Below, in pieces: positions 1 through 64,000 of a stretch of 64,000 nt of DNA. Made by a program: the position numbers and the translations under genes. The stretch spans positions 7,812,001 to 7,876,000 of the forward strand of contig NC_042999.1 of the NCBI RefSeq assembly GCF_006345805.1, given 5' to 3'. The first letter of the stretch is position 1; each line of letters begins with the position of its first letter. Source of the DNA: Octopus sinensis (Eukaryota). The notes under the pieces were generated by a model, which searched no databases, had not been told where the DNA came from, and saw only the letters and a program-made list of their open reading frames with translations.

Positions 1-61
1 ATATATATATACATATATATTATATATATACATATATATATACATATATATATATACATAC

Positions 62-146
<85 letters not shown>

Positions 147-370
147 CATATATATATATACATATATATATATATACATATATATATATACATGTATATA
201 TATATACATATATATATATATACATATATATATATACATAATATATATGTATATATACATATATATATATATAACGGGAAGCTTTATGAAAATAGACACA
301 AGACGAAGGCAGGTGGGAAACAAACAAACAATTGTATTAGTATGGCGCTCAGGAAATATAAATAAAACAA

Positions 371-410
371 GTCTTTAACGTTTCGAGCCTACGCTCTTCA
401 ACAGAAAGAT
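371..410 (-). ncRNA. Minimal type I hammerhead-like motif in Penelope pseudo-LTR
   Basis: Minus strand TCTTT-CTGTTGA-A-GAGC-GTAG-GCTC-GAAAC-GTT-AAAGA: stem I TCTTT/AAAGA, stem II GAGC/GCTC, palindromic ACGT stem III. Core reads CUGUUGA, not CUGAUGA. Confidence 0.55.
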
Positions 411-577
411 ACACAGAGAGAAAAAAACACGAAAGAAGGAGAGAAAAAAAATGCGTGCAGTAACTAACGAATCAACATGGCGATCTGATTTCGGCCAGAG
501 GTCAAAGATCAAACATGAGACGCGAGAGCGAAATAAGGGGAGATAATAGGATTGATAATAGGGTTGAATGACCAGCT

Positions 578-930
578 ATTAGTGCGTAGGAGAGGTCTGG
601 ACGTGTGTATGTATAGGGTTGGTGTATGTATTAGTATGTATTAGTATGTATAAGGGTGTGTGTGTGTGTGTGTGTGTGTATGAGAGAGTATTAGTGCGTA
701 TGATAGGTCTGGACGTGCGTATGTATGGGGTTGGTGTATGTATTAGTATGTATTAGTATGTATTAGTACGTATTAGTATGTATAAGTGTGTGTGTGTGTG
801 TGTATGAGAGAGTATAAGTGCGTATGAGAGGTCTGGACGTGTGTATGTATAGGGTTGGTGTATGTATTAGTATGTATTAGTATGTATTAGTACGTATTAG
901 TATGTATTAGTTGGTGTATGTATTAGTATG
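578..930. repeat. ~120-bp tandem repeat (about 3 copies) in the Penelope 3' region
   Basis: Recurring ...gtgcgta..agaggtctggacgtg(t/c)gtatgtat(a/g)gggttggtgtatgtattagtatgtattag... Confidence 0.8.
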
Positions 931-1332
931 GCACATCATATATGATGTGATGTGTAAAGTCGTGTGGTGTAGTGTGGAGAGAGGAGAAGAGGGGGATGGG
1001 GAGGAGAGGGGGGAAGAGGAGAGGAGGGGCGGGGAAGAGAGGGGGGAAGAGGAGAGGAGGGGCGGGGATGAGGAGGAGAGGAGGGGGAGAGCGGGAGAGA
1101 GAGGAGGGGAGAGGGGGAGTGAGGAGGGGGAGAAGTAAGGGAGGAGGAGGGGGAGGAAGGAGGAAAGAGGGAGAGGGGGAGAGAGAAGGGGAGTGAGGGA
1201 GGAGAGGGAAGGAGGGAGGGAGAAAGAGGGAAGAAGGGAAGGGGAGTAGGGGTGAAAGGATGAAGGACTGAAGAAGTAGGGGTTGAGGGGGAAGGATAGG
1301 TGAGGAGGGGGGTTAGATGAGGAGGGGGGAGA

Positions 1333-1912
1333 GTTGAGACCAAATGGCGTATAAGAGCGAAGAGAGAAGATTAATTCCTGTTCACGGCGCAAACGGGAAT
1401 CCGGATGGCCTCTGTGTAAGGGCAAACCGAACACAGATAGGTGTTGCAAGGAGTGACCGGTGGAGCGGAAATGGCGTGAGACCGGTGTGTCGTTCGCAAG
1501 GTGGATGTCACGAAGGTGTTCCGCGAACCGGTCAGCCAAGCGGCGTCCCGTTTGTCCGATGTACAAGGAATGGCAGAGAGAGCAAGAGACGCAATAGATA
1601 ATATTGCTGGAGGTGCAGGTGAAGGAGTGGATGATGGGATAGGGTCGATGGTGGGTGCTAGTGAGGAGGGTGGTGTTGGAGAGGTAAGGGCAAGTGCGGC
1701 AACGTGGGCGGGAGCAGGGGAACGAGCCGGGTTGGGAGGTAGGGTCAGGGAAGGAGCTATGGACCAAAAGGTCTCGAAGGTTGTGGGCTCGTTTGAAAGA
1801 GGGGAGGGGTCGGTTAGGGAAGAGGTGTGAAGTGGACGGGTCGGACTGGAGATGACGGAAAGCTCGAAGAATGGTGCGTTGGAGACGTAGGGTCGTGGGG
1901 TGGTAAGTGAGG
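1333..1912 (-). pseudogene. Penelope-like ORF C-terminus: RT-thumb linker plus GIY-YIG endonuclease
   Basis: Within ORF 907..1944: PLPSFKRAHNLRDLLVHS...CTSSNIIYCVSCSLCHSLYIGQTGRRLADRFAEH...REQELIFSLRSYTPFGLN. The N-terminal IY run and C-terminal Pro/Ser run derive from simple repeats. Confidence 0.85.
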
Positions 1913-1939
1913 GGATATATATATACATATATATATATA

Positions 1940-2003
<64 letters not shown>

Positions 2004-2940
2004 GCTTTTATAGGTTTCGGCCAGTATAAACCCAAGCCACGTCTAACAGCACTATATATATATATATTTATATATGTGTATATATATGTGTATGTGTATG
2101 TGTGTATGCATATAGCTACAAATGTATGTACGTACATAGATGCATGCAGACAGGCATACACACACATGCATACGTGTTCGTTTGTATGTGTATATATATC
2201 TTTGTATGTATATACGCGTGTGTGTGTGTGTGTATGTGCGCATGTGTGTGTGTGGATGTGTGTGTTTCTCAATGTTAGCTTTATTAAATTATATTTGTAA
2301 AAATAACATTTACTGACTATTAGTGTTGTCAAATGAATGTGACGCATTGGTTGACTGGGACATCGAGTTTAGCCATTCGCTCTTTATTCCATCTGCGATC
2401 GATAAAGAGAAATGGTTGTCTATTTATATGAGAAAATTTGATCCATAAAAGACATATTAAAGATTTTGGTAGATATTTTTTGCAATCATATAATTTAAAA
2501 TTTTAAGAATATCAGGAAAGATATTAAAAGGGGAAAAAATGGGAGAGAGTAACAAAAATTGGAAGAGTGGAAAAAAAAAAGAGTGGAGGCATAAGAAGAC
2601 TAAAGAGGGAGTAAAAGAGGGTTGAGGAAGGAGGAAAAGAAGGGGAGAAATTAGAAAGGGAAGAAAAATAGAGAAAAACGATGGGAAGAAAGGGAAAAAA
2701 AGGAAAAAGTGAAAGGGGGAAAAGGTGAACTGGAGGGGAAATAGTGTAGAAAAAGAAAAGCTTCTTGGAAAGTAATGAAGATGGAAATCGTGGTTCTCCA
2801 CGGTTTATGGTTTATGGACCCCTTGGTTCCAGTTATATTTTGAATGACCCTTATGTTAAAAAGGATCCCTATTATATTTTTACAATTAGGAATTATCAGG
2901 AATTGTAAAAAAGAATAAATATTTTGTGCATTGTATATAG

Positions 2941-3822
2941 TTCCGGGTTCAGTCCTACTGCGTGGTATCTTGAGGAAGGGTCTCCTACTATAGTCTCGGG
3001 CCAACAAAAGCCCTGTGAGTGGATTTGGCAGACGGAAACTGAAAGAAGACTGTCGATTCGATCAACGCCGGTATGCAACTGGTACTTAATTTATCGATCC
3101 CAAAAGATGAAAGGCTTAGTCAATCTCAGCGGAATTTGAACTTAGAACGTAAAGACAGAGGAAGTACCTATTTCTTTATTACCCACAAGGGGCTAAACAT
3201 AGAAGGGACAAACAAGGACAGACAAAGACAGTAAGTCGATTAGATCGACACCAGTGCGTAACTGTTACTTAATTTATCGACCCCGAAAGGATGAATGGCA
3301 AAGTCGATCTCGGCGGAATTTGAACCCAGAACTTAAAGACAGACGAAATACCTATTTCTATTTCTTTACTACCCACAAGGGGCTAAACATAGAGGGAGGG
3401 GACAAACATGTACAGGCAAACGGATTAAGTCGATTACATCGACCCAAGTGCGTCACTGGTACTTACTTTATAGATCCCGAAAGGATGAAAGGCAAAGTCG
3501 ACCTCGGTGTAATTTGAACTCAGAACGCAGCGGCGGACGAAATACCACAAAGCATTTCGTCCGGCGTGCTAACGTTTCTGCCAGCTCGCCGCCTTATATG
3601 TGTATGTATTCATGTGTGTTTGTCCTCCCACTATCGCTTGAGAACCGACATTGGTGTGTTAATGTCCCCGTAACTTAGCGGCTCAGTTAAAGAATCCGAT
3701 AGAATAAGTAACAAGCTTACAAAGACTAAGTCCTGAGGGTCGATTTGTTCAACTAAAACTTTTCAAGGCAGTGCTCCAGCATGGCAGCTGTCAAATAACT
3801 GAAACAAGCAAAAGAATAAAAG
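2941..3822 (+). mobile_element. tRNA-derived SINE family S3, interrupted by an S2 insertion
   Basis: Head gggttcagtcctactgcgtgg...gacggaaactgaaagaag (2941-3050) and tail cgcttgagaaccgac...gtgctccagcatggc...actgaaacaag (3625-3822), as in copies at 33.1-33.5, 48.9-49.4 and 62.7-63.5 kb. Confidence 0.7.
3065..3593 (-). mobile_element. SINE family S2, three tandem core units
   Basis: Head ggcggcgagctggcagaaacgttagcacgccgg; core with B-box-like gagttcaaattcc and a ctttcatcctttcggggtc-type domain (resembles the Meta-SINE domain, from memory); core and tail repeated. Confidence 0.8.
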
Positions 3823-3849
3823 AATATTATATTTTCATAAATACCTGAG

Positions 3850-4318
3850 GTACTCGGTAAAAAGGTTACCCTTAATAAGATGTCTGTTGGTAGCCATGAA
3901 ACAATTTTCGTCAAATTTCGGCATTTTTCGAAAATTTTAAATCTATATTAATGGGTTGGACCGATTTGACAAAAACATGAGCAGAGTCTGGTAGCGAACC
4001 CGTGTCGTCGTCGTTTCTGTGCATGTACGTAAAATAGCGAAATTTTACGCTTTGGGGCATATTTCGTCAAATTGACGTCACGATGTCTAAGTGCGAAAAA
4101 TGCCGAAATTTTACGATGTTTGAAAAATCGATGCTGATTAAAAATCGGTTTTTTAAAGAATTGCAAGTGCGTAAGTGACCGCATGGACATAAGACCCCTC
4201 CCCACACATGTCAAGTTTCATCAAGGTCCGTTGGATAGTCTAGGGGTGGGGGGGGGGTTAAAGTAACAAATTCACAAACACACAAACTTGCCATTTATTA
4301 TTATAGATTAGATTATAA
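3850..4318 (+). mobile_element. Possible non-autonomous Helentron/HINE (DINE-1-like) element
   Basis: Ends in aagtttcatcaaggtccg...acaaattcacaaacacacaaacttgccatttattattatagat, resembling HINE 3' termini; 5' end uncertain. Confidence 0.4.
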
Positions 4319-4867
4319 TTAGGGATTGTAAAAAAAAATTTAATATTTTGTGCATTCTAGAAATAAAACCAATTTATTGCAGATAAATTTTTACAGCAAA
4401 CTCTTATAAGGGCCCCAAGGGTCGTATGTGCCCTGATTGTGATGCATTGGTGTAGAGGATCAAACCTGAATAGCAGCAGCTCATTTGTGAACGGGTTGGT
4501 GGGCCATTACTTTTACAGATGAACTTTCGAATAACAATAGAATTGAGGGAAAATGAACAAAATTTTGTGTATATGCCATACGCGCACACACACACACACA
4601 TACATTCACATACACACACATTCACACACACACACACACTCACACACACAGACATTCACAGACATCCAGTAAGAATTAAACCCAGGTTCACATGACTGAA
4701 AGTTTCGCGGGCGCGTGGAACACATCTATATATCATCAGATCGTTCTAATATCAAACCGTTATTGAAAGATATATAAGGAATATATAACGGCCATCAGGT
4801 GTGTTGTGTGCATTTTCTTTCATTTCTTCACTCACTCGTATATGGATGCATGTATGTATGTGTATAT

Positions 4868-4981
4868 ATATATATGAAAGAAGGTTTGAAAATGCAATTT
4901 TAAAAGGTGTTTATTCACTTGACCGGTCAAGTGAATAAACACCTTTTAAAATTGCATTTTCAAACCTTCTTTCATATATAT
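4868..4981. repeat. Perfect 114-bp spacerless palindrome
   Basis: Arms are exact reverse complements centred on gacc|ggtc (4924/4925). Confidence 0.95.
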
Positions 4982-5016
4982 TTCCACTCGTGCGGTATCT
5001 TACAACTTCACTTTGT

Positions 5017-5052
<36 letters not shown>

Positions 5053-5096
5053 ATATATATAATATATATATATATGTATATATATACATACATGCT

Positions 5097-5427
5097 AAGA
5101 CCCCCTTCGGTCATGACTGATCATAGGATTGCAATAGAAAGTTACCTTCCCAGGCACAAGTCCGGACAAGGTTATTTATGGAAGACCAGCAGTTGACCAT
5201 GCATACCGGCCTCGTCTCCCCACGCCACCAATGTTATACTAAGGAAAGGCAAAGGGGCCGATACAGTTTGGACCAGTGACATTGCAACTCATTTCTAGAG
5301 CTGAGTGAACTGGACCAACGTGAAAGAAAGTGTCTTGCTCAAGAACACAACACGCAGCCTGGTCCGGGATTCGAACTGACCACCTCACGATCGTAGGCTC
5401 GACGCTCTAACCACTGAGCCATGCGCC

Positions 5428-5431
<4 letters not shown>
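5097..5431 (-). mobile_element. tRNA-derived SINE family S4
   Basis: Minus strand gtgaaggcgcatggctcagtggttagagcg (A box)...cagttcgaatcccgg (B box)...gttcttgagcaagacactt...; diverged copies at 25212-25450 (+) and 63525-63790 (-). Confidence 0.75.
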
Positions 5432-5468
<37 letters not shown>

Positions 5469-5747
5469 TCGTGATTTCTCATATACCAGGTCAAGTGCTC
5501 AGAGCCCACAGATTGCTTGGAGACAGAAGGCGTGTTATCAAAGCTTGCCTAGGCACGTGTCTTCATAGCAAGAAACTATTAGCAGCTCGTATCTTTATGA
5601 TGTGCACATTATCTCTAATGTTTATCTTTCACGGGATAGAGTACATTTTGTTGATCTTGCCTTAACGGTAACAGTAAACTTTACACACACACACACACAC
5701 GTACACACACCCACACACATGTGTGTGTATTTATATATGACCAAAGT

Positions 5748-6131
5748 GTGGAGGCGCAATGGCCCAGTGGTTAGGGCAGCGGACTCGCGGTCATAGGATC
5801 GCGGTTTCGATTCCCAGACCGGGTGTTGTGTGTGTTTATTGAGCGAAAACACCTAAAGCTCCACGAGGCTTCGGCAGGGGATGGTGGTGATCCCTGCTGT
5901 ACTCTTTCACCACAATTTCCTCTCACTCTTACTTCCTGTTTCTGTTGTACCTGTATTTCAAAGGGCCGGCCTTGTCACTCTCTGTGTCACGCTGAATATC
6001 CCCGAGAACTACGTTAAGGGTACACGTGTCAGTGGAGTGCTCAGCCACTTACACGTTAATTTCACGAGCAGGCTGTTCCGTTGATTCGGATCAACCGGAA
6101 CCCTGGTCGTCGTAACCGACGGAGTGCTTCC
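5748..6131 (+). mobile_element. tRNA-derived SINE family S1 with 13-bp TSD
   Basis: A box tggcccagtggtt, B box ggtttcgattccc; TSD atatgaccaaagt at 5735-5747 and 6132-6144. Confidence 0.9.
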
Positions 6132-6730
6132 ATATGACCAAAGTATATATTTATTATGCAGTTTAATGAGAGATGAATTAAAAGTGTTTTGTCTCTGTTG
6201 ATATATGTGTATTAGTAAATCTTTTCGTGTGAGGGTATGAAGCGTTTATGACTTAGAATAGTAACAAATTAATGGCAAAAAAGAATCATATCCAAATTTC
6301 TATCAAATTTAGAACCGATTTCTTTTCCTAAGAGAAATCCATAAATACTTAATCCTCGTCTTAAAGCTCGATAATCTTCTCCTTTAAACTTAACTGGTTT
6401 TGTCAGGGGGTGCAGATTGCTACTTTATTCGCAAAGCATATATACGTATATAAATGCATACATACATACATACGTACGTACACACAGATGCATACATACT
6501 TGCGTACATACCTACATATACACAGATCTATACATAAATATATGCATACGTGTACATGCATAAATACACACACATACACACATACATATATACACAGATA
6601 CCCAGATATATACATGCATGCATACACACATACATAAACACATTCATGGATGCATACATGTATACATACATACATACATACATACAAATGTATACATAAA
6701 TATATACATACAAACGTACGTAATAGATAT

Positions 6731-6865
<135 letters not shown>

Positions 6866-7163
6866 AGTTTTTATTGTAGCCACACAGGGCTAAACACAGA
6901 ATAAAAATGGACGAAATACAATGTAGAATTTTTTCTTTTCGAGGTGGGATGGGTGGGGCAAGAAAAAAAAAAAAACGTTTGATCAATAGGGATCTGTGGG
7001 TTGTGTGGTGTGTAAAAAAGCAATATATATATATAATAAGGTTCACAGTTTAGGTGTAGCCTTGAAAGAAAAAAAAACCTACAAAAAAGACCAAGGTCAC
7101 CTCAGGCAATTCGAAAAAGAACACATGAGTAAGAGTCGCCTTACTTCTCGTTGTCTCTTTTGG

Positions 7164-10100
7164 TTACAGATTTATGCTTAAAATAGTGTCGTCTTTCATA
7201 CTGACCATTTTTGCCACTTTTACCCACTTTTTATTAAAACATTCGTTCGACAAAGCCTTCCTCTCTATTCTCATCCTCCTTTTCAAGTGGTACTTGAAAA
7301 AGTTGACGAGAGACTGACCAGAGAGGAAGATGTTTGTTTGCAGTCCTTTCAAACGCGTCCACCACCACACATTCTTTCTTTCGCCATAGCCATCAGCGTA
7401 ACGAAAACCGTTTTCCCTTCCGTTTAAAGGAAGGTGGTGGAACAATATTCACGATAGACTCGGCCGATAGGCGAGCCTGACCTACACGTGACAACAGCTG
7501 TTCGACGAAGACCACAGCTCTGAAATATCTGGACACTGCACGAGTGCGTGCAGAACGGTTTCGTCGCTCTGACCCCATCTCGGGCAGGTCGGTCCGGTGA
7601 TGGTTTTCGAACCGTGTCTGTAGCTCTTCTCTCGAACAGGTAGTGCGTCTCGATAGCACTGCCAAGCCAGGGATTTCTGGAAGTTATCCATAGGCCCCGG
7701 CCCGAACGTCGTCCTGAACAGGCGGGTTAGGAATTCCTCGTCGACGCCCAGGTTTGCCCCGAGTGTGTCGTCGGACCTCCCCTCCACTAGTCCTCTATAG
7801 AACGCTTTAGTCGTTTGGAAGTTGCACAAGTTTGACCCCGGTCGGCAGAGCTGCTGTAGAGCTTGGCGACACTCTCGGTGCCAATCGCCCAGTTTCGGTC
7901 TCTTTTTGATCCACGTTTGCAGTTCGGTCAGTGAGACGAGCTGCGGGAAGTCGCGCCTCACAAACGGCGCCCACCCTGTTCACCGTCGTCGATGAATTTC
8001 CAGAGATGTCGCAGTCTCAGCGCATGCCTGCGCATCATCAGCCACGGCATGCCCAGTCCTCCATTCAACGGATGTTGACAGCAATGGACTTCCTCACCAT
8101 CGGAACGCCACCCTTCCACAGGAAGCGGAAGAGTATGCGTTCCAGTTTGGTGATGGTGGCGTCGGGACAAGGTACGACGGTCAGGCGTAATCGATGACGG
8201 ATGCGATGTACGCGTTCGCCACCTCCGCCCGGCCTTTTAGAGACAGCTTTCTCTCTGCCCCCATGTTTGGCTGAGAGCGACCACTCTACTCGTGATCTCG
8301 TCCCAGTTCTTATCCATTTGGAGGTCCGGACTGAACCAGACCCCGAGCAATTTAACCGGTCCGTCCGTCCAGCGTCCCACTACTGAGCCGCAGTCGGACG
8401 GCATGGGCTTGCTTCTCCAGGTGCCGAGTAGCAAACCCACTGTCTTTTCCGGGTTAATCTTTGCTCCCGTCACCGTTTCATATTTTCTTAGTGTCTCGCC
8501 GACCAGTTCGATGTGCTGGTAGCTCGACACTATGACGGTGACATCGTCCGCATATGCCGACACGCTCGTCCCGCAACCCAGTTCCCGTGGGATGCCCCCT
8601 CAGTGTCGCCAGCTTCCGCAGTAGCGGCTCGAGAGTCAATACATACAGAAGCGCCGACAGGGGACACCCCTGACGGACCGAACGCGTGATGTCAAACGGT
8701 TTCGACAGGTGACCGTTCACCCGAATCACCGATCGGATGCCGCTATACAAGGCACGATCCAACCGCGGAAGACGGGACCGAAGCCAGCCGCCCTGAGGAC
8801 GGCCGCCAAGTACCGATGGTCGACCCTATCGAAGGCTTTAGACTGATCCAAATTTATCAGCGCCCCACCCATGCCAGGATCCTTAACTACCCTGTCCACA
8901 ATGTAGCGCATCAGATGGAGGTTGTCATGTATGGTTCTGCCCGGCACGGCGCGTTTGCGCCCCTGTCGACCAGTTTTACCAATGACAAGCGCCAACCTCT
9001 CGGCTATTACTTTGGCCAAAATTTTCAAATCTGCGTTGAGCAGAGTGATGGGCCTGAAATTATCTATAAATTTCCCCTTGTTTGAGTCTTTCTCAGCAAC
9101 GTCACTGCACGTCGGCTCACGAAACCGGGGATTCTCCCGTTTTGTTGCCAGTTGCAGTAGACTGATGCCAAGAGGTCGCCAAACAAGTCTGGCATTCGAC
9201 AATACAGCTCGTAGGGTAAACCATCCAATCCAGGCGACTTATCCCTCGCGCAGCCCGCCATCGCATCCCACACGTCAGCAGCTGTGATGGGACTTTCACA
9301 ACACTCCGCCTCTCTTGCCGATAGCCGCGGTAGGTCGGTCAGGTAGGCACTAAAATCCATCCCTCGTTCCGACCCACCACTCGCACCAAACAGTCGAGCA
9401 AAGTGCTGTTGAAAGGCCTCACACATCCTTTCGGGTTCGAGTAAACTGCATCCCTGTTGATCTATTAGAGACCGAATGGTTGATCTGTTGCCACGCTGCG
9501 CCTCCGCTACCCGGGCCTCTCGCGCAGCTTCAATCCCTTCGTTCCTTAAGGCACGCATTTTAGCTCTGACGACGCAACCTTCGTGCTTGGCGTTGAGGTA
9601 TTGGTCGAGGGCCATCCTCGCAGCTAGCACGTTAGTTGCGCTGCCAGTGGTAAGTGCCTCTTCTAGTTTCTTAACTAAGTCTCCCTCTACTCTATTTCGT
9701 TCTATCGCTAATTCCTTGCTAAACCTAATTGATTCCGATTTTATTGCCATTTTCAGGGCGTACCACCAGCGGTTGTTAACGACCGCTCCCGTCAGCGCCC
9801 TCTTAATTAACTCGCTAATCCGGTTCCTGTAAACCTGTCGCGCTAACAGCGACGTGTTCAGTTTCCAGTAACCGGACCCTGCCTATGTGTTTTATCTAAG
9901 TCGAGCGTACACGTAACAAATTTGTGATCTGTGTAGCTGACTATTTTAAATTGTGGACATCCTACACTATCCCTATCTGCTGTCCTGCATAGAATTCTAT
10001 CTAGATAAGATCTCGACGATCCGACGCGGTTTGTCCAAGTCCACGTTGGCACGTTCGGATGGTCGAGTCGGAACCTGTCAGACAAATGGAAACGTCTGAG

Positions 10101-10617
10101 CAGGTCTTTGAGGCTCTTACACCCCCCTTCTATTCCTATCCCTTCCCACATAATCTAGATGCGTGTCCAAGGTAGCGTTCCAATCCCCTACTAACAGTAA
10201 AGTCTAGACGTACCCAGGAAAACCTCTAGACGTCTGAAGAAATCCGCCCGACCCGTTAAGGACGGTGCATAAACTGCCATCAGACGGAATGCACACCCAT
10301 TTCTTCCATCCTGCCATCCCGTCCAAGACAACCGCCTACCCTCCGGTCTAGGAATATTGCTCTTACTTTTACTTTAGACTCTTTCGAAAAAGCACCGCAG
10401 TACCTCCACCACCCATGTTCGGCAGACAGGGAGAAAAATAAATGTCAAATTGATTGCCAAACATGGACTCGAGGGCCCGCGGCTTACTGAGTCTGGTTTC
10501 ACTGATAGCTACTATATCCACGTCCAGTGACTTGATGTCGTTTAGAAGGTAACCTTGCTTCCAAGCCGACGCCAAGCCACGCGCATTCACACAACCTAAT
10601 TTAAGCATACTTGACAT
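7164..10617 (-). pseudogene. ORF2 of copy A (APE endonuclease, reverse transcriptase, C-terminal Zn finger), frameshifted
   Basis: Fragments LGCVNARG...AISETRL; SYLDRIL...YTDHK; KSPGLDGLPYE; NFRPITLLNADLKIL; LDQSKAFDRVDH; RQGCPLS; SAYADD; KLLGVWF. Confidence 0.9.
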
Positions 10618-10686
10618 TTACGAAAATTGTGTTTTACACACTATATTAGAAGAGACAAGAGGCAAGAAGTGAGTCACTTACTCATT

Positions 10687-12289
10687 TTAAAGTTTCATTT
10701 TTTCTTCTTCTTCTTTTGTATCGTTTTTGATGAGGTGTTTGTATAGTTTTTTCGACAGGTATCGTTGATACCCCCTACCGCATTCGGAAATAATGTTTTC
10801 AGTATGTGGTGTTGTGCTTGTGTTATGTGTAAAATTCTGATGTGTTTTCGGTGGGTGTGTGCGGATGATTGTTTGTCTTAAAATCATCTTCACAGACGAC
10901 CATGTTAGATTTGATGTAGTCCATTAATTCTTTATTGTCTGTGTCTATTGCAGTTAGTTGTGTGTGTGGTTTTACGGGTTCATTACTTTTTTGATTGTCT
11001 AGGGGAATGTTGTCCTGAGTGAGATATCTCCCTGCTTTAATTCCTTGTTTGGTGGATTTTTTGGATCTTTTTCTTTTACCCCCTTTGGCTATTTGCCATT
11101 CCGTCGAACTTTCGTCGTCCGAGGTCAGCAGGGGTAGAGGAAAAAGAACAGGATCACTATGTATGCTTGTATAAATTGTTGATGTTTTGTGCGGTGTTTG
11201 TGTTGTTGTGGTTTAGGGGTAGCATTTGTCTTCTCGTCAGTGTTTTCTGTCTTTTTAATGTCGTCCTGGGTGTGGGGTGTGGGTCGATTTTTTGAAGATT
11301 CAACAAGTTTAATTGGTTGTGACGTCAACGGTGATTGTGTTGTACTGTTTTTCTTGGTGATGTTGTTGGGGTTTGTTTGCTGGTTTGTTGTTTTTCTTGG
11401 CGTTGTTCCATAATTGAGTGTGTTGGTGTTGGTGTTGGCAACAAGGGATTTTATTTGTTTTCTGAATTGTTCTTTCTTGTTTTTTCTGTACCAGATCGCA
11501 CTTGGCAATCAAATGTTCGGGGCTGCCACATTTGTAGCATCTAGGCTTTGCCTTCTTCTGCCATAACATATAGGCATTGCCCATTCTCCAAGTATATCTT
11601 GTCGGGTAGGCTCTCGATAGAGGCCCCCTCAATCTGGATGGTCCACAACTACTGTTTTTCCACCCCAATTGTCGTTTAGGTACACGGCTGTTTCTAGAAT
11701 ATTGATCTTTTTCAAGTGGTAACAGATTGCCCCTGTTATCCATTTGTTCGGCATATCGGGGTACATTTCTGATAGTAATTCTACTCACCCTCTGGTTTTT
11801 ATAATAAGGGACCATGATGATTTCATCATTTCCCAGAGACTCAGTAGAGTGAGCTTTTGCCACTTCCTGGTTAGGGAAGCGGACCACTACTGTGTTAAAC
11901 TGGGGACCCCAGTTTATATACTCTTTTTCTTTCATTATGTTTTTTAAACATTTCTCCACATCAGTTTTTGTAATCTGTTCATTTGGTTTTTTGTTTTTTT
12001 CTAATAATTTTATATACAATTGTCTTATTTTCAATTCTTGTTTTATATCTTGAGGTGTATGCAGGACTAAATCTTGTCCACGGGTTGTAAAGAGAGCTCT
12101 TGTTTCTATGAGCTCTTCATTTGTGAATGTAACAATCTCCTTTTTCTGGCGAAGAATATCTGCGAAATTTACTGTTGTTGACTTTTTTGTATTAACATCT
12201 TCACTATTAGATAGTTCATTTTTTATTGTTGTTCTTGTTGTTGCTGTTGTTTTTGTCAATAGTTTTCGTTTCAGTTTTATTTTTATCAT
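10687..12289 (-). pseudogene. ORF1 of copy A (gag-like, CCHC zinc knuckle), frameshifted
   Basis: ORF 11309..12289 contains PRCYKCGSPEHLIAKC (C-X2-C-X4-H-X4-C); continues in 10687..10893 up to the ORF2 spacer. Confidence 0.8.
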
Positions 12290-12763
12290 TTATGTTGTAG
12301 TCGTGTAGTGGTGGTGGTGGTGGTGGGTGGAGGTGGTGGTGGTAGCAGTTGTTGTCTCGTGGTTGCTGTTGTTAGTGGTGGTGTGGCGGTGGTGGCAGGC
12401 TGTTAACGCACGTGGTTGCAGCGTTCCTTTCACCGAATTTCACGTTTGCATTTTCCCGTGCGAACGTTCCTTTTTTTTTCTCTGTTCGTTTTCCAGACTA
12501 GAAAATGTTGTTCCAAAAAAGAACGCGACCAGCGTTCAACAATAAAATTTCTAGAGACATTTTCTAATGTCGAGAAGAAAATAACAGAAAGAAATGGGGT
12601 CGAAACTGCTCTGCCCCTAGGGGCGAATTCCTCCCTTGGAAAAGCACTCAAATGAAAGTTGGTTCCTTACAACCCTTATTTGCAAAAATCTACACAAAAA
12701 TTGGCCTATAAATATCAAAATAATGATTACCTTCGGAGCTGAAAAACGACATCACATCCGTCA

Positions 12764-12845
<82 letters not shown>
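12764..12845. repeat. (GATA)n between copies A and B
   Basis: gata run. Confidence 0.95.
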
Positions 12846-13244
12846 TGTTTCTTTATTAGCCACACAGGGCTGCACACAGATAGAACAAATTACAAGGTAG
12901 AGCTTTTCTTTTGAAGGTATAAAAAAAAAAAAAAAAAAAAAAAAAGGAAGGGGGAGTTCGATCAAAAGGGATCGTAAAAGGAGAGAAAGAGGACAAAAAT
13001 AAGGGGGTAAAAAAAAAAAAAAAAAAAAAAGGGGGGGGGAGAGGAAAAAAAATGATCAATAGGGATCGTTATCACAGAAATGTCAATATGAAGTGTAAAG
13101 GGGAGGACAGGTGAGGTTTACCCGTGGAAAGAAAAGCCTGCGGAAAAGACCACGGTAACCTCGGTCAATGAAGTCACATTTTATATTTCTTTTTTTTTTT
13201 TTTTTTTTTGCAAATAAGCAACTCTCTGTTTTCGATTTCTGGGT

Positions 13245-16200
13245 TCATAGGACTATGCTCAAGGTGGCTTCGTCATTCATACGTGCCATTCTTGCTACAT
13301 TCACCCATCTTTTTTTAAAACATTCGCTAGACAAAACTTGCCTCTCTACTCTCACTTTCCTTTTCAAGTGGTACTTGAAGAAGTTGATGAGAGATTGACC
13401 AGAGAGGAAAGTGTTTGTCTCCAATCCTTTCAGACGCGTCCACCAGATACATTCTTTCGCCATAGCCACAAGGATGATGAAAATAGCTCTTCCTTCCCGT
13501 TTGAAGGAAGGAGGCGTGACAATATTGACGATAGACTCAGCTGATAAACCGACTCGTCCCACACGTGACAGCAGTTGTTCGACATAAGCCCACAGGTCGG
13601 AAATTGTTGGACACTGAACGAGTGCGTGCAGAACGGTTTCGTCGCTCTGACCGCATCTCGGGCAGGTCGGCCCCGTGTTTCTCGAGCCGTGTCTGTAGAG
13701 CTTATCCCGAACGGGTAGCGCTTCTCGGTAGCACTGCCAGGCCAGGGATCTCTGGAAGTTGTCCATGGGCCCTGGCCCGAAAGTCGTCCCGAACAGGCGG
13801 GTCAGGTACTCCTCGTCGACGTCCAGGTTCGCCCCGAGCTCGTCGTCGTACCTCCACTAAACCCCTATAGAATGCTTTGGTTGTGTTGAAGTCACTTAAG
13901 GTCGACCCAGGACGGCAGAGTTGCTTGAGAGCAACGCGACACTCGCGGTGCCATTCGCCCTTCCTCGGCCTCTTTTTGATCCACGACTGCAGTTCGGTCA
14001 TGGAGACGAGCTGCGGGAAAGCGTGCCTCACAAACGGCGACCACACCTGTTCACCGTCGTCTACATAGAGCCAGAGATGTCGCAGTCTCAGCGCGTGCGT
14101 GCCCAGCCCAGCCCTCCTTTTAACGGGTGTTGACAGCAAATGGATCGCCTGACCATCGGGACGCATCCTTTCCACAAGAAGCGAAAGAGGATGCGTTGTA
14201 GTTTGGTGATGGTAGGGTCGGGACAAGGTACGACGGTCAGGCGGTAGTAGATGACGGACGCGATGTACGTGTTCGCCACCTCCGCTCGACCTTTTAGGGA
14301 CAGTTTCCTCTCGGCCCATTGCCGGGCGAGAGTGACCACCCTACTCGTTATCTCGTTCCAGTTCTTCTCCACTTGGAGGTCCGGACCAAACCAGACCCCG
14401 AGCAACTCAACCGGGCCGTCGGTCCAGCGTCCCACGACGGAGGCGCTGGTGGACGGCATGGGCTTGCTTCTCCAGGTGCCTAGTCGCAAGCCCACTGACT
14501 TTTCCCGGTTGATTTTCGCTCCTGTCACCGCTTCGTAGTTTTTCAGTGTCTCGCCGCCGACAGCTCGATGTGCTCGTGGCTAGACACTATGACGGTGACG
14601 TCGTCCGCGTATGCAGACACGCTCGTCCCGCATCCCAATTCTCGCGGGATGCCCCTTAGAGTCGCCAGCTTCCGCAGTAGTGGCTCAAGAGTCAATACGT
14701 ATAGAAGCGCCGAGAGGGGGCATCCCTGACGGACCGAACGTGCAATGTCGAAAGGTCTCGATAGATGTCCATTTACGCGAATTACCGAACGGATGCCTCT
14801 GTACAAGGCAGCTATCCAGCCGCGGAAGACGGGACCGAAACCAGCCGCTCTCAGGACTGCCTCCCAGTATCGATGGTCTACTACCCTATCAAAGGCTTTT
14901 GATTGATCCAAGTTGATCAGGGCCCCACCCATGCCAGGTTCGTTAACTACCCTGTCTATGATGTAGCGCATCAGATGGAGGTTGTCATGGATGGTCCGGC
15001 CTGGCACGGCGCATGTTTGCGCCTTGTCGACCAGTTTCTCGATGACAAGCGCCAACCTCTTGGCTAGCACCTTGGCCAAAATTTTCAAGTCTGCATTAAG
15101 CAGAGTGATGGGCCTAAAGTTATCTATTACATTTCCCTTGTTTAGATCTTTCTTCAGCAGTGTTACGGCTCCTCGGCTCACAAAACCAGGAATGCTCCCG
15201 TTTTGCTGCCAGTTGCAGTACACCGCCGCCAAGAGATCTCCAAACAAGTCTGGCATACAATTGTAAAGCTCGTAGGGTAGACCATCCAAACCCGGTGATT
15301 TGTCCCTCGAGCATTCTGCCATCGCTTCCCGCACTTCCGCCGCCGTGATGGCACCTTCGCAGCACCCTGCCTTTCTTGTCGAGAGTCGTGGTAGGCTATG
15401 TAGGTAGGCACTGAAGTCCACCCTACGTTCTTGCCCTCCACTCGTTCCGAACAGTCGGGCAAAATGCTGCTGAAAGGCCTCACACATTTTACTTGGCTCG
15501 AGCAATTCGCGCCCCTGTTCATCTACCAGTGACCGAATGGTGGCTTTGTTGCCCTGTTGCGCCTCTGCCACCCGGGCCTCTCTCGCGGCTCCAACACCTT
15601 CGTTCCTTAGAGCACGCATCCTAGCTCTGACAGCACATCCTTCGTGTTTGGCGTTGAAGTGTTGGTCGAGGGCCAACCTCGCCGCCAAAACGTCGGATGC
15701 GATGCCGCTTCTAATTGCCTCTTCTAGCTTTAACTTAACTAGCTCACCCTCTACTCTATTTCTATCTATGGCTAGTGCTTTGCTGTACCTAATCGCTTCT
15801 GCTTTTACTGCTCTCTTGAGGGCAAACCACCATTTGTTGTTGATGATGGCTCCCGTCAAAGCCCTCTTTACTAGTGTGCTAATCCGGTCTCTGAAAACTT
15901 GTCTCGATGGGAAAGACGCGTTTAGTTTCCAGTATCCGGGACCCTGCCTAAGTGTCTTACCTAAGTCTAGCGTACATGTCACAAGTTTGTGATCCGTGTA
16001 GCTGACTATGTGGAATTGTGGACATCCTATGCTATCTCTATCTACTGTCCTACACAGTATCCTATCTAGATACGATCTCGACGACCCGATGCGGTTGCTC
16101 CATGTCCACGTTGGCGCATTCGGGTGGTCTAGTCGAAACCTGTCAGACAGTTGAAAGCGTCTGAGCAGGTCTCTGAGGCATTTGCATCCCCGTCTATTCC

Positions 16201-16666
16201 TATCTCTACCCACGTAGTCTACATGCGTGTCCAAGGTAGCATTCCAATCCCCCACTAAGAGTAAAGGACGAGACGTTCCCAAGAAACTTCTAGACGTTGA
16301 AAGAAATCCGCCCGACCTGTTAAGGGCGGTGCGTAAACTGATACGAGCCGAAAAGCGCACCCATTGCTGCCGTCGACATCCAGGACGACCAGTCTACCCT
16401 CCGGGTCTACGAATATTGTCCTTACATTGAGATCCAGACTCTTGTGAAAAAGTACCGCGGTGCCACTACCGCCCATTCTCGGCAGACAGGGGAAAAATAA
16501 ATGTTGAACTGTCCGCCAAACATGGTCTTTAGGGCCCGCGGATTGTGGAGTCTGGTCTCGCTTATGGCTATGATTTCTAACTTATGTGACTTTATGTCAT
16601 TTAAGAGGTACCCTTGTTTCCAAGGGACCCCAAGCCACGCGCATTTACACAACCAATCTTGATCAT
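13245..16666 (-). pseudogene. ORF2 of copy B (APE-RT-CCHC), several small indels
   Basis: Starts MIKIGCVNA at 16666; 605-aa segment with VGDWNA, SYLDRIL, YTDHK, KSPGLDGL, RQGCPLS, YADD; C-terminal CPRCGQSDETVLHALVQC. Confidence 0.92.
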
Positions 16667-16697
16667 AGTTCTAATGAATTAGAATACAGAGGGTTAC

Positions 16698-18711
16698 TTA
16701 CTGCTCGAAAGTTTTTGCTTTCTCCTCCGTTGGTTTGTCCTCGAGAAGATCCCAGTACAGTTTCTTTGTGAGATATTTTTGGCATTTACCAACCGCACTG
16801 GGGAAAATGCCTTTGAGTGTGTGGTGCAGACTTTTGGAGATGTGTATTATTTTGATGTGGTCTGGTGGTGTTGTGTATGGGTGGTTGTTTGTTTTTATGT
16901 CATCTTCTGTTATGTTTGTTTTTGATTGGATGTATTCCATCAAATTTGTGTTTTTGGTGTCTATGGCTGTGAGCATGTTTGCTGTATATGTTTTTGTGGT
17001 GTTGGTGTGGCTGTTGTTTGCGTTGGGTTTTGAAATGTCTTCGGGAGATGTATTTCCCCCTGCTTTGTTCGTGTTTGCATTTGGTTTGGTTGTGTTTCTG
17101 CTCTTTATTTTCCTTCTTTTTGTAGCTATTTGCCATTCCTCACTGGTCGTTCGTCGTCTCCGACGAAATTTCTGAGGAATCAGAAGGGGGTAGGGGTATG
17201 TTGTGGGCTTCTATGTATGTCTGTGTAAGTGGTTGTGTTGTTGTTTTCGTTGTTGTTGGTTGTTGAGTGTTTGTGTGTGTTGAGTGCGGTATAAGGGATG
17301 GGGGATCAGTTTGTGTGTGTTTTCTTTGTTTTTCTGTTCCTTTGGGTTTTGCTGTTGATGGTAGTGTTGGTATTTTTCCAGGTGTCGAGTGGTTTTTGGT
17401 TGATGACGGATTAGCTTGGTGTGCTTCTCTTGTCGTCTTCTGTGTTGATGGTGGTGTGGGTAGTAGAGCTTTTTTTCCGGAGTGCTTTGGTTGTGGTAGT
17501 GGTTGTTGTTGTTGCTCTTGGTGTGCAGTGGTTGGGCACGTCTTTTTCAAGTGTGTTTCGCTTCCACACAAATAGCAGCGTGGTCGCCTGCCCTCTACCA
17601 CTATATAGAGTTTGTAGCCTCCTGGCAGTTCTATAGCGGTGGGTATCTTCTCTCTTGCTGCTTCATCCAATTGAAGCAGGAATTCGATTGATTTGCCCAC
17701 ATAGTCTTTCTCTCCTAGAACCGCGATTTCCAGGATGTTTGTCTCTGACATTGTCTCTGACATTTCAAAGCAGATGGCAGAGACCACCCATTGTGTTTCG
17801 ACATCAAATGGTATGTTTTTTATTTGGACTTTCGTGACCCTTTTGTTTAAATAGACTGGTATCATTACCAAGTCGTCCGAATGTAGCTCCAATGTGGAAA
17901 AACGTTTTGCTAAACTTTCGTTGAGGAAACGTACTTGGACTGTACCAAATTTGTTTCCCCAACTGATATATTCCTTGGAGTCCCATACAGGACGAAGGCA
18001 TTTATCGATTTTTTCCTGCGGTGCATTTTCTGTTCTTCTTGTTTTTTTGTTTATTACTTTATAAATTATTGTTTTTTTTTGCGTGTTTTCCACGATGTGT
18101 TGTGGAATATGAAGGTGCAATTTGTCTCCTTCTTTGGAGAAGAGTGCCTTTGTGCGGTTTATCTCTTGTGTGGTGAATGTTACAATTGTTCTTTTTTGTT
18201 TTGTTACGTCCGCAAAATTCGTTTTGAATTTGGCAGTAGAAGTGTTAATTGTGGCAGTGTTAATTGAAGTCATGGTAGTGGTGTTGGTGTTGGCGGTATT
18301 AGCAGCAGAAGGCTTGGATGTAGCATTTGACGTCGTAGTAGTGGTGTTGGTGTTGGCGGTGTTGTCTTTGGTAGGCGGCTTTGTGCCAATTTCGTTGTTG
18401 TTGTTGTTGGTGGTGATGGTGGTGGTGCTGGCATTCATGTTTTCGTTTGTATTCATTTTTGAAATCCCTTTCTCTGTCCCTTTATCATCAACAAGTGGTG
18501 TGGGGAGTGAGGGGAAATCTAAGTTAATGTCTTTGGTCGCGGCGATGGTGAATGCGACGTTAGATTTGTTGTTGTTGTTGTTGGTGGTGGTGATGGTGGT
18601 GACAGCGGTGTTCACGCTGCGATGTTTAGCAGCTAGTGGTAGCAATAGTGTTTTGCTACCGTTCTGCATGACTGGCGGGCTAGCCACGTGGTTTCTAGTT
18701 GCCATTTTCAA
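16698..18711 (-). pseudogene. ORF1 of copy B (Thr/Asn-rich N-terminus, CCHC knuckle)
   Basis: 523-aa ORF 17140..18711 with PRCYLCGSETHLKKTC; central block aligns by eye to A ORF1; continues in 16698..16976. Confidence 0.85.
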
Positions 18712-18922
18712 AATGAAAAATGGCTAAAAAACCCACGAAAGTTTTGAAAGTTTTTTTGTAATTTCGCCCATACAGGGCGGAATTCTACGTGAATAATTCT
18801 CAGGTTTTTTAGTGAATGAATTTGCACAACGATTAAAACAAAATATTTGACAACAAGGAGTTTTAAACATGTAAAAGTGGCCAACTTACTTGGAGCCGAT
18901 ATGACTAGCGTCCGTCCATTGT

Positions 18923-18954
18923 GATAGATGATAGATAAAGATAGATAGATAGAT

Positions 18955-19036
<82 letters not shown>

Positions 19037-19055
19037 GATAGATAGATAGATAGAT

Positions 19056-19086
<31 letters not shown>

Positions 19087-19182
19087 ATAGATAGATAATG
19101 GATGGTAATAGATAGATAGATAGTATAGATAGATAGATAGATAGATAGAGAGATAGATAGATAGAGAATAGATAGATAAGAG

Positions 19183-19216
<34 letters not shown>

Positions 19217-19434
19217 TATAGATAGATAGATAGATAGATAATGATGATATAGAAACTTTTCTTTAATTAGCCCACAGGCTGAATACAGAGGGGACAATAC
19301 ATATAGATAGATAAGATAGATAAAGATAGATAGATAGATAGATAGATAGATTGATAGATGGAAGATAATAGATAATAGATGGAAAGATAATAGATAGATA
19401 GGATAGATAGATATTAGAGATAGATAAAGAAAAT
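18923..19434. repeat. Degenerate (GATA)n between copies B and C, containing a ~45-bp retro-tail fragment
   Basis: gata variants; 19254-19300 resembles the Tx1/SINE 3' tail. Confidence 0.85.
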
Positions 19435-22107
19435 AGTTTTTCTTTATTAGCCACACAGGGCTGCACACAGATAAACAATTACAAGGTAGCTTTCTTTTTG
19501 AAGTAAAAAAAAAAAAAAAATATAAATAATAAAATAAAAAGGGGGTCGATCAAAAGGGATCGTAAAAGGAGAGAAAGAGGACAAAAAAAGGGGGTAAAAA
19601 AAAAGGGGGAGAGGAAAAAAAATTGATCAATAGGGATCGTTATCACAGAAATGTCAATATGAAGTGTAAAGGGGAGGACAGGTGAGGTTTACCCGTGGAA
19701 AGAAAAGCCTACGGAAAAGACCACGGTAACCTCGGTCAATGAAGTCACATGTTATATTTCTTTTTTTTTTTTTTTGCAAATAAGCAACTCTCTGTATTAA
19801 TTTTTACGGTTCATAGAATCATAGTCAAGGTGGCTTCGTCATTCATACGTGCCATCCTTGCTACATTCACCCATCTTTTTTTAAAACATTCACTAGACAA
19901 AACTTGCCTCTCTACTCTCACTTTTCTTTTCAAGTGATACTTGAAGAAGTTGATGAGAGATTGACCAGAGAGGAAAGTGTTTGTCTCTAATCCTTTCAGA
20001 CGCGTCCACCAGATACATTCTTTCGCCATAGCCAAAGTATGATAAAATAGCTCTTCCTTCTCGTTTGAAGGAAGAGGCGTGACGATATTAACGATAGACT
20101 CGGCTGATAAACCGACACGTCCCACACGTGACAGCAGTCGTTCGACATAAGCCCACAGGTGGAAATCGCTGGACACTGCACGATTGCGTGCAGAGCGGTT
20201 TCGTCGCTCTGCCCGCATCTCGGGCAGGTCGGCCCCGTGTTTCTCGAGCCATGCCTATAGAGCTTATCCCGAACGGGTAGCGCTTCTCGGTAGCACCGCC
20301 AGGCCAGGGATCTCTGGAAGTTGTCCATAGGTCCCGGGCCGAAAGTCGTTTGAAACAGGCGGGTCAGGTATTCCTCGTCGACGCCCAGGTTTGCACCGAG
20401 CTCGTCGTCGTACCTCCCCTCCACTAATCCCCTATAGAATGCTTTGGTTGTGTTGAAGTCACTCAAGGTCGACCCGGGACGGCAGAGTTGCTTGAGAGCA
20501 ACGCGACACTCGCGGTGCCATTCGCCCTTCTTCGGCCTCTTTTTGATCCACGACTGTAGTTCGGTCATGGAGACGAGTTGCGGGAATGCGTGCCTCACAA
20601 ACGGCGACCACACCTGTTCACCGTCGTCTACATAGAGCCGGAGATGTCGCAGTCTCAGCGCGTGTCTGCGCATCATCAACCACGGCATGCCCAGCCCTCC
20701 TTTTAACGGGTGTTGACAGCAAATGGATCGCCTGACCATCGGGACGCATCCTTTCCACAAGAAGCGGAAGAGGATGCGTTCTAGTTGGTGATGGTAGGGT
20801 CGGGACAAGGTACGACGGTCAGGCGGTAGTAGATGATGGACGCGATGTACGCGTTCACCACCTCCGCCCGACCTTTTAGGGACAGTTTCCTCTCGGCCCA
20901 TTGCTGCGAGAGTGACCACCCTACTCGTTATCTCGTTCCAGTTCTTCTCCATTGGAGGTCCGGACCGAACCAGACCCCGAGCAACTCAACCGGGCCGTCT
21001 GTCCAGCGTCCCACGACGGAGACTGGTGGACGGCATGGGCTTGCTTCTCCAGGTGCCGAGCCGCAAGCCCACTGACTTTTCCCGGTTGATTTTTGCTCCT
21101 GTCACCGCTTCGTAGTCTTTCAGTGTCTCGCCGCCACCCGCTCGATGTGCTCGTGGCTTGACACTATGACGGTGACGTCGTCCGCGTATGCAGACACGCT
21201 CGTCCCGCATCCTAATTCTCGCGGGATGCCCCTCAGAGTCGCCAGCTTCCGCAGTAGTGGCTCAAGAGTCAATACGTATAGAAGCGCCGAGAGGGGGCAT
21301 CCGTGACGGACCGAACGTGCAATGGTCGAAGGTTTCTCGATAGATGTCCATTTACGCGAATTACCGAACGGATGCCCCTGTACAAGGCACTATCCAGCCG
21401 CGGAAGCGGGACCGAAACCAGCCGCTCTCAGGACTGCCTCCAAGTATCGATGGTCTACTACCTATCAAGGCTTTCGATTGATCCAAGTTGATCAGGGCCC
21501 CACCCATGCCAGGTTCGTTAACTACCCTGTCTATGATGTAGCGCATCAGATGGAGGTTGTCATGGATGCTCCGGCCCGGCACGGCGCACGTTTGTGCGTT
21601 GTCGACCAGTTTCCTCTCCATGACAAGCGCCAACCTCTTGGCTAACACCTTTGTCAAAATTTCAGGTCTGCATTGAGCAGAGTGATTGGCCTAAAGTTAT
21701 CTATAATGTTCCCTTGTTTGGATCTTTCTTCAGCAGAGTTACAGCTCCTCGACTCACACAAACCGGGTATGCTCCCGTTTTGCTGCCAGTTGCAGTAGTA
21801 TACCGCTGCCAAACGTCTCCAAACAAGTCTGGCATACAATAGTAAAATTCGTAGGGTAGACCATCCAAACCCGGTGATTTTCCCCTCGAGCATTTGCCCT
21901 CAGCATTCTTCCCTCGCTCCCGCACTTCCGCCGCCGTGATGGCACCTTCGCAGCACCCTGCTTTTCTTGTCGAGAGTCGTAGCAGGCTATGTAGGTAGGC
22001 ACTGAAGTCTACCCTACGTTCTTGCCCTCCACTCGTCCCGAACAGTCGGGCAAAATGCTGCTGAAAGGCCTCACACATTTTACTTGTCTCGAGCAATTCG
22101 CGCCCCT
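19435..22107 (-). mobile_element. 5'-truncated Tx1 copy C (subfamily 2), many indels
   Basis: RT, C-terminal CCHC region and 3'UTR closely match B; truncated at cgcgcccct|atagattg. Confidence 0.9.
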
Positions 22108-22162
22108 ATAGATTGATAGATGGATGGATAGATGGATAGATTGATAGATGGATGGATAGATG

Positions 22163-22234
<72 letters not shown>

Positions 22235-22298
22235 TAGATAGATTGATAGATGGATGGATAGATGGATAGATTGATAGATGGATGGATAGAAGGATAGG

Positions 22299-22371
<73 letters not shown>

Positions 22372-22428
22372 TGATAGATGGATGGATAGATGGATAGATT
22401 GATAGATGGATGGATAGATGGATAGATA
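22108..22428. repeat. (GATA/GATG)n between copies C and D
   Basis: Compound gata/gatg run. Confidence 0.9.
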
Positions 22429-24367
22429 TGTTTCTTTATTAGCCACACAGGGCTGCACACAGATAGAACAAATTACAAGGTAGAGCTTTTCTTTTGAAGG
22501 TTTAAAAAAAAAAGGAAGGGGAGTTTCGATCAAAAGGGATCGTAAAAGGAGAGAAAGAGGACAAAAAAAGGGGGGTTTAAAAAATAAAGGGGGAGAGGAA
22601 AAAAAAATTGATCAATAGGGATCGTTATCACAGAAATGTCAATATGAAGTGTAAAGGGGAGGACAGGTGAGGTTTACCCGTGGAAAGAAAAGCCTACGGA
22701 AAAGACCACGGTAAACTCGGTCAATGAAGTCACATTTTATATTTCTTTTTTTTTTTTTGCAAATAAGCAACTCTCTGTTTTCGATTTCTGGGTTCATAGG
22801 ACTATGCTCAAGGTGGCTTCGTCATTCATACGTGCCATTCTTGCTACATTCACCCATCTTTTTTTAAAACATTCGCTAGACAAAACTTGCCTCGCTACTC
22901 TCACTTTCCTTTTCAAGTGGTACTTGAAGAAGTTGATGAGAGATTGACCAGAGAGGAAAGTGTTTGACTCCAATCCTTTCAGACGCGTCCACCAGATACA
23001 TTCTTTCGCCATAGCCACAAGGATGATGAAAATAGCTCTTCCTTCCCGTTTGAAGGAAGGAGGCGTGACAATATTGACGATAGACTCAGCTGATAAACCG
23101 ACTCGTCCCACACGTGACAGCAGTTGTTCGACATAAGCCCACAGGTCGGAAATTGTTGGACACTGAACGAGTGCGTGCAGAACGGTTTCGTCGCTCTGAC
23201 CGCATCTCGGGCAGGTCGGCCCCGTGTTTCTCGAGCCGTGTCTGTAGAGCTTATCCCGAACGGGTAGCGTTTCTCGGTAGCACTGCCAGGCCAGGGATCT
23301 CTGGAAGTTGTCCATGGACCCTGGCCCGAAAGTCGTCCCGAACAGGCGGGTCAGGTACTCCTCGTCGACGTCCAGGTTCGCCCCGAGCTCGTCGTCGTAC
23401 CTCCCCTCCACTAAACCCCTATAGAATGCTTTGGTTGTGTTGAAGTCACTTAAGGTCGACCCAGGACGGCAGAGTTGCTTGAGAGCAACGCGACACTCGC
23501 GGTGCCATTCGCCCTTCCTCGGCCTCTTTTTGATCCACGACTGCAGTTCGGTCATGGAGACGAGCTGCGGGAAAGCGTGCCTCACAAACGGCGACCACAC
23601 CTGTTCACCGTCGTCTACATAGAGCCAGAGATGTCGCAGTCTCAGCGCGTGTCTGCGCATCATCAACCACGGCATGCCCAGCCCTCCTTTTAACGGGTGT
23701 TGACAGCAAATGGATCGCCTGACCATCGGGACGCATCCTTTCCACAAGAAGCGAAAGAGGATGCGTTGTAGTTTGATGATGGTAGGGTCGGGACAAGGTA
23801 CGACGGTCAGGCGGTAGTAGATGACGGACGCGATGTACGTGTTCGCCACCTCCGCTCGACCTTTTAGGGACAGTTTCCTCTCGGCCCATTGCCGGCGAGA
23901 GTGACCACCCTACTCGTTATCTCGTTCCAGTTCTTCTCCACTTGGAGGTCCGGACCAAACCAGACCCCGAGCAACTCAACCGGGCCGTCTGTCCAGCGTC
24001 CCACGACGGAGGCGCTGGTGGACGGCATGGGCTTGCTTCTCCAGGTGCCTAGTCGCAAGCCCACTGACTTTTCCCGGTTGATTTTCGCTCCTGTCACCGC
24101 TTCGTAGTTTTTCAGTGTCTCGCCGACCAGCTCGATGTGCTCGTGGCTAGACACTATGACGGTGACGTCGTCCGCGTATGCAGACACGCTCGTCCCGCAT
24201 CCCAATTCTCGCGGGATGCCCCTTAGAGTCGCCAGCTTCCGCAGTAGTGGCTCAAGAGTCAATACGTATAGAAGCGCCGAGAGGGGGCATCCCTGACGGA
24301 CCGAACGTGCAATGTCGAAAGGTCTCGATAGATGTCCATTTACGCGAATTACCGAACGGATGCCTCT
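22429..24367 (-). mobile_element. 5'-truncated Tx1 copy D (subfamily 2), nearly identical to B
   Basis: ORFs 23864..24430 and 22794..23849 encode RT (QGCPLS, YADD) through to the CCHC finger with one frameshift near 23890; the 5' break abuts (GATA)n at 24368-24400. Confidence 0.92.
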
Positions 24368-24881
24368 GATAGATAGATAGATAGATAGATAGATAATTAG
24401 ATACATACATACGTATATACATGCATACATACATAAAAAAATTTAAAGACTGCAATAACCATTCGATTTATATAATTTAGCATATTTGAAAAATGTGTCT
24501 TGGAGAATGTCGCTAAAATTCCGTACAAATATTTCAACATAAATATCTTACCATTCCACATACTGTGACGTTTGTACATAAACAAACCAAACATAACTTC
24601 AAACACACGGTTGACGTGATGCGGGTAGCTAAATATGTCGTATCAGATACAATTGTAGAATTAAAATAAGTCTTAGAGAAAAGAAACTTCCAGCTGAGAA
24701 GAACATTATATTTAATCGCGATTCAAATTTATGAAAACTTTTAAAGAACATCACCATCTATTTAAATTGAAGATAAATCACCATTAAATGAACAAAAATA
24801 ATTCTAACTATAAGTAGAAATCTCCGTCGTCCCAACGGCGACTGCAATTACGGAATGGCGGAGTTACCATTTGAAATAAAA

Positions 24882-25179
24882 TCTTTATATATAAATGTGA
24901 AGTCGTGTGTCTGTCTCCTACGATTTAGATTCCTAACTACTCCCACATTTTGCGGTGCAGTTTAACCAAAAGCGGATATCTTATAGTCGTGATTCATATC
25001 GAGCCCTTCTGGGGATTTGCGCGCGTCTACGATGAGTCTACGATTAAAAAAAAAATTATCATCATTTTTTCCCATTTTTAATGCATTTTTTTGCTATTAT
25101 ATAAGGGAAGTAACTCTCTAAAAATGCTTATATAGTTATTTCCCTTACAAACCCGAGCAACGCCGGGCGATACTGCTAG
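24882..25179 (+). mobile_element. Non-autonomous Helitron
   Basis: 5' TC (a|tctttatatataaa), 3' hairpin cccg-agcaacgc-cggg followed by CTAG, inserted between A24881 and T25180 with no TSD. Confidence 0.75.
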
Positions 25180-25899
25180 TATTATATAAAGGAAATGTGC
25201 AATCTGTGAAGTCGCGTGGCCTTGTGTTTAGAATGTTGTATTTACGATTGCAAGAACAGGGTTTCGATTTCCGTTCCGAATCGGGAGACGCGTTATGTTC
25301 TTGAGCAAAACACATCGTTTCGCGTTGTTCCATTCTGCTCAGCGCTAAATGAGTAACTCTGCGATAGACTGGCATCGCGATGAGGAGAAAGGATGTTATT
25401 ATGGTCACTTGTACGCCGTGGAAGTCGATAGTTGGCTCCGTGACTTCTACGGCTTGAAACAGTCTTAATTGAGTAATGACACCATATGTGCAATCTGGAC
25501 TTAGATGTTTGCTTTGGCAAAAGTTGAAACGTCTCTGGAATATCGAACAATTAAAACTAGTTTTAAGCACGAAACACCTTAATTAAAAGGCTAAATGGAT
25601 TATCAAAAGTAAGCTAATTCGTGTGACTGAATCATCGGAATTAACAAAGGATAATAATCTCGCCGTAAACAAAGGCATCAAAGAGAGATACATGCTACAA
25701 TAACAACTTCAATGCAAAATGATTTCAGACAGAAATACACCCTAATGCTAATAGCAGGCAGGGATAAGGAGGAGGGTGGGACGGGCAGGGTACGATAAGC
25801 AGGGTACGGCAGGCACGGTACGACAGGCACACCTCCTTTGCTCAAGGGACAATTTATTTGAAATTCAAATTTTGGCTGAAGGAACTCCCTGCAAGTGGT

Positions 25900-26128
25900 T
25901 TGAACTGTGGCAGAAACGTTAGCACGCCAGGCGAAATGCGTTGCCGTATTTCGTCTACCGCTACGTTCTGAGTTCAAATTCCGCCGAGGTCGACTTTACC
26001 TTTCATCCTTTCGGGGTTGATTAAATAAGTACCAGTTACGCACTGGGGTCGATGTAATCGACTTAATCCGTTTGTCTGTCCTTGTTTGTACCCTCTGTGT
26101 TTAGCCCCTTGTGGGCAATAAAGAAATA
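25900..26128 (+). mobile_element. SINE S2 ending in Tx1-like tail
   Basis: Head, core, then ...ctctgtgtttagccccttgtgggcaataaagaaata followed by unique flank. Confidence 0.8.
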
Positions 26129-26391
26129 AATATATAAGAAAAGGACCATTTTAATAACAGCTTATGTAGTAAAGTAATTGCAGGAAATTCTTTAAAACAC
26201 ACAATGTAAAAGTATCTAAAAGTAACAGGGTACTTTAAATTCCATTGCCGATTCAGCGTAAGGATCTGAAGCCGCGCAATCAACATACAATGAAGGCTCC
26301 TGTGTCATGGTGAGCCTATAACATAAAACATAAAGTTTTATTTCAGCGAAGAGACATTTTAGTCTCGTAGTAATGAAGTCTAACATGAAGT

Positions 26392-26780
26392 GGGTGTAAG
26401 CACTCCGTCAGCTACGACGATGAGGGTTCCGGTTGATCCGAATCAACGGAACAGCCTGCTCGTGAAATTAACGTGTAAGTGGCTGAGCACTCCACAGTCA
26501 CGTGTACCTTTAACGTAGTTCTCGGGGATATTCAGCGTGACACAGAGTGACAAGGCCGACCCTTTGAAATACAGGTACAACAGAAACAGGAAGTAAGAGT
26601 GAGAGGAAGTTGTGGTGAAAGAGTACAGCAGAGATCACCACCATCCCCTGCCGGAGCCTCGTGGAGCTTTTTAGGTGTTTTCGCTCAATAAACTCTCACA
26701 ACGCCCGGTCTGGGAATCGAAACCGCGGTCGTATGACCGCGAGTCCGCTGCCCTAACCACTGGGCCATTGCGCCTCCACA
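26392..26780 (-). mobile_element. SINE S1 with 11-bp TSD
   Basis: Reverse complement of 5748-6131; TSD taacatgaagt at 26381-26391 and 26781-26791. Confidence 0.9.
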
Positions 26781-27747
26781 TAACATGAAGTAGACATTCA
26801 CAAAACATCAGAAACATATAAAAGAAAAGTTTGAAAAACTGTTTGGAGAAACGGAATTTTAATTACTTCGGCTAAAATAAGAACCTTTTGATACAAATGC
26901 TAGGCAAAAGTATAAATGTACGTATCTCAAATGCCAGATATTGAACAGATTGTTTGCCAAAGCTTTCATAGGATCCTAATTAGTCTTTTGTAATTTTAAC
27001 ATCATTTAACGATCTCTGAATAAAAAAAGAAATTCATCCGATAAATAAGTTTGAAGTTACTGAAGTGTCTATGGAGAAGAAATGGTAAATTGAACAACGA
27101 AGCTATATGGATGGAAGAACTAGAAGATGGTTACTGCAATTATTTTGGGCAATAAATAGAAATTAATGGCACAATAGCGGAAAATATCCTAAAGAAAACA
27201 GACAGATAGTCTTTAGATCCAGAATTTATAGGAGGATATTTGTTAAAAATCACACGTTTTGAAAGGAAGAATTCATTCCTCAGTTGTCAACATGAGAAGT
27301 GCGTTAGATGTGTCCAAATGATCCATAATCTGATTGTTTCGAAATAGAGTCAAAGCAGCGAAGCGGAAATTTACATTCCAGTAAGAACATCATGAGTAAG
27401 ATATAAAGGAGATGTCTCGATCCGTATTTAGGATTTCCTCGTGCCACTAACACATGGACGAGGCAGGGAAGACGGGAATATGAAGCTGTAAAAGACAGCG
27501 AGCAATGAATAAAATGAGTGTGTAGGAAGAGACAGTAAAGAACTGCGGCAATTTGGCCGTTATTCGTGTATGTGTGCGAGTGTGAGTGCATGTGTGTTCG
27601 TGTGTGTGTCTGTGTGTGTGTGTTCGTGTAAGAGCGTATTCATGTGTGTGTATGTATGTCTCTGTGTGCGTGTCTGTGTGTAGATAGTCAGTAAATCATA
27701 AATCCAAAGGAGAAGCACAAACTAAGTTGAGTATTTAGAGAGTTTTA

Positions 27748-27950
27748 GTTACGCCGGACGAAATGCTTAGCAGTATTTCGTCTGTCGCGACGTTCTAAGT
27801 TCAAATTCCGCCGAGCTCAACTTTGCCTTTCATCCTTTCGGGGTCGATAAATTAAGTATCAGATGCGCACTGGGGTCAATCTGATCGACTGGCCCCCCCT
27901 CTCTTCAAAACTTTCGGGCGTTGTGCCTAGAGTAGAAATTAATATTATTC
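27748..27950 (+). mobile_element. SINE S2 variant lacking the Tx1-like tail
   Basis: Core followed by the alternative end ...gcgttgtgcctagagtagaaattaatattatt. Confidence 0.7.
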
Positions 27951-28744
27951 AACAAGGCAGTGAGCTGGCAGAAACACACACACACACACACACACACAAC
28001 ACACACACACACACACATACACACACACACACACACGCACGCACACACACGCACACACACACACGCACACACACATACACACACACACACACACACGCAC
28101 GCACACACACGCACACACACACACACACGCACACACACACACGCACACACACACACGCACACGCGCGCACACACACACGAACACACACACACACGCGCGA
28201 ACACACGCACACACATGAACTCGCTCACATACAATGGTCTTCTCGCTGCTTTTACCCACAAAATTTATTTCCAAAGCATTTGATCGATCCTTGGTTATAG
28301 TTTGCAGAAACCACTTACCCAAGGTGGCGTGCAATAGGATTGAACTAGGATCCAGCTGGTTGCGAAACGCACTCCTTAGCCAGACAGCTGCATCTCAGCC
28401 TAATATACCAAAGAAATTATTGTTTACTTCAAATGTTATAAGATAGGACCTTATGGCCGATTAAACTGACCCCTTAATTTTCACTGACAGCTATTTAATG
28501 AACTCATCCATACAAAGGGATCATCAAAGGTCATAAAACACAAATTGTCCTCCAGCTAGTTTTGAACTCGTAGACCTTAGATAACTGTCTTCAGGCGATC
28601 TGCTGTCTGCAGCAACCATCAGCAGCCACTGATATCCATCGATATTACTAACTGCTGCAGCTTCAATATTTACACGCTGCTACTGTTGGTGCTAATGTAT
28701 CTGTTTCTATGAGACGCGCACCTGTTAATACTAGCCACCACCAC

Positions 28745-30550
28745 CACAAGTGGCCTGCTAGAAATACCAGCCAAATCTGCTTCAATTCATACCCTACTCT
28801 CCTTTTTAAAAGGGTACGTTGAATAATAGGATCCTTGGCGCTTTGCACAAGTGACCTGCTAGAAATACCAGCCAAATCTGCTTCAATTCATACCCTACTC
28901 TCTGTTTTAAAAGGGTACGTTGGTTAATAGGATCCTTGGCGCTTTGCACAAGTGGCCTGCTAGAAATACCAGCCAAATCTGCTTCAATTCATACCCTACT
29001 CTCTTTTGTAAAAGGGTACGTTGGATAATAGGATCCTTGGCGCTTTGCACAAGTAACCTGCTAGAAATACCAGCCAAATCTGCTTCAATTCACACCCTTC
29101 TCTTTTTTAAAAGGGCACGTTGAATAATAGGATCCTTGGCGCTTTGCACAAGTGGCCTGCTAGAAATACCAGCCAAATCTGCTTCAATTCATACCCTACT
29201 CTCTTTTGTAAAAGGGTACGTTGGATAATAGGATCCTTGGCGCTTTGCACAAGTGACCTGCTAGAAATACCAGCCAAATCTGCTTCAATTCACACCCTTC
29301 TCTTTTTTAAAAGGGCACGTTGAATAATAGGATCCTTGGCGCTTTGCACAAGTGGCCTGCTAGAAATACCAGCCAAATCTGCTTCAATTCATACCCTATT
29401 CTCTTTTTTAAAAGGGCACGTTCGATAATAAGATCCTTGGCGCTTTGCACAAGTGACCTGCTAGAAATACCAGCCAAATCTGCTTCAATTCATACCCTAC
29501 TCTCCTTTTTAAAAGGGTACGTTGAATAATAGGATCCTTGGCGCTTTGCACAAGTGGCCTGCTAGAAATACCAGCCAGATCTGCTTCAATTCATACCCTA
29601 CTCTCTTTTTTAAAAGGGCACGTTGAATAATAGGATCCTTGGCGCTTTGCACAAGTGGCCTGCTAGAAATACCAGCCAAATCTGCTTCAGTTCATACCCT
29701 ATTCTCTTTTTTAAAAGGGCACGTTGAATAATAGGATCCTTGGCGCTTTGCACAAGTGGCCTGCTAGAAATACCAGCCAAATCTGCTTCAATTCATACCC
29801 TACTCTCTTTTGTAAAAGGGTACGTTGGATAATAGGATCCTTGGCGCTTTGCACAAGTGACCTGCTAGAAATACCAGCCAAATCTGCTTCAATTCACACC
29901 CTTCTCTTTTTTAAAAGGGCACGTTGAATAATAGGATCCTTGGCGCTTTGCACAAGTGGCCTGCTAGAAATACCAGCCAAATCTGCTTCAATTCATACCC
30001 TATTCTCTTTTTTAAAAGGGCACGTTCGATAATAAGATCCTTGGCGCTTTGCACAAGTGACCTGCTAGAAATACCAGCCAAATCTGCTTCAATTCATACC
30101 CTACTCTCTTTTGTAAAAGGGTACGTTGAATAATAGGATCCTTGGCGCTTTGCACAAGTGGCCTGCTAGAAATACCAGCCAGATCTGCTTCAATTCATAC
30201 CCTACTCTCTTTTTTAAAAGGGCACGTTGAATAATAGGATCCTTGGCGCTTTGCACAAGTGGCCTGCTAGAAATACCAGCCAAATCTGCTTCAGTTCATA
30301 CCCTATTCTCTTTTTTAAAAGGGCACGTTGAATAATAGGATCCTTGGCGCTTTGCACATGTGACCTGCTAGAAATACCAGTCAAATCTGCTTCAATTCAT
30401 ACCCTACTCTCTTTTTTAAAAGGGCACGTTCGATAATAAGATCCTTGGCGCTTTGCACAAGTGACCTGCTAGAAATACCAGCCAAATCTGCTTCAATTCA
30501 TACCCTACTCTCTTTTTTAAAAGGGCACGTTGAATAATAGGATCCTTGGC
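28745..30550. repeat. ~100-bp satellite, 18 copies, with higher-order structure
   Basis: Unit cacaagtggcctgctagaaataccagccaaatctgcttcaattcataccctactctc...aaaagggtacgttgaataataggatccttggcgctttg. Confidence 0.95.
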
Positions 30551-30714
30551 TATTTGTACATGAAATTAATACGGGATGGCCACGGCTTGAATATCTTCAA
30601 TTTATAGGGTCTAGTCGATTATAAGGTCTAGTCGACCAAGATTGACCTGGGGCTGAACAACAATAATGCCCCCCCCCCTTCAACTTAATTTTATTTTCAC
30701 TACAAACTTTCGTC

Positions 30715-31330
30715 GCTGCTACAACTACAACACCAACACCACAACCACAACCAGCACCGACGCCATCGCCACTGTTAATAACGTATGAACCACTACAAAT
30801 ACTACAACCTCACCATAAACACCCCTCTGCAACCCTACAACTACAGCAATAACAAGGAGTACAGCGCACCATCACCGTCAATAACAACAACAGCAACAAC
30901 TTCTACAACATTGTATCGCAACCACCACCGCCACCACCACCGCCACCACCACCACTACGACTACAACCGCTACCACCACCGCCACCACCACCACCACCAC
31001 CACTTCCACCACCACCACTTCCACCATCACCACCGGCACCACCACCACCACTACGACTACAACCGCTACCACCACCACCACCACCACCGCCTCCACCGGC
31101 ACCACCGCCACCGGCACCACCACTACCACCACCACCACGGCCACTACCACCATCACCACCGCAAGCAAGACCATACTGCACCATTAGCACTTTAGTATTC
31201 TCCTCACACCTCACCGTAACCACTACGATTACTACGACGACTACAAACAGTAGCACCACCACCACCACCACCACCACCACCACTGCTACTGCTGCTGCTA
31301 CTGCTGCTGCTGCTGCATTCACCATTGCCA
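30715..31330. repeat. Compound trinucleotide low-complexity tract (CAC/CTA/CAA/CTG)
   Basis: Direct reading. Confidence 0.85.
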
Positions 31331-31784
31331 CTGGGTGAATGGAGGAGTCAGTCGGCAAAGCGGTTCCACCAGCCTCCCTACTACGACTACTACCAACTTG
31401 TTTCTCCGTCTTCCGTCATTTTCTTGAATGAAACCAAACCAAGCAGACCTATCCAGCCAGATTACAGAAGGGACAGGCCATTCCCAAAACACTCCTCCTC
31501 CGCCTCATTCGTCTTCCCCATTCCATGCCAAACCTTCCTTTTCCCAAATTAATGGAATCAACCACCGGCAGCGAGTTTATCAAAACCTCTTTCTCTTCTT
31601 CTCTATTTCTCCACATTCACCTCTTCTCAATATATATATAAATATATATATGTTTGTATATATATATATATATATGTATGTATATGTGTATGTATATACA
31701 CACACACGCACGCAACGGTTTCATTTACTCATTGTTTCTATTGAACTTGCACGCTCTCATTCTCTCTGTTTGCCTATCTATCAG

Positions 31785-31833
<49 letters not shown>

Positions 31834-31922
31834 ACCTATCTACCTATCTATCTATCTATCTACCTATCTATCTATCTATCTATCGATCTATCTAATCTAT
31901 CTATCTATCTATCTATCTATCT

Positions 31923-32259
31923 AAAAAAGAAATATAACATGTGACTTCATTGACCGAGGTTACCGTGGTCTTTTCCGTAGGCTTTTCTTTCCACGGGTAA
32001 ACCTCACCTGTCCTCCCCTTTACACTTCATATTGACATTTCTGTGATAACGATCCCTATTGATCAATTTGTTTTCCTTTCCCTTTTTTTCCTCTCCCCCC
32101 CTTTTTTATTTTATTCCCTACCTTTTTTTGTCCTCTTTCTTTCCCTTTACGATCCCTTTTGATCGAAAACCAACCCCCCTTTTTTTACCCCCAAAAGAAA
32201 AGCTCTACCTTGTTATTTGTCCTGTCTGTGTGCAGCCCTGTGTGGCTAATAAAGAAACA
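31923..32259 (+). mobile_element. 3'UTR-only Tx1 copy E (subfamily 2), plus strand
   Basis: Reverse complement of the B/D 3'UTR, ending aataaagaaaca|tatctatc; (TATC)n on both sides (about 31820-31922 and 32260-32343). Confidence 0.9.
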
Positions 32260-32327
<68 letters not shown>

Positions 32328-32562
32328 GATCTATCTATCTATCTGTGTGTCTGTCTGTATATCTAAAAATTTGTTTTTCTCTCCTTTTTTACTTCTCTTG
32401 CTCAGATATCCCCCCCCCCCGGCGCTCTGCTGTATATCAAGTTGTCAATCTCTCCGTCACTGCCATTCTCTCTCTCTCTTTTCCGCTCTCTCCCATTCTC
32501 TCCCCTTCTCTCTCAGCCATTCTATCGCCCCCTCTCTCTCCCCTGTATATCTTTTATCTTTT

Positions 32563-32984
32563 ACTTGTTTCAGTCAATGGGAACGGCCACGCTGGAGCAC
32601 CGCCTTAAAAGGTCGTATTCGAACGAATTGACCCCTGTACTTAATTTTAAATCTAGTACTTATTTTTTCGGTATCTTTTGCCGAACCGCTAGTTTTGTCT
32701 AGTGATAGTGGTGATGGCGGTGGTGGTGGACAAACACAACCCCCTCACACACACACGCACACACACATATACATATACATGAGGGGCTTCTTTCCATTCA
32801 CAGGGTTTCGGTCGGCTCGGTCTTCAATAGAAGAAACTTGGCCAAGGTGCTATGCAGTGGGACTGAACCCAGACCTATGAGTCTGGGAAGTAAGCTTCTT
32901 ACCACACAACCACACATCTCCGCATATAAAGGGATGAAACGATAAAAGATTCATGTATATTTATGGATATGAAGATGCTCACAC

Positions 32985-33028
<44 letters not shown>

Positions 33029-33264
33029 ATATATAAATATATATATATATATACTTTTATTTTTTTCATTCATTTGACTCCGGCAATGCTGGAGCACTGC
33101 CCTTAGTCGAAAAGATCGATCCCAATACTTATGGTATCGCTCTCTTTTGCCGAACCGCTGGTTTACGGGGAGGTCAACACACGAACATCGGTTGTCGAGC
33201 TATGATGGTGGGGGGACAAACACAAACACGCAAACATATACTTATATATATTTGTGTCTGAGTG

Positions 33265-33296
<32 letters not shown>

Positions 33297-33530
33297 CGAC
33301 GGGCTTCTTTCAGTTTCCGTCTACAAAATACACTTACAAGGCTTTTTCAGTCAATGGGCGCGGCCACGCTGGAGCACTGCCTTAAAAGGTCGTATTCGAA
33401 CGAATTGACCCCTGTACTTAATTTTAAATCTTGACTGAAGACACTCGTCCAAGGTGCCACACAGTGGGACTGAACCCAGAACCATGTGGTTGGGAGGCAA
33501 GCTTCTTACGACAGAGTCACACCTGCGCCT
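32563..33530 (-). mobile_element. Two adjacent SINE S3 copies (degenerate)
   Basis: Heads (gcagtgggactgaaccc, ggttgggaggcaagcttcttac) and tails (ggccacgctggagcac...) separated by microsatellites. Confidence 0.65.
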
Positions 33531-36019
33531 ATCCACACAGCCACGCCTTTACACACATACGTATAGGTAAATTATATCGCTTACTTGTCATTATTGTTGT
33601 CGTCGTCGTAGTCGTTATTATTGTTGTTGTTCTTGTTGTTGTTCTTCTTCTCTCTTTCTCTCTCTCCCTCTTCTCTCTATCTACCTAGCTATCTATTTGT
33701 CTCTTTTTGTGTCTACGTCTATCTCATTATCTGTCTCTTTATTTAGGTTTTCCTACACTATTTCATAATGGCTTGCTGCTGCTGCTACTACTACTACTAC
33801 TACTACTAGCGGCAATTTTCTTTTTTTTTTTTCTTTTACATTGGCACAACGGAAAAGATTTTTCCCTCGTTTAGTTCAAGAAACTTGTTATTGCAGTTAA
33901 TCCTGGCCATCCTTGTAACTTGTAAATATTTTCTCGAACCCAGAGATGTATAAGTTAAAATCACCCCTAATGCTATTTGAACTCGGGTGTCCATGACTGA
34001 TGGCACTTCCGTACATGGTAAAGCATTTTCTGAGGCACTCAAATATTTCAGCCATTTTCTCTCTTTGTTATCTCATGTCGAACAGACGTGGTCAAAGATA
34101 TCCCACTTATGACCATCCCGTCGTATTCAGAACAATTTCATCCACGTGTCATTTATTCCTTAAGACGGATGAGTGAGATTTTCTGGACACTGTGCTAATA
34201 TTTTTAGCAATTTGAGTGACCACGGTAAGGCCTTGCGCGTAATGCCATTGTCTTTATTCTTATGAAGACCTTGAATTAGGATCATCGACAGAGAGGTCAA
34301 CAGATGTTCAATAACCGATCAGATTGATTTCTGACTTTCATGTTTCCTAGGTCGATATGAAATGAATACCAGTCTAGTATTCTAGTACGGGGACTCAACG
34401 ATTGCTCCCTTCCCCTAAAATTTGTGACCTTATATTTTTCTTTGAAATATTGATATATTTTGTTGTACCTTGGGTGGGTAATTATACCAATAATAAACAC
34501 ATGCACTGGTTCTGTTTCGCTTCTTTTAATATTAATTAAAATTTTACCAATTAGCTAATCTATTGTTTGATTAATTGTTATGGACACGCGTAAATATGAA
34601 TGGAATAGAAGAATATGAAGGCTAGCACCCCCATCGACAACATTTTGTCATATTCAAAGGATTTCCTTGGTAATGATTCGCTCTAGGAATGAAAGAAAAC
34701 ATTGAGAAGGTTTGTAGAGAAAACAGTACTTCTTTCCCCGAAAAATCAGAGCGAAGGGAAAAGGGGACAATTTCTTTCAGGATGTTTTTTTAGGAAAATT
34801 ATTTTCTAGTTCCTATTACCATTAAAAGGCTTCGAATATTTGAACATGGCATCAGTTTTGGGTTTTTTTTTTTCTGTTGCCGTGGAAGATCTTTGAAACG
34901 TTGTTATTGTGTGTTTAGTTTTCACGGTAGCTATTTGTATTATTGTTCCCTCTGTTCAAAATGGCCTCAGAAGCAGCAGCGAGAGGTATTCATCGCAGTA
35001 ATGATAGCTGTAGCTTTAATAACATAAACAAACACGTTTTCGTTCAATTATTTTCAAACACGGAAAAAGACTAAAAAAACAAAACAAGAGACGAAACAAA
35101 AAAAAACAAAAAAACAGTATTGTTATGAAAATTAAACGAACGCAGCTTCACGTATAAAAGCGTCGAGTTGTGCAATGAGAAAGCCAACGGATTCTGTTGG
35201 CACCATGAATATGAATGGAAGAGATCCAGAAAGAGTATTGACAATAGGGATACACCACTAACAACAACCACAAATCAGCTTTTGCTGAGGAACTTCTCGT
35301 TGGAATTCAACTCCAGGAAAGAAAGGAAGAATGGAGACGGCATGTCGAGAAAGACAGTAACTCTTTGAGCAGGAAGCGGGTGATTTGTGTAAGAAAGGGT
35401 GAGAAGGAAGTTATATAGACCTCTGTTAGGAAGAACATGGAAGTTTCTGTATGGCCTCAAGCATGGAGTTGGACAATAAATGGAAGGAGAGGTGCTCGAT
35501 TCACCCAGGAATGATGTATAATGTTATTAGTTTGGTTACTCAAATCGAACATGAGACGAAGCGAGAAGCAGAGATGTGCGCCGCAAGCATGTTTAGTTTG
35601 GAGCTGCGCTGTATGAAGAATAAAAAAAGGAACCAAAGTCAGAACGACCTGATGTTAATGCATAACTTGTTGCTTTGTCTGGTGGTGAAACGTGGAAGCA
35701 TTTCACAAAAGGATCGAATCTGTCTATAGACGCACAGAAATCCTGATGACTTCTGAAGACCTGTCGGAGGAGGGTAAGAAATGAAAGGAGCCGAAAGGAA
35801 AATAAAGAGTGGGTCCAGCTTAAATAAAAAGAAGCAAGTGACGAAAAAGACTTTCAGGAAAATATGTAAATTCTCAGTTGTCTGAAATGGCTCCAGGAAC
35901 GCGATGGAGCTGCTGACTGACCCGAAAGGGATGAAAAACAGGAGCATTGAAAAGATGGGGGACAAATGTTTTGATTTCAAATTTTCTTTGCAAAAAGCTA
36001 GCAATTTCGAGAGAAGCTA

Positions 36020-36780
36020 GCAAATTCGATTACATTCACCCCAGTGTTCAACAGGGACTTATTTTATCGATTCCGAAGGGGTGAAAGGCAAACTCGACCT
36101 CGAAATACCTATTTCTTTACTACTCACAAGGGGCTAAACACAGATGGGACAAACAAGGACGGACATAGGTATTAAGTCGATTACATCGACCCCAGTTCGT
36201 AACTGGTACTTAATTTATCGACCCCGAAAGGATGAAAGGCAAAGTCGACTTCGGCGGAATTTGAACTCAGAACTTAACGGCAGACGAAATACCACTAAGC
36301 ATTTCGCCCGGTGTGCTAATGTTTCTGCCCGCGCGCTGCCTTGGTGGGGAGACGAATATATTGAATAGAAAGGCGGCGAGCTGGCAGAAAGGTTAGCACG
36401 CCGGGCGAAATGCTTAGTGGTATTTCGCCTTCCTCTACGTTCTGAGTTCAAATTCCGCCGAGGTCGTCTTTGCCTTTCATCCTTTCGGGGTCGATTAAAT
36501 AAGTACCAGTTACGCACTGGGGTCGATATAATCGACTTAATTCGTTTGCCTGTCCTTGTTTGTCCTCTCTGTGTTTAGCCACTTGTGGGTAGTAAAGAAA
36601 TAGGTATTTCGTCTGCCGCTACGTTCTGAGTTCAAATTCCGCCGAGGTCGACTTTGCTTTTCACCCTTTCGGGGTCGATATATTAAGAACAAGGGAAACA
36701 CTGGGGTCGATGTTATCGACGAGTCCACCCCCACACCAAATTCCAGGCCTTGTGTGCCTTTAGTAGAAAGGATTATTATT
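36020..36780. mobile_element. Two divergently oriented SINE S2 copies (36020-36330 minus; 36372-36780 plus), each head-core-tail-core
   Basis: S2 motifs on both strands. Confidence 0.75.
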
Positions 36781-36887
36781 ATAAAAGACACCATTATTAT
36801 TACTGGTGTGCAAGATTAGCGCATGCTATCAAAGTGACTGTGGGGTAAAATTTACGAAGCCCAGTATACCCATCATAACTGTTATTA

Positions 36888-36954
<67 letters not shown>

Positions 36955-36961
36955 CATCATC

Positions 36962-37430
36962 ATTGCCATTGCACAGCTTCTAACGCTGGAGATGTTCTAA
37001 GGTGTCAGCTGTCCCCTACCAGTGAACTAAGGTAACACCCCTTATTTTTCGAGCACCTTCCGGAGTATTCGAGCGGTTCCAAGGAGTGCTGTTTTCTGCA
37101 AGTGTTCTACCCTTATTGTAGCCCCTATTTGTTCCACGTACATCTCGAGATTTTTGCTCACTGTTCCCAGTGCTCCGACAATTATTGGTACTACTACCAC
37201 CTTTTTCATCGACCACAACTGCTTAACTTCCCAAGCTAACCCGTCATATCTCTCGACTTTTCTTTCTTCCTTATTGCATACCTTGTTGTCAGCTGGACAT
37301 GCTATATCTATGATCCAGCATAGTTTGTTTTCTTTCTCAATTAACACTATGTCCGGCTTCCTATTCTCAATCTCATGGTCGCACTGAATCATAAAATCCC
37401 ATAGGATCTTTGCATTTCTATTTTCGACGA
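36962..37430 (-). mobile_element. 5'-truncated Dong/R4-clade retrotransposon (restriction-like endonuclease) in (TAA)n
   Basis: ENRNAKILWDFMIQCDHEIENRKPDIVLIEK...IIDIACP...K...GALG...HLQKTALLGTARILRKVLEK; ATT runs at about 36882-36960 and 37433-37508. Confidence 0.85.
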
Positions 37431-37808
37431 TGCATTATTATTATTATTATTATTATTATCATTACTATTATTATTATTACTATTATTACTTTTATGATTA
37501 TTATTATTCACTGCAAACGTTGTTTACAAGTCACTTTCCGAAACAAAGGATTTTACTCGATGCGATGGAGTTTTTGCCAAAAACTACTCACATACAGATA
37601 ACTTTTCTAACGTTTACACTCTTCCCCTACAGGAATTGGCATAAGAAAAAACAAAGATTTTTTTTCTTTTTCGAGGGATGGACTAGGTTTGTTTCTCTTC
37701 ACGATGCCAACTGACAAAAAGAAAATGGCTACGAATATTACACACCATTCCCAAAACAAGAAAATAGAAAATGAACAAAGTAACACATTTCACAAGTGGG
37801 AATGAATA

Positions 37809-37887
<79 letters not shown>

Positions 37888-38506
37888 TTTTAATTGCACC
37901 AGATATATTTATGGTGATCGTGAACGAAAGAACACGTTAATATTGTTTGACTATCTCAAGTGGAATCGTCGTCGTCAACAACAACAAGAAGAACAGAAAC
38001 CGCAGTGCATACGCACCTAGAATGTCTGACAGGACGAAGAACAACAAAAAGCTACCTTATGCAAACATTTTTTGGGGCAAAAATCCGCGCAAATATGGAG
38101 CACATTGCCGAAAGAACTAAAGCTTAAGAATATCCTGTCCCCCAAGACAGGAACCAACCTCTGAGAACCCATCATAGACGCGCACAAGGGAAGGTAACCG
38201 AACTGAGATTTGACAGGATCTGGAATGCATATTTTGGTCCATTCAAAGAAGAAATGGCGACAGTCTTGACAGAAGTTTTAGTAAAATCTCCTTCATCGCG
38301 AGGAGAGCGCATGTAGCCATCTTTAGACATGCCATGTCTAAAACAGAGGGTGATGCTAAATCGCAAACCTCAATTGTGACACACCTGCCTAGAAGCAGCT
38401 CCCATACACTATTTAGGAAGGAAAGGCACGAGACTCAGCACCACAAGCATTGACAACGATGGTGACCCTGGGTAGTCGCCACCTTCGTGGTACAATACGA
38501 ACAAAT

Positions 38507-38741
38507 GGCGGTGAGCCGGCAGAATCGTTAGCACAACGGGCGAAATGCTGAGCGGTATTTCGTCTGCCGTTACGTTCTGAGTTCAAATTCCGCCGAGGTC
38601 GACTTTGCCTTTCATCCTTTCGGGGTCGATAAATTAAGTACCAGTTGCGCACTGGGGTCTATGTAATCGACTTAATATCTTTGTCTGTTGTCCTTGCTTG
38701 TCCTCGTCTATGTTTAGCCCCTTGTGGGTAATAACGAAATA
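38507..38741 (+). mobile_element. SINE S2 ending in Tx1-like tail, with 15-bp TSD
   Basis: TSD ggtacaatacgaaca at 38489-38503 and 38742-38756. Confidence 0.85.
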
Positions 38742-39297
38742 GGTACAATACGAACAGATGGTCAATGCACACGTAACTTTCGACGATGTTGTCGGGTGGG
38801 GACCCGATAATCGTACAAAACCCCGCAAGAGCACAAGTCACTACCAAGAGTGTGTCTTGTAAAGTATTCCTAGAGGAAGACCTTAAAATTCGTTATTGCA
38901 TGCTCAAAAATATACAATACAATTCTATATTCTGAAATTGAAGCCAAAAAAAAAAATGCTGACTCACCAGATCACTTGAACAACATGATTACATCAACAG
39001 TTCAACTCTAAATATTCACACGAAATTCACCCTTTATATGTACAGCGTGTGGAAGGCCAGAATCAGATCCCGGCGATCTTATAAGTCAGATTTCTTCACT
39101 TGCATCATTTCGTCAATATACAATTGTATTGCGTGATGCTGAGCAAACATATTCATGTAAACATATACGTACAAGTTTGCCTACTCACATTCATAGTTCT
39201 ACATTATATAAAAATACTCACAGCTTATTTTGCTGGGTATGATGGAAAGTGTCCAGTTGTCCACAGCCAGCAGACTAAGGTGACACTTGTTTAGTGG

Positions 39298-39425
39298 TCA
39301 TGCTTCAAGAACCCTGCGAAGAATTCTGGCAGTTCCATGCAATGATATTTTTTGTAGGTGTTCTATCTTTACAATTGTATCAATCTTTTCGACCTGTGTT
39401 GGTAGTTGAGTGCTGATACTTCCAA
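39298..39425 (-). mobile_element. Second Dong/R4-type 3' fragment (different subfamily)
   Basis: ALGSIS...IEHLQKISLHGTARILRRVLEA*. Confidence 0.65.
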
Positions 39426-39532
39426 GTGCACTGGCAGAAACTTTAGCACGCCGGGCGAAATGCGTAGCCGTATTTCGTCTGCCGTAACGTTCTGAGTTCA
39501 AATTCCGCTGAGGTCGACTTTGCCTTTCATCC

Positions 39533-39885
39533 GGTTGCGACGACGAGGGTTCCAGTTGATCCGATCAACGGAACAGTCTGTGAAATTAACGTGCAAGTGG
39601 CTGAGCACTCCACAGACACGTGTACCCTTAACGTAGTTTTCGGGGGAGATTCAGCGTGACACAGAGTGTGACAAGGCTGGCCCTTTGAAATACAAGCACA
39701 ATAGAAACAGGAAGAAAGAGTGAGAGAAAGTTGTGGTGAAAGAGTGCAGCAGGGTTCGCCACCACCACCTGCCAGAGCCTCGTGGAGCTTTAAGCGTTTT
39801 CGCTCAATAAACACTCTGGGGATCGAAACCGCGATCCTACGGCCGCGAGTCCGCTGCCCTAACTACTGGACCATCGCGCGTCCAC
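39533..39885 (-). mobile_element. SINE S1 inserted into a partial S2 (39428-39532)
   Basis: S1 sequence begins immediately after the S2 core cctttcatcc. Confidence 0.8.
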
Positions 39886-40149
39886 TATTAAACATTAATC
39901 ATAAAACTAAAGCATGGTATAAAGACACAATTAAGAAAGAAAATGATAAATTTCTCGGAAAGAATAACTTGCAAGGGAAATTAGGGGACCCCAAATTAAG
40001 GTACCCTGAAAAATAATAAAACTTTCCTAATAAAAAAAATTTCCTTCTTTTCGATTAACGTATCAAGTGATACGATGATGACTGAGATCAAACGAGCTTC
40101 TCTCTCTCTCTCTCCGACCTTCCGTAATAAACAAACAAAGAAATGAATA

Positions 40150-40425
<276 letters not shown>

Positions 40426-40549
40426 TGCTAAAAGTAAAGCAAACATCATTACAACGGAGCTGCACTTTCTTTCTACTCGCTTCTCTCTCGGCAAAATTCA
40501 TTTTACTATTATAACGATTGTCTCTCATTTCTCACTTTATATCTCATAC

Positions 40550-40684
<135 letters not shown>

Positions 40685-41445
40685 GTGTGTGTGTATGCGT
40701 GCATGTATATATATATTCATAGATGCTAATAAGTCTGCCTGACAAGTTCTGTCTCTTTCTCTCTCTCTCTCTGCCTTTGCTCTTCTCTGCTCTTACTACT
40801 CCTCTTCCCCCATCAGCTGATACACAATCCCTCTCCTTTTCCTCTTTCTCTCTCTTTCTCCTCCCTCCACCTCCACCTCTCTTATTCTCTTCTCACAAAA
40901 CTCAACTTTCAGTCGATGCGCAAACACAAACACGCACGAGCACTTGCTTCTCGTCTTCTCCCACCTCTCCTTTCCCCTCTTCACTCCTATACACGTTCCT
41001 CTAGTTCGCTCTCCTCCCACCACGACCATCATTAAATGCTCTCATCTCTCTCTCTCTCTCATCCAACCGACCTACTCCCCTTCCTCTCACTTTTCCCCCT
41101 CCCCTTATCACTGCGCAACAGCTAGCGCGTAATTTTCTACTTTCACTTTCGTTCCAATTTCAACATTCAACACTATCTGTTTTCTATTTAATAATAAAGA
41201 CGTTCTTATTAGTGCTGTTGTTGTGGCTGTTGTTAGACTGGTGTTGTTAGTGCTAATATAGTGTTGTGACAGTGTTGTTGTTGTTGTTACTGTTGTTGGT
41301 ACTGTTACATTATCAGCATAATTTTTTCATTCCTTCTTTTCTATTCTTAGAGACTCTACGTAACTCTCCACGTCTTTTACATAGTTATTCATCATCTATA
41401 CACTATATATATATATATATATTATATATATATATATATACATAC

Positions 41446-41503
<58 letters not shown>

Positions 41504-41664
41504 ACAAAAGAATACGCATGTTTACAACTGCTCCCCCCTCATATTATTCCTCTTTTGGAGTTCCAGTACCTGTCGTTGCTTTCCTTCTTTTCCTCATATA
41601 TAAACTCTCCTCTTCTCCCTCATAATTGCCCCGCTCTCTTCCTCTCAGACGATATACATTCATT

Positions 41665-41747
<83 letters not shown>

Positions 41748-41954
41748 CCTCATACCCCTTCCTCTGTTTTAGCCTCATTGTGGCACGCACATGCACACAC
41801 ACACGCACACACATAGATACACACACATACATTTCTCCACCTGCTTGTGTCAGTCCCTCGCTCCGTCTTTCTCTCTCTCTCTCTCTCCATCTCTCCCAAT
41901 CTTCATCTCTTCTCTTTTACTCTCTTCTTGCATACGTCCACTGATACACGCATA

Positions 41955-41990
<36 letters not shown>

Positions 41991-43230
41991 CTCCCTGTCT
42001 CTCAATTTAGGTTCTCCCTCTTTCCACTTCAACCTTGATCTCTCATTCTCTCCCCAGTCTCCTTACTCTCTGTAAACGCCCTCCTTTCCATTCACACTTC
42101 TCTTATATCGTCTCTCTCACTATCCCTCTCTTTATAGATACATACACAGACATACACACGCACACACACACACACACATACACACATATATATATATAAA
42201 TAAATATATAGATATACATACACATATATACATATATACACAAACACACAAGCAGACACGCACACACACACATATATATATATAAATATATAGATATACA
42301 TACACATATATACGTATATACACAAACACACAGGCAGACACACGCACGCACGCACGCACGCAGCTATCGTTATTTTCATCAACTTTCCTCATCCTTCTCT
42401 CCATCTTCGAACGACTGCTTCTCTCTCTCTCTCTCATCTTTCTCTCATACCCTCCCTCAATAACTCTCCGTTCTCTCACTCTCCCTCTCTCCTTTCTCTC
42501 CCTCACCTTATACTGCTGTTGTTTCTCCATTCTCAAGCCAACCGTGCCGACGATGATTCAGTTACACACACATAGAGATAGATGAGCGTCCACCGTATAC
42601 ACATCCGCTAATCTAAAACAAACCAATTAACTTAACTTCACTTACACAACTAATTAATGATAGAATTTTTTTTTTTTGAAAAAAAAAAAAAAACTTAATT
42701 CTTACCCCAATCGTTTTACCAAGTTTCAATTAGAATTACAAAACGCCAGACCAGAATCTGTGATTAACAACGAACGGATAAGAAAACAAATACCATTAGC
42801 AACATAGAAAAAATATATATATATATTTAAAAATATATATGTAAGCTGCTGGTGCGATATACTTGTACATTATACGGTTATTCTTGGGTATTTTTCTGGC
42901 TGTTCTACCCCAGTTTTTTTCTTGTCAAAGAGGAAGAAGTAATACAAAGATTCGGAGAATCAAACATCACTATACACACACACACACACACACGTACTCA
43001 CACGCGCAATCACAAAGGAGTTGGCGATACATATTAAATGACAGCAACATCATAGGTAAGTCTTTATATTCTAGCACTTCGCTTAATTTCTGTCATACAT
43101 TATTACCATTTCTCTGCCTGACGTCCTTCCGGAGGCGGGGTGGGCCAATAAAATAAACCTACCATTCATAATACTGACGTTGATATATAATCGACAACAG
43201 TTTCCCATCCAACAATTTCTATGTAATTGC

Positions 43231-43268
<38 letters not shown>

Positions 43269-45285
43269 TATTATTATTATTATTCGTGTGTCACATACTT
43301 TGTATACTGTGTCTATTTTAATCTCATTTCGCCCTCCTCTCCCCTTTCTTCCCCTCATATTTTGTGCCCCCACCATACACACACACACACACACACTAAT
43401 TGTAAACTGTCCTTGTACCGTCAGCTCCCTCTGCTGCCCCTGTGGCAAAATAAAAGACATCCACGTCATCACTATAACTCTTTGTTGTTAGTAATGTCGA
43501 TGTCTCGTTAAATATTATTATTATTATCATTATCATTATTTTCGTTATTGAAGCAGTGAGATAGTTTACAAGTGGTGATTTGGTGGATTTTATTTAGAGT
43601 GGCGGATTAAACGTTTTACGGTGTTCAGTTGCGTCCCTTTGCGTTTCTGAGTTCAAATCTTAACGGGAGCCGATTTTACCTTTCTTTATGCTCGGGGGAC
43701 TAGCAATGAAATAAATGCAATTATAATTCTGAATCGATTGTGTTTCTTCCTCCAAATTCCCGACCTTCGATCTCGATTCGATTACTATGTATTTTAGCAT
43801 TGTTTTTCGCTTGGTTCATGGGAGTCGTCTTCTACAGCGTGCCTCTATGTGTTCCACCGTGGCACCATAACAAGGAATGTGTCGAGGCATGTAATTTACT
43901 GAGCAACAGGGTCTGCATTGTTGCTTCTTGTATTAAGATTAATGTTGTTCTAATTTGTTGTGTAAATTATAAAGTAACGAAAGGGTTCCGGGTGTCGACA
44001 GTCTATTGGATGCGTATTCCGTTGACTAACGTTTGATTCCGTTGAGTAACGGAATTAAAAGTTTTTAGCAAACAAGGGCGTGACGGAAATAACGGTTGGT
44101 GCTGCTGTTGTCGTTGTTGTTGCTGTTTAATCCCTATCAGTTCTGATTGAGCAAACCTAAGATCAAGGATATTCAAGCTAAGAACATCCCACCCTTTCTC
44201 CAGGTATAAAAGCATCTAGGACCACATTATCAAAAGTCCTACCATTTTCTTTTACAACAATAGGATATAACGGAAATTTAGCGGCTATTTCTAGCAAGCT
44301 GTATCTAATATTTGTACCCCACAGAATAATTCTTTTGGATTGCGTCTAAAACTTGTGAGATCTGGCATCATTGTTGTATTGCTGAAATTCCATTTTTGTA
44401 TATTCCCGACTACACATTGTCATCACTAGAATCGCTTCTCTTTCCTTCTCTCTTCTACATTCTTCTTACTCCAAATTACTAATGACTTCGTCGAAAGGAA
44501 TCGAGATGTCCATCAGTATGTAAAAGGTTCCCTATAAAACCCATGACTAAAATATCTGGGAACTTATTTATCAACCCGTACAAGAAACCCTCAAATCATC
44601 GGGGTCAACTCATTCTCATACACCGGATGTAGTGCATGTTTGTGACGCTTATTAATGGCAAAGTTTGTATTTAATTACGTCCCTTCGTCACATTTTGTGT
44701 TCGAATGCTGTCGAGGTTACCTTTGTTTTCCATCCTTCTGGGGTTAAGAAAAACGAAAGGACCATTCAAATGCCGATGCCGCTTTCATCGACCAAATGCC
44801 CCTCCCCTTAAATTTCTGGCCTTCGCCTATCTTTGGACCGATTCCTTTAATTATAGTTGGAGCTGGCTTTGAAATGTCATGCTTTATATCACGCTATGGT
44901 TAATACTCGTTCTGGGATCGAATCTCACCAAGGACAGTCTTGCCTTTCAGCCTTTCAACGGAGGGTGGGGCGGCACGGTCAATAAAGTAATAGTACAGAA
45001 GCGGGGAGGTGGGGCGACATGGCACCGTCACCCGCCCCAAAAAGTAGACTTGTTATATCAAAAACGAATATGTGTGTCTATGTGTGTGCGTGCGAGATGT
45101 GTCTGCATGTGTGCATGCTGTGTGTATGTGTATCCAGGTTTGTGTATTTGTGGGCGCGTGTATCTATGAGTGTATAAATGTACGTGTGTTTGTCGCGTAC
45201 GTATGTATGTTTGTGTGTGTGTGTGTGTGATTACGCATGCATATTGATTTCCATAGCTATAACAACGGCTACTATATATATATAC

Positions 45286-45327
<42 letters not shown>

Positions 45328-46008
45328 TTCCATTACGGCAACATTTGCTTGGTTTTCGTTCCATTTCTTCATTCATTACCGAGTTTTTTAATGAACACCC
45401 CAAACCACATTGGAGCCAATGTGCGAGACTTGACGACCTGTTAGAAATAGCAGAGAAAATACCCTCAAATCAGGGTATTTCATGGCAAATACCCAATTGC
45501 CTTAAAAATAAACGAGAAGTCACATTGATAATGTAGGACTGATTTGCAAAAAAGACAGGATGGTCACAGACGGAACGCGTGTGACTCACGAGTAGATCTG
45601 GGGCCTAATTGCAACAACAGCTACCATATAAGTAAGATCAACAGCAACAACAACAACAAGTGCAGGAAATAGTGTTTGCGGCTGCAAAATATACTGCAAC
45701 GACAATAGAGTGAAGACAAACCCACCTTGCCCACCCCGGCTCTCTTTCCTCTGCTTTCATACATGTCTATACGCAAACAAATGCTCGATACGAGCAGGAA
45801 ACCAGAAATAAATGCCGTAGCAAAAAAAAGAAAAAAGCTATGACCACAATAACCGACGAGTGTGGAAGAAGCAGAGGACGGCCTTAGCAACAGCAGCGAC
45901 AACAATACAATGCTAAGTTGGGTGCATAATGAATGAAAAATCATATAATCTTTATTGACATATACACGAGCAAACATAGCGGGCACATACATATATTACG
46001 CACGCATA

Positions 46009-46044
<36 letters not shown>

Positions 46045-46333
46045 TGTATGTATGCATGCATGTATATATATATAGATATATGTATGTATGCATGTATGTA
46101 TATTAATGGTAGCACACTTAGTGGCGTTACCAAATGGATTTGGGTTCGAGTCACACGCAGATAGGAAAGCCTACTTTTGTTTCTGTCGAGGGTTCATATG
46201 CCCCTTTATTAGACTATTTTCCTGAGTCATTGCATGGTGATAGCCGTAAGCTTTAGGCTCATATAAATACCATTATTATTATTTACAGAATTGTAAAACC
46301 CGGTACCGTATAAAATGCCATTTGCACCGACAG

Positions 46334-46402
<69 letters not shown>

Positions 46403-46406
46403 TATA

Positions 46407-46643
46407 CTTTATTTAAAGCAGCACAAAATTCAATAAAACCTGTTACTCTGAGTTTCCCGTTGCCGTTCATCGGACAGTTTTTGCTAGAATAGAACCGATA
46501 GTCCGATGAACGGCAACGGGAAACTCAGAGTAACAGGTTTTGTTGAATTTTCTGCTGCTTTAAATAAATCATATTATTCTACCACTGGTATTTGAGTACT
46601 CTTTTTTTCCACCTTGTTTCACATTTATGTGTTTACTCCGGTA
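46407..46643. mobile_element. Fold-back element in (TA)n, copy 1
   Basis: Arms 46408-46475 and 46501-46568, plus a ~70-bp unique tail shared with 56957-57222. Confidence 0.85.
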
Positions 46644-46717
46644 TATATATATATATAGATATACACAAACACACTCACACACATATATGTATGTATGTAT
46701 ATATATATGTGTGTGTG

Positions 46718-46771
<54 letters not shown>

Positions 46772-47193
46772 TGTGTGTATGTGTGCATCAAACTCTGCCT
46801 CGGGAGGAGTGAAAAGAGCAAAAGAAGGGAAGAGAGGGAAGACCCTACAGTTGTTGTTGTTGTTGGTGGTGGTGACGGTGGTGGTGGTGAGTTACAGGAA
46901 CGTGTGGGGAGGCTGTCAGGTGGTTGCCAGAAGTTGGGGGGCGAGGACAGTCGAAGACTCATGGGGCGTACGAGGAGTGGGGGCAGAGGAACCCTAGCTA
47001 CAGAAGGAAGAATAGGCAGCAGAAGGGCCTTCGGAAAGAGAAGACAAAGGATGCTGAGCAAGCGTTTAGGGGTCTCAACACATGATGACCGGTGGAGCTG
47101 AAGGGGATGGGTGGGGCGAGGGTGTGGAACGGCGAAGAATACCAACTGGCCAAGGGCTTAAGTCCGGTGGAACTCCATCGAGCCAATTCTTAT

Positions 47194-47226
<33 letters not shown>

Positions 47227-47484
47227 TATATTTTCTATGTTTTATCATTTATTTGTTATCATTACACTTCGGCCACCCTGGGGTGCCAACTTGGGGTGTT
47301 TTTTTAGTCGAATGAATTGAACCGGCAACTTGTTTTTTGGTTTGTTTTTTCAAAGCTTCGGTTTTATTCTGTCAGTCACGTTTGCGGTACCGCTAAGTTT
47401 ACAGGGATATAAACAAACCAATACCGATTGCGATTGCCAACCGGTGGTGTGGGACAAACGCAGACACAAAGACACACACACATG

Positions 47485-47530
47485 TATGTATGTATGTATG
47501 TATGTATGTATGTATGTATGTATGTATGTA

Positions 47531-47561
<31 letters not shown>

Positions 47562-48586
47562 ATGTGTGTATGTGTGTGTGTGTATGTATGTATGTATGTA
47601 TGTATGTATGTATGTATGTATGTATATACGTATGTATGTGTGTGTGTATGTATGGACGTATGTATGTATGGTATGTATGTATGTGTGCGTGTATGTATGT
47701 ATGTATGTATGTACACGACGCACTTCTTTCCATGTCTAGGAAAACCACTCAAGAAGTGTTAGCGGGCCCGAAGTGGGACCGAACCCGGAACCCTGTGGCT
47801 GGAAAGCAGGCATCTTACCACAGAGCCACGACTTCAACCCCCTCCACACACACACAGATATAGGGGCAAATACTGGCTTCAGTGGAAAAGTTCGGTTTAC
47901 TTGAATGTGGTGGTTAGTTGTACAAAGTGGGACATCCAGTGACTCAGGGACCCGCTCTGGAAAAGAAACTAGGCATCGCATCTCTAGAAGACATTATAGG
48001 TGTGTATGCATATATGCATGTGCGTATGAGTGTAGTCATGCAAGTATACCAATACGTTCGTACATACGTACATACATACATACATACTACAAACATACAT
48101 ACATACATACATACATACATACAAACATACATACATACATACATACATACATACATACATACATACATACAAACATACATACATACATACATACATACAT
48201 ACATACATACTTATATACATACATACATACATACATACATACATACAAACATACATACATACTTACATACATACATACAAACATACATACATACATACAT
48301 ACATACATACATACATACATACAAACATACATACATACATACATACATACATACATACATACAACAACATACATACATACATACATACATACATACATAC
48401 AAACATACATACATACATACATACATACATACATACATACATACATACATACATACATACATACACACATACATACATACATACATACATACATAAATAC
48501 ATACACACATACATACATACATACATACATACAAATATACATACATACATACATACATACATACATACATACATACATACATACAC

Positions 48587-48619
<33 letters not shown>

Positions 48620-48763
48620 CATACATACATACATACATACATACAAACATACATACATACATACATACATACACACATACACATACATACATACATACAT
48701 ACATACATACATACATACATACATACATACATACATACATACATACATACAAACATACATACA

Positions 48764-48797
<34 letters not shown>

Positions 48798-48845
48798 CAC
48801 ACACACACATACAACATACATACATACATACATACATACATAATA
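47485..48845. repeat. Long (TATG)n and (CATA)n microsatellite blocks
   Basis: Direct reading; source of the YIHT/MYVC ORFs. Confidence 0.95.
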
Positions 48846-48941
48846 CATACATATATATGTATTTTATATGTATGTATGTATGTATGTGTGTATGTATGTA
48901 TGTATGTATGTATGTATGTATGTATGTTTGTATGTGTGTAT

Positions 48942-49370
48942 AGGCGCAGGAGTGGCTGCGTGGTAAACAGTTTGTTTAACAACCACACGGCTCCGGGTTC
49001 AGTCCCACTGCATGGCACTTTGGGCAAGTGTCTTCTACTATAGCCCCGGGCTGACCAAAGCCTTGCGAGTGGATTTGGTAGAAAGAAATTGAAAGAAGCC
49101 CATCGTATATATATATATGTCGTGTGTGTGTGGTGTGTGTGTGGTGTGTGTGTGTGTGTGTTGTGTGTGTGTGTGTGTGTCTGTGTTTATCCGCCCACCA
49201 TCACTTAAACGATGTTGGTCACCGTAACAATAGCGGTTCGGCAAAAGAGAACGATAGAATAAGTACTAGACTTACAAAGAATAAGTCATGGGTGGGGGGT
49301 GGTTGATTTGCTCGATTGAAGGTGGTGCTCCAGCATAGCCGCAGTCAGACAACTGAAACAAGTAAAAGAA
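48942..49370 (+). mobile_element. SINE S3 with internal microsatellite
   Basis: aggcgcaggagtggctgcgtggtaa...gggttcagtcccactg...gtgctccagcatagccgcagtc. Confidence 0.8.
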
Positions 49371-49556
49371 TAAAAAAAAAATATATATATATGTATGTGT
49401 GTGTGTATGTTTATATATATATAAACATACAAACATGCATACACACATATATACGTAACATACATATACATATATATCTATATGTAATATATATGTATAT
49501 ATATATATATATATATATAATATGTGTGTGTGTGTGTGTGTGTATATACATATATG

Positions 49557-49608
<52 letters not shown>

Positions 49609-49636
49609 ATATATATTATGTTTATATAATATATAA

Positions 49637-49682
<46 letters not shown>

Positions 49683-50332
49683 TTCTCTATTTACATAATA
49701 TTGAGGTCTCTTCCTTTTGTTATCTTACCGTTTTACCAATAATATATATATATATATATCATACATATAATGCATATATCACTATGCATGTATAGCTCTT
49801 TCTATATAGATCCTTATAAAATTCACACGCACGCACGGGAATAATATATGTAAATATGTTTAAATGACGTATATATTAGCAGATATATCATAATTATGTG
49901 TGTTTGTGTGTTTGTGCGTGCACGCGCGCGTGTGTTTGTGTGTGTGTGAAATATATAATACCTTATATGTATAATTTATATAATTTATACTTATACTCAT
50001 TTACATATATCTAATGTATCTATATATATACATATACATGCATATATATATTATATATATATATTATATATATATATATATATATGTATATAATATATAT
50101 GAATATATATATTATATATATACATATATATATATATATATAAATATCAATATATATATATATAAATAATATATATATATACCTACATATATATACATAT
50201 ACATATATATATATATATACATATACCTATGTATATATATATGTATGTATTATGTATGTATGTATGTAGGTATGTACATATATATATATATATATATATA
50301 TAAATCTAATTGTATATATATATAGTATATAT

Positions 50333-50460
<128 letters not shown>

Positions 50461-50710
50461 ATACATATATACATATACATATATATATGAATGAATGCAC
50501 GCTCGGATGCATGCATGTGTATGCATGCATGTAGGCCCTGAGTGTATGCATTTGTGCATTCTTATACCCAAAACCAACCCCACTTGAAAGAGGTGGTCAG
50601 TTGAAAGGCGGTTCTAAGGGGGTGGGACTTGGGTTTTCCATGCAGCACAGAAAAGAATGGTTTAAGGTTGCATACAAGGTATGATATTTTAGACGGTGGT
50701 ATGGCTTAGT

Positions 50711-51030
50711 GTGAAGGTGCGCCGCATAGTAGTTAGGGGGTGTTCGGCTTCCGATCGCATGGTTGTGAGTTCGATTCCCAGCGACGCGTTGCGTCCTTGA
50801 GCAATCCACTTTATTTTACTATGCTCCACTCCAATCAGCTGGCAAAATTGAGTTGCACCTGTAATTCCAAGGGTGCCAGCCTTGTTCCATTCTGTGTCAA
50901 GATGAATCTCCCTGAGAACTACATTACGGGTACGCGTGTCTGTAGAGTGCTCAACCAGTTGCACGTTGATTTCACGAGAAGGATTTGTCCATTGATCGGA
51001 TCAACTGCTTTCTTAATCGACGGAGTCTAG
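50711..51030 (+). mobile_element. Diverged SINE with S4-like head and S1-like 3' half
   Basis: gtgaaggtgcgc...gagttcgattccc...ccttgagcaa, then gagaactac...tagagtgctcaacc...gatcggatcaac. Confidence 0.6.
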
Positions 51031-51402
51031 TTACGTAGCTCAGTCTCCGGCTGTACGCAGACACGCCATACATACACACACTAATACATACATACAAACA
51101 TATCATACATACACACATACATAGATACACACATACACACATACATACATACATGCATACATACACACACACATACATATATGCATACATACATACATAC
51201 ACACATATAGGTGTGTGTCTGTGTATGCATTATATGTAAGTGTTGTATGTCTGAGTATATATATATATGTGTGTGTTTGTGTGTGTGTATGTATGTATAT
51301 ATATTTTTTTTTCACTATTATTGCGCAAGGTATGCTGGTGTACCCTATTTTATAAAGCTATAGATGTTCGCGTTAATATGTATATCTCTCTATCTCTCTA
51401 TC

Positions 51403-51436
<34 letters not shown>

Positions 51437-52149
51437 TGTATGTATGTATGTATGTATGTATGTAGTATGTATGTATGTGTGTATGTATGTATGTATGTAT
51501 GTATGTATGTATGTATGTATGTATGTATGTATGTATGTATATGTATGTATATATGTGTGTGTGTGTATATAGATATATACATATATATATATAATATATA
51601 TATTCGTATATATTTTATATATAGGTAATGACAATGACAACAACAACAACAATAAAGATAATAATCATTTTTATTAGCGACGAGGACTCGAGAGATAGAA
51701 AATGATGCGACACTTTCATTAATGGTTGCAAAGAAAGAAAGCTGATCACGGAGTGTTGTGAAGTAAAACACGTCTGCGAAAATGAAGGGTTAAAATGAGG
51801 GGTTTTATGCAATGTGTTTGAGTCGGTTCAAAACAAACGTTTGAGGTACGCATACACACATGCACAGACACACAGAAACACATGCGCACATATCCGCGTC
51901 GACATACGCATACCATTCATAGACATATACACACACGCATTCTCCCACGTGTATGTATAAATGCACTTGTGTAAATCTGAATAAAAACAATAATTATAAC
52001 AGTACAATACGACATAATAATAAAAACAATATATAATTGAAGGGAATGAAACCTAAAAGATTACTGGTTAGGTCAGGTTAGAACACTTTGTGACCCTGTT
52101 TACTTCTCAAATTGCGTTCGAGTGCAGCCAAATGCATCAGTAAGCTTTT

Positions 52150-53200
52150 TATTTAATTATCTTTTTAGATATTTCGCTTTGATGGTAATCTCTCAAATCC
52201 TGTGTAATGTCCTTCTTCTTTTGAGTTTAACTTTCCTCGTGTCATTCTAAATTCTTCGGAAAATCTGCGCAATTTTCTCCCCTAATTGATTGTTTGATTT
52301 TTCGAAGAACGGTGCTTCGTTCTCGTTATTTTCTTTTGCGAGGAATTCGTTATGGCTTGGACGAAATCGTTCTTTATCACCTGAATTACGTTGCATCTTC
52401 TTTTCCTGTAATCTTTCATTTTTCTTTTCTTATTTTCACCGACTTTTCGAAAATCTGTAATTATTGTTTCTTCCTCATCTCATGATAACTTCGAGGCTTC
52501 ACATGATTCCATTAGCGGACGAAGGTGTTTGGTCACTTATCGGAGATGGTGGACATAAAAATATTTCTCTTGTCGTCTCAGAGTTTTGGGGAATAATGTT
52601 TTGGAAACTGGCGTTTGTTGTTCTTCTTGTTCGTAATTTCCCTTTCCATTGTTTTTGCTTACTTCCTTTGCCTCTTTCAGTCATTCAGTTTTAAAGTGCA
52701 TTTTAATCCGACAAACGGAGCAAGGTTCGTCGTCCCGTTGCTTTCTACAAGGTGTAGTTCCGAAATGGTTCTGTAGCTTTTAGGAGTCATAAAGCCTTGC
52801 AAACCCAGTTTGATAAGCCCTGGCCTTACGTCACCTTTCATTTCTTTGCTTTGACTCTTCTTCTCCGCTCCCATACTGTGGCACAAACGTCGCAACTAGT
52901 CATGGATCTACATTATGTCCAATGCTTCTTTGACCCATCTGCCGGGGTACAAAAATGTAGACTCAGAGATATGGCTGACAATTTCAGTCTGTATGTTAGC
53001 TGTATCTTTAGTTTTAAAAGTACTACAGAGATTGTTATAGCTTTTGCGTTCTTTTAATTGAGAGGATTTCTGATATGTTCGGCAGAGTCTGTTGACTCGA
53101 AGGGAAATTTAATCACATTTTATCCTTCTGTAAGCAGGTATATGTAATTTTGTTCTTGCCCTCTCCTGGGGTAAAGATATGCATTGAACAATCAGCAACG
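52150..53200 (-). mobile_element. Degenerate RTE-like ORF2 3' region
   Basis: Weak motifs read by eye: ESTFLYPG (cf. FxYLG), FVPQYGSGE (cf. LLYGxETW), GSKQKQWK (cf. GRPRKRW). Confidence 0.45.
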
Positions 53201-53520
53201 TGTAAATCAGAGTTGTGTAATAAGAGGGGGTCCAACGTTAGTTGATGTTTAAAGAGTATAAAAAAGAAATTTACTGAATACAGAACTTTTGTTATCGTTT
53301 GTAATCATGCACGTTCACCCACCCCTTCATGTATGAAAACTCATCGCTTTCTGAGGCCGTAAATGCATTCAGTTAACATCAAGGGTCCCACCTTCTTCCT
53401 ACCCGTCGCTGTATTTTCATATCAGTCCCACTGCGTGGAACCTTGGACAAGTCTTTTCTGCTATAGCCTCGGACTGACCAAAGCCTTATGCGTGGATTTA
53501 GTAGACGGAAACTGAAAAAG

Positions 53521-53702
53521 GGTGGAGCACTTGCATAAAACAGCACTGCTTGGAACCGCCGGAATACACCGGAAGGTGCTCGAAAAGTAAGAGGTGTTAC
53601 CTTAGTTCACTGCTAGTGAACAGCTGACACCGTGGTACATCTCCAGAGTTAGAAGCTGTGCAAAGGCAATGATAATAATAATAATAATGATAATAACAAT
53701 AA
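53521..53702 (+). mobile_element. Dong/R4 3' end with (TAA)n tail (same family as 36962-37430)
   Basis: VEHLHKTALLGTAGIHRKVLEK*, then shared 3'UTR cttagttcact...cagctgacacc...gttagaagctgtgcaa.ggcaat(gat/aat)n. Confidence 0.8.
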
Positions 53703-53988
53703 CGTTTATGCATATATCACTGAAATACCTAAGTTTGCGTCTGTGCAAACAGATAAACTCTAAGAAACAAACCTGCTGCTTTGTGGGCCACGTTTGTATA
53801 GAAAAAGTTTGGGAGTAGTTGGCTTTGATAAAAAAACCTGGGATTGAAATAGTTTCCGGTGATCTTGATTTCGTTTGTCATTGGATATTCAGTTATAATA
53901 CGTGTTGTACACGTATCCTGTAGACTTGTGTTATTAGAAACCGCTGATGTATTTATGTCTCGTATGACAGACCTCCTATTATTATTGT

Positions 53989-54053
<65 letters not shown>

Positions 54054-54604
54054 GAGTGAAAGAGCAGTGCATGCCATCAAAGTGACACTGGGGTAAAATA
54101 TGCGAAGCCCATTATACCCATCATGACTACCCGTCTGATAAGGGTACACTAGGCACATGCATCACAACCATATATGCGCAACATGATTTCCTATCAAGAT
54201 AAACAGCGAATGACCTTGCAGGTGGGGCCCAGTTAGAATTTTCTTCTGGTCGCGTAGCCCATCCCGCTCAAAAGGTCCCTGAATAAGGGTTGTTTAAGGA
54301 TGTTGAAGGAAACACCCATGTTTCCAGAAGTGAATTATTCAAGCCCCAAAGAATCTCTCTCAACAAATGGCTATGATGCTCCCCCACTACTTCTGTTCAT
54401 AATCAGAGATGCACATATCGTCAGCTACTGAGGGACATGCTCAAATGGTTACGGTCAAACAACTGACAAGCAAATCTGTGGTATTGAGCAGAATATTTGC
54501 TGTAGCCCATCTTTTATACCAAGACAAAACAATGTACATGATAAAACTTCCAATCAGTTAAGATCAGCAGCCACGAGAGCCACTGCCTGGTACTACATCA
54601 GGGC

Positions 54605-54606
<2 letters not shown>
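54054..54606. mobile_element. ~550-bp non-coding repeat bounded by (TTA)n on both sides
   Basis: Its first ~70 bp recur at 36810-36880 (gcatgc.atcaaagtgac..tggggtaaaat..acgaagccca.tatacccatcat). Confidence 0.6.
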
Positions 54607-54635
<29 letters not shown>

Positions 54636-54659
54636 GTTGTTGTTGTTGTTGTTGATTTA

Positions 54660-55085
54660 ATGCTTCCGTAGATGCCTCTTTTTCTTTTATTTCTGATTTC
54701 TTCGGGTAAACATCTGAACAACTGAGGGCCCCTGAATATCAGACTGGTACTAGAGAATGCTTTTGTTCGTGATTTCGAAGGTGTCTACATTTAGAAGATG
54801 ACACTTTTGACCAATTCGTGCATTAAAATTCTCTCTAATGCCTACGTTTGTATCATGCCCCTCCAGGATTTTCCATGTGTGTATGACAATATATCTCTCT
54901 TTCCAGCATTCAAGACGCAGTTATCAGTAATTAAGGCTTTTGATTGAAGTTACTTTACCGGTGAAGATCTTTGTAATCCTTCAATCCCCTCTGTGAGACT
55001 GGTCAGGAGTTAGGAGACCAAAGCTATGCGAAGTAATCTATTCCGCTCAGAACTAGTGTTTTCCATAGAGTTTGCCCAACTCTGA
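54660..55085 (-). mobile_element. CR1-clade ORF2 C-terminal remnant
   Basis: Reconstructed across indels: EGxQRSFT...LNY...ERYIVIHTWKILEG...FRGPQLFRCLPEEIRN. Confidence 0.7.
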
Positions 55086-55295
55086 GTTCTCTAGGATGTA
55101 TGTATGTATGTATGTATGTATGTATGTATGTATGTATGTATGTATGTATGTTATGTATGTATGTATGTATTTATGTATGTATGTATTTATGTATGTATGT
55201 ATGTATTTATGTATGTGTATGTATTATGTATGTATGTATGTATGTATGTATGTATGTATGTATGTATGTATGTATTTATGTATTATGTATTTATG

Positions 55296-55327
<32 letters not shown>

Positions 55328-55334
55328 CATGTAT

Positions 55335-55713
55335 AGGGTCTTCCTATGATGCTGACATGCAGTGTCTGTGCAAGACCCTGCCTCAGTAAAGCTGGACTGG
55401 AGAGTCATCTTCGTAGTCATAAAACGAGACAGATGAGTGACAACCTGGCCACTGGTGGTGGTGTTATACACCATACTAATCTGTCAGGCATGTGGAAGAG
55501 AGTATAATTCGGCAGGAGGACTTAAACGACATGTAAAGTTACATGAAGCCCAGTTACACCTACAGCCGGCTATTGCCGGTAAAGGTTTTAGTTGCCAATT
55601 CTGTACAAGACATTGTAGATCTTTAGCTGGGCTAAAAGGTCACATTCGATCACAGCACCAATAACAGTTAAGCTTCGTGCAATGGCCATACTCGATAACG
55701 AGGGGGCAGCCAT
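55335..55713 (+). mobile_element. RTE-clade 3' end with three C2H2-like fingers, within (TATG)n
   Basis: CSVCARPCLSKAGLESHLRSH / CQACGREYNSAGGLKRHVKLH / CQFCTRHCRSLAGLKGHIRSQHQ*; short 3'UTR then microsatellite; no TGEKP linkers. Confidence 0.65.
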
Positions 55714-55957
55714 CATGTATGCATGTATGTATGTATGTATGTATGTATGTATGTATGTATGTATGTATGTATGTATGCATGTATGTATGTATGTATGTAT
55801 GTATGTATGTATGCATGTATGCATGTATGTATGTATGTATGTAAGTATGTATGTATGCATGTATGTATGTATGTATGTATGTATGCATGTATGCATGTAT
55901 GCATGTATGTATGTATGTAAGTATGTATGTATGTATGTATGTATGCATGCATGTATG

Positions 55958-55991
<34 letters not shown>

Positions 55992-56109
55992 TGTATGTAT
56001 GCATGTATGTATGTATGTAAGTATGTATGTATGTATGCATGTATGCATGTATGCATGTATGTATGTATGTAAGTATGTATGTATGTATGTATGTATGTAT
56101 GCATGCATG

Positions 56110-56143
<34 letters not shown>

Positions 56144-56427
56144 TGCATGTATGCATGTATGTATGTATGTAAGTATGTATGTATGCATGCATGTATGTAT
56201 GTATGTATGTATGTATGTATGCATGTATGTATGTAGTTAAGTATGTATGCATGTAGGTATGTATGTATGTATGTAGTATGTATGTATTATTGTATGCTGT
56301 ATGTATGTATGTATGTATGGTTAGGTTGTATGTATGTAAGTATGTATGTATGTAAGTATGTATGTGTATGTATGTATGTAATGTATGTATGTATGTATGT
56401 AAGTATGTAGGTATGTGTTTATGTGTG

Positions 56428-56458
<31 letters not shown>

Positions 56459-56540
56459 TGTATGTGTGTATGTATGTGTGTATGTATGTATGTATGTATG
56501 TATGCATGTATGTATGTGTGTATGTATGTATGTGTGTGCT
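55714..56540. repeat. (TATG/CATG)n microsatellite
   Basis: Direct reading. Confidence 0.95.
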
Positions 56541-56875
56541 TACTGAATACATGGTGTGTGCGGATAATTTGTTAATTAATCAGTTTCTTACGTTGAATAT
56601 ATAAAAAATTACCTCATCATCAAAAAGGTTCTAGACTTCAACTGCAAGACTTACTTTCTCCGTTCCCCCTCTCTCTCTTCTCTCCCCATCTCTCTCTATC
56701 TCTTCTCCCTTTTCTCTTTCTTCTCCATTCTTTTCCCTTTCCCCTCTCTCTCCTCCTCTCTTTCTCCAGATTAAATCGAAGAAAACCTCATTGAAACCAG
56801 TCTGAATCGCAATTACCAAACTTGACTAAAAAGTTACAATCGGTTTTACATACATACATACATACATACATACAA

Positions 56876-56956
<81 letters not shown>

Positions 56957-56957
<1 letters not shown>

Positions 56958-57222
56958 TTTATTTTAAGCAGCAGAAAATTCAACAATCTGTTACTCTGAA
57001 TTTCTCGTTGCCGTTCATCAGACAGTTTTTGCTAGAATGGAACCGATATATTGATATATCGGTTCCATTCTAGCAAAACTGTCTGATGAACGGCAACGAG
57101 AAATTCAGAGTAACAGATTTTGTTGAATTTTCTGCTGCTTAAAATAAAGCATATTACTCTACCACTGGTATTTGAGTACTCTTTTTTCCACCTTGTTTCA
57201 CATTTATGTGTTTACTCCGGTA
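56957..57222. mobile_element. Fold-back element in (TA)n, copy 2
   Basis: Arms 56957-57050 and 57053-57149 differ only by two homopolymer indels; same unique tail as copy 1. Confidence 0.88.
57079..57116 (+). ncRNA. Hammerhead-like motif in the fold-back arm (mirrored on the minus strand in the left arm)
   Basis: CTGT-CTGATGA-A-CG-GCAA-CG-A-GAAA-TTC-A-GAG-TA-ACAG; the stem II junction is non-canonical. Confidence 0.55.
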
Positions 57223-57232
57223 TATATATTAG

Positions 57233-57341
<109 letters not shown>

Positions 57342-57533
57342 ATATATATATACATATATATATATATACAACACACACACACACACACATATATATATAC
57401 ATATATATAACAATACAGTGTACATTCAAACACATAAGAGATGACCAATAATAGGATATCTTAACTGCTCTTTCTAGTGAGTCAGATATCCTAATATTGG
57501 TTATCTCTTATGTGTTTGAATGTACACTGTATT

Positions 57534-57567
<34 letters not shown>

Positions 57568-57593
57568 CAAAATGTATATACTTTCAAAATGTG

Positions 57594-57790
57594 ACCTCGT
57601 GTGTACCGTTGGCGATTTTTTCCCCTCTGTCTTCCCTTCTCTGGATCTTTCCTTCTCCTATGTTTCCGACGAAGAGCTCCGCTCGAAACGTTAAACCTCC
57701 CTTCTTCCCTTCTTTCCTGAGCGTCCAATAATACTATATTTGTCCTCGCGTTGTTGTGTTTTTTTGTGTTTTCTTGTTTGGATTAACTAT
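57594..57790 (+). mobile_element. Solo Penelope pseudo-LTR fragment with hammerhead-like motif at 57662-57696
   Basis: GTTT-CCGACGA-A-GAGC-TCC-GCTC-GAAAC-GTT-AAAC, followed by tttcctgagcg as in 273-410. Confidence 0.65.
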
Positions 57791-59139
57791 ATATATATAT
57801 GTATGTATATATGTATATATATATATATACATGCATACATACTTATATATCTGTTGGTGATGGAATTTGTGGGTCACCAGAACCATCCAGTTATTTCTCT
57901 TGGGATCGAACCCACCACCTTCCAACCGTCATCTTCTCTCCAGTCGTTCAAAACTTTCACGACAACAGCTGCAATATATTTTCCTTTCTTTTCTGAAGAA
58001 TAAAAACGTCAGTCTTCTGTCGTCTGTTCTTGCAATATCTCTTAGTATTAAATAGTTCTACACTAGTACAGTTCTACTTTATTCTATGTCGTAAAACCAA
58101 TTTTCTGGAAGTGCACACCTATTCTTTTAATGGCAGATTGAGAAGAAGCGATTCCTTCCTTCCTCTCTTTCTCTTCCTCCGCCTCCTACTTCTCCCTCTC
58201 CTTCCTCCCACTCCTTCTCCTTCTCATCGTTGGAGTGTGTATTTCAGAATATGCCGTTCTTGCTTCACAACGAACAGCAATTTCGTTATCTATCGTCTAC
58301 ATCAGTTATGGAATTTCTTTTTCTTTGAGGCGTATCAAACACAAAACAAAAAAAAAACAAAACAAAAGAACCATAACTTAATCGAGACAACCAAGATGGA
58401 ATTAGAGATACTTTGGCACTACTTTTTATTTAAATATTAAAAGAAACATTTCTTGTAGACTTCCATTTCAAAGAAACCCATAAATTCATTTCCTCTCATT
58501 TAAAATACTTTTTCAAACTTCTTTTTATTTTAAAGAACAATTCACAACCACCTTTTCTCTCTCTATTTTCACGTCGTACAATTTTATTTATTCTTTTTAT
58601 GTGTCTCTTATCGGACACATTGGCCTTTAAGTGTGAGAGATGCAAATCTAAGAATTTTCAGTTTCGTTTTTATTCATAAAACTCTCTACGCAACTTTGCA
58701 ACACAAATTCTTTTTCTAAACGAATGCTGTGAAGCGCCGCGCGTGGAACAAACATTTAGAAGTTTGGACAAAACAGCCTGTTTAAATGGCGATATATATT
58801 ACACTTTAATGCGCCAAATTTGCGGAAACATAATCAGCTTTATTTTTTTGTCTAAAAGTGTAAATGCAATATTTCATCTCAGGCCATGGATTTAATTTAC
58901 TAAAACTCTTATATTCAAAGAAAAAAAATAGTATCAATCCTCATTATCAGACAACTCTTATGCGCACAGAATTGTGACATATCGACACACAGCCAGACAT
59001 TAAACACAATTATTCGTGGATTACTTTTATAATACACATCAAGTTCTTAGACTCGATATGAATTCCGAGGCAAGTATGGCCCTGCACGAACCTGCTTTTA
59101 ATAAACCTCACGTTAAGCTTCCCATCTGAGAAACTTTTG

Positions 59140-59470
59140 CTTGTGTTTCAGTATTTTGTTTATTTTGGGCAGCATATTTACATCAGGTTGAAACCCTGAC
59201 AATGAAATCTCTCTTCGTTTTGAATACGGATCACGATCCTTCTGAAATCTTGGAACGTGTTTATGGTTTAAATGTGGCATAAAACCAACAATAAAAATCT
59301 CTGTATATGAAGCGTTTATTTTGGCAGTTCTTCTTCCCGGCTATAAAATCCAGATCGCTATAAACACCAAGACAAATTACAGGAACCTTTCTCGTGATGC
59401 ACCTTTTGCAACAATCACACATACACATCAAATATCAAAGTTCTAGAGAAAGAGAGAGAAAGTGTGAAAT

Positions 59471-59509
<39 letters not shown>

Positions 59510-59800
59510 AGAGAGTAGAGTTACGAAATATACAAACTTGAATTAATATTTTTTTTCCTTTGGCCTGGTCATCTTGTTAGCATGGACAATTCACGGATTC
59601 CGAAACAAATGTCCATAGAGAATTACAGCCGTAGCCAATGCAACGGTTCAGAACTACACCTCAGGGGTAAGGGTTGATTAAAATGCTGCTTCCGAAAGTA
59701 TTAAGTTCCTTGGATAATTCGTCGGAACGTCATGAACAAAATAAGGAAAGGCGAAGAGAGAGAATAAGCGACCATAGCTTCGTACGAACGTTCTGTAAAA
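59140..59800 (+). mobile_element. Degenerate RTE ORF2 remnant interrupted by (GA)n
   Basis: FVYxGSIFTS and WPGHLVSMDNSRIPKQM motifs. Confidence 0.55.
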
Positions 59801-60082
59801 AAACAAAAGGAGGGAATTGTCTCACATTACCAGTCAATAGACATGGAATGCGGATGGTAGAGTTTGACTCTCGTTGGCTGGTCTCAAAGACTTTTGAAGT
59901 AAGCATAATAGATTATCAAAAGTTCTAACATGGTTCGTGTAAATGACTCTAGCTGTCATTTTCTGATGCAAAATAAAGAGTATGGCTCGTTGGTAGCCTG
60001 AAGGGTTACCATGTGGTTCGTGAATTATAGAAAAGGTTCGGGAACTTGTCAGACATTGGTATTACAAGAATCGGCTGGGAAG

Positions 60083-60084
<2 letters not shown>

Positions 60085-60113
<29 letters not shown>

Positions 60114-60330
60114 TGTATGTATGTATGTATGTATGTATGTATGTACGTACGTACGTACGTACGTACGTACGTATGTATGTATGTATGTATGTATGTATGT
60201 ATGTACGTACGTACGTACGTACGTACGTATGCATGTATGTATGTATGTATGTATGTACGTACGTATGTATGTATGTATGTATGTATGTATGTATGTATGT
60301 ATGTATGTATGTATGTATGTATGTATGTAT
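60085..60330. repeat. (TATG)n/(TACG)n microsatellite
   Basis: Direct reading. Confidence 0.95.
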
Positions 60331-61014
60331 CCATGCTTGTATGTAATGATTGATGGGGGGATGGATGGAGACACTCAAGCACGGAAATAAAAGAGAAGCG
60401 AACACATTGCATGTAAAAGTTAAATATTTGCACGAACAAGTTGCCCTCAGGTTAACCTAACCGGAAATTTTCCGTCGGCGCAAGATTCATCTCTTATTGT
60501 TTGGACGCAACAATACTCATTAGAGAGGCGACCTCAACCTCTAGAAAGAACTGGTAGCCATTGGAGGATAAACAAGGTATCTTCGCTTGTTGTTCAATTT
60601 GTATCCCATAATGGACTCAATAAGTCGGTGCTAAACAAAGAGCTGCTGGCAGACGAGTTATGAACGGGAGGCGGTTGTTTAGCATCACATATTCATTTCA
60701 TGAAAGACTCATAGATGTGTGTGTGTGTGTATGTTTATACAGTGAGGAACGGAGGGGTGGGGACAGTCAACTCAAGTATTCTCCAGTTGTTTTACACTCT
60801 TTCTCAGTTACCACCAGTGGCTCAAATAAAATCCTACTTCCACATTTAAATTCCTGTCATCTCCACCGTGAAGATGGAAATTTTACGAAACGTCGAAAAT
60901 TCCACTCTTCATAATTTTTTACATCTTTCTGTTTTTCTAATAAATAAAATTCTCCCCGATGCGGATTATTAAATTTCTCTATTGATTTTGTTTTATATTA
61001 TGTGTGTGAGTATT

Positions 61015-61078
<64 letters not shown>

Positions 61079-61690
61079 TGTGTGTGTGTGAATGGCGATG
61101 TATGGGTGTGATGAAAACTGGTCATCTTTCGGTTGAATTAAACACGTTTTATAACCTATTTCTTCACTTCGGGTTGACTTCACATTTATCCCCCGATAAA
61201 GGCCAGTATTTCAGAATTAATCCTGATACAGACTTTTATTCACCATCAACACTCTCAACTTTGGTAACGGATCCTGAAAACAATCGTTCTTGAGCAACTT
61301 TTCATCTATTCCCTCTTCTTCCTTTTCTCCTTTTCAGCCTTTTGTTCTTCCTTTTCCCTTCCATACGCTGTTTCACTTTCCTTACCGGTTTCCACCCATT
61401 TTCCCTTCGATTATTATCTTGTTTTTCCTTCTTTTTCATATTCACTGCATTAAAATAATATATATTCACCCTTCAAACTACTTTTCAAAAAATTATGACT
61501 GAAACAGAATTAGCTTTCTGTATGTCGGGTATTAAAACACAAAAGCACAACCAGACACTCGCAAACGCACGTCTGAGTTTATGAGAGAATATGTTTACAA
61601 ATATGTATCTGCGTATGCGCGTAGGCGTACAAATATACGTGTGCGTATGTGTGTATGTGTGTAAATGTGTGTACAAGTTTATATGTGTAA

Positions 61691-61733
<43 letters not shown>

Positions 61734-62491
61734 TGTGTATCTGTATGTGTGCGTATGTATAAATGTGTGTGTGCATGTATATGTGTGTGCGTATGTATAA
61801 ATGTTTGTGCAAGTATATGTATGTGTGTGTGTAATATATATGTATGTATTATATATATATGTGTGTATATATGTACATATATATGGATATGTATATGTAT
61901 CTTTATGTGTGTCCTCGTATGTAAATGTGTATGTAAGTATACATACATGTGTGTGTGTGTGTATTGTGTGTGTGTGTGTGTTTGTGTGTGTGTGTGGTGT
62001 GTGTGTGTGTACATATGTACGTATGTATGTATAATGGAATAAACTGAAAACATTTCATAACTCTCCAACATTTAATCGCTGCTAAACATAAGAAAATTCT
62101 AATGAGAAGTGAAAGAACTTTTGATTTATTCTCCTTATTTAAACAATATTTACTTGATGTATTTTTTTAAAATTTGTAATTGTTATAAGCATAATGTCGT
62201 GATAGCGAAAGTTAGACTGGCGGGTGGAAGTGACAAACAAGCGTTTCTAAGTTTTTAAAGATGGCGACGCATATTCACAGAGGCATTAATCAAAGCGAAA
62301 GTGCGCCGTTGAGAATGAGCTGTACGTCTTGAGCAAACAAACGTTCAGAAGAGACAAAGGAAAAAAACTAATTAAAATTTCAATGTTTAAGTTTCTACAA
62401 GCATTTGTGATTATTGTTTCAAAAGTTTGCTCACAGCTTTAGCCACCACATACACCACACACACACACGCACACACACACACACAGACACA

Positions 62492-62537
<46 letters not shown>

Positions 62538-62714
62538 AACAAACGTATAGATATCATTCATGTCACCTTGAATGATTGTGTTTATTTAAACATGAAAACA
62601 TAGATGCATAAGTATATGTGTGAAAACATGGACGGCAGACAGGCATACACACACACACACACACGCACACACGCGCACACGTACACACACACACACGCGC
62701 GCACACTGACACAT

Positions 62715-63139
62715 AGGCGCAAGCATGACTGTATGGTAAGAAGCTTGCTTACCAACCACATGGTTCTGGGTTCAGTCCCTCTGCGTGGCACTGTGGGCAA
62801 GTGTCGTCTGCTATAGCCTTGGGCCAACCAAAGCCTTGTGAGTGGATTTGGTAGACGGAAACTGAAAGAAGCCCATGGTACATACATATATATATATATA
62901 ATTTAATAAATAAAATATATGTATGCATACATACATACATATATGTACGTACCTACATCTATATGTATATATACATGCATATATATTATATATATATATA
63001 TATAATATATATATATATATATGAGTACAGGACACCACAAATAAACGTAGAACACAACGAATGTATGCATATATTTCATTTATTTAATTATTATATGACT
63101 GAGCGCCCTCGCGTCGTTTCGTTTCTTTTCTTCCAAGTA

Positions 63140-63220
<81 letters not shown>

Positions 63221-63235
63221 ATATATATTATATAT

Positions 63236-63267
<32 letters not shown>

Positions 63268-63520
63268 AGCATAATATATATTATATATATACATGTATAT
63301 TTGTATGTGTGTGTTTTGTTGCTAGTTTATCCCCCTACCATCGCTTGACAACCGATGCTGGTGTTTATATGTCCCTGTAACTTAGCGGCTCGCGAGAATA
63401 GACCGATAGAATAAGCACCAGGCTTACAAAGATTAAGCCAAAGAGTTAATTTCGTCGACCAAAAGGCGGTGCTCCAGCATGGCCACAGTCAAATGACTGA
63501 AATAAAAGAATAAAAGAATA
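62715..63520 (+). mobile_element. SINE S3 split by an expanded (TA)n that holds a small insert (63022-63145)
   Basis: Head 62715-62876 and tail 63325-63520; the insert contains ctgagcgccctcgcgtcg, similar to the Penelope pseudo-LTR at 57715-57755. Confidence 0.7.
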
Positions 63521-63790
63521 TATATAGGTATGTATGTCACGTGACCGACCAGACTATTGCATATTGCTATACATCGCTGGTCACAATGCACTTCGCATTG
63601 CTTTAGCTTGGAAAGATGCCAAACTCACTGGATAGGCGAGCTAGCCAACGTTACTGGCGATCGGAAGGCTGAGTACACTGGAGCAACGTGAAATGAACTG
63701 TTTTGCTCAAGAACACAACGCGTCGCCCGGGCCACGGATCATGTCCACGACCGCACGATCGTGAGTGTAACATCCTAACCATCAGGTCAC

Positions 63791-63839
<49 letters not shown>

Positions 63840-64000
63840 AGAGGGTTATGGCATATTATCGTAGCAGAGAACAGTATAAAGCTCGTACACTTTCAGATTT
63901 CACCCTGCGCTATCCAGGTTTGCGTTTGGGATTCTGTTTTGTGTGAAGAGATAATTGAAAAAAAATTTGGAGTCAACAAGAAGGAGTACAGTTGGACATT

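What the first reader, a model, noticed from the sequence alone, without database searches (positions are those of the whole stretch)
38489..38756. SINE S2 carries a 3' tail matching the Tx1 3' end: candidate SINE-LINE partnership
Seen: the S2 tail ctgtccttgtttgtcccctctgtgtttagccccttgtggg(c/t)aataaagaaata aligns over about 55 nt with the Tx1 end ctaccttgttatttgtcctgtctgtgtgcagccctgtgtggctaataaagaaaca (32205-32259). Both can form a small hairpin before AATAAA with different pairings (LINE AGCC/GGCT; SINE GCCC/GGGC or GGGT). At 38507-38741 the tail is the true terminus, bracketed by a 15-bp TSD. Known: shared 3' tails mark stringent LINE-SINE pairs, which is uncommon in the L1/Tx1 clade. Inference: this Tx1 family or a relative mobilises S2. 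S2 is not in TATC, so cis-recognition of the RNA and target specificity would be uncoupled, or a non-specific sister LINE is the driver.
Basis: partly seen in the sequence, partly recalled or inferred. Interest (0 to 1): 0.72.

Follow-up and report, generated by a model that had tools for sequence, protein, structure and literature searches.

The report
Octopod SINE sharing a Tx1-like LINE tail
A short parasitic repeat (SINE) in this octopod genome ends in the same roughly 50-base structured tail as a family of L1/Tx1-type LINEs that sit in TATC microsatellites, so the SINE most likely borrows that LINE family's copying machinery, a pairing rarely described for this LINE group.

Summary
The S2 SINE at 38504/38507-38741 has a 15-bp target-site duplication. 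Its last ~50 nt align with the 3' terminus of the LINE at 32205-32259 (38 of 47 aligned bases; score 40 against 15±2.7 in shuffles, 0/5000). With S2 copies masked, the best window-wide matches to the S2 tail are the five LINE 3' ends and one ~50-nt tail fragment inside a TATC array.

Much of the in-window signal is the terminal GG.TAATAAAGAAA box; without it z is only 2.5-3.2.

The decisive support is comparative. In Argonauta hians, a related SINE and a LINE 70% identical in ORF2 share a 57-nt tail (49/58 identical, z=19).

An apical 4-bp hairpin with a YWTGT loop is kept across 11 tail lineages with compensatory changes (91% paired against 67% in shuffles, 0/500).

The LINE has endonuclease, reverse transcriptase and zinc-finger domains, is closest to human L1 ORF2p, and is flanked by (TATC)n. 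Sister lineages end in (ATT)n or in no microsatellite.

Best reading: S2 is a stringent-type partner of this octopod L1/Tx1-like family. The driver is probably a sister lineage rather than the copies in the window. Mobilisation is inferred. The Tx1 label has no phylogenetic test.

The parts
38489..38503 (+). Left copy of the 15-bp target-site duplication GGTACAATACGAACA
38504..38741 (+). S2 SINE copy. It has a B-box-like GAGTTCAAATTCC and a highly conserved central domain (TTTCATCCTTTCGGGGTCGATAAATTAAGTACCAG). The LINE-like tail runs from about 38685.
38685..38741 (+). S2 3' tail homologous to the LINE 3' end. The apical hairpin is GCCC (38717-38720), loop CTTGT, GGGT (38726-38729), followed by AATAACGAAATA.
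38742..38756 (+). Right copy of the target-site duplication
31924..32259 (+). 5'-truncated L1/Tx1-like LINE copy, flanked by (CTAT)n at 31774-31923 and (TATC)n at 32260-32344. The hairpin is AGCC 32234-32237 with GGCT 32244-32247.
12846..18922 (-). Near full-length LINE. ORF1 (17140-18711) has a CCHC knuckle. ORF2 fragments carry endonuclease, reverse transcriptase and zf-RVT domains. The 3' end at 12846 abuts the TATC array 12764-12845 and the 5' end abuts the array 18923-19426.
6866..12763 (-). Divergent LINE copy. Its 3' end (..TTCTGTGTTTAGCCCTGTGTGGCTACAATAAAAACT) abuts the TATC array 6723-6865. Its TGTGTTTAGCCC stretch is closer to S2.
19437..22107 (-). LINE copy whose 3' end abuts the TATC array 18923-19426
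22429..24367 (-). LINE copy whose 3' end abuts the TATC array 22108-22428
19255..19303 (-). About 50-nt, heavily 5'-truncated LINE tail inside the TATC array (GTATTGTCCCCTCTGTATTCAGCCTGTGGGCTAATTAAAGAAAAG). It shares TTGTCCCCTCT with S2.
36110..36329 (-). S2 copy
36372..36602 (+). S2 copy, followed head-to-tail by a partial SINE unit with a different tail (36603-36776)
25909..26128 (+). S2 copy with the GGGC variant of the hairpin 3' strand
3075..3593 (-). Tandem S2 units: positions 1-235, then 48-235, then 48-142

Best explanation
S2 is a non-autonomous octopod SINE. Its terminal ~50-60 nt are a copy of the 3'-terminal module of an octopod L1/Tx1-like LINE family.

That module folds as a small stem-loop. 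The apical part is a 4-bp G/C stem with a YWUGU loop. A lower stem forms between UCUGUGU and AAUAAAGA. The fold sits at the very 3' end of the RNA.

The most likely mechanism is stringent-type trans-mobilisation. The ORF2 protein of a member of this LINE family would bind the shared tail on S2 RNA and start target-primed reverse transcription there.

The immediate driver is probably a sister lineage of the TATC-resident copies in the window, not those copies themselves. RNA-tail recognition is conserved across the family, while the insertion site differs between lineages: (TATC)n, (ATT)n, or no microsatellite.

Shown here: tail homology, terminal position, conservation in a second species, and hairpin covariation. 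Inferred: protein binding and actual mobilisation.
For: - Tail similarity in the window: score 40 against 15±2.7 in shuffles, 0/5000.
- After masking S2, the S2 tail's best window-wide matches are five LINE 3' termini and one LINE-tail fragment.
- Cross-species matches: the S2 tail hits Argonauta LINE termini L002:12628-12649 and L125:18836-18856 at 95% identity.
- In Argonauta hians, the related SINE's tail and the LINE tail at L002:12650 are 49/58 identical. That gives z=19 overall and z=12 without the terminal box. That LINE is 70% identical to the window's ORF2 in amino acids.
- A third lineage (L127) is colinear with the SINE tails over ~60 nt.
- Hairpin across 11 tail lineages: 90.9% of cells paired against 66.7±5.3 in shuffles (0/500). 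Covariation score is 0.55 against 0.15 (0/500). Three of 4 pairs change on both sides, and slid controls give 12-48% paired.
- Eight of 10 folded tails have the apical hairpin in their minimum-free-energy structure.
- LINE identity: endonuclease, reverse transcriptase and zf-RVT domains. The best solved relative is human L1 ORF2p at E=3e-33, against 6e-17 for R2.
- All LINE 3' ends abut (TATC)n, and 5'-truncated copies have it on both sides. The same holds in Argonauta L125.
- The Argonauta lineage with the SINE-like tail is outside TATC arrays.
Against: - In-window similarity outside the terminal box is only z=2.5-3.2. The window LINE copies are therefore not a close match to S2.
- The hairpin is only 4 bp. 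Single-sequence folding z-scores are weak (-0.4 to -2.9, one at +0.3). I chose the 17-nt windows used for the pair count.
- RNAalifold on an unsupervised MAFFT alignment gave no structure.
- S2 copies are 9-16% diverged and only one has a clean TSD, so current activity is not shown.
- No genome-wide LINE library could be searched, so a better match in another clade is not formally excluded.
- The non-TATC status of the Argonauta sister lineage rests on two adjacent copies.
Confidence: 0.72

Rival explanations
1. The TATC-resident LINE subfamily seen in the window is itself the driver. Its ORF2 protein recognises the S2 tail in trans. Because S2 RNA lacks a (UAUC)n 3' extension, integration happens at dispersed sites, so target specificity is relaxed or uncoupled.
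For: - It is the only LINE family in the window, and its termini are the best non-S2 matches to the S2 tail.
- Argonauta also has TATC-resident copies with the same tail.
- In Argonauta, all 8 tails found by a search anchored on ...GAAATCTA (7 SINE, 1 LINE) read CTAT after GAAAT, which is one microsatellite unit.
- The two Argonauta SINE copies with TSDs have TSDs that start with (C)TAT. This suggests priming on a single TAT(C)-like site.
Against: - S2 against the window LINE is only 76-81% identical, and weakly significant outside the terminal box.
- The closest SINE-LINE tail pair in Argonauta involves a lineage that is not in TATC arrays.
- The one S2 TSD in the window (GGTAC...) shows no TAT microhomology.
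- There are only two informative Argonauta TSDs.
Confidence: 0.2
2. The shared tail is a relic. S2 captured it from an ancestral LINE of this family long ago. It is now either dead or moved by an unrelated LINE, with the tail playing no part.
For: - S2 copies are 9-16% diverged from one another.
- The LINE ORFs in the window are broken.
- The S2 and window LINE tails have drifted apart.
Against: - The tail is retained at the exact terminus in all six near-complete S2 copies.
- In Argonauta it tracks the local LINE tail.
- Compensatory changes keep the hairpin, which argues for selection on the tail during amplification.
Confidence: 0.12
3. The direction is reversed: the LINE family acquired its 3' end from a SINE, by template switching or insertion, rather than the SINE from the LINE.
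For: The sequence comparisons made here show similarity but do not polarise the transfer.
Against: - The hairpin and AATAAA-type terminus are present in LINE lineages only 42-57% identical in ORF2 (L003, L004, L128, L130) that lack the rest of the SINE-like tail. The module is therefore ancestral to the LINE family.
- No SINE body sequence accompanies it in any LINE.
Confidence: 0.05
4. The similarity is chance or convergence on a polyadenylation-signal-like AATAAA motif in T/G-rich sequence.
For: Much of the in-window score comes from the 11-nt AATAAAGAAA box.
Against: - No shuffle of 5000 reaches the observed score.
- The window-wide ranking puts LINE termini first.
- The Argonauta pair gives z=12 even without the box.
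- The match is at the terminus in both elements, and in two species.
Confidence: 0.02

Closest known systems
UnaL2 / UnaSINE1 of eel, the stringent-type LINE-SINE pair (Kajikawa and Okada 2002, as cited in PMC3747384)
   Same: SINE and LINE share a conserved 3' tail with a stem-loop at the RNA 3' end. The tail is thought to be the recognition site for the LINE reverse transcriptase.
   Different: UnaL2 belongs to the L2 clade and ends in (TGTAA)n. Its partnership is proven by a retrotransposition assay. Here the LINE is L1/Tx1-like and microsatellite-associated, and nothing has been tested experimentally.
SINEU / Tx1-Mar in crocodilians (Kojima 2015, PMC4494074)
   Same: A Tx1-group, target-specific LINE is inferred to mobilise a SINE.
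   Different: The SINEU partnership was inferred from shared target preference and shared snRNA-derived 5' heads. SINEU elements end in poly(A) and keep the LINE's target preference. Here the 3' tail is what is shared, and the SINE does not sit in the LINE's microsatellite target.
L1-clade stringent pairs: a maize/sorghum L1 lineage with its SINEs, and Chlamydomonas SINEX-3_CR / L1-1_CR (Ohshima 2012/2013, PMC3472496, PMC3747384)
   Same: These are rare examples of L1-clade LINEs with a conserved 3' stem-loop shared with SINEs. Compensatory changes occur in the stem.
   Different: They are from plants and algae, end in poly(A), and have no target specificity.
Kibi and Koshi, microsatellite-specific Tx1 LINEs of teleosts (Kojima and Fujiwara 2004, as cited in PMC4494074)
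   Same: Both are APE-type LINEs of the L1/Tx1 group that insert specifically into microsatellites.
   Different: Their targets are (TC)n and (TTC)n rather than (TATC)n. The papers read here describe no SINE partner with a shared tail for them.
Octopus SINEs OK, OR1 and OR2 (Ohshima and Okada 1994), and the tRNA-Core / tRNA-Deu SINEs that dominate octopus repeat content (PMC8967140, PMC13282606)
   Same: All are tRNA-type SINEs of octopods with a highly conserved central domain. S2 may belong to one of these named families.
   Different: None of the papers I read names a LINE partner for the octopus SINEs.
Bivalve highly-conserved-domain SINEs with multiple LINE partners (Martelossi et al. 2024, PMC11481361)
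   Same: These are mollusc SINEs with a conserved central domain whose 35-61-nt tails are 72-95% identical to LINE 3' UTR ends. That is the same kind and strength of evidence as here.
   Different: The paper reports four LINE partner clades, and the term Tx1 does not occur in its text.

Membership tests
Stringent-type SINE-LINE pair (shared 3' tail) | The SINE 3' end is homologous to the 3' terminus of a LINE in the same genome, and the match is at the terminus of both elements | tested here: met
   38/47 identical, terminal in both. 0/5000 shuffles reach the score, and LINE termini top the window-wide ranking.
Stringent-type SINE-LINE pair (shared 3' tail) | The pairing recurs, and the tails co-vary, in a related species | tested here: met
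   Argonauta hians SINE against LINE tail: 49/58 identical, z=19. Both carry GGCC/GGCT where S2 has GCCC/GGGT.
Stringent-type SINE-LINE pair (shared 3' tail) | A conserved RNA stem-loop lies in the shared tail | tested here: met
   The 4-bp apical stem is 90.9% paired against 66.7% in shuffles (0/500), with 3 of 4 pairs changed on both sides. The stem is short, I chose the sequence windows, and RNAalifold on the unsupervised alignment found nothing.
Stringent-type SINE-LINE pair (shared 3' tail) | Tail-dependent trans-mobilisation by the LINE's proteins | not testable with these tools
   This needs a retrotransposition assay.
Tx1 group of L1-clade LINEs | ORF2 with an APE-type endonuclease, reverse transcriptase and C-terminal CCHC/zf-RVT domain, related to L1 ORF2p | tested here: met
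   Pfam hits to Exo_endo_phos, RVT_1 and zf-RVT. Human L1 ORF2p is the best PDB match at E=3e-33, against 6e-17 for R2.
Tx1 group of L1-clade LINEs | Sequence-specific insertion | tested here: met
   Five LINE 3' ends and one mini-copy in the window abut (TATC)n, as do two ends in Argonauta. Truncated copies have the array on both sides.
Tx1 group of L1-clade LINEs | Phylogenetic placement of the RT with Xenopus Tx1, Keno, Kibi and Koshi rather than with L1 proper | not tested
   No reference Tx1 sequences were available. The only support is that octopus repeat annotations list L1-Tx1 families (PMC13282606, PMC8967140).
tRNA-derived SINE with a highly conserved central domain | [quoted passage not shown] | tested here: inconclusive
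   A B-box-like GAGTTCAAATTCC is visible by eye. ARAGORN and Rfam do not call a tRNA.
tRNA-derived SINE with a highly conserved central domain | Short, non-coding, dispersed multi-copy element flanked by a TSD | tested here: met
   Eleven copies or fragments in 64 kb. There is a 15-bp TSD at 38489/38742.
tRNA-derived SINE with a highly conserved central domain | Central domain conserved across distant animals | tested here: met
   More than 120 metagenome contigs from unrelated samples share only S2 positions ~93-137, at 90-100% identity. Which named domain it is (Nin/Deu or CORE) was not tested against references.
Relaxed, poly(A)-dependent L1 partner (Alu-like) | 3' poly(A) tail with no LINE-derived sequence | tested here: not met
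   S2 ends in ...AATAAAGAAATA with no A-run, and it does carry a LINE-like tail.

The most novel reading that the evidence does not exclude
A LINE family that confines its own copies to microsatellite safe havens ((TATC)n or (ATT)n) is the engine behind the genome-wide, octopod-specific SINE expansion. The SINE would carry the LINE's structured 3' recognition module but escape its target restriction, needing at most a single TAT(C) unit at the nick. If so, RNA recognition and target choice are separable in a Tx1-type element.
Probability: 0.3. Interest if true: 0.75.

Novelty: new variant of a known kind. Interest (0 to 1): 0.55.

Why it matters
[quoted passage not shown] None of the papers I read names a LINE partner for them.

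A shared, structured 3' tail with an L1/Tx1-like LINE family gives a concrete candidate for that partner.

It would also add an animal example of stringent 3'-end recognition in the L1/Tx1 lineage. Such pairs are rare there (PMC3472496).

It makes one question testable: in a target-specific LINE, are template recognition and target-site choice separable?

Tried and rejected
- Source genome look-up: an exact-protein look-up of the window's 605-aa ORF2 found no record, so no more DNA from the source species could be fetched.
- First metagenome scan: a 34-nt S2 core pattern found nothing.
- Second metagenome scan: a 20-nt pattern returned more than 120 contigs that share only the conserved central domain. 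They come from other animals' DNA and gave no S2 tails.
- L001 stops 113 nt after the ORF2 stop codon and has no tail.
- The P0106 look-up failed.
- The cuttlefish locus L126 had no tail matches.
- RNAalifold on the MAFFT alignment A3 gave no structure, because a gap fell inside the 5' strand of the stem. I then used an ungapped 17-nt alignment and a hand-anchored alignment. Both carry my choice of windows.
- Single-sequence folding energies are not significantly below shuffles for most tails.
- ARAGORN and Rfam did not confirm the tRNA origin of the S2 head. The two Rfam miRNA hits come from the inverted S2 pair at 36110-36602.
- I first thought the central domain was MIR-like CORE. The annelid-type metagenome hits fit the Nin/Deu domain as well. 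I leave this open.
- Chance similarity and an S2 insertion into the LINE were both rejected. The tail is contiguous with the LINE 3' UTR in every copy and lineage, and no SINE body accompanies it.

Full report
**What is at the site**

The repeat GGTACAATACGAACA lies at 38489-38503 and 38742-38756. Comparison with five other near-complete copies suggests the element begins at 38504, directly after the left repeat.

blastn finds 11 copies or fragments in the 64 kb, 84-91% identical to this one. The element has four recognisable parts:
- a head with a B-box-like GAGTTCAAATTCC;
- a central block, TTTCATCCTTTCGGGGTCGATAAATTAAGTACCAG;
- a T/G/C-rich tail;
- the terminus ...TAGCCCCTTGTGGGTAATAAAGAAATA.

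ARAGORN and Rfam do not call a tRNA in the head, so the tRNA origin rests on inspection only.

**The LINE**

The window's minus strand carries a head-to-tail series of LINE copies at 6866-12763, 12846-18922, 19437-22107 and 22429-24367. (TATC)n arrays separate them. A 336-bp 5'-truncated copy on the plus strand (31924-32259) has the microsatellite on both sides.

A tail fragment of about 50 nt also sits in the middle of the TATC array, at 19255-19303.

The copy at 12846-18922 encodes an ORF1 with a CCHC knuckle and ORF2 fragments with Exo_endo_phos, RVT_1 and zf-RVT domains. Its best solved relative is human L1 ORF2p (E=3e-33), well ahead of R2 proteins (E=6e-17 or weaker).

The closest named proteins come from Argonauta hians and Acanthosepion pharaonis, so the window is from a cephalopod, most likely an octopod.

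This domain set plus the microsatellite-specific position is what the Tx1 group of L1-clade LINEs looks like. Octopus repeat annotations list L1-Tx1 families (PMC13282606, PMC8967140). I could not place the reverse transcriptase in a phylogeny with Tx1 references, so the clade label is plausible but untested.

**Is the tail similarity more than chance?**

The S2 consensus tail aligns with the LINE consensus 3' end over 47 positions plus one 3-nt gap, with 38 matches. The local score is 40, against 15.1±2.7 (maximum 32) for 5000 dinucleotide-preserving shuffles.

With all S2 copies masked, I scanned the whole window on both strands. Every top hit for the S2 tail is one of the five LINE termini or the mini-copy in the TATC array. 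The next unrelated hit scores 27, against 31-45 for those sites.

The weak point is that much of the score comes from the shared terminal box GG.TAATAAAGAAA. Without it the window-only comparison gives z=2.5-3.2, with 52-127 of 5000 shuffles as good.

**Comparative evidence**

Locus L002 from Argonauta hians carries a LINE whose ORF2 is 70% identical to the window's. It also carries seven copies of a SINE with the same central domain as S2.
- The Argonauta SINE tail reads ...CTTTGTCTGTCCTTCTGTGTTCGGCCCTTGTGGCTAATAGAGAAAT.
- The LINE terminus at L002:12650 reads ...CTTTGTCTTGGTAATTCTGTGTCGGCCCTTGTGGCTAATAAAGAAAT.
- They are 49/58 identical. The score is 66 against 14.9±2.7 in shuffles (z=19), and z=12 without the terminal box.

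The S2 tail itself hits Argonauta LINE termini at 95% identity over 21-22 nt.

A second Argonauta locus, L125, has two LINE termini with the same tail running into (TATC)n, exactly as in the window.

A metagenome-derived relative, L127, is 67% identical to the Argonauta ORF2. It ends ...CTGTCCTTGCCTTTTGTATCGTCCTTAATGTTTCCGGGCCCTTGTGGCCAATAAAAGAAATC followed by (ATT)n, and it is colinear with the SINE tails over about 60 nt.

So the tail belongs to the LINE family, has persisted through octopod divergence, and is shared with SINEs in at least two species.

**Structure**

Eight of the ten tails I folded put the same small hairpin in their minimum-free-energy structure. In the S2-type tails a lower stem also forms between UCUGUGU(U) and AAUAAAGA, so the AATAAA box is part of a stem-loop that ends the RNA. 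Folding energies of single tails are not significantly better than shuffles (z from +0.3 to -2.9).

The comparative signal is clearer. On an ungapped alignment of 11 distinct tail lineages, the 4-bp apical stem behaves as follows:

| Measure | Observed | Shuffles | Shuffles reaching observed |
|---|---|---|---|
| Cells forming a standard pair | 90.9% | 66.7±5.3% | 0/500 |
| Covariation score | 0.55 | 0.15 | 0/500 |

- Three of the 4 pairs change on both sides.
- Sliding the 3' partner by 1-3 columns drops pairing to 12-48%.
- S2 differs from the Argonauta SINE and LINE at one stem pair by a G-C to C-G swap.
- The window LINE keeps a 4-bp stem with a 6-nt loop.

Caveats: the stem is short, the sequences are related, and I chose the 17-nt windows. 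RNAalifold on an unsupervised MAFFT alignment found nothing, and it found the stem only on a hand-anchored alignment.

More distant LINE lineages (L003, L004, L128, L130; 42-57% ORF2 identity) keep the GGC-YWTGT-GCC hairpin. They add a second hairpin of variable sequence before (A)AATAAA.

**Which LINE drives S2, and what about target choice?**

No S2 copy in the window lies in a TATC array. The window LINE copies all do.

The Argonauta LINE lineage whose tail is nearly identical to the local SINE tail is not in a TATC array. Its two adjacent termini are followed by TTAATTAC... and by CTAT then TTTTAAAA....

Insertion context therefore differs between closely related lineages ((TATC)n, (ATT)n or none) while the tail is conserved. 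The moderate identity between S2 and the window LINE fits that reading.

There is one hint of continuity with the TATC rule. A search of the Argonauta loci anchored on ...GAAATCTA found seven SINE tails and the LINE tail at L002:12650, and in all eight the next base completes CTAT, one microsatellite unit. The two SINE copies with detectable TSDs have TSDs beginning (C)TAT: CTATTTCAAGGAA and TATTATCTTT. That is what priming on a TAT(C)-like nick by microhomology would leave. With only two informative TSDs this is a lead, not a result. The one S2 TSD in the window shows no such microhomology.

**Comparison with what is known**

Shared SINE-LINE tails are classical (Ohshima and Okada; reviewed in PMC3747384). 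They are rare in the L1 clade. The cases cited are one maize/sorghum L1 lineage and a Chlamydomonas pair (PMC3472496, PMC3747384).

The one described SINE partnership in the Tx1 group is SINEU with Tx1-Mar in crocodilians. It rests on shared target preference and shared 5' heads. Those SINEs end in poly(A) (PMC4494074).

In bivalves, SINE tails matched four LINE clades, and Tx1 is not mentioned in that paper. The evidence there was 35-61 bp at 72-95% identity, the same kind as here (PMC11481361).

Octopus SINEs have been known since 1994 (OK, OR1, OR2) and are annotated mostly as tRNA-Core and tRNA-Deu. None of the papers I read names a LINE partner for them. Repbase could not be consulted, so prior curation of such a pair cannot be excluded.

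**Verdict**

The mechanism, tail-dependent trans-mobilisation, is inferred. I rate it a new variant of a known kind: a stringent-type tail shared with a microsatellite-associated L1/Tx1-like LINE family by a SINE that is dispersed. It is of moderate to good interest, because it offers a candidate engine for the octopod SINE expansion and a testable case for separating template recognition from target choice.

Noticed in passing
window 3075-3593 (-) and 36023-36720: S2 forms head-to-tail partial arrays. A full unit (positions 1-235) is followed by units that start at position 48 (GGTATTTCG). The junction is always ...GAAATA|GGTAT, and once GAAATA is duplicated. The lone TSD at 38489 also starts GGTAC. 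This may mean S2 inserts preferentially at a GGTAY site inside older SINE copies, with the 5' junction resolved by homology. Unequal crossing-over is the alternative.
   Followed up: partly
window 27755-27945 (+) and 36603-36776 (+): Two SINE copies have the S2-like body but different tails: ...AAAACTTTCGGGCGTTGTGCCTAGAGTAGAAATTAATA and ...CCAAATTCCAGGCCTTGTGTGCCTTTAGTAGAAAGGA(TTA)n. These resemble the 3' end of a more distant LINE lineage (L004: CAAAAACTTCAAGGCCTTGTGCCTT). Several SINE subfamilies may each pair with a different lineage of this LINE family.
   Followed up: partly
window 19255-19303 (-): A LINE tail fragment of about 50 nt is embedded in the middle of the TATC array. It belongs to a subfamily whose tail (TTGTCCCCTCT...) is closer to S2 than the main window subfamily is.
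   Followed up: partly
window 6723-24411: Four LINE copies lie head-to-tail on the minus strand, each separated by a (TATC)n array. Related LINEs in other assemblies (L003, L004, L128-L131) also form tandem arrays with a period of about 6.5-7.5 kb. This fits repeated insertion into the same target.
   Followed up: partly
S2 positions ~93-137 (e.g. window 38599-38643); loci L005-L124: The central S2 block GCCTTTCATCCTTTCGGGGTCGATAAA is 90-100% identical to a repeat in more than 120 contigs from unrelated JGI metagenomes. Nothing else of S2 is shared. This is evidently another animal's SINE, so the block is a deeply conserved SINE domain, either Nin/Deu or CORE. I did not decide which.
   Followed up: partly
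window 28745-30550: A 101-bp satellite with about 18 copies at 94% identity and a higher-order period of 402 bp lies just upstream of the plus-strand LINE fragment.
   Followed up: no
L127 (JGI metagenome 3300045642), 1990-2105: A LINE lineage closely related to the Argonauta LINE (67% ORF2 identity) ends in (ATT)n rather than (TATC)n. Microsatellite association has apparently switched within the family.
   Followed up: partly
L003 6890-6945, L004 12120-12170, L128 10133-10175, L130 9980-10020: Distant members of the LINE family have a second 3' hairpin whose sequence differs but still pairs: TTGTAC/GTACAA, CTGTGTA/TACACAG, TTGTATA/TATACAA. It lies just before (A)AATAAA and looks like covariation.
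   Followed up: no
protein P0106: A protein named 'MAG: zinc-binding domain-containing protein [Herbaspirillum sp.]' is 61% identical to the Argonauta LINE ORF2 C-terminus. It is probably cephalopod DNA binned into a bacterial MAG.
   Followed up: no
window 39433-39532: An S2 5' fragment (positions 12-111) breaks off inside the central domain and continues into unrelated sequence.
   Followed up: no
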